Below are positions 1 to 64,000 of a stretch of 64,000 nt of DNA, in pieces. Made by a program: the position numbers and the translations under genes. This DNA is from an uncultured Verrucomicrobiota bacterium (GTDB taxonomy: Bacteria > Verrucomicrobiota > Verrucomicrobiia > Opitutales > Opitutaceae), in contig CAIVJE010000114.1 in assembly GCA_903906135.1 (NCBI GenBank), forward strand, positions 78 to 64,077. Direction: 5' to 3'. The stretch's first letter is position 1, and each line of letters starts with the position of its first letter. The notes under the pieces were generated by a model. That model saw nothing but the letters and a program-made list of their open reading frames with translations, searched no databases and was not told the origin of the DNA.

Positions 1-63
1 CATTGTGATTATTTACGACTTGGTCCATGGCGGCATTCGTCAGGGTGAGGTCATTCGGCGAGC

Positions 64-315
64 TTGCCCTCCGAGCTGATTTTTGAAATTTACAGAGAAG
101 TTATGAGTGAGCCGCTTAATAAACCATCCGCCCACGTGCGCGCCCTAGCGGTGACGCCGGTTCAGGCGGCGTTAGTGGCTTACCCCGCGGTCGCAGATAA
201 AGCGTTGCCCGAAATTGGGGTAGGCCCACCCGCGAGTGAGCTCACGCCCGAGGAGCAAATGGCGCGCTTCGCCAAGGAGCTCCAAGAAAATGACTGGGGC
301 CATCAGCCCTGCTAA
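64..315 (+). CDS. hypothetical small protein (the start may instead be ATG at 103)
   Basis: An 83-codon ORF (70 codons from ATG 103) fills the only gap before the convergent ccsA. Third codon positions are GC-rich, like neighbouring genes. I recognise no family. Confidence 0.25.
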   Translation: MPSELIFEIYREVMSEPLNKPSAHVRALAVTPVQAALVAYPAVADKALPEIGVGPPASELTPEEQMARFAKELQENDWGHQPC

Positions 316-328
316 ATTGCCGAGCTGG

Positions 329-2257
329 TTAGCTCGCGGTGGTTTGACTACGGAAGCTGCGCCAAAGATTGAGCGGCAGGGAGGCGAGGCCAATGATGAC
401 GAGTTGACTGCTGACGAAGGCAACGAGCCAGACAAAGGCGGAGTCCATGAAGCCGTAGGAATGGAGACCGACGCCGAGCATGTTGACGCCGAACCAGCTC
501 CAGCTCGTGACGATGTTGCCAAAAATGGCGAGGGACATCAGTCCGCGCTGTTTCACGAGACCGCCCCAGCGACAGTGCAGAATTACGGCATTCCAAAGTA
601 CAATGATGAGGGCGCCATTTTCTTTGGGATCCCAGCCCCAGAAGCGGCCCCATGATTGGTCGGCCCAGATGCCACCGAGCACCGTGCCGATGAGGCTGAA
701 AAGCGTGGCGAAGCAGACGATACCATAGACCATACGGGTGAGGGCCTCAGCGGTTACGGTATCTAGGGACTTAGTAAACAAGCCGCGCACGACATAAATA
801 ATCGCGAGGAAACCAGCGAGAAAAGTGGCGGCGTAGCCAGCGGTCACGACCACAACGTGCGTCGCGAGCCAGAAGTTAGAATCGAGCACGGCGCGCATCA
901 TTTCGAGGGTATCCCCAGTGAGGGAGAGATGGTGAGCAATCAGCAGGGTGGCGAAACCGATCATGCCCGCAGCCACGGAGCCGATGGCATTGCGGTAGAT
1001 TTTTTCTAAAATTAGGCACAGGCCGACTGAACCCCAGCCCACAAAGAGGGCCGAAGAGTAAAGATTGGTCACGGGCGGTCGGCCCTCGAGCCACATCCGG
1101 GTCAGGATGCCCGCGGTAGTCAAAGTGAAGGCAATGAGTACGAGATAATATGCGCTGCGGCCCAAAGCCTCGGGCCATTTGAGCCAAGAGAAAATGGCGA
1201 GGAGGAAGGCGTAGGCGTAAAGCGTCATCGAGCTATAGAAAGGTTCGGCCGCATTGAAGCGCGTCTCGAGGTCGCTTTTTTCTAAGGGAGTCGTGAAGCG
1301 CTTGGTTAATTGAGTGCGGTAGAGCTGCACGATTTCATTGAACTGTGCGGGCTGGCCGGACCGCCAGGTATGACCGAGTGTGGCGTACGCCATAACCGTG
1401 GGGTTGACGCTGCCGGTGGCAAAAGTTTCGAGCAAAGCTTGGCCGGCGTTGGACCACGCGGTGAGGCTCGGCTCATTATCTGCCGGAGGAATGGCGAGAA
1501 GGTAGGCGAAATTTTCCATGATCTCGTAGCGGCGCGCCATTTCGAGCATGGCCTTGAAGGCCGGTTCATCATGCGCTTCCCCTTTCTGTCGAGCGCGCAC
1601 AGCCGCGACCCCAGCGGGGAGAGCGTTTTGAAAGGTGGTTACTTCCGTGAGGAAGCTAGGACTATCCGGTAATTGTAGGCTGTGCTTGAGGCGTTGATAC
1701 AACACAACCACCTCGCGCAGATGCGCGATCTGTTTTTGAAAAGGGGTGCGGATCGCTGGCTCAACTGATTCCGCGAGCTGCGCCTGGCGTTCGATTTCCG
1801 CGAGCTTGGGCTGGAGCTGATTGAAGGAAAAGCGCGACTTGCTCGATGGAAGAAAGCCGAGGACGGCCATGAATCGTTTGGCACTACTGTCGTACTGAAT
1901 TTTCGTGTCAGCGGCGCTGAGGCCTACAACATCGAGGACTTCGTTTGATTCGATTTTGAAAACGGGATAAGTGTCGGCTTTATTCGGAGCGAATAAAACA
2001 TCCGTTAACCACTCGATGGGTGATTGCACAAAAGCTTGGCTGATCTCCGGTGTGCCGACGCGTTGGCGCCCCTGCATGGCCAAGAGTGAAGTGCGGGCAA
2101 CCGTATCGAGCGGCTTGATGCGCCCATTGACGAGCACAGGGAGGCGGCCGAAACCGGTGAGGTTAAAGGACCCCGCAGGTGGCTCGGGTACGCGCAGGGT
2201 TTTAAAGACAAAAGCCGCGCCCAGAAACAGAACGATAAAGGGGAGATATTTTTTCAT
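329..2257 (-). CDS. ccsA: cytochrome c biogenesis protein CcsA/ResC (System II) with a large N-terminal periplasmic domain
   Basis: 642-aa ORF. The C-terminal polytopic region carries the Trp-rich haem-handling motif WGRFWGWDPKENGAL plus conserved His residues. It lies directly downstream of a ResB-like gene on the same strand. Confidence 0.9.
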   Translation of the reverse strand: MKKYLPFIVLFLGAAFVFKTLRVPEPPAGSFNLTGFGRLPVLVNGRIKPLDTVARTSLLAMQGRQRVGTPEISQAFVQSPIEWLTDVLFAPNKADTYPVFKIESNEVLDVVGLSAADTKIQYDSSAKRFMAVLGFLPSSKSRFSFNQLQPKLAEIERQAQLAESVEPAIRTPFQKQIAHLREVVVLYQRLKHSLQLPDSPSFLTEVTTFQNALPAGVAAVRARQKGEAHDEPAFKAMLEMARRYEIMENFAYLLAIPPADNEPSLTAWSNAGQALLETFATGSVNPTVMAYATLGHTWRSGQPAQFNEIVQLYRTQLTKRFTTPLEKSDLETRFNAAEPFYSSMTLYAYAFLLAIFSWLKWPEALGRSAYYLVLIAFTLTTAGILTRMWLEGRPPVTNLYSSALFVGWGSVGLCLILEKIYRNAIGSVAAGMIGFATLLIAHHLSLTGDTLEMMRAVLDSNFWLATHVVVVTAGYAATFLAGFLAIIYVVRGLFTKSLDTVTAEALTRMVYGIVCFATLFSLIGTVLGGIWADQSWGRFWGWDPKENGALIIVLWNAVILHCRWGGLVKQRGLMSLAIFGNIVTSWSWFGVNMLGVGLHSYGFMDSAFVWLVAFVSSQLVIIGLASLPLNLWRSFRSQTTAS

Positions 2258-2353
2258 GATAATTGCACGGAGGCCGCTAATGAAAGGAAGGTGGGAAGAG
2301 GTGAATTCGTAATTGAACCGTCATGAACACCGGGGGTGTTCGCTGGATTTAAT

Positions 2354-3511
2354 TCAGGTGGCGGCGCGTTTGCGGGAAAAATTGACGAGGTGGATGCCGA
2401 ATTGAAGGAGGAGACCGAGGCCCATCATGAGGCAGGCAATGTAGGGCAGAATCCAGTTGGGGTTGCGCACGACTTGCAGAATCGAAGTGCGATCATTGTT
2501 TTCGAAGCCAGCCTGATAGTAAGTGAGACCCGCGTAGCGCAGAGGATTGTTCATGTAGATGAGCACTTCTCGATCCTCGCTCTGATTGTCTGTGGTGAGC
2601 TGGATGCGGCTCGCAAAGTTTTTGGGAATATCGGTACCGGCATATTTCTCATGCGTGAAATTGAGCAGCTTGACGGTGTGAGTTTGATAATAGCGACGGA
2701 GGCGTAGCGTTATCTCCCAGGTATGGCCTTGATAGACTACCGTCTGCGGTTGGCTGAGCGCGGGTGACGCCAACCAAGTGCCCAGCGAGCCTTCCGTGCC
2801 GGCGAGCTCCACAAAAGTTGCGGGCAGGTTGCCTTCACTTTCTTTGGCGTTTAAGGGGAGGGGAAGCACGGCAATGCTCGGCCCGATTCCTGCGGTCGCC
2901 CGCGCCGCCGGCGTGCCGGGGGCCTGTGCGCGCCGTTGCAAGGAGGCGTTTGGGAAGTAATCTTTGATGGTTACTTTAAACGGCAACTGGGGGTGTTGGA
3001 TCGTGCCAGTTTCGGCCAGCACCGTCTCTGGGATTGCGACGACTTCATTGTACGATGGATTAGTCAGATCGAGCAGGGCCAATTCATATTGCCGATAGCT
3101 TTCTGAGTAATGTTTCGTCTGACCTTCATCGATGCGCATGAGGCTTTCCTCGGCCAGTAACCCCGTTAGCAGCTCGCCCACGAGCAACAAAATCAAACCG
3201 GTATGGGTGAGCTGGATTCCTGATTTTCGCCACTCAAGCTTGAAGCGATAAATATGGGCCGCGAGTAGATTGATTAGGAGCAGACCACCGATCAGGTAAC
3301 CACCCGGAAAGGCGGGGACCGTAATTCCAGTATGCGGAATTTCCTGCATCACGAAAAACGAGTGAAAGTATTTTTGCTGCACGCCCCAAAGACCTAGTTC
3401 AACTTGGGCCAGCGTCGCGGCGAAGACCAAGATGATGGACATGATTAGCAGCACCACCGTCAGGCGGATAGAAACAAAGAAATCGCGAATCTGGCGAACG
3501 AAGTCGGACAT
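2354..3511 (-). CDS. ccsB: cytochrome c biogenesis protein ResB/CcsB
   Basis: 385-aa ORF. It has an N-terminal TM helix (FFVSIRLTVVLLIMSIILVF), further TM helices, a large soluble domain and a C-terminal TM helix, which is ResB-like architecture. It sits 97 nt upstream of ccsA. Confidence 0.85.
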   Translation of the reverse strand: MSDFVRQIRDFFVSIRLTVVLLIMSIILVFAATLAQVELGLWGVQQKYFHSFFVMQEIPHTGITVPAFPGGYLIGGLLLINLLAAHIYRFKLEWRKSGIQLTHTGLILLLVGELLTGLLAEESLMRIDEGQTKHYSESYRQYELALLDLTNPSYNEVVAIPETVLAETGTIQHPQLPFKVTIKDYFPNASLQRRAQAPGTPAARATAGIGPSIAVLPLPLNAKESEGNLPATFVELAGTEGSLGTWLASPALSQPQTVVYQGHTWEITLRLRRYYQTHTVKLLNFTHEKYAGTDIPKNFASRIQLTTDNQSEDREVLIYMNNPLRYAGLTYYQAGFENNDRTSILQVVRNPNWILPYIACLMMGLGLLLQFGIHLVNFSRKRAAT

Positions 3512-3514
3512 GGC

Positions 3515-4177
3515 TTAGCGGGGCTTGATGGTGGAGAGGAAATCGCGAAAGGCTGTTTGTTCGCGGGTGACTAAGGCAGCGGGACCGATGAGTTTGAAAA
3601 ACCAAGTTTGGCCATCATGCGGCACAATTGCTCCCAGCAAAGTGGTGGGAACTCCATTGGCTTGGCCGGTGGCTTCGACGATCGTTATCTTCAGGCCATT
3701 CGCCTCAATGTTTTTGAGGGAAGCTTCAAGTTGGGCGGCCTCAATTGGCCCCAGCCCTACTTGGCCACGCCAGCGGTTGACGTTGGCGAAAAGTCCTCCG
3801 GTGTCGCCGGGGAAGGCCGTGATGGCTAAATCGCCGACCGCTCCGGCCTCACCGGCAACAGCGTAGCTCCCCTTACGCATTGAACCGAGACTTTTAGCGG
3901 TCCAATGAGCCGGGGCAGTCCAAAGCAAAGCCATCCCTTCAGCGGTTGGCACGTTGCCCGTCATCGCGCCCGGTGCGCTGGCTGGAGCTGCTTCGCCCCC
4001 GATGGCAGGATGCCCATCAGGGAGGGTGGCGCCGGGGGCCATCTGGGCGGGGGCCGCCGCGGCCATGACTGGCGCAGGGTCTTTCGGTGCCCGATAGGCC
4101 ATGATTTTTTGATCCCGACAACCAGTGAAAGGAAGAGCCGCAAGGCCCAGCGAAAGGGAAATGAGGTGAAGCTTCAT
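3515..4177 (-). CDS. lipoprotein of unknown function, co-transcribed with resB-ccsA
   Basis: The internal ATG at 4177 gives MKLHLISLSLGLAALPFTGC, a signal peptide plus lipobox, followed by an Ala/Pro-rich linker and a roughly 130-aa globular part. Its stop lies 3 nt before the resB start. The ORF-track start at 4261 would add 28 non-signal residues, so I judged it less likely. Confidence 0.6.
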   Translation of the reverse strand: MKLHLISLSLGLAALPFTGCRDQKIMAYRAPKDPAPVMAAAAPAQMAPGATLPDGHPAIGGEAAPASAPGAMTGNVPTAEGMALLWTAPAHWTAKSLGSMRKGSYAVAGEAGAVGDLAITAFPGDTGGLFANVNRWRGQVGLGPIEAAQLEASLKNIEANGLKITIVEATGQANGVPTTLLGAIVPHDGQTWFFKLIGPAALVTREQTAFRDFLSTIKPR

Positions 4178-4292
4178 GTTATTAGATACGGTTGAATGCG
4201 CTGAACGGGTAAGTGCAACTCGAACTCGATAATCCACCAAGGCCAAGCTAGCAAATGACAAAATATGCGTAGTCGGGTTTTTTTCGTGCCAA

Positions 4293-5024
4293 ATGATGAC
4301 GTTGGATTACTTAACGGGTATGCAAATTACCCCGCTCGGCGATCAGGCCTTGCTGGTCGAATTAGGTCAGACCATTGACGAATCGACACACCGAAAAGTG
4401 CAGTCCGCTTGGCGATCGCTGGCCGCTGAGCCGCTGCCTGGGGTGACGGAGTTGGTGCCCGCTTACACTACGGTTACCGCTTACTATGATCCGGTCCAAG
4501 CAGTGCAAGCGGGCGCGCCAGCAGACCAAATCGTGGATTGGCTGAGCGATCGATTACGGGAGCGACTGAAGCATCCACCGAAGACCGCGAAAACCAAAGG
4601 TTGTACCGTTGAAATTCCGGTCTGTTATGAAGGCGAGTTTGCGCCAGATCTTGGGATCGTGGCTAAACAGGCTAAACTTACTCCTGCGGAGGTTATCAAA
4701 CTGCACACCAAGACGGAGTACTTGGTTTACTTGGTCGGCTTCGCACCCGGTTTTCCGTATCTCGGTGGGTTGCCAAAAATATTGGCGACCCCGCGTCATG
4801 CTAAGCCGCGGATGGTGGTGCCGGCCGGTTCGGTGGGGATTGGCGGTCAGCAAACGGGAATATATCCCTGCGCGACGCCGGGTGGTTGGAATTTAATCGG
4901 GCGCACTCCGCTGGCTTTATTTCGTCCTGCATTTCATCCGCCGACGTTGCTTAGTGCTGGCGATCGGGTGAAGTTTCGCGCCATCACGCGCGAAGAATTT
5001 TTTCGTCTGGAGGCCGGCGCATGA
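4293..5024 (+). CDS. pxpB: 5-oxoprolinase subunit PxpB (KipI / allophanate hydrolase subunit 1 family)
   Basis: 243-aa ORF with a KipI-like sequence (ITPLGDQALLVEL..., GFAPGFPYLGGLP, GQQTGIYP). Its stop overlaps the next gene's start (ATGA at 5021). The start could instead be ATG 4320. Confidence 0.9.
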   Translation: MMTLDYLTGMQITPLGDQALLVELGQTIDESTHRKVQSAWRSLAAEPLPGVTELVPAYTTVTAYYDPVQAVQAGAPADQIVDWLSDRLRERLKHPPKTAKTKGCTVEIPVCYEGEFAPDLGIVAKQAKLTPAEVIKLHTKTEYLVYLVGFAPGFPYLGGLPKILATPRHAKPRMVVPAGSVGIGGQQTGIYPCATPGGWNLIGRTPLALFRPAFHPPTLLSAGDRVKFRAITREEFFRLEAGA

Positions 5025-6010
5025 TCACGGTGCTAAAACCGGGCTTATTGACGACGGTGCAAGATTTGGGCCGGCCCGGCTATCAGCAATATGGGGTGGT
5101 TGTCGGTGGCGCCTTAGATGCCTTGGCCGCGCGCACGGCCAATTTGCTCGTTGGCAATGAGGAAAATGCGGCGGTCTTAGAGATGGCGCAGACTGGCCCC
5201 ACGTTGAGTTTTTCGCGAAGCACATTGGTTGCGTGGTGCGGGGCTGATTTTGATGCGCAAATTAATGGCGAATCTTGTCCGCGTGATCGTCCCGTGCGGG
5301 TGGCTGCGGGTGACATTCTCCGCTTCGGCTTGGCGCGCCATGGCCTCAGGGCTTGGCTGGCAATCGCTGGCGGGATCGATGTGCCGTTGGTAATGGGCAG
5401 TCGCAGCACTTATCGGCGGGCCGGCCTGGGCGGCTTGGCGGGACGAGCTTTACTCGGCGCTGACCAATTGTCCGGTGGACATCCCTCCGAGTGGTCCCAG
5501 CAGGTTTTAGGAAAATTGCTCGCCAGCAACCAACGGGCAACGGCGTGGAGCGTCAGGCCTGATACCATCGGCCGCCCCGCCCGAGTTGGCGTGGTCCGCG
5601 CAATGCGTGGGCCCGAGTGGGATTGGTTTACGGAACCAGCGCAGCAGGCGTTCTTTCAAGCAACCTGGGTGGCCACCAAAGAAGCGGATCGGATGGGCGT
5701 GCGGCTCAAAGGCCCCGGCTTGGCCCTCGCACAACCGCGCGAAATGATTTCTTCCGCGGTCAATGCGGGGGTCGTGCAGGTACCACCAGCGGGCCAACCC
5801 ATTGTCTTGCTGCCGAGTCGGCAATCCGTTGGCGGTTATCCGCGCTTAGCGGCCGTTGCCGCCGTAGATCTGCGTCATTTTACACAACTTCGCCCGGGTG
5901 ATACCATTCGCTTTGAAGAAATTTCCGTCGTGGGCGCGCAAGATTTACTCCTGACGCAAGCCCGCGACCTCACGCGCGTCCGCCTGGGCCTCAGTCGACT
6001 GCTGGCTTAA
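5021..6010 (+). CDS. pxpC: 5-oxoprolinase subunit PxpC (KipA / allophanate hydrolase subunit 2 family)
   Basis: 329-aa ORF. The N-terminus MITVLKPGLLTTVQDLGRPGYQQYGV is typical of the KipA family. It lies between pxpB and pxpA. Confidence 0.9.
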   Translation: MITVLKPGLLTTVQDLGRPGYQQYGVVVGGALDALAARTANLLVGNEENAAVLEMAQTGPTLSFSRSTLVAWCGADFDAQINGESCPRDRPVRVAAGDILRFGLARHGLRAWLAIAGGIDVPLVMGSRSTYRRAGLGGLAGRALLGADQLSGGHPSEWSQQVLGKLLASNQRATAWSVRPDTIGRPARVGVVRAMRGPEWDWFTEPAQQAFFQATWVATKEADRMGVRLKGPGLALAQPREMISSAVNAGVVQVPPAGQPIVLLPSRQSVGGYPRLAAVAAVDLRHFTQLRPGDTIRFEEISVVGAQDLLLTQARDLTRVRLGLSRLLA

Positions 6011-6016
6011 TTCAAC

Positions 6017-6766
6017 GTGCGACGTATTGATTTAAATTGTGATCTCGGGGAAGGTGCGGGTCAGGATGTCGTCCTGATGCCGCTGATTACTTCGGCAAAT
6101 ATTGCATGCGGGGCTCACGCCGGTGACGAAGCGACGATGCGCGCCACCATCGCGCTGGCTCAAAAACAGGGCGTCGCCATCGGGGCACACCCGGGTTTTG
6201 CCGATCGGGTTAATTTTGGCCGACGTGAAATAACGCTGAGCTTAAATGAAATTCACTCTTTGGTACTGACGCAGACGCAGTTGCTCCAAACGCTAGCGGC
6301 GCAAAGTGGCGGCACGGTCCGGCACGTAAAACCACATGGCGCTCTCTATAATTTAGCGGCGCGAGATGGCGCCGTCGCGCAGGCGGTGGCGGCCGCAGTC
6401 TGGGCGGCGGATCCTCGCCTGATTTTAGTGGGGCTGGCGCGGAGTCACCTGATTACGGCTGGGCAAGCCGCGGGTTTGCGGGTTGCCCAGGAAGTTTTTG
6501 CCGATCGAACTTATCAAGTTGATGGGAAGCTCACCCCGCGGAATGCGCCGGGCGCTTTGCACGAAGTCACTCGTGACGCGGTGGCGCAGGTGAAGCAGAT
6601 GGTGAGCGTGGGGACTGTCACGGCCGTCGACGGAACCATGGTGCCGATCACCGCTGATACCATTTGTCTGCACGGCGATGGACCGCATGCCGTGGAATTT
6701 GCGTTGCAGCTCCGCGCCGCTCTGCACGAGATCCCGATTGAGCTGGCAGCGCTCTCGCATGATTAA
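6017..6766 (+). CDS. pxpA: 5-oxoprolinase subunit PxpA (LamB/YcsF family)
   Basis: 249-aa ORF from GTG. It carries the LamB/YcsF hallmarks IDLNCDLGEG and ANIACGAHAGD. Confidence 0.9.
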   Translation: MRRIDLNCDLGEGAGQDVVLMPLITSANIACGAHAGDEATMRATIALAQKQGVAIGAHPGFADRVNFGRREITLSLNEIHSLVLTQTQLLQTLAAQSGGTVRHVKPHGALYNLAARDGAVAQAVAAAVWAADPRLILVGLARSHLITAGQAAGLRVAQEVFADRTYQVDGKLTPRNAPGALHEVTRDAVAQVKQMVSVGTVTAVDGTMVPITADTICLHGDGPHAVEFALQLRAALHEIPIELAALSHD

Positions 6767-7451
6767 ATTAATTGGGATTTTGGTTGTCGCAGTCGGTTTC
6801 GCCTTGCGCGGTAACACGCTGTTGGTGGTGCTGGCCGCCGGCATCAGCACCGGTTTGGCCGCCGGCATGTCCTTTAACGAGATCATGACCTGGTTTGGGA
6901 AATACTTTGTCGAAAATCGTTACGTGACGCTAACCGTTTTGCTCATGCTGCCGGTGGTCGGGTTGCTGGAACGTTATGGTTTGCGCGAACGCGCGGAGAC
7001 GCTGATCCAGCGGGCGAAAGCGGCTACAGCAGGCCGCGTATTATTATTTTATACGGCGGTGCGGCAAATCTCAGTCGCCTTGGGGGTTAATATTGGCGGA
7101 CACGCCGCGATGGTCCGTCCTTTAGTGGCCCCGATGGCGGAAGGCGCGGCGCAGGCGCGGCACGGCATTTTATCGGAAAAAACCACGGAAGCGATTCGGG
7201 CGCACGCGGCGGCGGCAGAAAATACCGGTAATTTTTTTGGGGAAGATACCGTCTTTGCCGTGGGCGCAGTTTATTTGATTAAAGGGGTTCTCGAGGCGCA
7301 AGGGTACCCCGTGAGTGTCTGGGTACTTTCATTTTGGGGAATTCCGACCGCGCTGGTCGCCTTCGGGTTAATGATTTGGCGCACGCGCGTGCTCGATCAG
7401 CGGATTGCTCGGGAAAGTAAGCCGCCCTCAACCACGGAGGCGGAGCGATGA
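6759..7451 (+). CDS. DUF969-family integral membrane protein
   Basis: ATG 6759 (MIKLIGILVVAVGFALRG) overlaps the pxpA stop by 8 nt. The protein is polytopic and hydrophobic and is paired with a DUF979-like gene and pcp, as is typical for this family. The ORF-track start at 6678 lies inside pxpA and was rejected. Confidence 0.7.
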   Translation: MIKLIGILVVAVGFALRGNTLLVVLAAGISTGLAAGMSFNEIMTWFGKYFVENRYVTLTVLLMLPVVGLLERYGLRERAETLIQRAKAATAGRVLLFYTAVRQISVALGVNIGGHAAMVRPLVAPMAEGAAQARHGILSEKTTEAIRAHAAAAENTGNFFGEDTVFAVGAVYLIKGVLEAQGYPVSVWVLSFWGIPTALVAFGLMIWRTRVLDQRIARESKPPSTTEAER

Positions 7452-8410
7452 AATTGTTAAACCTCGAGTTATTTTACATCATCGCCGGGGGATTCTTGCT
7501 GCTGGTGGCGGGGCGCATTGCCTTTGAACCGACGGCAGGGAAACGCGTGGGCTCAGCCTTGTTCTGGGGTTTGTTGGCGGTAATTTTTCTGGCGGGGAAA
7601 GCACTGCCGCCAGTGGTGGTTGGTTATATGGTTTTACTGATGGTGATTTTAGCTGCGACCAAACAACTCACGGGAGCGCGACGCTGGGAGGTGACGGCAG
7701 AGATGCGCGGGGCCGCAGCGGCGAAATTACAGAATTGGATTTTCTTGCCGGCGTTATTGATTCCGGCCACAGCGGTGGTCGGCACGTTATTTTTGAGCAA
7801 GCTGCATGTGGGTGCTTGGTGGTTATTGGACTCCGCAAATCTTACGGTGACCTCCGTGTGCTTGGGGGCGGTCGTGGCGGTCGGGGTGGGGTTGCGTTTG
7901 ACGCGAGCTCCGTTGCTTACGCCGGTGGTGGAGGGGAGTCGCTTAGTTCAAGCGGTGGGCTGGGCGATTATCTTGCCGCAGTTATTGGCCGCGCTCGGCG
8001 GCGTATTTGCGCAAGCCGGCGTTGGTCCCGTGGTGGCAGAATTGGCAGCGCGGGCGCTGCCGACCCAGTATCCGCTGGGCGCGGTGGTGGCTTATTGCGG
8101 CGGCATGGCGCTGTTCACCATCTGCATGGGCAATGCCTTTGCGGCGTTTCCGGTGATCACGCTGGGCATCGGCCTGCCGTTTATTGTGCAGCTGCATCAC
8201 GGCAATCCCGCGATTATGGCAGCGATTGGGATGTTGTCGGGTTATTGTGGCACGCTCCTCACACCCATGGCGGCTAATTTTAATCTCGTGCCGGCCATGC
8301 TGCTCGAGCTGAAAGACAAAAATGCCGTGATTAAAGCGCAAGTCCCCCTCGCGCTCGGAATATTGGCGGCGAACATGATCATTATGTATTTTTGTGTTTA
8401 CCGTTTCTGA
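7448..8410 (+). CDS. DUF979-family integral membrane protein
   Basis: 320-aa polytopic membrane ORF with an ATGA overlap onto the preceding gene. The DUF969-DUF979-pcp arrangement is a recurrent gene neighbourhood. Confidence 0.7.
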   Translation: MKLLNLELFYIIAGGFLLLVAGRIAFEPTAGKRVGSALFWGLLAVIFLAGKALPPVVVGYMVLLMVILAATKQLTGARRWEVTAEMRGAAAAKLQNWIFLPALLIPATAVVGTLFLSKLHVGAWWLLDSANLTVTSVCLGAVVAVGVGLRLTRAPLLTPVVEGSRLVQAVGWAIILPQLLAALGGVFAQAGVGPVVAELAARALPTQYPLGAVVAYCGGMALFTICMGNAFAAFPVITLGIGLPFIVQLHHGNPAIMAAIGMLSGYCGTLLTPMAANFNLVPAMLLELKDKNAVIKAQVPLALGILAANMIIMYFCVYRF

Positions 8411-8464
8411 TTTTTTCCAACCTCCTTTTTTTACCTGCCTCGTGCCGCGTAACCTGCTCTCAGC

Positions 8465-9103
8465 ATGAAAACTATTTTACTCACCGGCTTTGAACCCTTC
8501 GGTGGCGAAACTCTTAATCCGTCGGCGGAAATTGCCCGCCAACTCCATGGCACGATGATTGCGGGGCATGTTGTTGTAAGTGCGCTCCTCCCGTGCGTAT
8601 TTGGCGCGGCGCGGACGGAACTTAAAAAACAAATTCGGACGACTTGCCCCGCATTAATTATTTGCCTCGGCCAAGCGGGTGGGCGCGCCGACATCACGCC
8701 CGAGCGCGTGGCGCTCAATCTCGACGACGCGCGGATTCCGGATAACGCGGGGCAGCAGCCGGTTGATGCGTTGATCAATCGCTCGGGCCCAATCGCTTAT
8801 TGGTCTACGCTGCCAATTAAGGCTATCGTGCAAGCGTTGCTACAACGCGGCTTGCCGGCCAGTGTGTCTCAAACCGCGGGAACCTTTGTCTGTAATCATA
8901 TTTTCTACAGCTTGATGCACGAACTTCGTGGGCAGAAAAAAATCCGTGGTGGCTTTATCCATGTGCCGTGGTTGCCGGAACAAGCGCCCGCCGGTCAGCC
9001 GAGCCTAACGTTGGCGGTGCTAACCTCCGCCATCGCGGTGGCTCTGGAGACCGCGGTCAAAGTTCGCCGCGATGTGCGGCTGCCGGGCGGGGCGACGCAT
9101 TAG
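8465..9103 (+). CDS. pcp: pyroglutamyl-peptidase I (pyrrolidone-carboxylate peptidase)
   Basis: 212-aa ORF. The N-terminus MKTILLTGFEPFGGETLNPS and the active-site Cys context GTFVCNHIFY are characteristic of Pcp. Confidence 0.92.
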   Translation: MKTILLTGFEPFGGETLNPSAEIARQLHGTMIAGHVVVSALLPCVFGAARTELKKQIRTTCPALIICLGQAGGRADITPERVALNLDDARIPDNAGQQPVDALINRSGPIAYWSTLPIKAIVQALLQRGLPASVSQTAGTFVCNHIFYSLMHELRGQKKIRGGFIHVPWLPEQAPAGQPSLTLAVLTSAIAVALETAVKVRRDVRLPGGATH

Positions 9104-9162
9104 GTCTGCTCAGCTGGGTCGCGTGAGCAGTTGGGGAGGTTGCCTCCCAGCCCGAGCGGTCC

Positions 9163-10266
9163 TTAATTATTAAAGCGGAAGAGGGCGACGTCGCCGTCTT
9201 TGAAGACGTATTCCTTGCCCTCGAGGCGATATTTACCGGCTTCGCGGGCGGCGGCCACGCTGCCCAGGCGCGTGAGGTCTTCGTAGCTGACGATTTCTGC
9301 TTTGATGAAACCTTTCTCAAAATCCGTGTGAATGACGCCGGCAGCTTGGGGTGCCTTCCAGCCCTGCTTGATCGTCCAGCAGCGCACTTCTTTTTCGCCG
9401 GCGGTGAAGTAGGTCATTAATCCAAGCAGGCCATAAGTGCCTTTGATGAGCGCCGAGACGCCAGAATCATCAACGCCGAGATCCTTCAGAAAGGCTTTAG
9501 CTTCTTCGGGGGCCAAATCAATGAGCTCGGCTTCGATGCGCGCACTGATCGGCACGTAAGCGGCGTCGTGGTGGGTCCGCACATATTCGGCCACTTTCTG
9601 GACGAATGGGTTTTGTTCGGCGGTCGCCAGATCCGACTCGGCGACATTGCAGGCGAAGAGCACGGGCTTAGCGGTGAGCAGTTGAAACAATTTCATCAAC
9701 GCCACTTCTTCGGGCGTGGCCACGAGCGTGTTGGCCGTCTTGCCGGAATTGAGGTGAGGCGTAAGTTTTTCGAGGAGGGCTAGCTCAATAATCGCTTCCT
9801 TGTCACCTGACTTCGCATTTTTTTGAGTTTTGGTAATGCGCTTCGCGACGGCCTCGAGATCAGAGAGAACGAGTTCAGTTGTAATGACCTCAATATCACG
9901 CACCGGATCAACACTGCCCATCGTGTGGATGATATCCGGATCCTCAAAGCAGCGGACGACTTGGAGAATGGCATCGACCTCGCGGATGGTGGCGAGAAAT
10001 TGATTGCCGAGCCCTTCGCCCTTGCTGGCCCCGGCGACGAGGCCGGCGATGTCCACGAATTCGATGGCGGCGGGCACCACGATATTCGTTTTGGCAATGC
10101 TCTTGAGCACGTAAGCGCGCTCATCGGGTACGATCACGACGCCCACGTTGGGATCGATCGTGCAAAACGGATAGTTTGCTGCCTCCGCCTTACGGGAACG
10201 GGTGAGAGCGTTGAAGAGAGTGGATTTACCCACATTGGGGAGTCCGACGATGCCTGCTTTTAGCAT
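9163..10266 (-). CDS. ychF: redox-regulated ribosome-binding ATPase YchF
   Basis: 367-aa ORF. It has [18 protein letters not shown], an NVxE-type G4 region and the C-terminal TGS-like domain ([27 protein letters not shown]). Confidence 0.95.
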
Positions 10267-10393
10267 AAAATAGGTGGGTGTAAGGGTCGAATCAGCGGGG
10301 GCACTGGGGGCTTGACAAGAGCAAACTTGTGCCGTGCATTCTCACCCTTTTCCTAACGACACCTGTACTCTTTTAAGCAACCAGACACATCAA

Positions 10394-10648
10394 ATGGCAC
10401 TCAAAATTCGTCTTTCTCGCGTCGGCACCAAAAACGAACCGCATTATCGCGTGGTCGTAGCTGAAGAGCGTTCCCGTCGCGATGGCGACGCTGTCGAACA
10501 GATCGGCTCGTACAATCCACGCGCCAAGGGCAACCCAATGATTATCAAGCTCGACCGCGTTGATTACTGGGTTTCGAAGGGCGCTAAGCCCACGTCGACG
10601 ATGCACGCGATGATCAAGCGCGCCCGCCGCGCCGTGCCGGCTGCCTAA
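10394..10648 (+). CDS. rpsP: 30S ribosomal protein S16
   Basis: MALKIRLSRVGTKNEPHYRVVVAE... is a canonical S16 N-terminus. The ORF-track start at 10334 adds 20 non-homologous residues. Confidence 0.93.
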   Translation: MALKIRLSRVGTKNEPHYRVVVAEERSRRDGDAVEQIGSYNPRAKGNPMIIKLDRVDYWVSKGAKPTSTMHAMIKRARRAVPAA

Positions 10649-10676
10649 GTCAGCGATTTTATCGTTCGTAACCTTT

Positions 10677-10704
10677 AAGGTTCGGCTCGCGCCGAACCTT
10701 TTTT
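10677..10704 (+). terminator. rho-independent terminator-like hairpin downstream of rpsP
   Basis: AAGGTTCGGC-tcgc-GCCGAACCTT forms a 10-bp perfect stem with a 4-nt loop, followed by TTTT. Confidence 0.6.
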
Positions 10705-10720
10705 ATTGGATAATCGCCCC

Positions 10721-11389
10721 ATGCGCATCGACGTACTGACGCTATTTCCACCCATGCTCGACGGATTTTTGTCCGAGAGTATGCTTGGCCGCGCGCAGGA
10801 GGCTAAGCTTTTGGAGGTTAAAGTGCATAATCTGCGGGACTGGTCTACCGATAAGCATCACACGACTGATGACCGCCCATTTGGCGGAGGTGCGGGCATG
10901 GTTTTAAGGTGCGAACCGGTCTTCGCTGCCATCGAGCAATTACAGACCCCAGGTTGCCGGCGCATTTATTTGACCCCGGATGGCACGCCACTCTCCCCAG
11001 CCCTCGCTCTGGAGCTATCCCAGCAGCAGCATTTGATCATGCTGAGCGGCCATTATGAAGGGATTGATCAGCGGATTCGGGAAAAAGTCATCGATCAGGA
11101 GATTAGTATCGGGGATTATGTACTTACCAACGGCACACTTGCGGCGGCGGTGGTGATTGATGCTTTGGCCCGTTTTATCCCTGGTGTACTCGGCGAAGAA
11201 AAGTCGTTGACGACCGAAAGTTTCACCAGCAAGTTGCTCGACTTTCCTCAATTCACGCGTCCTGCCGTTTATCGCGACATGTCCGTGCCAGAAGTTCTCC
11301 TCTCGGGGAATCATGGCGAAATAGAGAAGTGGCGGCACGCGCAGCAATTGAAGAAAACCCAGCAAGTTCGTCCCGATTTACTCACATAA
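10721..11389 (+). CDS. trmD: tRNA (guanine37-N1)-methyltransferase TrmD
   Basis: MRIDVLTLFPPMLDGFL... together with GHYEGIDQR and GDYVLTNG motifs. ATG 10721 is preferred over TTG 10706. Confidence 0.93.
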   Translation: MRIDVLTLFPPMLDGFLSESMLGRAQEAKLLEVKVHNLRDWSTDKHHTTDDRPFGGGAGMVLRCEPVFAAIEQLQTPGCRRIYLTPDGTPLSPALALELSQQQHLIMLSGHYEGIDQRIREKVIDQEISIGDYVLTNGTLAAAVVIDALARFIPGVLGEEKSLTTESFTSKLLDFPQFTRPAVYRDMSVPEVLLSGNHGEIEKWRHAQQLKKTQQVRPDLLT

Positions 11390-11395
11390 CCAGCT

Positions 11396-11788
11396 ATGAA
11401 TCCTATTATCCAAGAAATCACCGCCGCTCAGGTGAAACATAAAGTTGCGCCGTTTAAAGTCGGCGACGGTGTCCGCGTGCACACCAAAGTCCGCGAGGGA
11501 GATAAGGAGCGCGTACAGATTTTCACCGGTGTGGTCATTGCCCACAAAGGCAGCGGTATCCACGAGACCTTCACGGTCCGCCGCATCAGCTACGGCGAGG
11601 GCGTCGAGCGCGTGTTCCCTGTTAACTCACCAAACCTCGAGAAGATCGAGGTAGAGAAAGACTCCAAGCCCGGCAAGGCCCGGCTTTATTACCTGCGTGA
11701 TCGCACCGGTAAGGCGGCTATGGCCGTTAAGGAAAAGCGCTATGACCCAACGGCCAAAGCCGCGGCTAAAGCCGCCGCCAAAGCCTAA
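11396..11788 (+). CDS. rplS: 50S ribosomal protein L19 with a short Ala/Lys-rich C-terminal extension
   Basis: It carries the L19 core FKVGDGVRVHTKVREGDKERVQIFTGVVIAHKG...TFTVRRISYGEGVERVFP. It sits in the rpsP-trmD-rplS context. Confidence 0.93.
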   Translation: MNPIIQEITAAQVKHKVAPFKVGDGVRVHTKVREGDKERVQIFTGVVIAHKGSGIHETFTVRRISYGEGVERVFPVNSPNLEKIEVEKDSKPGKARLYYLRDRTGKAAMAVKEKRYDPTAKAAAKAAAKA

Positions 11789-11818
11789 GCTAACGTCCTT
11801 AGTTTATTGTTAGCGTCG

Positions 11819-11848
11819 GGCGGGATCATTGATCCCGCCTTTTTCTTT
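11819..11848 (+). terminator. rho-independent terminator downstream of rplS
   Basis: GGCGGGATC-att-GATCCCGCC forms a 9-bp GC-rich stem, followed by TTTTTCTTT. Confidence 0.65.
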
Positions 11849-12005
11849 GGTTCATTTGAAGCGCTCGCTTGAGCGTCAATCGCCGTTGCCGTTGCCGTTC
11901 TCGGCATCGGTTGTTCGCGCCGGGTCCTATTTATGCCAATAATTGAGCTTTGCAGGCTGGGGTATCCCACCGTAATTCAAGTTCACCCCTGCGTCTTTTA
12001 AAATC

Positions 12006-13997
12006 ATGAAACTTTCGACTGAGATTCTTTCCCAAGCCTCTGCTCAAGCTCGTGGCCTCGCTATCGATGCCATTCATAAGTGTTCCTCGGGACACCTTGG
12101 TCTACCACTGGGGTGTGCTGAAATCGGTGCCGTGCTCTACGGCCATGCTTTGGTGCATAATCCTGATGAACCCCGTTGGCTGAACCGCGATCGCTTTGTG
12201 CTCTCGGCTGGGCACGGTTCGATGTTTCTCTACACGTGGCTGCACCTGAGCGGCTACGATCTATCCCTCGAGGAATTAAAAAACTTCCGCGTTCTCCATA
12301 GCAAAACGCCGGGTCATCCGGAATTTCACGAGACGCCTGGCGTCGAGGCGACTACCGGCCCGCTGGGTCAAGGCATCGGCAATGCCGTTGGCCTCGCGCT
12401 GTCTGGCCAGATGGCCGCCGCGCATTTTAATACACCCACCCAGAAGATTTTTGATCATCACATTCTGTGTTTGGCGGGGGACGGCTGCATGCAGGAAGGG
12501 GTCGCGATGGAGGCGTGCGCTTTCGCTGGTCACCAAGGGCTCGATAATTTGATTCTGATTTACGATTCTAATGACGTCACCCTCGACGCGATGGCGGATA
12601 AGTCGCAGAGCGAAAACACTGCCGCCCGGTTTAAGGCGATTGGCTGGGATGTGCAGACGCTGCCCAATGGCCACGATCTCAGCGCGATTCTCAAAGCAAT
12701 TACTAAAGCCAAAAAAGCTAAGAGCGGCCAACCGCAGTTGATTATTGCGAAGACCGTGATTGGGCAGGGTATTCCGGAAGTAGCGGGGACCTCAAAGGGT
12801 CACGGCGAGGGTGGGGCGAAATTTGCGGCGGCGGCGCGGCAGGGACTCGGCTTGCCAGCAGATCAGCATTTTTATGTGAGTGACGCCGTGCAGGTTTATT
12901 TTGCTGAGCATAAAAAACGGCTCAAGCGCGGTTATAATAAGTGGAAAAAACTTTACGCAGCTTGGCGCACGGCAGAGCCAGCTAAATCAGCTCTGCTCGA
13001 GCAGGCCGGCGCGACGCCGAGCGCAGCGCACTTGCTGACCAAGATGCCGCTGTTTCCCGTCGACGCTAAACTCGCCACTCGCGCCGCGGGCAGCAATGTA
13101 TTGCAGCCACTGGCCGCTGAGTTACCCCTCCTGATTTCCGGCAGCGCGGATCTCCACGGCTCGACGTTGAATTATATCTCGGCTGATAAAGACTTTGATC
13201 GCACCAATCGCCTTGGGCGCAATTTGCGTTATGGTATTCGTGAACACGGCATGGCGGCGATTTGCAACGGGGTAGCTTATGATGGGATTTTCCGGCCCTC
13301 CTGTGCGACGTTCTTGGTTTTTGCTGATTACTCCCGTCCGGCGATGCGGATTGCGGCACTCGCCAAATTGCCGGTGATTTATATCTACACGCACGATTCC
13401 ATTGGTGTGGGTGAAGATGGTCCTACTCATCAACCGGTGGAGACCGTTTCGGGTTTACGGGTTATCCCCAATCTCGATGTCATTCGCCCAGCTGATCCCG
13501 AGGAAACGGCCGGAGCCTTCGCTGCCGCGTTGGAACGCACATCCGGCCCGACCCTTTTGTCGCTCACGCGTCAGGCCGTGCCGATGCTGAATGATTGTTC
13601 CCCGCACGAACGGCGATCCGGCGTGTTAAAAGGCGGCTATATTTTGATTCAGGAAACCGCTCCGTTAACGCATATTTTGCTCGCGAGCGGTAGTGAGGTT
13701 CAATGGGCCGTTGCCGCAGCCAAGACTCTGGGTGCCGGCACTCGCGTGGTCTCGATGCCGTCATTTATGCGCTTTGATCAGCAACCCGCTGCTTATCGCG
13801 AAGCAATCTTGCCCGCAGCTTGTCGTAAACGCGTCGCGATCGAGGCCGGCGTCACGGCGCTGTGGCATAAATACGTCGGACTGGACGGCCACGTCATTGG
13901 CATCGATCGCTTCGGTCTCAGCGCCCCGGGCAATATTGCCATGAAAGAGCTCGGGATCACGACTGAGGCGGTCGTAGCAGCTGCGCGGGCTTTGTAA
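12006..13997 (+). CDS. tkt: transketolase
   Basis: 663-aa ORF. It has SGHLG, the TPP motif GDGCMQEGV and the [18 protein letters not shown] signature. Confidence 0.95.
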
Positions 13998-14196
13998 GCG
14001 TCTTCCGAGCGAGATCGCTCAATTACTCGTAATCAAAGTAGGTCTACTATGAGAACGCTTGATTGAGTGTTTATTGGGTTTTTCCTTCGCCAACTCAGTT
14101 TAAATTTAATCTGCGATGCCGACAACTTGGCGCCCAGATTTTGCAAAAGACTCCTTGCGAAAATCATTAGGAGGCTAACTGTCTGTTGCCGTACTT

Positions 14197-14778
14197 ATGC
14201 CTTATTTGCTCATCAAAGATCTTCCGCGCTACGACTGTCTGTTAAAGGCAGCCAAAGAGTTTCCTGATCTTGATCCTTCTGCCGCTGAGGCATTTCTGCA
14301 TCTTCTTCGAACGGGCGATGAGGTCTTTTCAGTCACAGATCGCAGCATGGTTGAGCACCATATTTCCCAAGGTCGTTTTGGGGTATTAATGTTGTTGTGG
14401 CGCAGCGCACAATCACGCCCCTTGGATTTGTTGGGCGGGGTTGATGCGAGCTTGCGGACGCCCGCAGAATTAGCCGACGCGGCGGGGGTAACTCGTGCGA
14501 CGATGACCGGTCTCGTGGATACGCTGGAGCGAGATGGTTTTGTTAAGCGGGAACCCGACCCTAATGATCGTCGGATGATTTCAGTGCGCCTGACGAGCGG
14601 TGGGGAGCGATTTTTGCAAGATTTTTTACCCGGACATTTCAAAACTATCACGGCGCTGATGAGTCCGCTGAGTGAGAGTGAGCGTAAAACGCTGGTTGGC
14701 TTGCTCGGTAAAATCCAGCAGCAGGCGGCGGTCTTGGGCTTAGCCAAGCCGGTGTCGGCGCTGGTGCCCGTGGGCTAA
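14197..14778 (+). CDS. MarR-family transcriptional regulator
   Basis: 193-aa ORF with a winged-helix region ELADAAGVTRATMTGLVDTLERDGFVKREPDPNDRRMISVRLTSGG. It lies immediately upstream of an RND efflux operon. Confidence 0.85.
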   Translation: MPYLLIKDLPRYDCLLKAAKEFPDLDPSAAEAFLHLLRTGDEVFSVTDRSMVEHHISQGRFGVLMLLWRSAQSRPLDLLGGVDASLRTPAELADAAGVTRATMTGLVDTLERDGFVKREPDPNDRRMISVRLTSGGERFLQDFLPGHFKTITALMSPLSESERKTLVGLLGKIQQQAAVLGLAKPVSALVPVG

Positions 14779-14813
14779 TTCAATTTCTAAAATTAATTCT
14801 GATATTTTTATTT

Positions 14814-15935
14814 ATGTTTAAAAAATTCCTCATCGCCTTCGGCGGTTTCATCTTAGTGGTGGCGACGCTTGGTGCCGTCAAAGTTGCTCAGATTAAAAAA
14901 TTATCGTCGACCCCGCGGCTCGCGCCGGTCAGCGCGGTCACGACGAGCACCGCCGTTGCAGTTACATGGTACCCACTGCTTCAGGCCATTGGCTCCTTGG
15001 CGCCAGTGGAAGGCGTCACGGTCAGTGCCGATGCAGATGGGACGATTGTTAAAATTGGCGCCGAGAGTGGCACGCTCGTCGCCGCAGGGGCTTTGTTGGT
15101 GGAGCTTGATACGAGCGTCGAGTCGGCGCAGTTGAATGCCATACAGGCACGGGGTGAACTGGCGCGGATTAATATGGCGCGGGCCCAGGATCTCCTCGGG
15201 AGCAAGGCGATGGCGCAGTCTGAATATGATGCCATTGCGGCGGCTTATAAACAATCGCTTGCCGATGTGGCAGCACTGCAGGCGCTCATCGATAAGAAGC
15301 ATGTCCGCGCCCCTTTTGCCGGTCGGGTCGGCATTCGCTTAGTCAATGTTGGCCAATACGTCGCCAAGGGCCGCGCCTTGATGCCGCTCCAAAAACTTAA
15401 TCCGATTTTTGTTAATTTCAGTGTGCCGCAGCGGGAGTTACCCAATTTGATCATCGGACAAAAAACGGTGGTCAGCGTCGACGCTTTCCCCGGGGTCAAT
15501 TTTCCTGGAGCAATTTCTGCGATCAATTCCGAGGTTGATGCCGCGACGCGCAATTTAGGGGTGCAAGCAACGCTGGCCAATCCCGCTGAGGTGCTCCGCG
15601 CCGGTATGTTTGCTCAGGTGTTTATTGAATTACCCGTGCCCTCCGCCAAAATTGTCTTACCGGCCACCGCCATCGCCTACGCCTCCTACGGCAATTCGGT
15701 CTTTATTGTCGAAAAAATGAAAAACAAAGAGGGGGCTGAGTACCTCGGCGTACGCCAGCAAATCGTCAAACTTGGCGTCACGCGGGGCGATCTTATCGCC
15801 ATTGAGGAAGGGGTTAAGGCGGGTGAAGTGGTCGTCACCACCGGAGTTTTCAAACTGCGCAACGGAGCCGCCGTCCAAATTAATAATACGGTCCGTCCCT
15901 CCGATAGCGCTACGCCCAAACCATCAAATACCTGA
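14814..15935 (+). CDS. efflux RND transporter periplasmic adaptor (membrane fusion protein)
   Basis: 373-aa ORF. It has an N-terminal TM anchor and HlyD/AcrA-like coiled-coil and barrel segments (VRAPFAGRVGIRLVNVGQYV). Confidence 0.9.
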   Translation: MFKKFLIAFGGFILVVATLGAVKVAQIKKLSSTPRLAPVSAVTTSTAVAVTWYPLLQAIGSLAPVEGVTVSADADGTIVKIGAESGTLVAAGALLVELDTSVESAQLNAIQARGELARINMARAQDLLGSKAMAQSEYDAIAAAYKQSLADVAALQALIDKKHVRAPFAGRVGIRLVNVGQYVAKGRALMPLQKLNPIFVNFSVPQRELPNLIIGQKTVVSVDAFPGVNFPGAISAINSEVDAATRNLGVQATLANPAEVLRAGMFAQVFIELPVPSAKIVLPATAIAYASYGNSVFIVEKMKNKEGAEYLGVRQQIVKLGVTRGDLIAIEEGVKAGEVVVTTGVFKLRNGAAVQINNTVRPSDSATPKPSNT

Positions 15936-16011
15936 ATGCAGGGCTGAGGCAACGTGATCGCTCGATCACGCGTCGCTTCAGTACCAGCGAGTTTACATTT
16001 TTGTTCGTCCT

Positions 16012-19000
16012 ATGAAATTTTCCTTTACCGACCTGTTCATTCGCAAACCCGTCATCGCGCTGGTGGTTAACTTGGTCATTCTGATCGTCGGTTTGGTCTC
16101 CTACACTAAGCTCAATACCCGCCAGTATCCTCGCAGCGACAGCGCGGTCGTTAATGTGACCACGATTTATTTCGGGGCCAGCGCGGACACGGTTCGCGGC
16201 TACATTACCACTCAACTGGAGCGCAGCATTTCGAGTGCCGATGGGATCGATTACATCGAGTCGACTAGCACAGCCGGCATTAGCACGATTAAGGTTTATC
16301 TCCGGCTGAACTACGACACCAACGCCGCGCTGGCGCAGATTAGCTCAAAAATTGATCAGGTGCGCAACGAGTTGCCGCCCGGTTCGGAGACGCCGACGAT
16401 CAACGTGGAGACGGCGGATAGCCAATTTGCTTCTGCTTACCTGAGTTTCTACTCCGACACACTCGATCAGAATCAAATCACCGACTATTTGAACCGCATG
16501 GTGCAGCCAAGGCTCTCCGCGGTTAAAGGTATTCAACGAGCGGATGTCTTAGGGGGGCGCGTATTCGCGATGCGGATTTGGTTGAAGCCCGAGGAACTCG
16601 CGGCGCGTGGTCTCAGTCCCTCTGATATCCGCGCCGCCCTGCAAGCGAACAACGCCCTGGCGGCCGTCGGGGCGACCAAGGGTTCGATGATTAGCGTCAG
16701 CTTGGTCGCCAATACTGATTTGAAGAATGTGGAAGAATTTAAGCAGTTGGTCGTCGCCCAGCGCAACGGCTCGATTATCCGGCTGAGGGATATCGCGGAG
16801 ATCGTCTTGGGCGCGGAAGATTACAACACCGAGGTAAAATTCGGCGGCCAAACGGCTACTTTTATGGGCCTCTGGGTTTTGCCGACGGACAGCACCGTAG
16901 AGGTGATCGCGCGCGCGCGGGCTATTATGCCGGAGATCGAGCGAGCCCTGCCGGCAGGGTTACACTTCAAACTCGCGTATGATGGGACGAAATACATCAG
17001 CGACGCGCTCACCGAGATTCTCCGCACGTTAATTGAAACGCTGCTCATTGTGATGGTGGTGATTTTCCTGTTTATGGGTTCGTTGCGTTCGGTGCTCATT
17101 CCGATCGTCGCGATGCCGCTTTCGCTGGTGGGTGCGCTCGCGCTCATGATGGCTTTTGGTTTTACGATCAACTTGCTTACCCTCCTCGCGGTGGTCTTGG
17201 CCGTCGGGATCGTGGTGGATGATGCGATCGTGGTGGTGGAAAATATTGAGCGCCATATCCGGGAGGGCCAAACACCCGTGGAGGCGGCCATTTTGGGCGC
17301 ACGGGAATTGGTGGGGCCGGTTATTTCAATGACGATTACCTTGGCCGCCGTTTATGCCCCGATTGCTTTTCAGGGTGGGCTAACGGGCGCGTTGTTCCGT
17401 GAGTTTGCGATGACGCTGGCTGGGGCGGTGGCGGTTTCCGGCTTTGTGGCACTCACGCTTTCGCCCATGATGAGTGCTTATTTACTTAAGGATCATGATC
17501 ACGAGGATCAAGGACTCAGCGGGCGCATTAATCGTGGTTTCGATCGCGTCCGGGATCGTTATGAAAAAATTATCGGAGCCAGCCTCGGCTGGGTGCCGGT
17601 AACGATTACGGGGGCGGCGCTGCTGACGCTCCTGATGGTCCCTTTCTTTATGTTCGCGCAGCGCGAACTCGCGCCCAAAGAAGACCAAGGGGTCGTCTTT
17701 AGTATTTTACAGCCGGCGCCAACGGCGACGATAGATCAAAATTCCCTCTTCGCGGCAGAGGTGCAGAAGATGTATGCGGCGGTGCCTGAATACGAAAACT
17801 CGTTTCAAGTGACCGGAGCCAATTTTGGCTTCGCTGGTCTCATTTTGAAACCGTGGTCCCAGCGCCAGCGTACGGCCGTGCAAATTCAAGAGTCGTTGCA
17901 AGCGCCGGCCGCCACCATCGCTGGGGTCCAACTTATCGTTACGACCCCCGAACCGCTACCCGCGGGTGGGCAATTCCCCATTGAATTGGTGATTCGCTCC
18001 ACGGACGGACATCGGGAAATGCTCGAGTACGCGCAGCAACTCGTCCTGTACGCCAACACCGAGGCAAATGCGGCCGGTGGGGCGCCTACTTTCTATTTTG
18101 CGGACAGCGATTTGAAATTCGATTTGCCCCAAGTCGAGATTGATATCGATAAAGACAAAGTTGCTTCCATGAGCCTCAACCTCAGCGACGTCGCTCGGGA
18201 TTTGGGCTCATTGCTTGGGGGCGGCTACGTCAACCGCTTCGTCAATGATGGGCGCAGCTACCGCGTGATTCCCCAAGTCGAGCGGAGTCAGCGCCTCAAC
18301 GCGGATCAACTCTTGAATTACAATGTGCGGGGACCGGCGGGCCAGCTGATTCCTTTGTCCACGATTGCGACCTTAAAACACACGGTGCAGCCGCGAACCT
18401 TGAATCGTTTCCAACAGCTTAACTCCGTGAAGATTACTGGCGTGGGGCCAAGTATCGATAATGCCTTAAAAAAATTAGAAGCCAAGGCGGCGGAGATTTT
18501 GCCCCCAGGTTACTCGATCGATTACGGTGGGCAGTCGCGCCAGCTACGCGTCGAGGGTGGGGCACTCTGGAAGGCCGCCGTGTTGTCGTTGGTGCTCATC
18601 TTTCTCGTCTTGGCGGCGCAATTTAACAGCTTTCGCGATCCGTTTATCATTCTGCTCGGCTCCGTGCCGCTCGCGCTGGTTGGGGCCATGGTGCCGATCT
18701 TTCTCTTGAAGACATCACTCAATATTTATTCGCAGATTGGGCTGATTACCCTCGTCGGCTTGATTGCTAAAAATGGTATCCTCATCGTAGAATTTGCTAA
18801 TACACTGCAAGCGCAGGGGATCACCAAGCGTGTGGCTATTCGACGGGCGGCGGCCACCCGACTGCGTCCCGTGCTCATGACCTCGGCGGCCACGGTGTTT
18901 GGCCATCTCATGCTGATCTTTGTCACGGGCCCAGGGGCAGCCGCCCGCAATAGCATTGGCTGGGTGCTGGTCGTCGGCATGGCCGTCGGGACCATCTTTA

Positions 19001-19107
19001 CTCTCTATGTCGTGCCAGCTTTCTACATGCTGATCGCGCGTGAACAGAATTCTACGCCCACGACTGGCGCGGCGCCTTCGTCAGGGCAACCCGTGCTCGC
19101 CAAGTGA
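16012..19107 (+). CDS. RND multidrug efflux permease (AcrB/AcrD/AcrF family)
   Basis: 1031-aa ORF with a 12-TM RND pattern, including FIRKPVIALVVNLVILIVG, VVDDAIVVVENIERH and GLIAKNGILIVEFAN. Confidence 0.95.
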   Translation: MKFSFTDLFIRKPVIALVVNLVILIVGLVSYTKLNTRQYPRSDSAVVNVTTIYFGASADTVRGYITTQLERSISSADGIDYIESTSTAGISTIKVYLRLNYDTNAALAQISSKIDQVRNELPPGSETPTINVETADSQFASAYLSFYSDTLDQNQITDYLNRMVQPRLSAVKGIQRADVLGGRVFAMRIWLKPEELAARGLSPSDIRAALQANNALAAVGATKGSMISVSLVANTDLKNVEEFKQLVVAQRNGSIIRLRDIAEIVLGAEDYNTEVKFGGQTATFMGLWVLPTDSTVEVIARARAIMPEIERALPAGLHFKLAYDGTKYISDALTEILRTLIETLLIVMVVIFLFMGSLRSVLIPIVAMPLSLVGALALMMAFGFTINLLTLLAVVLAVGIVVDDAIVVVENIERHIREGQTPVEAAILGARELVGPVISMTITLAAVYAPIAFQGGLTGALFREFAMTLAGAVAVSGFVALTLSPMMSAYLLKDHDHEDQGLSGRINRGFDRVRDRYEKIIGASLGWVPVTITGAALLTLLMVPFFMFAQRELAPKEDQGVVFSILQPAPTATIDQNSLFAAEVQKMYAAVPEYENSFQVTGANFGFAGLILKPWSQRQRTAVQIQESLQAPAATIAGVQLIVTTPEPLPAGGQFPIELVIRSTDGHREMLEYAQQLVLYANTEANAAGGAPTFYFADSDLKFDLPQVEIDIDKDKVASMSLNLSDVARDLGSLLGGGYVNRFVNDGRSYRVIPQVERSQRLNADQLLNYNVRGPAGQLIPLSTIATLKHTVQPRTLNRFQQLNSVKITGVGPSIDNALKKLEAKAAEILPPGYSIDYGGQSRQLRVEGGALWKAAVLSLVLIFLVLAAQFNSFRDPFIILLGSVPLALVGAMVPIFLLKTSLNIYSQIGLITLVGLIAKNGILIVEFANTLQAQGITKRVAIRRAAATRLRPVLMTSAATVFGHLMLIFVTGPGAAARNSIGWVLVVGMAVGTIFTLYVVPAFYMLIAREQNSTPTTGAAPSSGQPVLAK

Positions 19108-19138
19108 CCGACAAGCATCTTTTATCCCTCCTCGCTTT

Positions 19139-20512
19139 ATGAAATTGGCTTCATTCTCATCCCTCTCGCTTTTCCTCACATTGACGCTCACGAGCGTTCC
19201 GCTGGTCGCCCAGCTTAATGACGGTAAGTCTGATCCGGGATTTTCTGTGCCCGCTGCGCTTGACTTGCCGTACGCGCTGGCTTTTGCGCTCGATAATAAT
19301 TTTTCGATCCGACAGGCCAAAGAACGTATCCGGCAACAAGACGGCGTTGTTTTAGAAGTTCGCAGCACCCAGATACCGACGCTGGCCGCGGGTGCGGGCT
19401 ATCAGCGCAATGCGGAGATTATGGGACCCACGGGTGAAGATCGCTACTGGTCATTTAACATCATCGCGAAACAGACTTTATACTCTGGGGGCAATAATAC
19501 CGCCCTCGTGCGCGGTCAGCAGCTGAATCTAGATGCGGCGGTGCTTACCTTGCAGGCGGTGATCAACGATGCTCTGCTCGAGGTTCGCACCCGCTTCTAC
19601 ACTGTTCTGGTTAATCGGGAGCGGATCAAAGTGCAGGAGCAAAATACCGAGTTGCTGAAGCGGCAGTTGCAGGACGTAAAAAATCGTTATGAAGCCGGCA
19701 CTGTTTCAAATTTTGAAGTATTGCGTTCTGAGGTGGCCCTCGCGAATGCACTAACTCCGCTGATCACGGCGCGCAACGACTACCGGTTGGCGATTGAGGA
19801 ACTACGTCGCACCTTAGGCTTCACCACGATTGCAGATAACAATCTGACCAGAATACCCGAATTTGTCGGCACTTTAGATTTTGCCCCCACGAGCTTCGAC
19901 TTGCGCACGGCGCTGGCGGCCGCGCGGGAGCAACGGCCCGATCTCCTCCGTTTGAAGAAATTAGCCCAAGCAGCCGAGGAGGGGATTATTGCTCGCCGAG
20001 CTGGCTATCTGCCCAATCTGGCGCTTTTTGGCGCCTACGACTGGCGGAAGGCGGCCGGCTCGAATAATCTTCCCGGCGATCGTGATGGATGGACCGTGGG
20101 ACTTTCCTCGGCGTGGAATGTTTTTGATGGCCGGGCGACTGCTGGGCGCGTTGCCCAAGCCCGCTCGCTGCTCGCTCAGGCTAATCTTTTTGTCGAGGAG
20201 GCTCAATTATCCGTCGATGTCGATGTTCGTCGGGCTATTTCGACTTTCCAGCAGGCTAACGAACTCGCGGAAGCCTCCAAAAAAGTTGTTGAGCAAGCCA
20301 CGGAGGCGCTGCGCCTCGCCAATGCTCGCTACAATGCTGGCACCGCCACGCAACTTGATGTGCTCACTTCACAGGTTGATCTGACCACCGCTCGACTCAA
20401 TCAGGTGCAGGCTTATTATAGCTATAATGTGGCTGTTGCGACGACCCGCAAAGCGATGGGACTGGCTGACGAGATGCGCCCCACCGGCGAATTGAGCGAT
20501 CCGGCTAAATAA
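19139..20512 (+). CDS. TolC-family outer membrane efflux channel
   Basis: ATG 19139 gives the signal peptide MKLASFSSLSLFLTLTLTSVPLVAQ, followed by duplicated OEP repeats (NRYEAGTVSNFEVL / ARYNAGTATQLDVL). The ORF-track start at 19040 overlaps the RND gene. Confidence 0.9.
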   Translation: MKLASFSSLSLFLTLTLTSVPLVAQLNDGKSDPGFSVPAALDLPYALAFALDNNFSIRQAKERIRQQDGVVLEVRSTQIPTLAAGAGYQRNAEIMGPTGEDRYWSFNIIAKQTLYSGGNNTALVRGQQLNLDAAVLTLQAVINDALLEVRTRFYTVLVNRERIKVQEQNTELLKRQLQDVKNRYEAGTVSNFEVLRSEVALANALTPLITARNDYRLAIEELRRTLGFTTIADNNLTRIPEFVGTLDFAPTSFDLRTALAAAREQRPDLLRLKKLAQAAEEGIIARRAGYLPNLALFGAYDWRKAAGSNNLPGDRDGWTVGLSSAWNVFDGRATAGRVAQARSLLAQANLFVEEAQLSVDVDVRRAISTFQQANELAEASKKVVEQATEALRLANARYNAGTATQLDVLTSQVDLTTARLNQVQAYYSYNVAVATTRKAMGLADEMRPTGELSDPAK

Positions 20513-20516
20513 CCGC

Positions 20517-20539
20517 GCCGCGCTTTGCGGCATTATTTT
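20517..20539 (+). terminator. weak terminator-like hairpin after the tolC-like gene
   Basis: GCCGC-gcttt-GCGGC forms only a 5-bp GC stem, followed by ATTATTTTA. Confidence 0.3.
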
Positions 20540-20616
20540 ATCAGCTCAGACTTCATGCCAATTGCTGGGCAATTTTCATACCTGCCCCCAAATTCATTTC
20601 AGCCCAGCTGAGTAGG

Positions 20617-20871
20617 TTGTCTTGTATGAAATTTCCCCGTCCCCTCTTAGTTGCAATGGGAATGGTCGCGTTGGTTGGCGCGCTACTCGCAACGCTGGCT
20701 TTCCTGCCGGGGGTGCAGCGGTGGGCTCTCCTGCGTGCCGCGGCGCGGCAGCCGAGTTGGCAACTCGAAGTGGCGGACGTGTCTATCGGTTGGCAGAAGA
20801 TTAGCATTCGCGGCGTGGCGCTACAGCACGCTGGGCTGAATATAAAGTTTGATAAACTCATGGCCGCTTAG
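20617..20871 (+). CDS. N-terminal signal-anchor fragment of an AsmA/TamB-like envelope protein, separated from the main body by an in-frame TAG
   Basis: It has the TM anchor MKFPRPLLVAMGMVALVGALLATLAFL followed by AsmA-like beta repeats. It ends at TAG 20869-20871 and is in the same frame as 20923-24192. Confidence 0.6.
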   Translation: MSCMKFPRPLLVAMGMVALVGALLATLAFLPGVQRWALLRAAARQPSWQLEVADVSIGWQKISIRGVALQHAGLNIKFDKLMAA

Positions 20872-20922
20872 TCGCTGCGCCAGCTTCTGTGGTCTCGTCG
20901 CCTCGAAGTTCATCAGCTGACG

Positions 20923-23900
20923 GTGGCGGGTTTGTTGGTTGATGGGCGCCAGCCTGCGGCGCGCTTGGCCTCAGTTGCGGCGGTGGCCGCACCGCTGGGG
21001 GCGGCTGGTTTGCTGGCCCAATGGCGTCTTCCCGTAGAATTTACCTTAGATGATGTCCTGCTTGAGGGGCGGGTCTTATTGCCGGGCGCCGCCGTGGTTG
21101 CTGACCTTAAGCTCACGGGCGGCCAATTTGCGCCAGGTCGAGCAGGAGCGTTGCAGTTGAAGGCTATCTTAAAAAATGCGGCGCCCAACGCTCAGGTCAG
21201 CATTTTGCACGCGCAAATTGATCTGCAAGCGACCCAGGGTCCGGGGAATTATTTTACGCAGATTAGCGTAACGGCGTTAGTCAATGCGTTGGGGAAAAAC
21301 ATTACTGAACAAAGCCAACTCAAGCTTTCGGTCGATTTAGACCAATCTCCTGCCGGGGAGAAATATTCCTTGCACGCCGATACTTTGGTGGGCGGTGTTT
21401 CGGAAAATATTTTAACCCTAGCCGCTAGCTTGCCTCTAGGGGCGCAAGAATACGCTGGGCAATGGTCGCTCAAGGGTCGGACCGCTCAAGTCGAGCCCTT
21501 CTACTTTGGCGGTTTATTGCCCGATTTTAAGGCTAACGGCGATGGGCGGTTTGTTTTTAACCCGGTCCGTGCGGCGCTGAGCCTCCAGGGGAAATTGCAA
21601 GTAGATGTTAATCGACTCGAAGTGCTCAATTCGAGCTGGCGTGACTTGGGGGCAGTGTCGCTCGTGACGCAATTTGATATCACGGGGGCGGGGAGCATGA
21701 TCCGTTTGAACCAGCTTGATGTTCGGCTCAATGGCGCGCAGCCCATCCTCGAGTTGCAGGCGAAGCGGGCCGCTCAATTAAATCTTAAAGAGCAGCGTCT
21801 GCAGGTTGGGCCCGCCGATTCTGGTGACACGCTTGATTTAAATATTATTGGTCTGCCGATTGTGTGGCTCAGTCCCTTGGTCCCTCAGCTCAAACTCACC
21901 GGGGGGCTCATGACGGGTCGACTCACCGCCGTCGTGGAGCAGCAGCGCTTGCACTTGCGCGTGGTGGAGCCGTTGCGTTTCGCGGCGCTGTCGATCACGC
22001 ACAGCGGTCAGCCATGGCTAGAGCGAGCCGAGGTTAGCTTGCAGGCCGAAGCGAAGCTCACCGCCCAAGAATTAGCCGTGCAGATCAGCGAATTAATGGT
22101 GCATACCGCCGCGGGTGATCACCTGAAGGCTCAGGCCACGGTGACGCTCCCTGTCACGCCGGATCCCTCCATTACAGTTAAAGCCAACTACACCGGTGAA
22201 TGGCCGCAGTTGCTGGCCCCTTGGTTACCGGTGGGCCGCATCCGCTCAACCGGACAGATTGAGGCCACAAAAATTGGTGAGAAATTATCGATCCGCCAAC
22301 TCGACTTTGCTTTAACGCGTGAGACGGGTGCGCTGCTCGGTCGGGCGATTGTTTTGCAGCCATTTACCGTGGATCTTGCGGCCAGTCGGGCGTGGATTGA
22401 CCAAACTCCACCTATGGTCGCGAGCAACCGCGGTCAGGGAGATTTAATGCGGCTAACCTGGGGTGCCATCCCTTTGGATAATTTGCCAATTAACTTTGGC
22501 GGCGGAAAGCCCAGCGGAGTAGTGGCGGCGGGGGAATTTTTACTGGTGAACGAAGGCGAGCAGCTGACCCTCCGCGCAGCAGTTCCGTTAAATTTGCGCC
22601 AGCTCGTATGGGCGCAAAGTGGCCGCCGGCTGGTCGATGGCTTACAGCTCACCGCCCAACCGTCGGTTGAATTCACCGGAGCTAAAAATTTTAAACTGCG
22701 GACCGGTGATGTCCTCATTCAGAATTCAGCCGGGGAAAATATTTTTTCTGGTCAAGGTCAGTTGTCGCAGAGCACTGACACTGACCTGCGGGGATCGTTG
22801 ACGCTAGCGGTGGATCTACCGGCTTTATTGGCGCAACCCTTCTGGGGGGCGGCACCGTTGCTGACGGCTGGTCGGGTCAGTGGTGAAATCCGGGTCGCGG
22901 GCAGCGGGCTCAAACAAGTTGAGGCACGTTTGACCAGTAATGGACTCGTAGCCGCGACCGGGAGCGACGCACTGCCGGTCGCTAATTTAAGTTTCCGGAT
23001 GATCGTGCAACCGAGCGGCCAAATCTCGGTGCAGGCTCCGTTGTTATTAGACCGCGCCGGCCGGCGTTCAGATTTGAATTTAAATCTCGAGCTCCAGCCG
23101 CGACTTGGCGGGTACACGGTCGCGGGCCGCGTGAATGGCGCTCAATTAGATTATGCCGATGCCCGCGCGGTGTGGGCCATTGCCAGGGTTGCCACCGCAC
23201 CGCTTCTGGCCACGGGTGCTCCTGCGGTGGCGGTGGAGCCAAACCTTGCTGACATCATGCCAGCTTGGGCACGCTACGATGGACGGGTTATCTTGGATGT
23301 GAAGGCCGTGACGGGTGGAGCCGACTGGGCGATGACCGGCTTGACGGGCGAGGTTAGCCTAGAGCCTGCGCGTTTAGTACTCAGAAAATTGAGTGCGACC
23401 ATGGTCGAGAAAAGTAACTTCGCGGCGCAGGGAGAGATTAAATTTATCGGAGGCCCCAAGCCCTATGCGCTCCAGGCCACTTTTTCGTTGGCGGCTTTTG
23501 ATGCGGGTAAATTTTTTCAGGCACTGACCCCGGCAAAAGCACCAATGGTCGAAGGTTTGTTCACGGTGCAGGGCCATTTTTTGGGGGATGGCCTGACGAT
23601 GCTGGAACTGATGGCGCGCACCCGCGGCACCTTTGAGCTATCAAGCCCGCGGGGCGTTTTTCGTGGCCTCCAGCGGGCGAGTAATAAACTCTCGCTGAGC
23701 TCCAAAGCGGTTGAATTAGGCTCTTCGGTCTTCGGGTCAATTTTTGGATCACAGAAAATAACCCAAGCAGCAGAAAAGGTTGTCGGTACGGCCTATTTTA
23801 TTGATCAGCTCGCGCAGAGTTTAGGTGAATTAAATTTCGAGCAACTCCAGGTGCAACTGGTGCGGGCTGAGAATTTGAATTTGGAGCTTAAGAATTTTAC

Positions 23901-24192
23901 GTTGCGCACTCCCGATTTCCATTTCTCGGGTCAGGGCACGGTTAGTTATAAGGACGGGCAATCATGGCTAGAACAGCCGCTCAGCCTCACGCTAACGATG
24001 GCTGGGCGGGGGAAAATTGAACAAGCTTTGGGCAAACTTAAATTGCTCGATGGCCGTCGCGACGAACTCGATTATGCGACGCTGCGCGACCCACTGACCA
24101 TTACGGGTTCCTTGGCGAAGCCCGATTCCGCGGCATTTTTTACCCGCCTCGCGGCGAGCAAATTCACGGATTTATTTACCCCGGATCCTTAA
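20923..24192 (+). CDS. AsmA-family large envelope protein (main body); the reading frame is open back to 20872
   Basis: 1089-aa beta-rich, repeat-like sequence with no N-terminal signal of its own. The C-terminus ...DPLTITGSLAKPDSAAFF resembles AsmA-family C-termini. The frame is continuous with 20617-20871 except for one TAG. Confidence 0.6.
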   Translation: MAGLLVDGRQPAARLASVAAVAAPLGAAGLLAQWRLPVEFTLDDVLLEGRVLLPGAAVVADLKLTGGQFAPGRAGALQLKAILKNAAPNAQVSILHAQIDLQATQGPGNYFTQISVTALVNALGKNITEQSQLKLSVDLDQSPAGEKYSLHADTLVGGVSENILTLAASLPLGAQEYAGQWSLKGRTAQVEPFYFGGLLPDFKANGDGRFVFNPVRAALSLQGKLQVDVNRLEVLNSSWRDLGAVSLVTQFDITGAGSMIRLNQLDVRLNGAQPILELQAKRAAQLNLKEQRLQVGPADSGDTLDLNIIGLPIVWLSPLVPQLKLTGGLMTGRLTAVVEQQRLHLRVVEPLRFAALSITHSGQPWLERAEVSLQAEAKLTAQELAVQISELMVHTAAGDHLKAQATVTLPVTPDPSITVKANYTGEWPQLLAPWLPVGRIRSTGQIEATKIGEKLSIRQLDFALTRETGALLGRAIVLQPFTVDLAASRAWIDQTPPMVASNRGQGDLMRLTWGAIPLDNLPINFGGGKPSGVVAAGEFLLVNEGEQLTLRAAVPLNLRQLVWAQSGRRLVDGLQLTAQPSVEFTGAKNFKLRTGDVLIQNSAGENIFSGQGQLSQSTDTDLRGSLTLAVDLPALLAQPFWGAAPLLTAGRVSGEIRVAGSGLKQVEARLTSNGLVAATGSDALPVANLSFRMIVQPSGQISVQAPLLLDRAGRRSDLNLNLELQPRLGGYTVAGRVNGAQLDYADARAVWAIARVATAPLLATGAPAVAVEPNLADIMPAWARYDGRVILDVKAVTGGADWAMTGLTGEVSLEPARLVLRKLSATMVEKSNFAAQGEIKFIGGPKPYALQATFSLAAFDAGKFFQALTPAKAPMVEGLFTVQGHFLGDGLTMLELMARTRGTFELSSPRGVFRGLQRASNKLSLSSKAVELGSSVFGSIFGSQKITQAAEKVVGTAYFIDQLAQSLGELNFEQLQVQLVRAENLNLELKNFTLRTPDFHFSGQGTVSYKDGQSWLEQPLSLTLTMAGRGKIEQALGKLKLLDGRRDELDYATLRDPLTITGSLAKPDSAAFFTRLAASKFTDLFTPDP

Positions 24193-24390
24193 AACGGAGA
24201 AAGCCGAGCTGGCTGATGGTTCACGATAGTCGTGTATCCCAGACTTTTTGAGATAAATTCACGCGCATGATCGGCCAATAAACGCGGTGGGTTGAAACTT
24301 TACGTTACCGCGGGACCGGCTATTTTTTCTGAATAGCAGGGGCTGACTTGGCGCTACCGCTGGGCCGGCTTCCGCGAGGAATTTCCTTTT

Positions 24391-26499
24391 ATGAATACTC
24401 ATAATCCGGGCGATATCCGTAATTTTGCCATCGTGGGGCAGGCGACTTGCGGCAAAACTATGTTAGCTGAGGCGATGCTGATGTGTAGTGGGACGATTCA
24501 TCGTTTCGGGAGCATTGCAGCTGGTTCTACGCTATCTGATTATCATGTAGGTGAGCAGCAAAGGCACATCTCGATTCACGGTACGCCCCTTAATTGTGAA
24601 TGGCAGGGGCGGCGCTTTAATTTTATCGATACGCCGGGTTACTTGGATTTTAGCAGTGAAGCCATTAACGCCCTCAAAGTAGCGGATTGCGCCCTGATCG
24701 TGATCAATGCGACTCAGGGTATCGGCGTCGGGACCGAATTGATGTGGAATTATGCTTCGGCGTATGGTCTTCCTAAAATTATAGTCATCAACGGACTTGA
24801 TAAAGAGACGGTAAATTTTGATCGGCTCGTGACAGATATTCGCACGCACTTTGGCTCAGCAATATTTCCGCTACAAGTACCGCTCGATGCCGGCATTGGC
24901 TTTCATCAAGTTTTGGATGTCTTGCGGAGTGAGGTGGTGAGTTACGCGCTCGATCGTTCAGGTAAATATACGGAGCAACCCGCGACGGGTCTTTGGCAGG
25001 AACGCGTGCGCGAGTTGCATCAGGAACTTATTGAGCACGTAGCTGAAAGTGATGATAAATTACTCGAACAATTTTTCTCTGATGGCGGCTTGTCGGAGGC
25101 TTTGTTGCGAACCGGTATTCACCCCGCGGTGCAGAATCAGTTGTTCGTCCCCCTGCTGTGCACGGCCGGTGAAGCTAATATTGGGGTCGCGCGCTTGATG
25201 GATTTCATTGCTAAATATGGTTCTTCACCGGCTGACCGGCAGACGATAGGCGCGACCCTCTGTGAGACGAATGCGCCGTGTCTGGTGCCCCTCGACGGCC
25301 TGGAGCCAGTGGCTTATGTTTTCAAAACGCTCACCGATCCACTCAGTGGTGATTTATCATTCTTCCGCGTTTATTCGGGTGAAATTCATGCGGGCATGGA
25401 ACTGTATAACAGCGAGCGGCGCATGACGGAACGTATTGGGCAACTGTATCGTTTGAACGGCAAGCTACGCACGCCAGTGGAAGCACTCCGCGCCGGCGAT
25501 ATGGGCGCGACGGTGAAATTAAAAGATACCCATACGGGCAATACGCTTTGTCTAGCGCGGCACGCGATCGCCTTGCCTACGGTAAATTATCCTACCCCCT
25601 ACACGCGGGCTGCGCTTCAGCTTAATGCCCCAGGCGATGAGGAGAAGTTGGCCGCGGGCTTGAGTGCCTTACACGAAGAGGATCCCGCGTTTAGCTATCA
25701 CACCGATGCGGAGATCCATCAATTTATCATCGCGGCACAGGGTGAGCTGCATCTGGAGGTCCTGTTTGAGCGATTAAAGCGTCGGTATAAGGTCGATGTA
25801 ACCTTAGCCTCACCCAAAATTCGGTATCGCGAGACCATTCGGGGGGATGCCGAGGCGCGTTACCGGCATAAGAAGCAATCAGGGGGCGCCGGCCAATTTG
25901 CGGAGGTCTGGCTACGGATCGAACCAGGTCCGCGCGATAGTGGCATTGTTTTCACGCAGTCCTTAGCGGGGCAGGATGTTGATCGGGTTTTTGTCCCCTC
26001 CGTAGAAAAAGGGGTGCGTACCCTAGCGCAGGAGGGGATTCACGCTGGCTTTCCCGTCACTGATCTGAAAATTAATTTCTTTGGTGGCAAGATGCACTCG
26101 GTTGATTCGAAGGATATTGCCTTTCAAATTGCGGGATATTTCGCGTTTAGAGAGGCTTTTCAAAAGGCACGGCCTTGTTTGCTTGAGCCCATTCACGAAT
26201 TAGAGATTAGGGTACCGGAGGAATTTGTTGGTCGGGTCGTGGGGGATCTTTCCAGTCGTCATGGCAAAATCCTCGGCATGGATATCGCTGGTCGCTTGCA
26301 ACTGATTCGCGCCCAGGTGCCAGCCGCGTCCCTCTATCATTATGGCACTGTTTTGCGTTCGTTGACTGGTGGTCGCGGGATTCATAATGAAAAATTCAGT
26401 CACTACGAAGAACTTGCCGCCGACCAAAGTAAAAAATTAGTCGCTGAGTACCAAGCTGCTCGTGCCGCCGGCACGGCTGGTCATCATCATGAGCATTGA
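24391..26499 (+). CDS. elongation factor G paralogue (EF-G-like, divergent GTPase motifs)
   Basis: 702-aa ORF with the full EF-G domain order. This comprises a G domain, domain II (VFKTLTDPLSGDLSFFRVYSGE), III, IV (RYRHKKQSGGAGQF) and V. The G1-G4 motifs are non-canonical (see findings). Confidence 0.85.
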   Translation: MNTHNPGDIRNFAIVGQATCGKTMLAEAMLMCSGTIHRFGSIAAGSTLSDYHVGEQQRHISIHGTPLNCEWQGRRFNFIDTPGYLDFSSEAINALKVADCALIVINATQGIGVGTELMWNYASAYGLPKIIVINGLDKETVNFDRLVTDIRTHFGSAIFPLQVPLDAGIGFHQVLDVLRSEVVSYALDRSGKYTEQPATGLWQERVRELHQELIEHVAESDDKLLEQFFSDGGLSEALLRTGIHPAVQNQLFVPLLCTAGEANIGVARLMDFIAKYGSSPADRQTIGATLCETNAPCLVPLDGLEPVAYVFKTLTDPLSGDLSFFRVYSGEIHAGMELYNSERRMTERIGQLYRLNGKLRTPVEALRAGDMGATVKLKDTHTGNTLCLARHAIALPTVNYPTPYTRAALQLNAPGDEEKLAAGLSALHEEDPAFSYHTDAEIHQFIIAAQGELHLEVLFERLKRRYKVDVTLASPKIRYRETIRGDAEARYRHKKQSGGAGQFAEVWLRIEPGPRDSGIVFTQSLAGQDVDRVFVPSVEKGVRTLAQEGIHAGFPVTDLKINFFGGKMHSVDSKDIAFQIAGYFAFREAFQKARPCLLEPIHELEIRVPEEFVGRVVGDLSSRHGKILGMDIAGRLQLIRAQVPAASLYHYGTVLRSLTGGRGIHNEKFSHYEELAADQSKKLVAEYQAARAAGTAGHHHEH

Positions 26500-26519
26500 G
26501 GCTGCTGGCCGGTGCGAAG

Positions 26520-26987
26520 AGTCAGGTAAGCGACCGGATCGCGATTATTAATCAAGGCCGCATCAAGTAGCGGGAAGCACGAGCGAGGTTTAGCATAAAC
26601 CGCGGACACCCTTTTCGCAGATTTTATCGGTCAGGCCAATTTACGCAGCGTTACCGTGATCGGTCGCCATGGGACGACGGCGCGGTGCGCCTTGCTGACG
26701 GACTGGAATTAACGGCCAGTTCAGCTGAGCTCCCCGCCGCGATCCAGTCGGCCTTGGTTTCTATCCGGCCACAAAAAATCCATATCTCAAAACGCCCGGT
26801 TGATGTTGAAAATATTTCCCAGATCCGTGTTCAGGAAGAAATTCTCCAAGGGGCGACCGAGCAACTTTGGTTGATTACCAATCAGGGCGCTCGGCTCCCT
26901 GCGCTGGTGGCCAATGAAAGCGCGATGAACGAAGCCTATCATGAGGCGAACGAGTTTACGGCAGCTTCCATCTCGATGATTTGGTAA
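26520..26987 (+). pseudogene. decayed 3' remnant of an ABC-transporter ATPase gene (PotA/CysA/MalK-like, TOBE-type C-terminus)
   Basis: The pieces lie in different frames. SDRIAIINQGRIK-TAG is in frame 0 from about 26529. TAA-TADTLFADFIGQANLRSVTVIGRH is in frame +1 from 26599. ...VRLADGLELT...VSIRPQKIHIS... is back in frame 0 (track ORF 26685-26987). The Walker A/B half of the gene is absent, because the EF-G-like gene ends at 26499. Confidence 0.7.
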
Positions 26988-27064
26988 TTAGCCAATCGGC
27001 GTACCCCCGCATTGAGTTGCGAGACTGCTTGTGGTTGGCCGGCGCTTGTGGCAGCCTGCTGCTA

Positions 27065-28075
27065 ATGATTTCGGCGGTGCATTTTAAAAATTTTAAAGCG
27101 CTGCGCTCGACGGCGGTTCGCTTGGAGCCCTTCAATCTTTTGATCGGCCCCAGTGGCAGCGGCAAGACGAGCTTGATTGAGGCGCTGCTGCGACTCCGGC
27201 AGCTCGCGGGTCAAGCGGCGGCCCACGGCCCGGCGAGTACATTAACATTTTTAAACGGTCCGCAGATTGAGTTTCATTTTCACCCCCCGTTTCAAAATGT
27301 GCGCGTAACCCTCGGCTGTCAGGCCGATGAACTTAGCTGCCATCAGCTGCGTGTGGATCATCTCCCGGGACTCGTGGGGGCAGGGCAGTGGGCCGAGTTG
27401 CGTACCCAACTGCAAGGGATTCGGGCTTACTTGCTAGATCATCAGGCGATGGGCGCGCCGGTGCTGCGCTCGGCGGGGGGGGGCGAATTGGCCGCTAACG
27501 CCAGCAATCTCGCGGCCGTTTTGGCGCAGCGAGCCCAGCAAGCTCCCGTCGCTTTCGCTCATTTGGTGGCGGATTTTTGCCGGATCATGCCGGAGTTTTC
27601 TGGACTCAGTTTTCGTGGGGTGGGTGAGGGGCACGTTGAGCTGAGGGCAGCGCTGCGCGATAGTCCCGAGCACCTCACTTGTGAAAATTTATCCCAAGGG
27701 ACTCTTTACCTGCTCGCCATCTTGACCCTCGCGCACGATCCCCAGCCGCCGACTTTGTTGTGTCTCGAAGAAGCGGATCGCGGCGTGCATCCTCGCCTGC
27801 TGCGCGAAGTTCGGGACGCCCTGTATCGACTGAGCTATCCGGTGGCAACGGAGACGACTCGGCCGGTGGTGCAGGTGATCGCCACCACGCATTCACCTTA
27901 TTTACTGGATCTATTCCGGGATCATCCCTCCGAAATCGTCTTGGCTCACAAACAAGGGAACGCCGCGACCTTTGAGCGCTTAACCGAACGCCCCGACATT
28001 CTTGAATTAATGCGCGAGACTAATTTGGGTGACTTATGGTACAGCGGGATTTTGGGCGGCATCCCAGGCGATTAA
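27065..28075 (+). CDS. soluble ABC-type ATPase (AAA_21/AAA_15-like), putative defence-module ATPase
   Basis: The N-terminus MISAVHFKNFKALRSTAVRLEPFNLLIGPSGSGKTSLIEAL carries Walker A from nt 27146. It also has a signature-like LSQGT, Walker B LLCLEEAD and an H-loop ATTHSPYLLD. There are no TM segments. The ORF-track TTG start at 26981 overlaps the pseudogene, so ATG 27065 is preferred. Confidence 0.8.
   Translation: MISAVHFKNFKALRSTAVRLEPFNLLIGPSGSGKTSLIEALLRLRQLAGQAAAHGPASTLTFLNGPQIEFHFHPPFQNVRVTLGCQADELSCHQLRVDHLPGLVGAGQWAELRTQLQGIRAYLLDHQAMGAPVLRSAGGGELAANASNLAAVLAQRAQQAPVAFAHLVADFCRIMPEFSGLSFRGVGEGHVELRAALRDSPEHLTCENLSQGTLYLLAILTLAHDPQPPTLLCLEEADRGVHPRLLREVRDALYRLSYPVATETTRPVVQVIATTHSPYLLDLFRDHPSEIVLAHKQGNAATFERLTERPDILELMRETNLGDLWYSGILGGIPGD
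27475..27483 (+). repeat. G9 homopolymer inside the ATPase coding sequence
   Basis: The sequence is tcg gcg ggg ggg ggc, encoding S-A-G-G-G, with nine consecutive G counted by hand. Confidence 0.9.
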
Positions 28076-28078
28076 GGT

Positions 28079-28783
28079 ATGCGAGCTCCCGAAGCTATGA
28101 AGCTCGCGCTCCTCAGTGAATCGCTGGCCGATGAGGCTGCCCTCAGCGTTTTAGTGGGTTATGTCCTCGGCGCCCCATTCACTCGAGTGCAACCCACCTT
28201 GCGGGCCCGCGGCTGGCCGTCGGTGGAACAGGTGCTCCCCGCAATTTTGCGTCATCTGCATTTTAATACGGAGGCCGATGGCTTGATTGTCGTCGTCGAT
28301 TCCGATGATTCGGTGGTGCATACGCCCCAGCACGAGGCGCCCGCTTATCATCACCCCGGCTGTCGCATCTGCCGCTTGCGTACGGTTTTTCGGCGGACTT
28401 TAAAAAATCTTCCCCTCAATCCAGCTCACCCGACTCCCGCCAATACCGCTCATCCGCACGTCCGGCGCGAGCGGGTATTGCGCGCCGTGGGCTTAGCGGT
28501 TCCGGCCATGGAAGCTTGGTATTTGTGTGGACGCGACACGTCGATCACGGAGGCGGCGTGGACGGAGGGCCAAGCGGCTGGTCGCGTGCCGTACACCCGC
28601 AGCGAATTAAAATGGCGGGTCTATGGCACCGAGCGCCCTACTTTACCTCATGAGATCAAACGCGCGGTCCAGGAAGTTACCCGGCATCAGGGGGATGTTC
28701 GCCGACTGGAGCATGATTTTCCTCAAGGCTTCGGTTCGCTCGCTCGCGACCTGCGGAGGTGGCGTGCGGAGTCAGGGCGCTGA
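28079..28783 (+). CDS. hypothetical protein with Toprim-like acidic motifs (DUF4276/DUF4435/RloB-like?), partner of the upstream ATPase
   Basis: It starts 3 nt after the ATPase stop. The motifs are KLALLSESLADE (Glu at nt 28118), GLIVVVDSDDS (DxDD at 28298-28309) and a later GLAVPAMEAWYLCG. The order E...DxD...E fits a Toprim fold. The family assignment has not been verified by any search. Confidence 0.55.
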   Translation: MRAPEAMKLALLSESLADEAALSVLVGYVLGAPFTRVQPTLRARGWPSVEQVLPAILRHLHFNTEADGLIVVVDSDDSVVHTPQHEAPAYHHPGCRICRLRTVFRRTLKNLPLNPAHPTPANTAHPHVRRERVLRAVGLAVPAMEAWYLCGRDTSITEAAWTEGQAAGRVPYTRSELKWRVYGTERPTLPHEIKRAVQEVTRHQGDVRRLEHDFPQGFGSLARDLRRWRAESGR

Positions 28784-28853
28784 AGGGCTCGCGCCAAAGG
28801 ATGGGCTTGCCCACGACGGCCTCGCTTGCAGAGTTTTAGTTCGTACACTCTGC

Positions 28854-31800
28854 ATGAAATCTCCCCGCATTTCTTTGGCTGCGCTGATCGGGGCGCAAGC
28901 GCAAGTCACTTTCAATGACTGTGCGGCCAAATTTATGCTCATTGCCCTCGCCCAGCAATTGGCGCGGCAGGCGGGCACTGATCCCAAGTCGCTGATCGCG
29001 TTGATCGCGGCTTTGCTGATTTCTCCCTACATTCTTTTGGGCCCGTTCTGCGGCTGGTTGGCTGATCGTTTCTCTAAGCGCACTGTCATTAATGGAGCAC
29101 TTGTGCTGCAAGTCGTCGCCATGGGTCTAGTCGTCGGTGCGCTCTGGCTTAAATTATTCTGGATCGTGCTGGCGGCTTATTTCCTCTTGTCGGTACAAAC
29201 GGCGATTCTGGCGCCCGCCAAGCGCGGCATTTTACTCGAATACGTCGGGCCTGAGAAGCTGTCCCGCTATGTCGGCTACATGGAGATGAGCGCCGTGACG
29301 GCGGTCTTGGTGGGCTCCTTTGCGGGGGGCTGGCTATTTTCCTACTGGTTGAATCTTGGAGGCGACCCGTGGCGAGCGGCGCTGTTGGTGAGTGTGGTGC
29401 TCTGGTTCCTCGCTGGGGTCGCGTGGGCGATTTTTCAATTCGCTCAACCGACACCTGCGCAAACGAAGACCCCTTTTGCTTGGAACTTGTTTATTCAACA
29501 TTTTCAACTGGCAGCCGAGGTGCGGGGTGATCGGCCGTTATGGCGGGCGACGATGGGTATTTGTTTCTTCTATGGTATCGGCGGATTTATTTCAGTGCTG
29601 CTGCCGCAGGTGGCTTTTGAAATGACGGCCGGCGGGGCGCGCACGGGGGCCATATCAAGTGGGATGCTGCTGATGTTAGGGGTGGGCACGTTGGCCGGAA
29701 ATTTATTTGCCGGACTTTTTTCCCGGCGCGGCATTGAGCTCGGCCTTGCTCCGCTCGGCGGTAGTTTGCTCGCGGGGGCTTTGCTTGGCTTAGGCTTGAC
29801 GACGCCTGGCACCGGGCAATTTAGCGCATTGCTCATCCTGGCTGGTTTTTCGACTGGGCTCTTTTTGGTGCCACTTTATGCGTTTATTCAAAATCACGCG
29901 GGGCAGCATCGTCGCGGGCGGATTTTAGCGGGGGTTAGTTTGCTCGATAGCGTGGCAGGTCTAGGGGCGAGTGGACTTTACTGGCTAGTGGCGAGCGATG
30001 CGATGCTCGGGTGGGGCGCGACCGCCCAATTTTTTGCACTGACGGGGTGCACGTTGTTGATGGTGGCTTACGGACTGTGGCATTTGCCGCACGAAACGGT
30101 GTGCACGGTGATGCGATTGATTGGCCCACTATTCTATACAGTTAAAACGAAGGGCCGCGGGCATGTGCCGGTCGGTGGTGCTCTGGTGATCTGCAATCAT
30201 CTTTCCTATGTCGACGCGGTGGTGCTGCAAATCGCGTCGCCGCGCCCACTCCGTTTTGTCGCCTTTGCCGGTTTTTCTAAAAACCCAGCTTTGCGTTTTC
30301 TTTTTAGGGCGTCGGGGGTTATTCCCGTTAACGCGAATAAGCCCATGAAGGGGATTCGACTCGCGGCGGAGGCGGCCAGGCGCGGCGAATTAGTCTGTGT
30401 CTTTCCGGAGGGGGCTATTTCCCGCACTGGCCAGCTGATGAAAATCACCCGAGGCTTTGAACGCATCGCGGAATTGGCGCAGGTTACAGTGGTGCCCGCG
30501 GTCATTGATGGGCTGTGGGGTTCGATTTATTCTTTCGCGGGCAATCGCTACCTGTGGAAATCACCCCGGCTATTACCCACTTCGGTTTGCGTTATTTTTG
30601 GTCAGCCGCTTTTGCCCGCCCAGATTGATCGCGCACATGCGCGCAAAGCACTCCTTGATTTAGCCGAAGCCGCGTTCCAGGAACGCCCGGTGCTTCGGCG
30701 TCATTTGGCCCGAGAGGTGGTGCGTTCACTGGCCAAGCGCCCGCGCCACTTAGAGGTGATTGATCGAACCGCTGAACGCCGCACGATGACGGCTGGTCAA
30801 TTGCTCGCGGTGGCCGCGGCGCTGTCGCGTCATATCGCCCGCCATATACCCGAGCAGCGGGTGGGCATTGTGCTGCCACCTGGGCTGGGCGCGCATATCG
30901 CTAATCTCGCCGTGGCGTGCGCCAATAAAACGCCCGTTAATTTGAATTTTACGGCGGGTCGATCCGCGATCGAGTCCAGTCTGCGTATTGGAGAAATTAA
31001 AACGGTGATCACCGCCGATGCCCTGCGGGTGCGCATCCCCGATTTTCCTTTCCCCGCGCATACGCTGGATCTCAAAACTGAATTGGGTGCCATGGGCGGG
31101 AGACGCGCGATTTTCCCGTGGCTGGTCGCGGCTTGGCTGCTGCCCAATCAGTGGTTTGCCGATTTGCTGGGACTCCCGCGCGAAGGTGATCGGGCCGAGG
31201 CGGCCTTGCTTTTTACCAGTGGTAGTTCCGGTGAACCGAAAGGGGTGATTTTAACCCATCGTAATATTCTAGCGAATTGCGCGCAGATTTCTTCGCTCTC
31301 GATTCTTCCCGATACGGCAATTTTGCTGGGTTGCTTACCGATTTTTCACTCGATGGGCTTCACGGTTACTTTGTGGTATCCGCTGCTCCGTGGGTGTCGC
31401 GTGGTTACACTGCCTAGTCCGCTCGATACGCGTAAAATTGCGGAGTCAATCCAACAAGAAAAAGCGACCGTCTTGCTGGGGGCGCCAACTTTTATTCGCC
31501 CGTTGCTGAGAAAAGCGACCAAGGAGGAACTCCAGTCCCTGGATTTAGTGGTCACCGGCGCGGAAAAATTACCGCTCGACCTTTACGAGGGATTTTTAGC
31601 GGCCTTCGGCATTGAGATTTTGCAAGGGTATGGTCTCACCGAAACTACGCCCGCTTCTAATATCAACCAGCATCATCCCCCCGTCACAACGGTGCATGCG
31701 CATCCCCAAATCGGAAAAAAGGTGGGTGCCGTTGGTCGTTTGATGCCGGGCATGACCGCGAGAATTGTCGATCCCGACACCGGCGCGGAATTGCCCTTGG

Positions 31801-32294
31801 GCGAGACGGGGATGGTCTGGATGCGCGGCGCTAATATTTTTCCAGGCTATTTGAAGGATGGAGAAAAAACTGCCGCCGCTTTTAAGGACGGGTGGTTTAT
31901 CACGGGCGATCTCGGCCGCTTTGACGAAGATGGTTTTTTATTTATCGAGGGTCGGCTTTCTCGGCTTTCAAAAATTGGTGGCGAAATGGTGCCACACGGA
32001 ATGGTGGAGCAACAAATTATTGAGGCCTTTGGCTGGATAGAAACCGATGGACCGACGGCCATCGTGGTCGGAGTCCCTGATGTTTCGAAAGGAGAGGCGA
32101 TTGTTTTAATCACCACTCGCGAGGTTACGATCGATCAGCTGCGGACTAAATTATTGTCCGCGGGTCTGCCCAGCCTGTGGATCCCGCGACAAATTCGTCG
32201 GGTGGATAAAATCCCCATCCTCGGCACGGGTAAGACCGATTTAAAGGGTTGTCGGGCGCTTGCGCTCGTAGGATCTAAGCTGACCGCCGATTAA
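28854..32294 (+). CDS. tri-functional fusion: LplT-like MFS lysophospholipid transporter, PlsC-type acyltransferase and acyl-ACP/CoA synthetase (Aas-like)
   Basis: ATG 28854 (MKSPRISLAALIG...) precedes about 400 aa of MFS helices. These are followed by the acyltransferase HX4D motif (ICNHLSYVDAV) and FPEGAISRTG. The AMP-binding motifs are FTSGSSGEPKGV, GYGLTET and GDLGRFDEDGFLFIEGR. The ORF-track start at 28623 overlaps the upstream gene. Confidence 0.88.
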   Translation: MKSPRISLAALIGAQAQVTFNDCAAKFMLIALAQQLARQAGTDPKSLIALIAALLISPYILLGPFCGWLADRFSKRTVINGALVLQVVAMGLVVGALWLKLFWIVLAAYFLLSVQTAILAPAKRGILLEYVGPEKLSRYVGYMEMSAVTAVLVGSFAGGWLFSYWLNLGGDPWRAALLVSVVLWFLAGVAWAIFQFAQPTPAQTKTPFAWNLFIQHFQLAAEVRGDRPLWRATMGICFFYGIGGFISVLLPQVAFEMTAGGARTGAISSGMLLMLGVGTLAGNLFAGLFSRRGIELGLAPLGGSLLAGALLGLGLTTPGTGQFSALLILAGFSTGLFLVPLYAFIQNHAGQHRRGRILAGVSLLDSVAGLGASGLYWLVASDAMLGWGATAQFFALTGCTLLMVAYGLWHLPHETVCTVMRLIGPLFYTVKTKGRGHVPVGGALVICNHLSYVDAVVLQIASPRPLRFVAFAGFSKNPALRFLFRASGVIPVNANKPMKGIRLAAEAARRGELVCVFPEGAISRTGQLMKITRGFERIAELAQVTVVPAVIDGLWGSIYSFAGNRYLWKSPRLLPTSVCVIFGQPLLPAQIDRAHARKALLDLAEAAFQERPVLRRHLAREVVRSLAKRPRHLEVIDRTAERRTMTAGQLLAVAAALSRHIARHIPEQRVGIVLPPGLGAHIANLAVACANKTPVNLNFTAGRSAIESSLRIGEIKTVITADALRVRIPDFPFPAHTLDLKTELGAMGGRRAIFPWLVAAWLLPNQWFADLLGLPREGDRAEAALLFTSGSSGEPKGVILTHRNILANCAQISSLSILPDTAILLGCLPIFHSMGFTVTLWYPLLRGCRVVTLPSPLDTRKIAESIQQEKATVLLGAPTFIRPLLRKATKEELQSLDLVVTGAEKLPLDLYEGFLAAFGIEILQGYGLTETTPASNINQHHPPVTTVHAHPQIGKKVGAVGRLMPGMTARIVDPDTGAELPLGETGMVWMRGANIFPGYLKDGEKTAAAFKDGWFITGDLGRFDEDGFLFIEGRLSRLSKIGGEMVPHGMVEQQIIEAFGWIETDGPTAIVVGVPDVSKGEAIVLITTREVTIDQLRTKLLSAGLPSLWIPRQIRRVDKIPILGTGKTDLKGCRALALVGSKLTAD

Positions 32295-32379
32295 GCGCGC
32301 CGGCTTCTGCTCTTTACGGGTAGGGCGCGGCTATCCCCATGCTTGCACGTTCGCTGCCAACTCTGGTAAATCATTAACC

Positions 32380-33816
32380 ATGTCTGCTCCGCATTCCGTC
32401 GCTACCCGCCAACTGAAGCGTCGCCTGGGCGCCCGCGTTGATCTTTCAGCTGCGGGCTGTTGGGCCGCTTCGTTTGACAGTAGTAAAATATCATTTCTCC
32501 CCGTTGCCGTCATTAGCCCTCGGGTAGAAGCGGACATCGGCATCGTGCTGGTTTTGGCGAACAAGTATCACGTTCCCGTTACGGTGCGCGGTCGCGGGAC
32601 AACCTTGATGGGCTCCGCTGCTCCCGTGCGGGGCGGCTGGGTGCTGGATATGTTGAAATTAAATAAAGTGGTGATCGACGCTGATGCTGGCATGGCCCAG
32701 GTCGGGGCGGGCGCGACTACCGCTAACGTGCAGCGCGCCGCGGCCGCTCACGGCTGGTTTTATCCCCCGGATCCATCGTCGAAGGAGTATTGCACCATCG
32801 GGGGGAATATTGCCTGTAATGCGGGGGGAATGCATGGGGGCAAGTATGGGGTTACTCGAGATTTTGTTATCGCCCTCCGTGGTTTTCTGCCGACGGGGGA
32901 ATTTGTGCAGTGGGGCACTGCGACCAAAAAATTTGCCGCCGGATTTAATTTGCGTGACCTCTGGATCGGGAGTGAAGGCTTGCTGGGGGTCGTAACCGGA
33001 GCGGTGTTGAAGCTTATTCCACAGCCGGCTGCGCGCTGGACGCTATTGACCGCTTTCACGGATGAAGTAGCCGCATTAAAAGCCGCTCGCGTGTTATTTC
33101 GTGCGCGGGTGCAGCCGGCAATTTGCGAGTTCCTGGATCGTGAAAGCGTTTTGTGTGCCGAGCGAGCCACCGGGCAAACGGTTTTTCCGGGGCAAGCGGG
33201 CCGCCCCGTCATTCTCCTCGAGCTCGCGGGAACCGTGAGTGAGGTCAAAGATCTACAGCGAGAGGTGTTGGCGTGGGCGCGCACGCAGGCGCTCGCTTAC
33301 CGAGCAGCGAGGAGTCGCACCGAAGTGGAAGCGCTCTGGGCTGTCCGCCGTAAATGCTCTGGGGCGATGTTCGAGTTAGGTGACGCCAAACTTAACGAAG
33401 ATATCGTAATCCCCATGCGCAACTACGAGAAATTCGCAAAATTCCTCGCCCGCTTGAAACGTGATTCCCAATTACCGATCCCTACTTTTGGGCATGTCGC
33501 GGATGGCAATCTCCACGTCAATATCATGTATCACCGTGCCCATCCGCAAGAGACCAAGGCGGCGGAGGCCGCGGTGCAAAAATTGATGGAAACGGTCGTG
33601 GCAATGGGCGGCGCAATTTCTGGTGAGCATGGCATTGGTCTCGCGAAGACTCCCTTCCTGCGCTTGCAGCACAACCCGGCGCAGATAAAGGCGATGCTTG
33701 CCGTGAAAAAGGCTCTCGACCCACGCAATATTTGTAATCCCGGCAAAATGTTCGAGGTCGTACGCATCTGGAAATTTCCCAAATTGGCTATCCAGCTGCC
33801 TTGGGATCATAAATGA
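32380..33816 (+). CDS. FAD-linked oxidase (GlcD / D-lactate dehydrogenase family)
   Basis: 478-aa ORF. It has an FAD-binding PCMH-type N-domain (VTVRGRGTTLMGSAAP, NAGGMHGGKYG) and a C-terminal FAD-oxidase domain (GGAISGEHGIGLAK). Confidence 0.85.
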   Translation: MSAPHSVATRQLKRRLGARVDLSAAGCWAASFDSSKISFLPVAVISPRVEADIGIVLVLANKYHVPVTVRGRGTTLMGSAAPVRGGWVLDMLKLNKVVIDADAGMAQVGAGATTANVQRAAAAHGWFYPPDPSSKEYCTIGGNIACNAGGMHGGKYGVTRDFVIALRGFLPTGEFVQWGTATKKFAAGFNLRDLWIGSEGLLGVVTGAVLKLIPQPAARWTLLTAFTDEVAALKAARVLFRARVQPAICEFLDRESVLCAERATGQTVFPGQAGRPVILLELAGTVSEVKDLQREVLAWARTQALAYRAARSRTEVEALWAVRRKCSGAMFELGDAKLNEDIVIPMRNYEKFAKFLARLKRDSQLPIPTFGHVADGNLHVNIMYHRAHPQETKAAEAAVQKLMETVVAMGGAISGEHGIGLAKTPFLRLQHNPAQIKAMLAVKKALDPRNICNPGKMFEVVRIWKFPKLAIQLPWDHK

Positions 33817-33820
33817 TCGA

Positions 33821-33831
33821 GGGGGGGGGGG
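33821..33831. repeat. G11 homopolymer in the intergenic region
   Basis: Eleven consecutive G begin 5 nt after the TGA stop at 33814-33816. They lie upstream of the 290-nt smc leader region. Confidence 0.9.
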
Positions 33832-34108
33832 CGCATCCCGCTGCCGGCGATTCGCCAAAGTAAGTCCGTGGCATTAAGTCAACTGTCACTTCATGTGGGG
33901 CGGCGGTAATTTTTTAGCGTTTTACCATTGCCGAGCGCAGGACCGCTCCCTCTAGTTTGCCCTTTAATTTTGAAAGCTATTTCTCCCGCCTATTGTTCTC
34001 TGCGCCCCATGCAATTTGCCCATTCCGGTTGGTGCTTCGTGGGCTAAACGTCATCCTTATTTCTCCTGAAAATTCGCCCTCACGGGCGGGAAAATATTCC
34101 ACGATTCA

Positions 34109-37100
34109 ATGTATCTTAAGGCACTAAAACTCCACGGTTTTAAAAGTTTTGCTGACAACACGACGCTCAGTTTTGAGCCCGGCGTGACGGCGATCGTTGG
34201 GCCCAATGGCTGCGGCAAAAGCAATATCGCTGATGCCATCCGCTGGGTCTTAGGCGAGCAAAGCGCTAAGGCCCTCCGCGGTGGCAAAATGCAGGATGTT
34301 ATTTTCGAGGGTGCGGATACGCGCAAAGCCGCCCAATTCTCCGAGGTCGCCTTAGTCATGACGGACTGCGAAAAGCAGCTCGGCTCTGATTTTCATGAAA
34401 TCGAGATCATGCGCCGGGTGTCCCGCGATGGTACGGGGGAATATTTCTTTAACGGCCAGCCCTGTCGGTTGAAGGATATCAATAAATTGTTCATGGATAC
34501 CGGGGTGGGCCGGACCAGTTATTCGATTATGGCGCAGGGTCAGATCGATCAGATTCTCTCATCAAAACCAGAGGAACGGCGGGTCGTGTTTGAGGAAGCG
34601 GCGGGGATTACCAAATATAAGAGCCAACGCCGTGAGGCGATGAACAAGCTCGCGCTGACGGAGCAAAATTTGGCGCGGGTCTCCGATGTGATCAATGAGG
34701 TCGCTCGCCAAATTGGCTCCCTAAAACGGCAAGCGGCCAAGGCCATGCGTTTTAAGCGCGTCAGCTTCCGCTTGCGCCACTTGGCGCTGGCTCACAGCAG
34801 TCACCAATTTAATCAATTCAGTACAGCGCTCACGGAGCTGGAGAGTCGGGTGGCCGCCATGCGTGGTGATGCCGATACCCGCCGCACATCACTCGAAGAA
34901 CGCACGCGCTCGCTCGACGATAAAAAATTGGCGCGCAGTTCACTTAATCAGCGGGTCCAAGATGCTCAACAGGCGGTGTTCGATCTTCGCTCCCAGAAAG
35001 AACAGGCGGAAAATGCCGCCGGTTTAGCGCAGGTAAAGCGCACGGGTCTGACGGAACGCATTGCTTCTAGTCAGGATGATTTAGCGGAACTCGAGATGCA
35101 ACTCCGGGAGCTCGCATCGCAGGTCGATACGGGGGCGCAAGATAAGCAAATGCAGCTCACGATGCTCGGTAGTTCCGATGCCGTGTTTCAGGATCGCAAT
35201 CGTGAGTTGGCCATCTTCGAAGGCGAGTTGACCAAGGCCGAGCAGCAGCTCAATGCCGAAAAATTTAACCTTTTACAGGTCGAAAGCGCGGTCGCTCGCC
35301 ATCGCACCGAAAGCTCCGGGCTCGAGGTGGATGCGCGGACGAGTCAGAATAAATTTGATCAACTCTCGACTGAGCTCGAACAGCTGCGGGCGGCCGTGGT
35401 GCTGGCGGTCGACACCCTCGCGCAAGTACGGGCCCGGGTAGAGGAAGCACGCGCCGAACAGAGTCGGAGCAGTAATGAGGCTCAAGCAGCCCAAGCCAGC
35501 CTTCAGGCCGCCACCCAAGACTTTCGCGAAGGCCAACGTAAACTTCAGGAGATCGACCGCAATTTAGCGCAGAAAACTGCCCGCTTGAAATTGCTGCAAC
35601 AGCTGCAGGAAAAGTGGGAAGGTTTCGGTGAAGGGGCCAAGGCGTTGCTGCAAGGGCGTTTTGTGGCCGAACTCGGTGAACAGAAATTTACCCCCATCAC
35701 CTCGGGACTCGAAGTGCGGGGCGAATATGCCAAAGCGCTGGAAGCCCTCCTTGGTTCTTCCGTGGAGGCGATTGCGGTGGCCGATCTGGCTACCGCCCAA
35801 AAAATTCTTACCCGGCTTGAGGGCGATCAAATTGGCAGTGTCTGTTTGCAAATTGCCGCACAAGGCGCGGGTAGTAGCGCTGCGGGCGTGAGCTTACCGG
35901 CCGGTCTGCGGCCGGCCACCGACGCCATCGCTAATCTCGAGCCCACCCATCCGGCCGCGGGTGTACTTTCCGCCTGCTATTTGGCCGATGACCTCAATGC
36001 CTTTCTTGATTTCTGGAAAGCTAATCCCTCCTTTAGTTTTCTGATGGTCGCGACGGCTAAGGGTGATCTGGTGGATCGTCGCGGGCTCATTTTTGGCGGC
36101 TATCATAAGAAGCCGGCTAATAGCATTGTGCAGCGCGAGGTTGACCTCCGCGAAACCGGCAAGGCAGTCGTCACGGAATCCAAAGCCCATGATGCCCAGC
36201 GGGCTCTCATTGAGCAGCTCAATACGGCGTTGGTTGAGGCAGAGGCTCTGCTCGAGCAGAAACGCAAGGATGTGCTCGTTGCTTCGCAGATTGCCGCCTC
36301 GATCACGACGGAAGAGAAAAATGCCCAACGGGCCCAAGCTGACGCGGCCCAACGGCTCGCTCGCTTGGAAAGCGAGCTAACCAATCACCAACGTGATCAT
36401 GACGAAGCGCTGAGCCGTCTCGCCAAAGCCCAGGTATTACTGGCCGCAGCAGAGGCGAACGTCACGGCGCAGAAAGAAAAAATTACCGCGACGGAATCCG
36501 GCATTACCGAGAAGCGCACCGCGCGTGATGAGAAGAAAGAAATTTTAGCTGCCGCCCGCTTGGAACTAGCCGAGCGTCGGCAAAAGGTGGAGGTCCTTGA
36601 TCGTGGCTTGAGTGAAATGGGCCGCCGCCGGTCCCAATTGGATGAGCTCTTAGTGCAACGGCAAATTGAGCTGGAGACCTGGACTGAGCAGGTAGCTCAG
36701 TTGGAACAAGAGACTGCCCTCCAACAAGGACGCGCGGGCGAAGTGGTCACAACTCTCGCGGTCGCTCAAACAAATGTGGAGCAAGTCCGCGGGGAACTTT
36801 CGACGGTTGAGCAAGAAATTGCGGCCGTCGAACAGGGCATGACCTCAATTCGCAGTGAAGCGGAGACCTCCCAGTCAGAATTATCTAAACATGAAGTAAA
36901 AGTGGCCGAGACCCGGGCGCGGGTCCAATTCCTGACGGAGGAAGTTACTCGTGAGTTCCAGACGGAGGTGGCTGGTCAGGACTGGAAGCAGCTCCTGTGG
37001 CACGCTGATGATGAGCCTGAAGGGCTCAAGGCACTCGATCTCGATGAAGAAGAAGAGTCGGCCCACCCGAGTGAAGAGGTGACCGCTGATCAGGCCACGG

Positions 37101-37906
37101 CGCCTAAACGCCGTAAGAAGAAAGAGAATAAGGGCGAGGCCACGGAAGCTGATTTAGCTGCGTTTGATCAACACAACTGGGAGGAGGTCAAGGCGGAGGT
37201 TGACGCGCTACGCCAACGGATAGGGAGCATGGGTGCAGTTAATTTGGTGGCGATTGAGGAATATGCTGAGCTCAAGCAGCGTTATGAATTTCTCAAAACT
37301 CAGAGTGATGACTTAGCGAGCGCTAAGGCTCAGCTGTTGAAGGCCATTGACGACATTAACCAGACGTCGCTGGAGCAATTTAAGGTCACCTTTGATCAAA
37401 TCCGGAAAAATTTCGCACATACTTTTCAGATTTTGTTCGGCGGTGGGCGCGCGGAGATTGAATTGGTGACGGCGGAAGATCCGCTGGAAAGCGGTATTGA
37501 AATTGTCGCGCAGCCCCCCGGCACTAAGCTCAAGGGCATCACGCTGCTATCGGGCGGCCAAAAGACGCTGACGGCAGTGGCTCTCCTGTTCGCGCTCTAC
37601 ATGGTGAAGCCTTCACCTTTCTGTTTACTCGACGAGTTAGATGCGCCGCTCGACGAATCAAATATTCACCGATTCACGAATTTGCTGAAGCAGTTCGTGA
37701 AAGAGTCGCAATTTATCATTATCACCCACAACAAGAGCACCATTGCGGCAGCCGATGCGATCTACGGGGTGACAATGCAAGAGCGGGGCGTATCGAGGAC
37801 GCTTTCAATGAAATTTGACCAATCGAGGGGCGACGCTGAGGTCTTGCCGGTGACCATCGCTGACGCCGTGCGGAGTGCCGCGCCCAGTGCGCCGGTGCAG
37901 TCTTAA
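34109..37906 (+). CDS. smc: chromosome segregation protein SMC
   Basis: 1265-aa ORF. It has [40 protein letters not shown], long coiled coils and a hinge. The C-terminal head carries [17 protein letters not shown] and [11 protein letters not shown]. Confidence 0.95.
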   Translation: [1265 protein letters not shown]

Positions 37907-37916
37907 GTGCTGTGAC

Positions 37917-37937
37917 GGGGCACCCATAGGGTGCCCC
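37917..37937. terminator. perfect hairpin between the convergent smc and pilB-like genes
   Basis: GGGGCACCC-ata-GGGTGCCCC forms a 9-bp GC-rich stem. There is no clear T-tract on either side. Confidence 0.45.
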
Positions 37938-37945
37938 AGCTCATG

Positions 37946-40138
37946 TTAGGTAATTAAATCGGGGGGCACGTTGCTGAGGGCATCTTCCATGGTGGTGAGC
38001 CCCATTTTGACTTTCAGCATCGAATCTTGGTGAAGCGTCTTCATGCCATGTTTCATGCAGACACGTTTGAGATCGGCGACCTCGACTTCCTTGTTAATGG
38101 CTTCGACGATGGCCTCGCAGTTAACCATGAGTTCGTGAATGCCGACGCGGCCCTTGTAACCGTTACCGCCACAAATATGGCAGCCTCCCGGAGCCGCTTT
38201 ATAAATCTCAAAGGGACCCGCTTCGTCGAGTGCTTTGGTGAGCAGGGTGAGTTCGCGACCTTCTGGAACATACTTAACTTTACAATTTTTGCAGACACGG
38301 CGGAGCAGGCGCTGGGCGCAAACGGCGACCAGGGCAGCTGAGATGTTAAAGGGTTCGATGCCCATTTCGCCCATCCGTGCAACCGTCGAAGGCGCATCAT
38401 TGGTGTGCAGGGTGGAGACGAGTAAGTGACCGGTCAGCGCAGCTTCGCAGGCGATCTGCGCGGTTTCTTTATCGCGAATTTCACCGACCAAGATGATGTC
38501 AGGATCCATCCGAAGGTAACAACGCAGCGCGCGCTCAAAGGTTAAGCCGATCTGGCGGTTCATCTGCATCTGATTGATGCCCGCGAGGGTGTACTCGATG
38601 GGATCTTCGGCGGTCTGGATGTTTACATCGGGCGTATTTACTTCGCCGAGCGCCGAATAAAGGGTCATGGATTTACCCGAACCGGTCGGGCCGCAGTGTA
38701 AAATCATGCCGTAAGGCTGCCGGACGCACTCGCGATACTTGGCCAGATTTTCCTCCGAAAACCCGAGGGCGGTGAGCGGCAAAGTAGATTTTTGCTTATC
38801 CAGAATACGCATGACCACTTTCTCGCCGTGATTCATGGGGCCAGTCGCGACGCGTAGATCGATATCGATATTTTTTTTCGTAAATTTTTTGAAAATAATG
38901 CGGCCGTCCTGGGGGAGGCGGCGCTCCGAAATATCCAAATTACACATGATCTTCAAGCGCGCGACCATCGCAAAGGAGACCTGTTTCGGCAGGCGCATTT
39001 TCTCAATACACATGCCGTCAATGCGGTACCGGACCAACAAATCCTTCTCCATTGGTTCAACGTGAATATCTGACGCGCCGGAGACGTAAGCATCCTCGAT
39101 GATGCGGTTAGTGAGTTGAATGATGGGGGCGGAATCCTCGCTTTCGAGGTCCGCGGCCTTGATCTCACCAGTGCCGCCTTCGGTGTAAGCGCCGGCGATC
39201 AGATCCTTGACCTCATCGATATCTACTTCCGTGGCATCAGATTTTTTTGAGGCCGTGGAGTCTTTAAAATATTTCTTGAGCAGGACGTCGAGTAAGCTGG
39301 CCGGTATGACGCTGACTTCATCGATACTGAGCTCGGTTGCCATCGAGAACGCCTCCCGCTTGGCGTAGTCCAGCGGGTTGGTCATTAAGACTGAACAGGA
39401 GTTGGTTCCTGTTTTCTTGTAGGGGAAAATGCTCTCGCGCCGGATGATGGCATCACCAGTAATTTCGACGAGTTTCGCATCGATTTCGACCTCGTCTGGT
39501 TTGGTCACCAAGGGTAGTTCCGTGAACTTGGCGATAAATTTTGCCATGTCCTCGGGGGTCAGTTGGAACTTCGGATCCAACATACGCTGGATGAGAGTCG
39601 AGGAGTATTCCGCCACCTCGCTAAGCACGGCGAGGTCTTTGTCTGTGAATTGGCCATCAGTGCCGGCGGCCGGCTCCTTATTGAGGACTTGGATGGCGCC
39701 GATGATGATGTTCGTCTTGAGCGGGACCGTGAGCATCGAGTTGACCTCGAAGTCGACGTTCAAGTTTTTCAGACTCACGTCAGCAGATCCCTTGCTATTA
39801 AAAAATAGCGGTTTGCCCGTCGTGATAACCTTGCCGACGTTGCCAGTGCCCGCCGGTAATTTAAGGGTGAGTAGCTTTTTAGCCGTATCCCGGAACTGCA
39901 CTTCCTGGCCCGTATCACTACCCCAGAGGGTGGGCGAATAGTACACATGCTTGAAGGCGATTTCACCATTCTCGACGAGATAGAGCGTCATGGACTGCGC
40001 TTGGAGGGACTCCACTACCTTGCTCGCGGTGAGCTCGATGACCGTGTTAACGTCCTCGCGGCTAGGGGCCGGTTTGGAAATAACCTTGATGAGAAGAGAC
40101 CGCCGGAGCGTGCCGGTGAGAATGCTAGCGGTTGACAT
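37946..40138 (-). CDS. GspE/PilB-family secretion ATPase with an N-terminal GAF-like sensory domain
   Basis: 730-aa ORF. The C-terminal half has Walker [11 protein letters not shown], Asp/His boxes and a tetracysteine motif (CKNCK...[12 protein letters not shown]). The middle region is a T2SSE_N-like domain. The first 200 aa or so look GAF-like ([19 protein letters not shown]...GAIQVLNK). Confidence 0.85.
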
Positions 40139-40250
40139 GAGTGGTGGAGGGCGAACTGGGAAAAAGTAGGGCTGATAAATATTCGCTGCCCATTAAAAAC
40201 GCTCTTGCTTGTATGAGCGTTTTTTTGCGTGGTCGAGGGAGAATTTACCG

Positions 40251-40730
40251 ATGCTACACTGGCTCAAAGAAAAATGGGAAAAATTGAAGCGGCCCAAAAC
40301 GCTCACCACGCGGGCGGTGGCGGGGGCCCGGGGCGAGCACGCGGCGGCAGATTTTTTAAAAAGCCGGCACGGTTTTGCGGTGTTGGTCCAAAATTGGCGG
40401 AACCCGCGTGATTTGCGTGATGAAATTGATCTGGTTTGTCGTGACGGGGAGGTGCTGGTGTTCGTCGAGGTAAAAGCCCGGGCGGTCGGAGCGCTCGTTA
40501 CGGGTTATTATGCGGTGGATGAGCGCAAGAAACGTGCGCTGCGGCGCTCGGTGCACGCTTATCTTGCGGCGCTCTCGACGCCGCCACGGACTTTTCGCTT
40601 CGATGTGGTGGAGGTCACTCTTAGTGGCCGTTTACCTCCGCAGGTGATGCACTACGCTAATGCCCCTCTTTTTCCGGCTGGTTATCATGTTGCCCGGCAG
40701 AGCAGTTCGTTGGGCGAAGGCGCGCTTTAG
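40251..40730 (+). CDS. yraN: YraN-family (UPF0102) endonuclease-like protein
   Basis: GEHAAADFLKSRHGFAVLVQNWRNP..DEIDLVCRDGEVLVFVEVKAR matches the YraN core. ATG 40251 is preferred over TTG 40209. Confidence 0.8.
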   Translation: MLHWLKEKWEKLKRPKTLTTRAVAGARGEHAAADFLKSRHGFAVLVQNWRNPRDLRDEIDLVCRDGEVLVFVEVKARAVGALVTGYYAVDERKKRALRRSVHAYLAALSTPPRTFRFDVVEVTLSGRLPPQVMHYANAPLFPAGYHVARQSSSLGEGAL

Positions 40731-40805
40731 GCAGGCTGTCATACTGGGGTTGCGCCGCGGGAAAAACCTTGCGGGTAACTCGCATCAGAATGACCTTGCG
40801 GACGC

Positions 40806-42347
40806 ATGGCGGAAGAATCACGGCATCCTTTTTTGCATGGTCTCAGTAAGCACCGCGGCTCGCCGCCTACCGTTATAGTTATTTTTGGGGCATCGGGGGA
40901 TTTAACTGCGCGAAAATTAATTCCGGCTATTTACAATCTTGCCCATGATGGGCTGTTGCCGGCGGACTTTTATTTGATCGGGATTGGGCGAAAGCCGATT
41001 TCCGATGAGGAATTTCAGCAGATCGCGGTTGAGGCGATTAAGGAGTTTTCGCGCCGTGAGTTGAACGCTGAAGTTTGGGCCCGCCTCGCGCAACGCACGT
41101 TCTATCTGAGCGGCGGCTATGATGAACCAGCCGCCTATGATCGGCTGGCGCAGCGCATTGTGGCGCTGGAACATGAGGTCGGTCAGCCCCTGCAGTCCTT
41201 GTTCTATATCTCCACGCCGCCATCAGTTTTTTCGCCAATCTTAAAAAACCTAGGAGCGAGTGGGTTGGCGGCGCGCTACGCGCAGCGAGCGCAGCAGACG
41301 AAGGTGATCATTGAGAAACCTTTTGGCCGTGATCTCACCAGTGCGCAGGCGCTCAATCAGGAGCTGACGACGGTATTCACCGAGGCCCAGGTCTTCCGGA
41401 TCGACCATTACCTCGGAAAGGAAACCGTGCAGGATCTGCTCGTGCAGCGCTTCGCGAATTCGATTTTTGAGCCGCTCTGGAATCACCATTATATTGAATC
41501 AGTGCAGATCACCGTCGCCGAAGAGGTGGGGGTCGGTTCCCGTGCTGGCTATTATGAGCAGAGCGGATGTTTGCGCGATATGATCCAGAATCACACCCTG
41601 CAACTCCTCGCTTTGATGGCGATGGAGCCTCCGGTCTCTTTTGATCCCGAATCGATTCGCGACGAAAAAGTAAAATTGCTCGCGGCCATTCAGCCGCTGC
41701 AACTCGGCGGCGACGCCCCAGACGTAGCCCGCGCTCAATATGCGGCGGGCATGATTGCCGGCGAGGCCGTGCCGGGCTATCTTGCCGAGCCAGCCGTTCA
41801 GGCTAACTCGGCCACCGAAACTTACGCGGCCCTGCGGTTAAGTATTAATAACGCTCGCTGGCAGGGCGTGCCATTTTATTTACGCTCAGGCAAGCGATTG
41901 GCTCGGCGAGTTAGCGAAATCTCTATTCGTTTCAAACGCGCCCCAGGAAATATTTTCGCCGAGTCGGAGCGCTTCCACCTCGCGCCCAACACCCTCTCTT
42001 TTCAAATTCAACCGGATGAGGGATTAAGTCTCATCCTAAATGCTAAGGTCCCGGGTTTGGAGACCCGGACGCAGCCGGTGAAGATGAATTTTCGCTACGC
42101 CACTACTTTTGGCTCCAACACCCCGGAGGCTTATGAACGCCTCGTGCTCGATGCTATGATTGGTGATGGGACCCTCTTCATCCGGGGTGATGAAACTGAA
42201 CGCTCGTGGCAATTGATTGCTCCGCTGCTCGATTATTGGGCGAAGCAGGGCCGCGCAGGACTCGAGACTTATCCGGCCGGATCATGGGGCCCAGCGAACG
42301 CCGCCGCCTTGCTGAAGGCTAACGGCCATACCTGGAGAGAGCCGTGA
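40806..42347 (+). CDS. zwf: glucose-6-phosphate 1-dehydrogenase
   Basis: 513-aa ORF with FGASGDLTARKL, RIDHYLGKE and EKPFG motifs. Confidence 0.95.
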   Translation: MAEESRHPFLHGLSKHRGSPPTVIVIFGASGDLTARKLIPAIYNLAHDGLLPADFYLIGIGRKPISDEEFQQIAVEAIKEFSRRELNAEVWARLAQRTFYLSGGYDEPAAYDRLAQRIVALEHEVGQPLQSLFYISTPPSVFSPILKNLGASGLAARYAQRAQQTKVIIEKPFGRDLTSAQALNQELTTVFTEAQVFRIDHYLGKETVQDLLVQRFANSIFEPLWNHHYIESVQITVAEEVGVGSRAGYYEQSGCLRDMIQNHTLQLLALMAMEPPVSFDPESIRDEKVKLLAAIQPLQLGGDAPDVARAQYAAGMIAGEAVPGYLAEPAVQANSATETYAALRLSINNARWQGVPFYLRSGKRLARRVSEISIRFKRAPGNIFAESERFHLAPNTLSFQIQPDEGLSLILNAKVPGLETRTQPVKMNFRYATTFGSNTPEAYERLVLDAMIGDGTLFIRGDETERSWQLIAPLLDYWAKQGRAGLETYPAGSWGPANAAALLKANGHTWREP

Positions 42348-42396
42348 GCGCAGGGAAGCATGCAACCTCTTCGCTAAGTAAGTCGGCTTTGCTCGA

Positions 42397-42425
42397 GGCG
42401 GCCCTACGGCCACCGGATTTTTTTT
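42397..42425 (+). terminator. terminator-like hairpin plus T8 between zwf and opcA
   Basis: GGCGGCC-ctac-GGCCACC forms a 7-bp stem with one C:A mismatch, followed by GGA and then TTTTTTTT (42418-42425). Confidence 0.4.
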
Positions 42426-42464
42426 GTTCCCTCAACCTCGCTCCTCCTTATTTTATATCTGACC

Positions 42465-43430
42465 ATGCCTGCCTGCTTTAATGCCTTGCCGGGGATGGAG
42501 GTTCCCGTTGGGGCCATCGCGCGGGGGTTTGATCAGCTCTGGGCTGAGCCTAATGTCAGTGCGCAAAAGGCGCTGCAGCTCAATCTGGTGCTGCATTTGG
42601 GCATCGCCACTAAGCCCACTGATGCCGTTGAGCAGTTCGCCGTCGCCCAACGATTGGCGCAGCGTTATCCGTGTCGGGTTGTCGTGTTATGTCCGATTGA
42701 ATCGGCCGAAAGTCCGCTCAAGATTAGGGCTAAAATTTACGGCGAATGTTTTTTTGGAAAATCCAAAGACGATACGCGCTGCGTCGAATTTGTCGCCCTG
42801 AGTTACCCGCCTGCCGCCAAAGCTTATTTGCAGGATCAAGTGTCCGTGTGTCTCTCGACTGACCTGCCCCTTTATTATTGGGCTCATCGATTTACTTCCA
42901 GCAAACGGATGAGTGATTACCAATATTTACTCACGCGGGCGCAGCGGGTGATGTTCGACAGCGCCATCGTTTCGCCCGACGCGCTGAGCTTTGCCTGGCC
43001 AAATATTTCGGCCGTCCGTGACCTCGCCTACACCCGTACGCTGGCGCTGCGCCAGAATCTCGGGCAATATCTTAGCCGATACGCCCCAGAACTGATAATC
43101 ACAGGATTGCGACAAGTCACCATTCGGCATCGGGGGTCGCTTTCCGCCGAGGCCAATTGTTTGCTGAATTGGGTTAAGAAAGGGCTCGGGCGTTCTGGGG
43201 CGAGTGAAAATGCTGAGCTTATTTTCACCGTGCAGCCGTTAGCGAGTGCCGGTGGTCTTTCCCTCGAGTTTAGGTATGCCACTTCCGATAAAATGTTCCG
43301 CTGGACGGCTGATTTGGATAAAAACTGGGCTGAATTCACGAGTGATCTTGGCACAGGTAGATCCACCCAGATCGTCGGCGCGCACTTGTTATCCCCCGAG
43401 TTGGCACTGAGTGAAGCCATGTTTTGCTAA
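42465..43430 (+). CDS. opcA: OpcA-like glucose-6-phosphate dehydrogenase assembly protein
   Basis: 321-aa ORF directly after zwf. The segment LQLNLVLHLG...QRYPCRVVVLCP resembles the conserved RTLNLVV...PCRVIVL region of OpcA proteins. The assignment rests on context and remembered motifs. Confidence 0.6.
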   Translation: MPACFNALPGMEVPVGAIARGFDQLWAEPNVSAQKALQLNLVLHLGIATKPTDAVEQFAVAQRLAQRYPCRVVVLCPIESAESPLKIRAKIYGECFFGKSKDDTRCVEFVALSYPPAAKAYLQDQVSVCLSTDLPLYYWAHRFTSSKRMSDYQYLLTRAQRVMFDSAIVSPDALSFAWPNISAVRDLAYTRTLALRQNLGQYLSRYAPELIITGLRQVTIRHRGSLSAEANCLLNWVKKGLGRSGASENAELIFTVQPLASAGGLSLEFRYATSDKMFRWTADLDKNWAEFTSDLGTGRSTQIVGAHLLSPELALSEAMFC

Positions 43431-43437
43431 TCGGTGC

Positions 43438-44868
43438 TTACCGCCCGTCCGGTGCGATGAGGGTGATCGCCTTCTGGCCAGCCGCAAAGGCGGCGGCATT
43501 CACCGGCTGCCACGTTGGCCGATCTTTCAAGAGATGGCGCATGGTCTCAAGAATCGCTAGGGGTGGAAGCAATTCGGTCACGGCCTGCAGAGCTCCGAGC
43601 GCTACCATATTTTTCACTAAGGGGCTCCCGAGTTCACGCGCGAGTTGGGTGAAGGGCACGGCGAAGATCCGGCGATTAGCTGGCAGATCCCGGGGTGCGG
43701 GTATAACAGTGCAATCGTATAAAATAATTCCGCCGGTGACTACCGTGGGCGCAAATTTAGCGAGGCTCGGGCTGTTGAAGGCGATGAGTATATCTGGTTC
43801 AGGTGCGGCGGGATTTAAGACTTCATCCGCGGCAAGGTGGACATCCGCATAGGAAGTCCCGCCGCGGCTTTCCGGTCCGTAGCTGGGGATATTCGTGGCA
43901 TCGAAGCCCTGTTCAATCGCCGCACGAGTTAAGAGGAGTGCGGCGGTTTGCGCGCCATCACCACCGGCTCCTGCAAATTTAAAACTTAAGTCGCGCGCGG
44001 TGAGCTGTGCTGGCCATGGGCACGGGGGCGGCGCTGACCGAGTTCGTTCCGCGCCGCACAGACCAAGAATTTCCTCCGGAATGTAGCGCGGCGGAGCTGG
44101 GTGGAACCATGGTTCGCCAGTTTTGTTTTTTTTAACACCGAGCGGGTAGATGGGCTCCATTTTTTCTTTTACCCATTTTTCTGATTCAGTAGGTGATAAT
44201 TTCAGGTGGGTCGGACATTCGCTCAGGATTTCGATGAAGGCATAGCCGCGGCCTTCCTGTTGTAAGGTGAGCGCATGCTTAATGGCCTGGCGGGCAATCC
44301 GCCGTTGGCGGGCATCGTAGAGAGCGACGCGTTCCACGTAGACGGGTCCATCTAGCGTGGCAATGAGCTCGGCCATTTTGAGCGGTTGGCCCATCGCGAG
44401 GGTGCGACCTTCAGGACTGGTTGTCGTCTTCTGACCCATCAGTGTGGTTGGCGCGAGCTGGCCACCGGTCATACCGTAGATGGCGTTATTGATGAAAATC
44501 ACGGTGATCGGTAGTCCCATTTGAGCGAGCGAGAGCGTTTCCGCCAAGCCGATCGAGGCGAGATCCCCGTCGCCTTGGTAGCAAATGACGACTGCGTTTG
44601 GGTGGGCTAGTTTGTGGCCGAGCGCGACCGCGGGCGCCCGGCCATGAGCCGCCTGAGTGTTGCCGACATTGAAATAATAATGCGCAAACACCGCGCAGCC
44701 CACTGGGCTCACCAAAATCACCCGATCTTGTAGAGCGAGTTCATCGATCACGGCGGCGAGATCGCGATGAGCCACGCCGTGACCGCAACCTGCACAGTAG
44801 TGTGTAGTGTGACCTTTGAGTCCTTCGCCATGAGCGTGGCGGGAAAAATTATTATAAAATACACTCAT
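43438..44868 (-). CDS. 2-oxoacid:ferredoxin oxidoreductase, fused beta (TPP-binding) and gamma subunits
   Basis: ATG 44868 (MSVFYNNF...) overlaps the upstream gene's stop as ATGA. The beta motifs are YCAGCGHG and GDGDLASIG. The C-terminal roughly 190 aa are gamma-like (FAGAGGDGAQTAALLL...YGPESRGGTSYADVHL). Confidence 0.88.
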   Translation of the reverse strand: MSVFYNNFSRHAHGEGLKGHTTHYCAGCGHGVAHRDLAAVIDELALQDRVILVSPVGCAVFAHYYFNVGNTQAAHGRAPAVALGHKLAHPNAVVICYQGDGDLASIGLAETLSLAQMGLPITVIFINNAIYGMTGGQLAPTTLMGQKTTTSPEGRTLAMGQPLKMAELIATLDGPVYVERVALYDARQRRIARQAIKHALTLQQEGRGYAFIEILSECPTHLKLSPTESEKWVKEKMEPIYPLGVKKNKTGEPWFHPAPPRYIPEEILGLCGAERTRSAPPPCPWPAQLTARDLSFKFAGAGGDGAQTAALLLTRAAIEQGFDATNIPSYGPESRGGTSYADVHLAADEVLNPAAPEPDILIAFNSPSLAKFAPTVVTGGIILYDCTVIPAPRDLPANRRIFAVPFTQLARELGSPLVKNMVALGALQAVTELLPPLAILETMRHLLKDRPTWQPVNAAAFAAGQKAITLIAPDGR

Positions 44869-46265
44869 ACTGGCCCCCCGGTGTTTTCGCGGATGCAATC
44901 GAGGATTTCCTCTTGGCTGGGGAGGACGCCGCCGTAATGGCGCACGTGAGTAATCGGCGGAGGACTGATCCCCGCATGGCTGAGCGCAAGCCGGAGTTCA
45001 TCTTCTAATTGACCAGGACTACCCTCAACGATGATCAACTGATCGATGTGTGGCAGCAGCGTCGTGAGCGCCGCAATTGGGAAGGGCCACAAGGTGATCG
45101 GGCGAAAGAGGCCGGCCTTATAGCCCAAAGCGCGGGCATCCTCAATCGCTCCTTTCGCCATCCGCGCCGGAGTGTTGCAAGCGACCACGAGCTGACGTGC
45201 ATCCGCGCAACGATAGCAATCCGCCCGTTGTTCATGCGCAGAAATGTAAGCGTATTTATCGTTGAGCTTACGATTGTGGGCTTCGAGGTCATCTTCTGAG
45301 AGTTCGATGGAGCAAATGAGATTATGGCGGTGAGCACGATCGCCGGAAACTGCCCACGCAGGCAGACCCACTCGTTTCATTTCGGCAGGGAGTTTGACGA
45401 TCCCCGTCATTTGACCGAGATAACCGTCACCGAGAACCACGACGGGATTGCGGTAAAGAAAACTTAGCTCGAAAGCCTGACGGGTGAGCTCGAGCATTTC
45501 TTGGGGGGTACTCGGCGCGAGCACGAGCGCATGCGTGTTGCCATGACCCAGGCCCCGACAGGCTAATTTGATATCGGCCTGTTCGGGGCCGAGATTTCCG
45601 AGACCGGGACCCCCGCGCATGAGGTTGACAAATACGCCCGGCACTTCGGCTCCAATCATGTAGCTAATGCCTTCGAGCATCAGGCTGAAGCCCGGTCCGC
45701 TGGTAAAAGTGATGCAAGGGACGCCGGCCCCCCCAGCGCCATACATCATATTGACCGCGGCGGTTTCACTAACGGCTTGAATAAAATGCCCACCAATTTT
45801 CGGGAGAATTTTTGCCATCAGCTCAGAAGCTTCTGTGCTCGGGGTTATGGGATAGCCGAAAACATGACGACACCCCGCCAAGAGCGCGCCGATCGCCGAA
45901 GCGTAAGAACCCTTAAGCACGAGTGGTTCGCACGGGGGGAGGGGAATCGTTTCGTCGGGTTCATCACCTTCAGAATAGTTTGGGACAATTTTAGGCCCAA
46001 AAAGAGCGGCGGGATCTTCCAGTTCAAAGTCTAGCACACTCGCAAATGATTCAGTTGTGGGGCGCAAGCCGAACGGCTCAGGACAAGCGGCCATGCAAAG
46101 ACCGCAGCCATTACAATTTTCAAGGTGAAGTTCGACTGGTATCAAACCGGTTTCGGGATTGATGACGGTTCCCGGGGTGATGCAGGCACGCGGACAAGCT
46201 TCAATGCAGCGCAGGCAGCTCTTACAATATTCTGGCTCGAGGAATGGACGGGGGCGCGGCGACAT
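44865..46265 (-). CDS. 2-oxoacid:ferredoxin oxidoreductase, fused delta (2x[4Fe-4S] ferredoxin) and alpha subunits
   Basis: The N-terminus has CKSCLRCIEACP and CNGCGLCMAACP clusters. An alpha-subunit core follows (GYPITPSTE, SETAAVNMMYGAGGAG). ATG 46265 is preferred over 46301. Confidence 0.88.
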   Translation of the reverse strand: MSPRPRPFLEPEYCKSCLRCIEACPRACITPGTVINPETGLIPVELHLENCNGCGLCMAACPEPFGLRPTTESFASVLDFELEDPAALFGPKIVPNYSEGDEPDETIPLPPCEPLVLKGSYASAIGALLAGCRHVFGYPITPSTEASELMAKILPKIGGHFIQAVSETAAVNMMYGAGGAGVPCITFTSGPGFSLMLEGISYMIGAEVPGVFVNLMRGGPGLGNLGPEQADIKLACRGLGHGNTHALVLAPSTPQEMLELTRQAFELSFLYRNPVVVLGDGYLGQMTGIVKLPAEMKRVGLPAWAVSGDRAHRHNLICSIELSEDDLEAHNRKLNDKYAYISAHEQRADCYRCADARQLVVACNTPARMAKGAIEDARALGYKAGLFRPITLWPFPIAALTTLLPHIDQLIIVEGSPGQLEDELRLALSHAGISPPPITHVRHYGGVLPSQEEILDCIRENTGGPV

Positions 46266-46471
46266 CGATAGGCGGAAACTTCGCGGTGGACCGCGAGGCA
46301 TCCAGTGGAATGCTTGTTTACTAAGATACGGCCCCGTCCTTCAAAACGCTGTGCATGCCTTGTCCGAGGTGGCGCGGAACTTGAATATCCCGATTACTCC
46401 AAAAGGGGTAAGCCATGCGGTCGCGATGCCGCTAGTAACCTTACGCTAACAGACTGGGCCCCGGTACGACT

Positions 46472-47755
46472 TTAATCGGTTACCTTCAGCACCACGTAGC
46501 TTTTTTTGCCTTTACGCAGGAGGAGATATTTTCCGAATAGCAAATCACTCGCAGTGACGAGCTTCGTGTGGTCAGCCACCCGGATGTTATTTAAATAAAT
46601 GCCACCCGCTTCGAGATCCTTCCGGGCGGCGCCTTTGGAAGGGGCCAAGCCAGATAGGACAATCAGCTCAGTCATAGCTGCCCCCGGGCCGGCGAGCGTA
46701 TCTTTAGCCAACTCTTTCGTCGGCACTTCGCCGACGATATCTTGAAATAGAGCGGCGTTGATCCCCTCGAGCGATCCACCGAAAAGAATTTCCGTCGCCT
46801 TTAAGGCCGAGGCGACGGCCTCCTCGCCGTGCACAAGCGTGGTCATGGCTTGCGCGAGAGTTTTTTGGGCAACGCGCCCGCCGGGGTTGGCTTTAAGTTC
46901 ACTCTCGAGTGTAGCGATCTCAGCTTGCGAGAGAAAAGTCAGCGTCTTGAGCAGCTTGACTACATCAGCGTCATCCGTGTTGACGAAAAATTGGTAGAAA
47001 CGATAGGGACTGGTTTTTTGGGGATCCAGCCAGACCGTTCCAGTGGCGGTTTTCCCATATTTGGAGCCATCCGCTTTCGTCAGCAGAGGGAACACGAGGC
47101 CCCAGACGGTCGCGCCAAGTTTTTTGCGAGTTAGTTCCGTCCCAACGGTAATATTGCCCCACTGGTCCGTGGCGCCGACTTGCAGCTCACAGTTAAAAAC
47201 TTTTTTGAGATGTTGAAAATCAAAGCCCTGCAGCAGCATGTAGCTGAATTCGGTAAAGCTGATTCCGGTGCTCCGATCTTCCATGCGCGATCGGACAGAA
47301 TCCTTGGCGATCATGGAATTAACCGTGAGGTGCTTGCCGATGTCGCGAAGAAATTCGAGAAAAGTGACTTGGCCGGTCCAGTCATAATTATTGACGAGGC
47401 GGGCCGGGTTATGCGCGCCGGTGAAATCCAAAAAGCGTGCTAGCTGAGGTTTAATGCACGCGAGATTATGCTCAAGTTGGGCGGGGGTCTGCAGGTTGCG
47501 CTCATCTGATTTTCCCGAAGGATCGCCGACCATGCCGGTGGCACCACCGGCGAGGGCGATTGGATGGTGCCCGTGCAGTTGAAAACGACGCAACGCTAGG
47601 AGCGGGACGAGGTTGCCGACATGCAAGGAATCGGCGGTGGGATCAAAACCGCAATAGAGCGTGATGGGGCCTTCGGCTAGGCGCTTTGTGAGCGCCTCGC
47701 GGTCAGTGCAGTCGGCGTAGAGTCCTCGCCATTCTAGTTCGTCCAAAATCGTCAT
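46472..47755 (-). CDS. tyrS: tyrosine--tRNA ligase
   Basis: 427-aa ORF. It has GFDPTADSLHVGNLVPL (the HIGH region), KYGKT (the KMSKS region) and a C-terminal S4 domain. Confidence 0.95.
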   Translation of the reverse strand: MTILDELEWRGLYADCTDREALTKRLAEGPITLYCGFDPTADSLHVGNLVPLLALRRFQLHGHHPIALAGGATGMVGDPSGKSDERNLQTPAQLEHNLACIKPQLARFLDFTGAHNPARLVNNYDWTGQVTFLEFLRDIGKHLTVNSMIAKDSVRSRMEDRSTGISFTEFSYMLLQGFDFQHLKKVFNCELQVGATDQWGNITVGTELTRKKLGATVWGLVFPLLTKADGSKYGKTATGTVWLDPQKTSPYRFYQFFVNTDDADVVKLLKTLTFLSQAEIATLESELKANPGGRVAQKTLAQAMTTLVHGEEAVASALKATEILFGGSLEGINAALFQDIVGEVPTKELAKDTLAGPGAAMTELIVLSGLAPSKGAARKDLEAGGIYLNNIRVADHTKLVTASDLLFGKYLLLRKGKKSYVVLKVTD

Positions 47756-47992
47756 GGAATGATCGCTGTTATCAGCGGCGGTGATCGGAGTGGCAAGGGG
47801 GATTTCTGGACGTCGCTGGGTCGCAAGACCGCGCGGTTATACTAGTAGAACTTATACGCGACCTGCTTGTTTTATTAACTACCTTCATAACTACCTAAAA
47901 TGGGTTGCCGGCCAGAGGCGGGTGGTAATAGTATTTTTCTTCCACGCGACGGGTCGCCGTCGTTCAACCATAATTCACTAATCCGCTTCTCT

Positions 47993-48466
47993 ATGCCTAT
48001 TGCTATCGGTTCCAAAGCCCCAGATTTCACCCTTAAGTCCAAAGCCGCAGATGGTCTAAAAGACGTCACTCTCAGCGCTAATTTTGGCCAGAAGCAGACC
48101 GTTCTCCTTTTCTTCCCCTTGGCCTTCACGGGGGTCTGCACCCAAGAAATGTGCGATATCACCAGCGGCTTATCGGCCTATGCCAGTCTCGGGGCCGACG
48201 TGATTGCGATCAGTGTAGACAGTCCCTTTGCTCAAGAAGCCTGGGCGAAAGCTAATAAAATTACGGTCACGATCGTCAGCGACCTCAATAAAACAGTTAC
48301 GAAGGCTTATGATGTGGTCTTCCCGATGCTCGCTGGCGTGGGTGATACTTCCGCGCGCGCGGCCTTCGTTATCGGCAAGGATGGGGTGATCAAATATGCG
48401 GAGCAGACCGCGACGCCGAAGGATTTGCCAAATTTTGCTGCCGTTAAAGCCGCCCTGGCCCAGTAA
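47993..48466 (+). CDS. peroxiredoxin (AhpC/TSA-redoxin family)
   Basis: MPIAIGSKAPDFTLKS... is followed by the peroxidatic Cys motif FFPLAFTGVCTQE. The ORF-track start at 47900 adds 31 residues with no homology. Confidence 0.88.
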   Translation: MPIAIGSKAPDFTLKSKAADGLKDVTLSANFGQKQTVLLFFPLAFTGVCTQEMCDITSGLSAYASLGADVIAISVDSPFAQEAWAKANKITVTIVSDLNKTVTKAYDVVFPMLAGVGDTSARAAFVIGKDGVIKYAEQTATPKDLPNFAAVKAALAQ

Positions 48467-48563
48467 TTTTCAGGGTCGAGCCTGCTGGTTTGCGCTGATT
48501 GATTCTAGCTAGCCAGCAGCTCGTCCCTTATCCGTTTCCGTCATCCGCCTAGTGTAATTTTCC

Positions 48564-51242
48564 ATGAGCAATCAGCCTAATCCGTTTAATACCTTACAAA
48601 CTTTTGCCAACGGCAAGCGCTTCTACTCGTTGCCGGCACTTGAGAAAGCGGGTTTCCCGATTGCTCGTTTACCGGTGAGCATTCGCCTAGTCCTTGAGGC
48701 GGTGTTGCGGAACTGCGACGGGCAGCGCGTTTTGGAGTCAAACATCCGCGAACTCGCGGCGTGGAAACCCACGGAGCCTCGGACTGCCGAGATTCCCTTC
48801 GTGGTCGCGCGGATTGTGCTTCAGGACTTTACCGGAGTCCCCTTGCTCGTTGATTTGGCTGCGATGCGCTCGGCGGTCGCTAAGCTGGGAAAAAATCCTA
48901 AAATCATTGAACCGCTCGTGCCGGTTGACCTCGTCGTTGACCACTCGGTGCAAGTCGATTTCTCGGGTAGTGCCACGGCCCTCGCCCAGAATCTTGATTT
49001 GGAATTTACCCGCAATCGTGAGCGCTATCAGTTTTTGAAATGGGGCATGCAGGCCTTCGAAACTTTCAAGGTGGTGCCGCCCGGTATCGGGATCGTGCAT
49101 CAAGTGAATCTTGAATATCTCGCGCAAGGCGTGCTCAGCCAAGGTGACGTCTACTATCCTGATACGCTCGTCGGTACCGATTCGCATACGACCATGATTA
49201 ATGGCCTTGGCATCGTGGGTTGGGGCGTTGGCGGAATTGAAGCGGAAGCCGGCATGCTCGGTCAGCCCGTTTATTTTCTTACGCCCGATGTTGTGGGCGT
49301 CTATCTGACGGGCACACTCAAGGAAGGGGTGACCGCAACTGATCTCGCGTTGACCGTTACGCAGGTGATGCGCAAGGCCAAGGTCGTCGGCAAGTTCGTC
49401 GAATTTTATGGCCCAGGCGCCGCGGCGCTACCAGTGGTCGATCGCGCGATGATTGCCAATATGGCGCCAGAATACGGCGCCACGATGGGCTTTTTCCCCA
49501 TTGATGAAGAGTGCAGCAATTTCCTGCGGGCGACGGGACGAACGGAGGCCCAGATAGCCACCTATGAAGCCTATTATAAGGCGCAGGGCCTTTGGGGTAT
49601 TCCCGCGCGGGGAGCCATTGATTACTCGCAGGTCATCGAGCTCGACCTCAGCGCCGTGGTGCCGAGTGTCGCTGGTCCAAAGCGGCCGCAAGATCGCATT
49701 GAGTTAAAAAACCTTAAGCAGGAATTTATCAGCTCCTTCTCTAAGCCCGTCACCGAAGCTGGCTTTGGCAAAAAAGCCGAAGATTTCGCGACGGTCAGCG
49801 CTCAAGTGAACGGTCAGAAGGTTGGCCATGGTTCGGTCCTAATCGCGGCCATCACGAGCTGCACTAATACGTCCAACCCGAGCGTGATGCTCGCGGCTGG
49901 TTTACTGGCGAAAAAGGCGGTCGCCAAGGGCCTCAAGGTAAATCCGGCCGTAAAGTCTTCACTGGCGCCTGGCTCACGGGTGGTTACCGATTACCTTAAC
50001 AAGACGGGCCTGACCCCTTATCTCGACCAACTCGGCTTCCAGACGGTCGGCTACGGTTGCACCACTTGCATCGGCAATTCTGGACCTCTCGCTGCCCCCA
50101 TTGAGGAGGCGGTGGTTAAGCACGACCTCGTGGCGGCTTCTGTGCTTTCCGGTAATCGTAATTTTGAGGCCCGCGTGCATCAAAATATTAAGGCTAATTT
50201 CTTGATGTCGCCGCCCCTCGTCGTGGCTTTCGCTCTCGCCGGGCGAGTTGATATCGACATGGCCCTTGAGCCGATTGGGCAAGATCAGGCCGGGGCGAAT
50301 GTTTATCTTAAAGATTTATGGCCGACGCTGCAGGAGGTGCGCGACCAGATGGCGGCGGCGCTCAAACCAGAAGTCTTCCGTCGACTCTACACTGATTTTG
50401 CGGCGCAAAATCCAAAATGGAATGAAATCCCCGCGACCGCGGGCAATGTCTACGCTTTTGATGCTGCTTCCACTTATATTCAGGAGCCGCCGTTTTTCAC
50501 TCATTTTGCGATGCAACCGGGGCGGATCGCCGAAATTAAAGGCGCCCGCGCTCTCGGTATTTTTGGTGATAGCGTAACGACCGATCATATTTCACCAGCG
50601 GGCGCGATTAAGAAGAATTCGCCGGCGGGCCAATATTTGTTGGCGAACGGCGTCACCTTCGAGAATTTCAATAGCTACGGCTCACGCCGCGGCAATGATC
50701 GCGTGATGACGCGGGGGACGTTTGCTAACGTCCGCATTAAAAATTTGATGTTAGGTGGTGAAGAGGGGGGCAATACCATTGGGCCGGATGGCGCCAAAAC
50801 CTCCATCTACGATGCCTCGATGGCTTACCAGCAAGCGGGCACACCTCTCATCATCCTCGCGGGACAAGAATACGGCACCGGTTCGTCGCGGGATTGGGCG
50901 GCCAAGGGCACCAACTTGCTCGGGGTGAAAGTCGTCGTGGCGCAAAGCTTTGAGCGGATTCATCGTTCGAACTTAGTCGGCATGGGGGTCTTACCTCTGC
51001 AATTCAAGGAGGGCACCACGGCGCAAACCCTCAAGCTTGATGGCACTGAAAGTTACGATGTCGTGGGTCTGACCGCGGCGATCAAACCGCAGCAAGATCT
51101 GAATCTTAAAATTATTCGGCGAGATGGTACGGTGGAAAATGTTGCCGTGCGGTGTCGCATCGATACGCCAATCGAAATTGAATATTATCAACACGGTGGA
51201 ATTTTACCGTATGTGCTGCGACAGATTGTAGCGAAAAATTAA
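48564..51242 (+). CDS. acnA: aconitate hydratase A
   Basis: 892-aa ORF. It has [37 protein letters not shown] and DHISPAG motifs. Confidence 0.96.
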
Positions 51243-51367
51243 ATAGGGTCGGGTGGCCGGATTATTCCCGCGTCCACCGCTGTTGCTACCGGCAACGCCT
51301 CGGCTCGCTCTAGTCCTGTGCAAATGCCGTTTGCGTTCACCTTTTTAGTCACCAAACTTTAGCCCAC

Positions 51368-52624
51368 ATGTCTTCGTCTAGCCCAACGACCCCGCCGACC
51401 CCACTTGGTGCTTTACCTCCACCGGTGGGCCCCGCGCGTTTGCCTGATGCAGCTGGACACTTCGGTCCTTACGGCGGCGTCTTTGTTCCTGAAACTCTCA
51501 TGACGGCGCTGGCTGAACTTACGGCAGTTTATGAGCAGGCGCGGGAAGATCCAGTTTTTCAGAATGAGTTGGCTCATCACCTTAAAGAATTTGCGGGACG
51601 TCCCACGGAGCTTTATCTAGCGGAGCGGCTGACGCAGCATTGTGGCGGCGCAAAAATATATTTTAAGCGAGAGGATCTCCTGCACACCGGAGCGCATAAA
51701 ATTAATAATGCGCTCGGCCAGGCTTTGCTCGCCAAGCGGATGGGTAAAAAAAGAATCATTGCCGAGACCGGGGCAGGCCAGCACGGCGTAGCGACCGCGG
51801 CGGTATGCGCAAAATTCGGCTTAGAATGCACGGTTTACATGGGCTCGGTCGACATGGAGCGCCAAGCCTTGAATGTTTTTCGAATGCGCTTGATGGGCGC
51901 TCAGGTCGTCGCCGTAGAAGCGGGCCAGAAAACGCTTAAAGACGCCGTTAATGAGGCGATGCGCGATTGGGTCACCAATGTTCGCGATACTCACTACATT
52001 CTGGGCTCCGCTCTCGGATCGCACCCGTATCCGATGATGGTGCGGGATTTTCACCGCGTGATTGGTCGCGAATTGCGGGCGCAACTTCTCGCACGCGAAG
52101 GGCGTCTCCCCGATGAATTAGTGGCCTGTGTTGGCGGGGGTAGTAATGCGATTGGCTGTTTTTTTGATTTTCTTGAAGATAAAGCAGTCAAATTAACCGG
52201 CGTCGAAGCCGGCGGCCGCGGCATTGTTCGCGGCGAACACGCCGCCCGATTTGAAGGGGGTAGGCTCGGCGTATTGCAGGGCAGCAAGACTTACATTTTA
52301 CAAAACCCTGACGGCCAGATCGAGTTGACGCACTCAGTTAGCGCTGGGCTGGACTATGCAGCCATCGGGCCTGAGCACGCTTATTATCGTGACCAAGGCC
52401 GGATTGGTTACGCTTACGCCACCGATGATGAGGTTATGGCTGCTTTTCAGCTTTGCTCGCGCTTGGAGGGGATTATTCCCGCACTCGAGTCCACCCACGC
52501 TTTAGTTTATGGTCTAAAGCGCGCCAAGGAGATGAAGCCGGACCAAATTTTAGTGATTAATCTCAGCGGGCGCGGCGATAAAGATGTCCAGCAAGTTGCC
52601 GCGCTCCTCGCAGCGACCAAATAG
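51368..52624 (+). CDS. trpB: tryptophan synthase beta chain
   Basis: 418-aa ORF with [24 protein letters not shown] (the PLP lysine) and GGGSNAIG. No trpA lies adjacent. Confidence 0.95.
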
Positions 52625-52779
52625 TTAGGCTAAAATTTTTAGGCCTGACTGATCCGGCTCGTGTTCTCTGCCGTGGGCTTTTGATCGCGTGGCTCCCTTG
52701 GAAAGTCTGCGAACCTTGATTTAGTGTAAGAGGTGGCCTGGTCTTGCCTCTGGGCCGCTGTTGGCCGTTACTCTTGATC

Positions 52780-53649
52780 ATGAATTCCATGACTGGCTAT
52801 GGGCGGGCGACCGCTTCTCTGGGTAACCTCACCTTGACCGTGCAGATTAACTCGGTGAATCGCCGTGGGCTCGATTTGACGCTGAAGCTACCTGATGAAT
52901 GGCAAGCTTTTGAGTCCAGCGTGGGTGAAGCGGTTCGCAAAGTAGCCCTCCGCGGTAAGGTGCATGTCGAGGTCGAGGTAACGGGAAAATCTACAGCTAC
53001 GGCGGATTGGGACCAGGCGGCGGTCGCTACCACGCTGGAGCAGCTCGCGCTCCTGGCTCAGGCGCGGGGGATTAAATTTTCTCCCACGAGTGAATTGCTA
53101 TGGCAGATTGCCAACGCTCAACGCACGAGCGCTAAGCTTCCAGCAGATGAAGCTACTGCCAAGCTCCTCGAAAAGACGCTGGGCGAGGCGTTGCGTGGCT
53201 TTGCGGCGATGCGCGCCCGCGAGGGCGAAGCGCTCTTTGTTGATTTTATTGGGCGTTTTGAGAAATTGCAGTCGGCCGTTGCGGCGATTGCGCAACGGGC
53301 GCCGCTCGTACCGGTAGCTTATCGCGATCTTTTGTTACAGCGATTGCGTCAGCTTGAGCTGACGCTCGACATTACCGATGAGCGCGTACTCAAGGAGGTC
53401 GCTTTATTTGCTGATCGGTGCGATGTGACGGAAGAAATCACCCGTCTGCGCAGTCATTTCACGCAGTTCATCGAATTGCTCCGCGCGGTGGGTGAAGTGG
53501 GCCGAAAAGCTGAATTCATTCTGCAGGAAATTGGTCGAGAAATTCACACGATCGGCAGTAAGGCTAATGACCTAGCGGTTTCGCGCCAGGTGATTGAGTT
53601 TAAAAATGAACTTGAGCGCGTCCGTGAGCAAATGGCTAACGTCGAGTAA
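52780..53649 (+). CDS. yicC: YicC-family stress-induced protein
   Basis: It has the MNSMTGYGRA N-terminus and a C-terminal DUF1732-like EFILQEIGREIHTIGSKAND. ATG 52780 is preferred over the track start at 52744. Confidence 0.88.
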   Translation: MNSMTGYGRATASLGNLTLTVQINSVNRRGLDLTLKLPDEWQAFESSVGEAVRKVALRGKVHVEVEVTGKSTATADWDQAAVATTLEQLALLAQARGIKFSPTSELLWQIANAQRTSAKLPADEATAKLLEKTLGEALRGFAAMRAREGEALFVDFIGRFEKLQSAVAAIAQRAPLVPVAYRDLLLQRLRQLELTLDITDERVLKEVALFADRCDVTEEITRLRSHFTQFIELLRAVGEVGRKAEFILQEIGREIHTIGSKANDLAVSRQVIEFKNELERVREQMANVE

Positions 53650-53695
53650 GCGCCGCTGATTTACGGCTCATTCCTTCGGTCAGCCGCGGGACTGC

Positions 53696-54241
53696 TTACT
53701 CGGCTCGGCCGAGAGCTGGCTGGCGAATCGACCAGAGAATATACCAGAAAACTCCCACGCAGATCGCGGAGTCGGCTACGTTGAATGTCGGATAGATATA
53801 CGTTCCAAAGTGGAGATCGATGAAATCGATAACGTGTTGATAAACGAGCCGGTCGATAAGATTCCCGCAAATCCCACCGCAAAGAAGGCCGAACGTTAAT
53901 TGGCCCGTGGGCTCTCTTAACCCGAGGGCCTGGCGCCAGATGAAAATAGCGATCAGCGTAGCGGCTGCCAATAACGCCAGAAACGTACTTTGGCCCGCGA
54001 ACATACTCCAAGCTGCCCCCGTATTGCCGACGTGAACTAAATTAAAGAAGCCGGGGAAGATGGGGATTCCGGCAGATCCGTAACTGCCCAAGGGAAGCCG
54101 CGCGTTGATCCAATATTTTGTTAATTGGTCGAGGGCTAAGATGAGTCCGCCCAACAGCCAAAATCTGCGATAACCGATTCCACGCAGCAAGAGCGAGGCG
54201 GGTTCCTCGCGGTTATCATCCTGGCTAGGCTGTGCCGACAT
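53696..54241 (-). CDS. lspA: lipoprotein signal peptidase II
   Basis: 181-aa ORF with four TM helices and the motifs LDQLTKYW, NTGAAWS and FNVADSAI. Confidence 0.92.
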   Translation of the reverse strand: MSAQPSQDDNREEPASLLLRGIGYRRFWLLGGLILALDQLTKYWINARLPLGSYGSAGIPIFPGFFNLVHVGNTGAAWSMFAGQSTFLALLAAATLIAIFIWRQALGLREPTGQLTFGLLCGGICGNLIDRLVYQHVIDFIDLHFGTYIYPTFNVADSAICVGVFWYILWSIRQPALGRAE

Positions 54242-54267
54242 TGCGTGAAATTCTAGCGACGGGCTGC

Positions 54268-55248
54268 TTACTCGCCGTCGTCATCGCCGCGCGGCATCTT
54301 GCCGCCTTCTTCTTCAGTGCCGTCACCAAATAAACCGCCGCGTTCAACGGAGCGGTGGGAGTGGCGTTCGACCTGTTTCTTGGCTTCGGCTGAGTAGCGG
54401 GTGAAGGGGACCGCGAGCAGACGATCCTTTGCAATCGGCTTCAAAGTGGTTTCACAAATGCCGTAGGTGCCCGCGTGCACTCGCTTGATGGCCGCCTCAA
54501 TTTCAGCGAGGGCCTCTTGTTCGTTGGAGACCAAGCTGAGCGCGAAGTCGCGATCGAAGGTATCGGTTCCGGCATCCGCCATATGTTGGCCGTAACCTGA
54601 CAAATCGCCTGAATCATCTTTGGAGGATTTGAGTAGAGTTTCCTCGGTGTGTTCACCGAGTTGAACGAGCACATGAAGCCGCAGGGCTAAAAGTAGGCGA
54701 TAGTAGCGCCGGTACTTTTCTGGCACATCTTTCTCGTCGATCATTGCCGCGCGAGGCTTACCTTTTTTGGGATTGAAGCCTAAAATATCAGCGAGCGACG
54801 CTGCCTTTACATGGTTTGGTTTGTGCGGTTTCGCGGGATGATTTAAGGCTCCCGTGTTCGCCGTCTGCTTGATCGTTTCGCTCGTTTTGGTGCTCTTGCC
54901 TGCCTTGGCCGTGCTCTCAATTTGGCTCTCATTCTTTTTCGCAATTTCGCGAACCTCATCGAGGCTGAACGCGATGGCCTTCGGTGCGATCTTCCGCTCC
55001 AAGATCATGCGCTTTAATTCTGTGGCGTTCGCGTTTGGCTTATTCCCCTTAACGCTGGGTAGCTCTTTTTTACCTGGGCCGGTCGCAGGCTTGGCCGCGG
55101 TTTTAGTCGGCAATGCTTTAGTCAGCGTCGCTTTAGTCGGCTTTGCTTTTGCAACGGGTTTAGCCGAGCTCGGGGAGGCTTTCTTTGCCGGCGGCTGCTT
55201 CGCTTTTTGGGCTGGTTTTTTAATCGGGAGCTTTTTCTTTGTGGCCAT
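54268..55248 (-). CDS. DksA/TraR-family protein with a Lys/Ala/Pro-rich N-terminal tail and a degenerate zinc finger
   Basis: The C-terminal region ADAGTDTFDRDFALSL...HAGTYGICETTLKPIAKDRLLAVPFTRYSAEAK aligns with the DksA coiled-coil tip and finger region. The N-terminal 75 aa or so are KKPAQKAKQPPAKK-type repeats. It is located between ileS and lspA. Confidence 0.75.
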   Translation of the reverse strand: MATKKKLPIKKPAQKAKQPPAKKASPSSAKPVAKAKPTKATLTKALPTKTAAKPATGPGKKELPSVKGNKPNANATELKRMILERKIAPKAIAFSLDEVREIAKKNESQIESTAKAGKSTKTSETIKQTANTGALNHPAKPHKPNHVKAASLADILGFNPKKGKPRAAMIDEKDVPEKYRRYYRLLLALRLHVLVQLGEHTEETLLKSSKDDSGDLSGYGQHMADAGTDTFDRDFALSLVSNEQEALAEIEAAIKRVHAGTYGICETTLKPIAKDRLLAVPFTRYSAEAKKQVERHSHRSVERGGLFGDGTEEEGGKMPRGDDDGE

Positions 55249-55260
55249 AAAAATAATAAG

Positions 55261-58110
55261 TTAAGGTTGCAGCGCTTCAGCGCACCGCGGGCAAATTTCT
55301 CCTCCCGTGGAGGGCGTAAGAGTGGCAACCCATCGCCAGCAGCGCGGGCAGCGAACTAAACCTTCTTCCCGCGCATGTCGAGCTACGAGGTTTAGACTGC
55401 TGGTGGCGTGGGCCACCAGGGTGACGTGAGAAACGATAAATAATTCAGGGAGGAAATTGCGGTGCTTTTCCGCGATGACCAAGTTCGGGTCATCAGCGGT
55501 GCTGGTCACGGTGAGAACCGCATCCAGGGCTTTACCGATCGTACCGGCTTGGCGCAGGGGTTCGAGCGTCTCGTTCACCTTAGTGCGGAGCTGTAATAAA
55601 GTGCTCATATCCGACTCGATGCCGGCATCGCGCCAGCCGACGGGAATCGCGGGCCAGTCCTGCAAGTGAATGGAATCAGGCGAGAATTCCTGACCCGTTG
55701 TGCCGAAATTCCAGGCTTCATCAGCGGTGAAGGTGAGGAAGGGCGCCAGCAGCTTCACGAGACTTTGAAAAATATGGTGGAGGGCGGTTTGCGCTGAGCG
55801 CCGCAAGGGATGGTTAGTGCCGAGCGTGTACAACCGATCCTTCAGTACGTCGTGATAAGTGGCCGAGAGAGTTACCGCACAAAATTGATTACAGAGTTGG
55901 TAGACGCGGTGAAATTCATAGGCATCGTAAGCTTTCGTGCATTCAGCAATCAGCCCAGCGGTTTGGTGGAGCGCCCACCGATCAAGGAGATCCATTTGCG
56001 CGAGAGGAACCGCATTCAGGTCCGCGGCAAAGTCGAAGAGGTTAGAGAGCTGGAAACGAAAAGTATTCCGGAATAGCCGATAGGCTTCGCCGACATTCTT
56101 TAGGATTTCGTCATCAACGGGAATGTCATCACGGAAATCCTGCGAGGCAATCCAGAGCCGAATGACATCGGCACCATGCTGCGCGATATAAGCATCTGCG
56201 GTCTGAGGTTTTTGATAGGTGCTGCTCTTCGAGATTTTTTGCCGATCTTTGTCGACGATAAAGCCGTGGGTGAGGACTGCCTTGTAGGGTGCGCTGCCCC
56301 AAGCAATCACGCTGCACCAGAGCGATGATTGAAACCAACCGCGGTGTTGGTCGCTGCCTTCGAGGTAAAGATCGGCCGGCCACTGGGTGCCACCTTGGCC
56401 ACGTTTAAGTACGGCGGATTGCGTTGAACCTGAGTCAATCCAGACATCTAAGGTATCGCGCCCGCAGCTCAGTTCACTGGGTGCCGGCCACGTTGCGGGG
56501 AGCGTCACCCCTTCGAGAATCTGCGCGGGGGTGGCATCGTACCAAAAATTAGTTCCCCGTTGAGCGACTTTGTCGGCGACGGCTCGCGCGACGCCGGCAT
56601 CGAGAAAGGCTTTTTTGTGGGCATCGTAAAACGCGGGAATCGGCACACCCCACGAGCGTTGTCGGCTGATGCACCAGTCAGGTCGCGACTCGACGGCGCC
56701 GCGAATGCGGGCTTCACCCCAAGCGGGAATCCAGCCTTGGGCGGCAGCAATCTTGGTGATTTCAGCCAGCGCAGTTTGTCGCATGTTATTTTTATCGAGC
56801 GAAACAAACCATTGATCCACGGCGCGGAAAATAATGGGCGTCTTGGAGCGCCAGCAATGCGGGTAACTGTGCGCGTATTTTACTTTGGCCAAGAGCGCGC
56901 CGGCGGCCGCGAGTTTTTTAAGTACGCCAAGATTAGCGGGGGCAGGACGTTTTGCGGCGAGATCCTCGACCGTCTCAAGTGTGGTCAGGCCGACCAAATC
57001 TGCGGGGACCTTGCCGTCGTCGAGGTATTTGCCGTCATCACCAACGGGGCAGTAAATTTCTAATTTGTATTTTAGTCCCGTAAGATAGTCATCCGCGCCA
57101 TGGCCCGGGGCAGTGTGCACTGCACCTGTGCCGCTTTCGGTTGTGACGTAGTCGGCGAGGACGACGGGTGAGGCGCGATCGATGAAGGGATGGCGCGGTT
57201 GGAGGTGCTCAAGTTTGGCCCCAGGTATAGTCAGCACGACCGCGGGCATGGGCTCGATTTTAGCCGCCACCGCGACTGCGCCGAGGAGCGCGGCGGCGAC
57301 GATCAGGCGTTCTGTCCCGGTATCTGCCACGACGTAGTCAACGTCCGGATGCAGGGCGATCGCCATGTTTGCTGGGATCGTCCATGGGGTGGTCGTCCAG
57401 ATAACGACGAAGAGTGGTTTGTCAGTTGGCAGGCCGAATTTTGTCGCTTCGGCAGTTGGGACAGAAAATTTTACCCAAATCGCAATCGAGGTATGATCTT
57501 TATATTCAATCTCAGCTTCCGCTAACGCCGTTTCGAAGGGAATGGACCAATAGACTGGTTTCTTGCTGCGGTAGACGAGCCCTTGTTCAATGAACGCCGC
57601 AAACGTACGCATGATGTCCGCTTCAAAAGCGGGGGCCTTGGTCTTGTACTCGTTTTGCCAATCAGCGAGTACCCCCATGCGTTTGAACTGTGCGGTCTGT
57701 TTAGCGATCCAGCTTTCCGAAAAGGCATCGCACTGCGCGCGCAACTCAGCCGTCGTTACGGTCTGTTTTTTTTCCTGCAATTCGCGGGCAACTTTTTGCT
57801 CAATCGGTAGGCCATGACAATCCCAGCCCGGCACGTATGGCGTGCGAAAGCCGCGCATGGATTTATAGCGATTAACGATATCCTTGAGCGTTTTATTGAG
57901 GGCGGTGCCAATGTGGACGTCCCCGTTGGTAAACGGCGGGCCGTCATGGAGAATAAAAGCAGGGGCCGTCGCGCGCTTAGCCTGGATCGCTTGGTAAAGG
58001 CCGTTTTTTTCCCAGTAGGCCACTCGTGCTGGTTCACGCTGCACCAGATTTGCCCGCATGGGAAAATCAGTTTTGGGTAACAGGAGAGTGTCTTTGAGAT
58101 CTTGCGCCAT
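55261..58110 (-). CDS. ileS: isoleucine--tRNA ligase
   Basis: It has PPFTNGDVHIGTALN (the HIGH region), KISKS and C-terminal CPRCWRW...CPRC zinc motifs. ATG 58110 (MAQDLKDTLLLPKTDFPMRANL) is preferred over 58155. Confidence 0.95.
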   Translation of the reverse strand: MAQDLKDTLLLPKTDFPMRANLVQREPARVAYWEKNGLYQAIQAKRATAPAFILHDGPPFTNGDVHIGTALNKTLKDIVNRYKSMRGFRTPYVPGWDCHGLPIEQKVARELQEKKQTVTTAELRAQCDAFSESWIAKQTAQFKRMGVLADWQNEYKTKAPAFEADIMRTFAAFIEQGLVYRSKKPVYWSIPFETALAEAEIEYKDHTSIAIWVKFSVPTAEATKFGLPTDKPLFVVIWTTTPWTIPANMAIALHPDVDYVVADTGTERLIVAAALLGAVAVAAKIEPMPAVVLTIPGAKLEHLQPRHPFIDRASPVVLADYVTTESGTGAVHTAPGHGADDYLTGLKYKLEIYCPVGDDGKYLDDGKVPADLVGLTTLETVEDLAAKRPAPANLGVLKKLAAAGALLAKVKYAHSYPHCWRSKTPIIFRAVDQWFVSLDKNNMRQTALAEITKIAAAQGWIPAWGEARIRGAVESRPDWCISRQRSWGVPIPAFYDAHKKAFLDAGVARAVADKVAQRGTNFWYDATPAQILEGVTLPATWPAPSELSCGRDTLDVWIDSGSTQSAVLKRGQGGTQWPADLYLEGSDQHRGWFQSSLWCSVIAWGSAPYKAVLTHGFIVDKDRQKISKSSTYQKPQTADAYIAQHGADVIRLWIASQDFRDDIPVDDEILKNVGEAYRLFRNTFRFQLSNLFDFAADLNAVPLAQMDLLDRWALHQTAGLIAECTKAYDAYEFHRVYQLCNQFCAVTLSATYHDVLKDRLYTLGTNHPLRRSAQTALHHIFQSLVKLLAPFLTFTADEAWNFGTTGQEFSPDSIHLQDWPAIPVGWRDAGIESDMSTLLQLRTKVNETLEPLRQAGTIGKALDAVLTVTSTADDPNLVIAEKHRNFLPELFIVSHVTLVAHATSSLNLVARHAREEGLVRCPRCWRWVATLTPSTGGEICPRCAEALQP

Positions 58111-58184
58111 AGGAATAAAGGCGCGGCAGGCTACCCAACCAAGGGGGGTAGTCAAGTGGCTAGACGGGGCACTCTAACGGGCGC

Positions 58185-59567
58185 TTATTTTGACAGAAAA
58201 TCGCTGGCTTTCTTGGCCATTTTTTCACCCGATTTAAGACAATCCTGGAGGGAAATCCCATCGCGAACGTTGCCGCCAATGAAAAGACCGGCATGGGCCT
58301 CTTCGATTTGGTCGAGGGCAGTCAGATAGCGTTCATAACCGATACTATATTGGGGGATAGCCCGAGGCCAGTAGGTATGTTTTACGAATTGAGGCGGAGT
58401 GGTAATCCCCACGAGCTCTCGTAAATCTAGGCCGATGCGAGCGAGGAGCTCGTCGGTGTTGAGTTGCGCGATGTCTGGTTGACGCAAGCCTCCGGCAAAG
58501 ACGGTTAGCCCGATGTGGCCAGCGGGGGCACGTGCGGGGAAGAGGGTCGAAGAAAATAAAATGCCGAGCACGGAGCGATGTTCCACGGCCGGCACGAGCC
58601 CGCCGAAGCCGTCCAACGCATGGCCCACTTGTTCGCGTCGGTAGCCGAGAAAAAGCGATGAAACTGGGGGTTGGGTAATCTCGTTGAGGAGGGCGAGGGG
58701 GCGTGCCGCCGCCGGTCCAAAAGAGAGTTGCGCCAAGCTGGTGGCGGGCAGGGCGAGGAGCACGAGATCAAATTCCGCCGTGTGGGCTGCGCCCAATTGC
58801 TGCCAATTGAGCCGGTGGGGCCGACCAGGCTGGATGGACTCGAGGGTTGCGTTAAGGTGGATTGCCCCCGCCGGTAACTTTGCCGCGAGGGTGTCGGTGA
58901 GGGTTTGTAGTCCCCCTTTGAAAGAAACGATGGGGGCGGCACCTGATTCACCGCGGGCCTTTTTAGCCTTAGCGTTGGCCAGCATGCCGCGGAGCAGGGA
59001 ACCGTGGGAGCGTTCGGCCTCCCACAAAGCGGGAAAGGCGTGGCGAACGGAGAGTTTTTCCGGATCTCCCGCATAAATACCGGCGATCAGTGGGTTGAGG
59101 GCGTAGTCGACTAATTCTTGCGTAAAATGTGAACGCACTAATTCCGCCAAACTCACATCAGTCGGACGCACCTGCGCGCGCTTGAGCATTTCGGAGAAAA
59201 TTGCGCATTTCGTTCGAAAGGAAAATAGGGGTGTGCGGAAAAAAGAAAGTGGCGACATCGGCACGGGGACAAATTTCCCGCCGCGCACAATAAATCGTTT
59301 TTTAGCAGCGGCATTGGCGATTTGTAGATCGGCTTCAAGACCGACATCTTTGATTAATTGGCGGACCTCATTGGAGCCCAATTGGAGAGAGTTCGGGCCG
59401 CCCTCGATCACATAGCCATTCTCGCGCAGCGTTCGGATCGCGCCACCCGTTTGGGGCGATTGTTCAAATACTTTTACGGTATAACCCCGTTGGCTTAATC
59501 GGTAAGCTGCAGTTAGTCCGGTGATGCCGGCTCCGATAATCGCGATCGTGGGTGATGCTGGTGACAT
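58185..59567 (-). CDS. hemY: protoporphyrinogen/coproporphyrinogen III oxidase (HemY/CgoX family, FAD-dependent)
   Basis: 460-aa ORF with the N-terminal dinucleotide fold IAIIGAGITGLTAAYRL. It is clustered with hemE and hemF. Confidence 0.88.
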   Translation of the reverse strand: MSPASPTIAIIGAGITGLTAAYRLSQRGYTVKVFEQSPQTGGAIRTLRENGYVIEGGPNSLQLGSNEVRQLIKDVGLEADLQIANAAAKKRFIVRGGKFVPVPMSPLSFFRTPLFSFRTKCAIFSEMLKRAQVRPTDVSLAELVRSHFTQELVDYALNPLIAGIYAGDPEKLSVRHAFPALWEAERSHGSLLRGMLANAKAKKARGESGAAPIVSFKGGLQTLTDTLAAKLPAGAIHLNATLESIQPGRPHRLNWQQLGAAHTAEFDLVLLALPATSLAQLSFGPAAARPLALLNEITQPPVSSLFLGYRREQVGHALDGFGGLVPAVEHRSVLGILFSSTLFPARAPAGHIGLTVFAGGLRQPDIAQLNTDELLARIGLDLRELVGITTPPQFVKHTYWPRAIPQYSIGYERYLTALDQIEEAHAGLFIGGNVRDGISLQDCLKSGEKMAKKASDFLSK

Positions 59568-59644
59568 GGTGATGGTGGGTGGATTGGATTATACGCAGAG
59601 ATCAGATGACTGGCTGCGCATATCTTGCCCGTTACTGCGCCCAG

Positions 59645-60670
59645 CTATTGCCAATCGGTCACCGTTGAAACCAGCGCTTCCATGCACTCAATCTTGGCTT
59701 GCGGCATGATCCCGTGACCGAGATTGAAGATATGGCCGCGCGTGCCGCGCATGGTGTTTAACAAACGGGAGGTTTCGCGGCGGACGATCTCCGGCGTGGT
59801 GTTGAGCAGCACGGGGTCGAGGTTACCTTGGAGGGCGACATTGCTCGGCAAAAGTTTGCGCGCGATCCCGAGATCAATGGTCCAATCGACGCCGAGTACG
59901 CTGGCGCCGCTAAAGGCCTGATCGGTAAGTTGGGCGGGAGTGCCTTTGGCATAGAGAATCACGGGAAACCCCTTGGGCAGCGCTGCAATAATCGTGCGAA
60001 TCCAACGGAGGGAGGCGGCTTCGTAATCTTGGCCAGCGAGAATTCCGCCCCAAGAGTCAAAAATCTGAATCGCATCAACGCCCGCGCGGATTTGCATTTT
60101 AAAATAATCGATGAGCGCCGCCGTTAATTTTTCCATCAGCGCCTCAAAAAATGCGCGGTCTGAGTAAAAAATGGTTTTGCTGCGCTCGAAATTGTCCGCA
60201 CTGCCGCCTTCGAGCATGTACGTTGCAAGGGTCCAAGGGGAACCGCCAAAGCCCAAGAGGGCTTTTTCTCCTTTGAGTTCCGCTTTGACGCGCTCCAAGG
60301 CTTGGCCGACGTAAGCGAGGCGCTGGGTCACTCCCGTGCTATCGAGGCGAGCGAGTTGAGTGCGATCATCGAGTCGGAAATCCATCGCGATTCCCCCAGC
60401 GTCGCGAAATTTGTAGCCTTGGCCCATCGCCTCAGGAATGACCAAGATGTCGGAAAAAATAATGGCCGCATCGAGCGCGAATCGGCGGAGCGGTTGCAAG
60501 GTCACTTCCGCGGCCAGTTCCGGCGTTTTGACCATCTCCAAGAATGATGACTTGGCCTTCAGCGCTCGGTACTCAGGTAAATAGCGGCCCGCTTGGCGCA
60601 TGATCCAGACCGGTGGTCGGTCGAGCGGCTGACAGGAAGCGGCGGCAAGGAAACGTTCGCGGGAATTCAT
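59645..60670 (-). CDS. hemE: uroporphyrinogen decarboxylase
   Basis: 341-aa ORF with PVWIMRQAGRYLPEY and FSDILVIPEAMG motifs. Confidence 0.95.
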   Translation of the reverse strand: MNSRERFLAAASCQPLDRPPVWIMRQAGRYLPEYRALKAKSSFLEMVKTPELAAEVTLQPLRRFALDAAIIFSDILVIPEAMGQGYKFRDAGGIAMDFRLDDRTQLARLDSTGVTQRLAYVGQALERVKAELKGEKALLGFGGSPWTLATYMLEGGSADNFERSKTIFYSDRAFFEALMEKLTAALIDYFKMQIRAGVDAIQIFDSWGGILAGQDYEAASLRWIRTIIAALPKGFPVILYAKGTPAQLTDQAFSGASVLGVDWTIDLGIARKLLPSNVALQGNLDPVLLNTTPEIVRRETSRLLNTMRGTRGHIFNLGHGIMPQAKIECMEALVSTVTDWQ

Positions 60671-60700
60671 GTTTTTTAAAATGGAGGGCCGTGGTGAAAA

Positions 60701-61669
<969 letters not shown>

Positions 61670-61802
61670 TTAATCGTCCTTTGGTCGCACACAGGGTTTG
61701 ATAAAGATTTCCTCCGGCTTGACGCATCTGCTAGAGTGACTCCGCTTGACCTGTCCACGCGATGCGCGTTGAGGTAAAGTTGCCCCCTGTATTTATTGTA
61801 GC

Positions 61803-62528
61803 ATGAATTCCGCCGTCCTAACCACCATTGCCGCCACCGGCTTTACAGTCGCATTTTTTCATGCGGCGATCCCGACCCACTGGCTGCCTTTTGTCTTGGT
61901 GTCACGCGCCCGTCGTTGGAGTAGAGGTAAGACGTTTGCGGTCGCGATCTTTGCGGGGCTAGGGCACGTCGCGCTCACGAGTATCTTGGGGCTTGGGGTG
62001 GCTTGGTTCGGCTTTAAACTTGATGAACAAGTGGAGCAGCTATTTCCGCTACTGGCCGGAGGTGTCTTGCTGGTGATTGGGGCCTTCTATTTTTGGCGGC
62101 AATGGCGTGGTCACGGAGTTTTGCATCATCATTTGGTTGGCGGGCAGCATCAAGAAAGTGCGACCTGCGGCCATGAAGTGAACCATAGTCATTGGGAAGA
62201 TGAGCTCAAAGATAGCACCATGGTTTCGGATCGCGCGAGTGATTGGTCTGCCATCAGCGGTCTTTTCATGATGCTGACACTTTCCCCCTGCGAAGGCTTT
62301 CTGCCCGTATATTTGTCCGGGGTCCAGTTCGGCTGGCGGGGGTTTTTCGTGCTGAGTGCGATTTTGGCTCTGGGGACTTTGGCGGGTATGCTCGGCTTTA
62401 CTTGGCTGACTTTACTGGGTTTTGAGCGGTTCCGCCTGCAGCGGTTTGAGCGCTACGAAGCGGCCTTACTGGGGGCGATATTCACTGTTTTAGGGATTCT
62501 TTTGCTGGGATTTCAGCACAGTCACTGA
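61803..62528 (+). CDS. integral membrane protein with a His-rich loop; putative Ni/Co-type metal transporter (NicO/RcnA-like)
   Basis: 241 aa with about six TM helices, FHAAIPTHWLPF in TM1 and a central loop HGVLHHHLVGGQHQESATCGHEVNHSHWEDE. The family assignment is tentative. Confidence 0.45.
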   Translation: MNSAVLTTIAATGFTVAFFHAAIPTHWLPFVLVSRARRWSRGKTFAVAIFAGLGHVALTSILGLGVAWFGFKLDEQVEQLFPLLAGGVLLVIGAFYFWRQWRGHGVLHHHLVGGQHQESATCGHEVNHSHWEDELKDSTMVSDRASDWSAISGLFMMLTLSPCEGFLPVYLSGVQFGWRGFFVLSAILALGTLAGMLGFTWLTLLGFERFRLQRFERYEAALLGAIFTVLGILLLGFQHSH

Positions 62529-62638
62529 ACAAAATAAAGATCGCGGAACTGCCGCGCGCAGGCTGGGTCTTAATCAGCGAGGTCGTGGTGCTCATTCGCC
62601 TTTTTCCTCCAACTGAATACGTTTCGATTAATCAATTT

Positions 62639-63592
62639 ATGAAAATAAATTTCCCGGTAGTGAGAGTCGGATTGTGCTTGGGGCTGATTTATTTTTTGGC
62701 TGGTTGTGTCGCTGCCAATCCCGCCACGGCCGCGTGGTCGCAAGCGGCCAATTATGAAATTAAGGTGGTGGAGGCTTCTCGGCCGCACCCGCTCACCGCT
62801 GAAGAAAATCTGCAATTGCGTCAGTCGATCGTGGAGTTTTTGCAAGGGAGGGGCGCCCTTCAGCCCGGCGCCTACTATGTGCGCGTGAATTTTCCGCCGG
62901 AGAGCGAGGGGGGCGTGGGGGAGTATATGGTGGTCCAACTCACCGTGATCCCCACCGCCACGACTTACACCTATTTACCTTCATATTCGGCGGGCGGTTC
63001 GTTGGCCTATGAGCCCTATGATCCCCTTTATTTTAATTCGCCCTACGCAAGTTCCCCCCACTATCAGCAATTTGATTATCGCGCTGGTCGCTATTATCCC
63101 ACCTATCCGCGATATTCTGGTAGGCCGCGCTTTCCTCAAAGAGAACCAGAGCCGCGGCATTTTTCTGATCACCGGAGAAAGCCTGAGGAACGGCCCGAGC
63201 CTCATGATCGGAATTCACCGCCAGCCAAGCGTCATGCTGATCATGATCGTTCGCCTCCGGCCCCTAATCCTTCATCCCCCGAAGCAACGCGAACTCGGCC
63301 TAATGGCCCCTCGGGGCGGTCGGCTAATCCGCCGGCGGATAATCGCAAAATAACTCGGCCGCCAGCACCGCGAGGGGACAGTGCGCCTATCCCTAAATAT
63401 AATCCGACTCTTGGAAGATCGGAGGAGGTCCAACCAGAACGGCGGAGATCTGAGGTGCATCCTATGCCAATAGATAGATCGAGTGGGTCATCTTATTCTC
63501 TTCCGTCCCGCGATCGTTCTGGCTCTAAACCGGTCACGCCCGCGGTGCGTGATTCCGACAATGACGGTAAGAAGCGGCAGCAGCAAAACTAA
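62639..63592 (+). CDS. lipoprotein with a long Pro/Arg/Ser-rich low-complexity C-terminal region
   Basis: ATG 62639 gives MKINFPVVRVGLCLGLIYFLAGC, a signal peptide plus lipobox. About 90 aa are ordered, followed by about 200 aa of P/R/S/E-rich sequence. Confidence 0.55.
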   Translation: MKINFPVVRVGLCLGLIYFLAGCVAANPATAAWSQAANYEIKVVEASRPHPLTAEENLQLRQSIVEFLQGRGALQPGAYYVRVNFPPESEGGVGEYMVVQLTVIPTATTYTYLPSYSAGGSLAYEPYDPLYFNSPYASSPHYQQFDYRAGRYYPTYPRYSGRPRFPQREPEPRHFSDHRRKPEERPEPHDRNSPPAKRHADHDRSPPAPNPSSPEATRTRPNGPSGRSANPPADNRKITRPPAPRGDSAPIPKYNPTLGRSEEVQPERRRSEVHPMPIDRSSGSSYSLPSRDRSGSKPVTPAVRDSDNDGKKRQQQN

Positions 63593-63609
63593 GCCCGCGA
63601 GCTTAGTTT
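63585..63609 (+). terminator. terminator-like hairpin overlapping the lipoprotein stop codon
   Basis: AAAACTAAG-cccgcga-CTTAGTTTT forms a 9-bp stem whose 3' arm ends in TTTT. It lies between convergent genes. Confidence 0.45.
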
Positions 63610-63649
63610 TCTGAATGGTCGCGACCGTGTTGGTGCCGTCGCCTTAGTG

Positions 63650-64000
63650 GTTAAATTTGCTCGAGCGGAAGCTCGTGCAGCTGCAGCTCAGGATTTTTTT
63701 CTTTAAAATAACGGAGCGTCCAGTCGTTGGGAAATAGCGCAATCGGGTGCTGGAATTTATCGGTGCCAAAGCTGACGCCGGTAGCGACGATCAGGCGCGT
63801 GAAGTCGAAGCTTTTTCCGGGCAGTGGCGCGATGCTGGGCGAGAAAGAAATCCAGCGCAGCAGCGTCCAGGGAGTGGGGGTGAGACGTGATTCCGCATTG
63901 TATTCGGCTTTGAGGCGGTATTCGACGACCTCAAATTGTAACGGACCTACGGCCGCGAGGAGCGTTGCGCCTGAAGGAGCATTCTTGGCGGCGAAGGATT
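63650..64000 (-). CDS. prfC: peptide chain release factor 3, 3' end only (the gene continues beyond the window)
   Basis: Reverse-strand translation gives ...GPLQFEVVEYRLKAEYNAESRLTPTPWTLLRWI...FPNDWTLRYFKEKNPELQLHELPLEQI-stop (TAA at 63650-63652). This matches the conserved RF3 C-terminal LQFEVV..RL..EY segment. It is absent from the ORF track because its start lies outside the window. Confidence 0.75.

Follow-up and report, generated by a model that had tools for sequence, protein, structure and literature searches.

A long-standing gene pair of Opitutaceae, an ABC ATPase and a putative Toprim-like partner, related to the HEC-01 and Mad3/Mad4 defence candidates

Among described systems, the one closest to the gene pair discussed here is HEC-01 (PADLOC 'Hma-embedded candidate 01'), a two-gene operon in which an ATPase, HEC-01A, is followed by HEC-01B, a partner of ~200 aa that has been called TOPRIM-like and whose metal site is conserved (bioRxiv 10.1101/2024.01.29.577857). 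In its own study, HEC-01 protected against none of the phages tested, and ABC ATPases of the HEC-01A-type clade were found to be consistently paired with nucleases (bioRxiv 10.1101/2024.01.29.577857). DUF4276 (PF14103), whose members follow AAA_21 ATPases on plasmids, and RloB have both been placed in the Toprim superfamily, as have HEC-01B and Mad4 (PMC12065111; bioRxiv 10.1101/2024.01.29.577857). In RloA/RloB and AbiLi/AbiLii, too, the ATPase is of the AAA_21 type and its partner is small and Toprim-like. In PARIS, the ABC ATPase (AriA) and the Toprim nuclease are split over two genes, the latter, AriB, being a DUF4435 protein of ~35 kDa.

We analysed a window of 64,000 nucleotides from an uncultured member of the Opitutaceae (contig CAIVJE010000114.1), in which the ORF listing places two adjacent genes on the + strand, an ABC-type ATPase followed by a putatively Toprim-like protein, hereafter ORF2 (Table 1). 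We favour, with moderate confidence, the view that they constitute an old and vertically inherited HEC-01/Mad3-Mad4-like module in which an ATPase controls a nuclease, most likely with a role in conflict or defence. In a mechanism borrowed from PARIS, OLD and Gabija, the ATPase would form a dimer on ATP and serve as sensor or gate, while ORF2 would act as a metal-dependent nuclease through the acidic cluster E8, D68-x-D/N70 and E139, the outcome being abortive or restriction-like cleavage of nucleic acid. For the pair itself, the complex, the nuclease activity with its substrate and trigger, and the role in defence are all proposed here by analogy.

Table 1. Features of the gene pair and of the remnant upstream of it, in window coordinates; ATPase residues are counted from the ATG at 27065 and ORF2 residues from the ATG at 28097.
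Feature	Coordinates	Strand	Evidence or conservation
Frameshifted C-terminal remnant (~160 codons) of a PotA/CysA-type ABC-transporter ATPase	26529..27008	+	TOBE_2 0.0019
ABC-type ATPase, AAA_21/AAA_15, HEC-01A/Mad3-like, 336 aa	27065..28075	+	Pfam, PADLOC, AF2/Foldseek
Walker A GPSGSGKT (aa 28-35)	27146..27169	+	G28, G31, G33, K34 invariant
ABC signature-like LSQGT (aa 209-213)	27689..27703	+	S210, G212 invariant
Walker B and catalytic Glu LLCLEEAD (aa 231-238)	27755..27778	+	E236 invariant
H-loop region ATTHSP (aa 273-278)	27881..27898	+	Q270, S277 invariant; T275, P278 nearly invariant
ORF2, DUF4276-like (putatively Toprim-like) partner	28079 (probably 28097)..28783	+	Profile-profile match, AF2 model
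Glu after strand 1, E8 (E of LLSES)	28118..28120	+	133/137 family sequences
D68-S-D70 ending strand 3 (VVVDSDD)	28298..28306	+	D68 137/137; position 70 D 99, N 38
Insert H75-x3-H79...C89-R-x-C92 (VVHTPQHEAPAYHHPGCRIC), putative zinc site	28319..28372	+	Conservation in 137 sequences
Variable Pro/His-rich loop (LNPAHPTPANTAHPH...)	28421..28465	+	Kept in some lineages, deleted in others
E139-A-W141 ending strand 4 (PAMEAW)	28511..28519	+	E139 134/137, W141 137/137

The product of the first gene is a compact ABC ATPase of the SMC/Rad50/OLD type without a transporter partner, as an earlier note on this DNA had recognised from the letters alone. The gene coordinates and the four motifs quoted there were all found, in the canonical order of Walker A, signature, Walker B with the catalytic Glu and H-loop, and their key residues are invariant in an alignment of 14 sequences that includes plasmid relatives; in the same alignment, G240-x-H242-P243 is conserved just after E236. 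The protein matches Pfam AAA_21 (1e-24) and AAA_15 (6e-17), both above cutoffs. Its best profiles are defence candidates, with six HEC-01A models of PADLOC first overall (1e-38 to 2e-31), followed in order by PDC-M07A, AriA, mad3, AbiLi and Old. With the AF2 model (pLDDT 88.5), Foldseek retrieved PtuA, Rad50, SMC1A, the Smc head, RecN and OLD from the PDB (E 8e-12 to 1e-9, TM 0.48-0.62). OLD of Thermus scotoductus (6p74) is the sole PDB sequence match of the ATPase (1.7e-4) and was retrieved by Foldseek too (8.6e-10).

The pair shares with HEC-01 its top ATPase profile, as well as the order of ATPase and small partner, and HEC-01B is the commonest match of the ORF2 relatives. On the other hand, the window ATPase, with its 336 aa and a reduced insert 1, is shorter than HEC-01A (about 360-460 aa), ORF2 carries an H-x3-H...C-x2-C insert and matches HEC-01B only weakly, and the pair lies neither within nor beside an Hma or restriction locus and is inherited vertically in the whole family. 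Gene order and a distant homology of ORF2 are also shared with the plasmid AAA_21 and DUF4276 pairs, and MADS is approached through a weak mad3 match of the ATPase and weak mad4 matches of ORF2 relatives; however, the Pfam DUF4276 model is blind to the window ORF2, whose C-terminal domain and His/Cys insert differ. As to membership of MADS itself, the ATPase scores 82.9 bits against NCBIfam MAD3 (NF047739), the cutoff being 420, and no methyltransferase lies nearby.

A PARIS-like or split-OLD identity, which the earlier note had put forward, was not borne out. The PADLOC AriA model does match the ATPase (5e-24), the ATPase residues and model positions coinciding with those of the Pfam AAA_21 match, but ranks below HEC-01A, and ORF2 matches neither DUF4435, AriB nor Toprim_Old. 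The model of the compact ATPase shows no sign of the long helical inserts IS1 and IS2 of AriA-type ATPases, and AriA is absent among the 50 Foldseek matches listed. OLD and Gabija GajA have in common with the pair the ABC ATPase fold and the E...DxD logic, but there the ATPase is fused to the Toprim domain, whereas in the window the two are separate polypeptides; moreover, the PADLOC Old model matches the ATPase only (8.7e-14), and no OLD Toprim domain is among the 50 PDB matches listed for the ORF2 model. Finally, AbiLi matches the ATPase at 1.8e-16, but otherwise the window proteins match RloA/RloB and AbiLi/AbiLii weakly or not at all, and the window offers no type I restriction context.

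The ATPase ORF is open from a TTG at 26981 to 28075 (364 aa), and its internal ATG at 27065 yields the form with which homologues begin, since tblastn alignments in relatives open at residue 1. For ORF2, the first ATG at 28079 would give 234 aa and the ATG at 28097, which lies 21 nt past the ATPase stop, 228 aa. The latter is probably the genuine start, because, of the 150 family representatives listed, nearly all that are full-length have alignments beginning at query residue 7, and relatives outside the window's own clade start with MK[LVI]A. The translational coupling suggested earlier has its basis in the window, where the TAA of the ATPase ends at 28075 and the ATG at 28079 follows. Among relatives, however, the spacing varies between an overlap of 4 nt (ATGA) and a separation of 299 nt, so that tight coupling is no constant feature of the pair.

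The surrounding genes are of the housekeeping kind (RND efflux, EF-G2-like, Aas-like, GlcD-like, SMC), the pair's own neighbours being the EF-G2-like gene, a transporter pseudogene and the Aas-like gene, and no methyltransferase, helicase or type I restriction gene lies beside it in the window. When related loci were located via ORF2 in species-level genomes, the ATPase was directly upstream of ORF2 in 30 of the 30 that were informative, in Opitutus, Lacunisphaera, Oleiharenicola, Didemnitutus, Cephaloticoccus and Rariglobus. Loci picked via the Aas-like gene, hence irrespective of the pair, carry it directly upstream of that gene in 18 of 23 cases. In at least two related loci (L050 and L059) the AsmA-like gene is directly followed by the Aas-like gene and the pair is missing, which indicates that it is dispensable there. 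The dN/dS of the pair (0.06-0.18) reveals purifying selection and resembles the values of its flanking genes (0.03-0.10). ORF2 is 55-96% identical across genera, in most loci matching or exceeding the identity of the neighbouring Aas. Based on the synteny with the Aas-like gene, the dN/dS and a native GC3 and codon usage, we conclude that the pair has long resided in the Opitutaceae chromosome, passed on vertically and mostly in synteny, and is no recent insertion; the accessory insertion proposed in the earlier note does not agree with its presence in relatives.

Outside Opitutaceae, the pair is often found among toxin-antitoxin and restriction genes. There the ATPase lies directly upstream of the ORF2 homologue in 10 of 10 places examined, with a 4-nt overlap at each junction for which DNA or gene coordinates were available, and neighbours include BrnT/BrnA, ParE, PIN, HsdM/HsdS, an SLFN-AlbA_2 ATPase, a DUF4011 helicase and DUF4238; adjacency to HsdM/HsdS was seen only in two distant relatives (L072 and L073). 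The seven plasmid-borne ATPase relatives inspected are each followed by a gene for 165-230 aa, annotated 'DUF4276 family protein' in five, and in four of these five the pair has a methyltransferase, helicase, SNF2 or type I restriction gene beside it. Homologues of ORF2 itself were found in none of 72,556 plasmid and 50,697 phage records.

Family-wide retention combined with tight sequence conservation is unusual for defence genes, and family-wide, syntenic and strongly constrained inheritance is unusual for ATPase-Toprim modules. Together with the retention of the pair by Cephaloticoccus, these features count against defence and fit housekeeping equally well. A housekeeping or exapted module would serve a cellular nucleic-acid task, for example DNA repair/recombination or RNA maturation, instead of immunity, with a logic like that of Rad50/Mre11, RecF/RecR or RNase M5 and an ancestry from, or shared with, defence-type modules. 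The constant adjacency and Aas-like synteny, the selection and conservation on a par with flanking genes, the native composition, the housekeeping neighbours and the lack of ORF2 in the plasmid and phage collections would all suit this explanation, which we nevertheless hold to be possible rather than likely. Indeed, no known housekeeping family was matched: RecF (TIGR00611) reached 29.3 bits where the cutoff is 172, over the N-terminal 44 aa only, ORF2 has no RecR match, and the NCBIfam search returned no RNase M5 signal for the pair. Further arguments against it are that the nearest profiles are all defence candidates, that other phyla carry the pair in variable regions of the toxin-antitoxin/restriction type, and that the two loci mentioned above do without it.

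We retain the ATPase-controlled nuclease module of conflict or defence as our preferred reading and add, more tentatively, a bolder one. A defence-type module may have become fixed across Opitutaceae and stable in another lineage, one with a Phycisphaerae MAG among its members, either exapted to essential nucleic-acid maintenance or kept as an unusually durable 'core' immunity, with ORF2 as a new zinc-knuckle branch of DUF4276/Toprim. Should the module prove to be what it seems, it would be a sizeable ABC-ATPase/Toprim conflict branch whose effector goes unseen by current family models, and censuses of defence systems in Verrucomicrobiota and Planctomycetota would therefore probably undercount the module. 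It would also offer a tractable system in which to study whether pairs of a defence-type ATPase and nuclease can turn stable or housekeeping, with the conserved His/Cys insert as a concrete target for mutagenesis.

At 50% identity the ORF2 family falls into ~560 clusters, and at 90% into roughly 1,500-2,200. The window ORF2 has no match in Pfam (at E <= 1), NCBIfam or PHROG, whose models miss this branch, while those of PADLOC detect it weakly. Out of 28 ORF2 relatives, 12 match HEC-01B (PDLC04202; best 6e-5), five mad4 (best 0.0036), three RloB (best 0.019) and two Pfam DUF4276 (best 0.0031); the window ORF2 itself matches HEC-01B weakly over its N-terminal 73 aa only (E 0.014 and 0.024) and has no significant HMM match to DUF4276 or RloB. 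The order E...DxD...E, which the earlier note had read from a single protein, is real and conserved in the 137 family sequences (Table 1). In an hhalign alignment spanning 118 columns, the family profile and the DUF4276 partners of the plasmid ATPases matched with 88% probability (E 3e-6), and the E of b1, the D-x-D of b3 and the E-A-W of b4 were in register: E8 faces E11, which is invariant in the DUF4276 set, D68-S-D70 faces VVVVDRDD and VCDLDN, and E139-A-W141 faces an invariant E-x-E-A-W. Single-sequence hhalign comparisons gave E 2.9e-4 and 1.1e-3, and one DUF4276 partner (L075) no alignment with ORF2. As judged from these profiles, ORF2 is remotely related to DUF4276, HEC-01B, Mad4 and RloB and belongs to a subfamily without a model of its own, in line with the distinct variant anticipated earlier.

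The evidence suggesting a Toprim fold for ORF2 is indirect. The AF2 model (pLDDT 86.5) predicts b1-a1-b2-a2-b3-insert-a3-b4 (E2-7, H10-24, E29-31, H43-57, E62-68, H90-103, E128-134) followed by a helical C-terminal domain, and E8, D68/D70 and E139 fall at predicted strand ends, as in the linear order of elements in Toprim. Foldseek found no Toprim protein among the 50 PDB matches listed (best E 0.054), the best being generic three-layer alpha/beta folds (RpiB, PurE, EIIA; E 0.05-0.4); the best BFVD match had E 0.035, nothing fell below E 0.03 in either database, and a profile search of PDB sequences gave nothing relevant. Of the Toprim-like nature claimed earlier, the distant homology stands, but it is not accompanied by a match to a solved Toprim structure. 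One could then picture ORF2 as an alpha/beta adaptor or regulator, possibly zinc-binding but no nuclease, with the ATPase pair acting on a non-nucleic-acid substrate, and the Asn at position 70 in 38 of 137 sequences and the lack of any DxD motif in some DUF4276 partners would be in keeping with this. We find it improbable, given that E8, D68 and E139 are nearly invariant at their strand ends, that the motifs are in register with DUF4276, and that ABC ATPases of the same clade are consistently nuclease-partnered (bioRxiv 10.1101/2024.01.29.577857).

In ORF2 as a candidate nuclease, the probable role of the H-x3-H...C-x2-C insert is to bind zinc or to contact nucleic acid. H75 is kept in 114, H79 in 95, C89 in 120 and C92 in 117 of the 137 family sequences; all four occur together in 93 and tend to vanish jointly. 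The insert appears specific to the ORF2 family in these alignments, as the Cys pair is not present in the DUF4276 partners compared, one of which (L076) retains only 'DCR'. The earlier note had singled out a longer His/Pro-rich, Cys-containing segment as unusual. This holds for the conserved His/Cys motif, whereas the Pro/His part is a lineage-variable loop, disordered in the AF2 model (pLDDT < 50 at residues 109-114 and 119-123).

The pair is indeed more GC-rich than the EF-G-like gene (0.595-0.597 at 27-29 kb versus 0.509-0.549, with a window mean of ~0.556), as had been noticed by eye, but the compositional outlier is the EF-G-like gene (GC3 z -2.15), and the GC3 (z +0.8 to +0.9) and codon usage (z -0.45 and +0.33) of the two genes are native and lend no support to an accessory insertion. 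The raised GC and the pseudogene immediately upstream might suggest an accessory defence island of recent origin, inserted into the housekeeping neighbourhood and leaving a decayed gene beside it. Such an island is very hard to reconcile with the native GC3 and codon usage, the synteny across genera, the fact that the closest relatives have the pair at this position too but with an intact ABC-transporter gene upstream of it, and the lack of integrase, transposase or repeat boundaries in the flanking window ORFs. The decayed remnant reported beside the pair is a real pseudogene, with its 'FADFIGQANL' linker in another reading frame, but was not left by an insertion of the pair: from the alignments we read it as the product of the EF-G-like gene replacing an upstream ABC-transporter operon, an event separate from the pair. 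In one relative (L001), an intact 395-aa orthologue of the remnant lies directly upstream of the pair, and the blastn colinearity of the window with this locus starts at 26529.

Both open reading frames described in the earlier note, and every motif quoted from them, are present in the sequence. The TAA stop codon of the ATPase gene ends at 28075 and the next ATG lies at 28079. The ATG at 28097 is more probably the functional start of ORF2, since, of the 150 family representatives listed, nearly all that are full-length begin their alignment at query residue 7; the MK[LVI]A N-terminus of ORF2 relatives outside the window's own clade supports the same start. As for the proposed translational coupling, the same-operon layout is conserved and tight coupling is not, since the junction varies from a 4-nt ATGA overlap in many lineages to a gap of 21-23 nt in the window's clade and of 91-299 nt in the remaining lineages.

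Coordinates of the ATPase/ORF2 pair and of neighbouring features in the window and in loci from related genomes or contigs (L numbers; L001 is the closest relative)
Sequence	Feature	Coordinates	Strand	Details
Window	EF-G2-like gene	24391-26499		GC3 0.532, z = -2.15
Window	Transporter-ATPase remnant	about 26529-27008		PotA/CysA-type; frameshifted C-terminal third (~160 codons)
Window	ATPase ORF	26981 (TTG) or 27065 (ATG) to 28075	+	ORF listing
Window	ORF2	28079 to 28783	+	ORF listing
Window	Aas-like gene	28854-32294		MFS (LplT-like) + acyltransferase + AMP-binding (acyl-ACP-synthetase-like) fusion, 1146 aa
L001	ORFs between AsmA-like gene and pair	2992-3822, 3835-4857, 4954-5838, 5742-6929		last ORF: intact 395-aa transporter ATPase
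L024	Gene in extra block	5076-6923	-	615 aa
L056, L062, L068	Three-gene block	21-2198, 25-2202, about 120-2312
L072, L073	SLFN/AlbA_2-type gene	3057-4811, 3043-4797		AlbA_2 + HATPase_c_4
L017 (Cephaloticoccus primus)	SLFN/AlbA_2-type gene	6554-7873	-	judged by eye from ORF sequence
L010, L061, L009	Junction insert	6663-6782, 5139-5265, 7850-8003
L035, L008, L053	Junction insert	5841-6000, 1599-1796, 4723-4904

That the first gene encodes an ABC ATPase is borne out by its Pfam matches (AAA_21, 1e-24; AAA_15, 6e-17), its motifs and its modelled ABC-head fold. Walker A, the LSQGT signature, Walker B with its Glu, G-x-H-P and the TTHSP H-loop are conserved in the alignment, even against plasmid-borne relatives, and the AlphaFold2 (AF2) model (pLDDT 88.5) resembles the ABC heads of PtuA, Rad50, SMC, RecN and OLD (E 8e-12 to 1e-9). 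With 336 aa, the protein is a compact member of its clade with a short insert 1. [quoted passage not shown] All seven of the closest plasmid relatives inspected are followed by a gene for a 165-230-aa protein, annotated in five cases as "DUF4276 family protein", and four of these five loci adjoin methyltransferase, helicase, SNF2 or type I restriction genes. This layout corresponds to the HEC-01 or Mad3-Mad4 (MADS) type of arrangement.

ORF2 had no match in Pfam, NCBIfam or PHROGs and reached E 0.014 at best against PADLOC HEC-01B. Its family comprises 560 clusters, 452 of them at E <= 1e-10, in an exhaustive search of representatives at 50% identity, and 1,540 to 2,209 clusters at 90% identity in word-indexed searches; listed representatives are about 210 aa if full-length and 38-64% identical. 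Weak, recurrent matches emerged when 28 diverse relatives were scanned one by one: HEC-01B was matched by 12 (best 6e-5), mad4 by five, RloB by three and DUF4276 by two. Using hhalign, the family profile aligned with that of the partner proteins of the plasmid ATPases (88% probability, E 3e-6, 118 columns), with the Glu after strand 1, the hydrophobic strand plus D-x-D and the E-A-W after strand 4 in register; single-sequence runs gave E 2.9e-4 and 1.1e-3, and one partner (L075) yielded no alignment. The E...DxD...E pattern previously noticed is real, its acidic residues being nearly all kept in 137 family sequences (E8 in 133, D68 in 137, E139 in 134, and at position 70 either D, in 99, or N, in 38). 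The AF2 model (pLDDT 86.5, pTM 0.84) runs b1-a1-b2-a2-b3-insert-a3-b4 and ends in a helical C-terminal domain.

Published work places DUF4276 and RloB in the Toprim superfamily (PMC12065111) and calls HEC-01B TOPRIM-like, with a metal site that is conserved (bioRxiv 10.1101/2024.01.29.577857). With the ORF2 model as query, Foldseek retrieved nothing below E 0.03 from solved structures (PDB) or viral ones (BFVD), and the 50 matches listed per library include no Toprim protein; a family-profile search of PDB sequences yielded no relevant chain. The claim of a Toprim-like second protein therefore depends on profile-profile homology and published fold assignments. Its remote DUF4276 homology with motifs in register stands and no solved Toprim structure was among the matches listed, making the assignment an indirect one.

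The segment said to be unlike the named families consists of two separable parts, and the description holds for one of them. H75-x3-H79...C89-R-x-C92 is conserved, with the four residues occurring together in 93 of the 137 sequences and tending to vanish jointly, and the DUF4276 partners compared here lack the C89/C92 pair. This motif forms an insert after strand 3 that is specific to the family, and is plausibly a zinc site. The Pro/His-rich stretch is instead variable, kept in some lineages and deleted in others, and predicted disordered in the AF2 model.

In molecular terms, the pair is a module of the HEC-01 or Mad3-Mad4 kind, in which an ABC ATPase would control a putative nuclease that is Toprim-like and DUF4276-related, and it constitutes a divergent branch overlooked by current family models. 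If it works as PARIS, OLD and Gabija do, the ATPase would act as sensor or gate, and ORF2 would cut nucleic acid via its E / DxD / E site. The module architecture and superfamily are already known, including the AAA_21 plus DUF4276 combination named in the earlier note; what is new is the unmodelled ORF2 subfamily, its His/Cys insert and its unusual evolutionary stability. Membership in PARIS or OLD was rejected, as ORF2 has no DUF4435 or Toprim_Old match, and the MANTIS system is irrelevant to this module. The ATPase falls far under the NCBIfam MAD3 cutoff. We also rejected a RecF/RecR-like reading, as the NCBIfam scores are too low (the ATPase falls far under the RecF cutoff) and the domain order differs. 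RecR carries its zinc finger ahead of the Toprim domain, whereas the Cys motif of ORF2 follows the Toprim-like core.

Scanning one genome per GTDB species, we found 31 ORF2 loci, in Opitutus, Lacunisphaera/Opitutaceae MAGs, Oleiharenicola, Didemnitutus, Cephaloticoccus and Rariglobus. The ATPase lies directly upstream in all 30 loci having upstream sequence, the Aas-like gene lies downstream in most, and both pair genes are intact in Cephaloticoccus primus. In Opitutus terrae PB90-1 the pair falls inside CP001032 5,089,103-5,101,771. A second scan, of metagenomes, was anchored on the Aas-like gene, blind to the pair, and required at least 1.5 kb upstream (n = 23 loci): the pair was directly upstream in 18 and 2.2 kb away behind a three-gene insertion in one, two loci had the same insertion on a contig ending before the pair's place, and two had other genes. 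At two further loci (L050 and L059) the AsmA-like gene is directly followed by a short-form Aas, so the pair is widespread, not universal. Its genes have dN/dS values of 0.06-0.18, versus 0.03-0.10 for the Aas-like and GlcD-like neighbours, and ORF2 identity across genera (55-96%) equals or exceeds that of the Aas-like protein in most loci. Compared with L050, L024 and its relatives carry an extra block of ~3.6 kb, formed by a minus-strand gene and the pair, a presence/absence difference at deeper phylogenetic distance.

Outside Opitutaceae, ORF2 relatives are 42-48% identical to the window protein, one coming from a Phycisphaerae MAG, and in the 10 places examined they are always paired with the ATPase, with a 4-nt overlap wherever DNA sequence or gene coordinates were available. 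In one group of related contigs sharing downstream CoA-transferase genes, the pair stays constant within a region of otherwise changing content, whose variable genes include BrnT/BrnA, PIN toxins, HsdM/HsdS, an SLFN-AlbA_2 ATPase, a DUF4011 helicase and DUF4238. This defence-island-like context backs a conflict role for the family. At another locus (L070) the pair sits among metabolic genes, and tblastn found no ORF2 homologues in plasmid and phage collections. An SLFN/AlbA_2-type putative DNA-binding ATPase gene adjoins the pair in unrelated lineages, namely two non-Opitutaceae contigs and Cephaloticoccus primus.

The biological role of the pair is uncertain, and we lean slightly towards an ATPase-nuclease conflict module. 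A role in housekeeping, or an exapted one, with unchanged biochemistry is clearly less probable. Defence is suggested by the best-matching profiles and by the surroundings in other phyla; inheritance of the pair across the family, in synteny and under high constraint, speaks for a function that is stable or even housekeeping. It is improbable that ORF2, with its acidic residues so widely kept, is a non-nuclease partner. The type HEC-01 system had no anti-phage activity in its tests (bioRxiv 10.1101/2024.01.29.577857).

The pair had also been judged by eye to be more GC-rich than the EF-G-like gene. It is the latter that is the compositional outlier in GC3, whereas both pair genes, in GC3 and codon usage, deviate by less than one standard deviation among the 41 genes of the window; a foreign origin read from GC was therefore rejected. 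ORF2 is high in total GC (0.613) with GC3 in the normal range, which suggests that its amino-acid composition is responsible. The dS of the pair against L001, L003 and L037 is 0.11-0.27, with flanks at 0.5-1.0, owing to a recombination mosaic that reaches into the Aas-like gene and recurs further downstream in sliding-window identity; not being specific to the pair, it does not denote the recent transfer considered for L001 and L003. This mosaic suggests frequent homologous recombination among related strains. Nucleotide identity between the window and L001 is 90-97% at 27000-29250, 76-82% at 29500-30750, 88-95% at 30750-31750 and 70-72% at 32000-32500.

The decayed gene beside the pair is a genuine remnant, of a PotA/CysA-type ABC-transporter ATPase, but not a trace of the pair's insertion: L001 keeps the transporter gene intact with the pair unchanged downstream, so the decay reflects a separate upstream rearrangement. 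In the window, the EF-G-like gene takes the place of this gene and of three further upstream ORFs, apparently having replaced a potABCD-like ABC-transporter operon (24391-27008). The EF-G-like gene is also the direct upstream neighbour of the pair in other genera (L007, L016, L031, L044, L045 and L055). Presence in relatives, synteny, purifying-type dN/dS, native composition and the separate origin of the pseudogene all contradict the accessory insertion first proposed, and leave a recent insertion next to no probability.

Downstream, the mechanical ORF of the Aas-like gene is open from 28623, 231 nt further upstream and overlapping ORF2; its homologues start at residue 78, corresponding to the ATG in the table. 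A short form without the MFS domain occurs in several lineages (e.g. L012, L020-L030, L050, L059 and Opitutus terrae). Some relatives have the three-gene block between ORF2 and the Aas-like gene; by eye, its ORFs encode a membrane protein of 420 aa, a protein with a GDYLxLxY motif and what is probably a MarR-type regulator. Scanned over its full length with Rfam at gathering thresholds, the window gave no matches.

Many Opitutaceae carry junction inserts of 91-299 nt between the ATPase gene and ORF2, which the window lacks (28076-28096). Each is a long palindrome, in some cases nested, with arms built of tandem heptads (CACGAAA-, CCTGAAA-, CGTTCTC- or CACAAAA-type), and some contain an inner GTCATCCTGAGCGAAGCGAAGGATCC palindrome. 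Folding is very strong in part of them (z = -6.3 in L010, -5.5 in L061), and others are decayed (z near 0). Given the decay, the differing repeat types and their absence from the window, we did not adopt the reading of a conserved regulatory RNA; the inserts may be MITE/REP-like elements that use an insertion hot spot, or else an intercistronic hairpin under selection. Heptad clusters were rare elsewhere among the loci examined, and a 55-aa ORF is called over the junction element in Opitutus terrae PB90-1.
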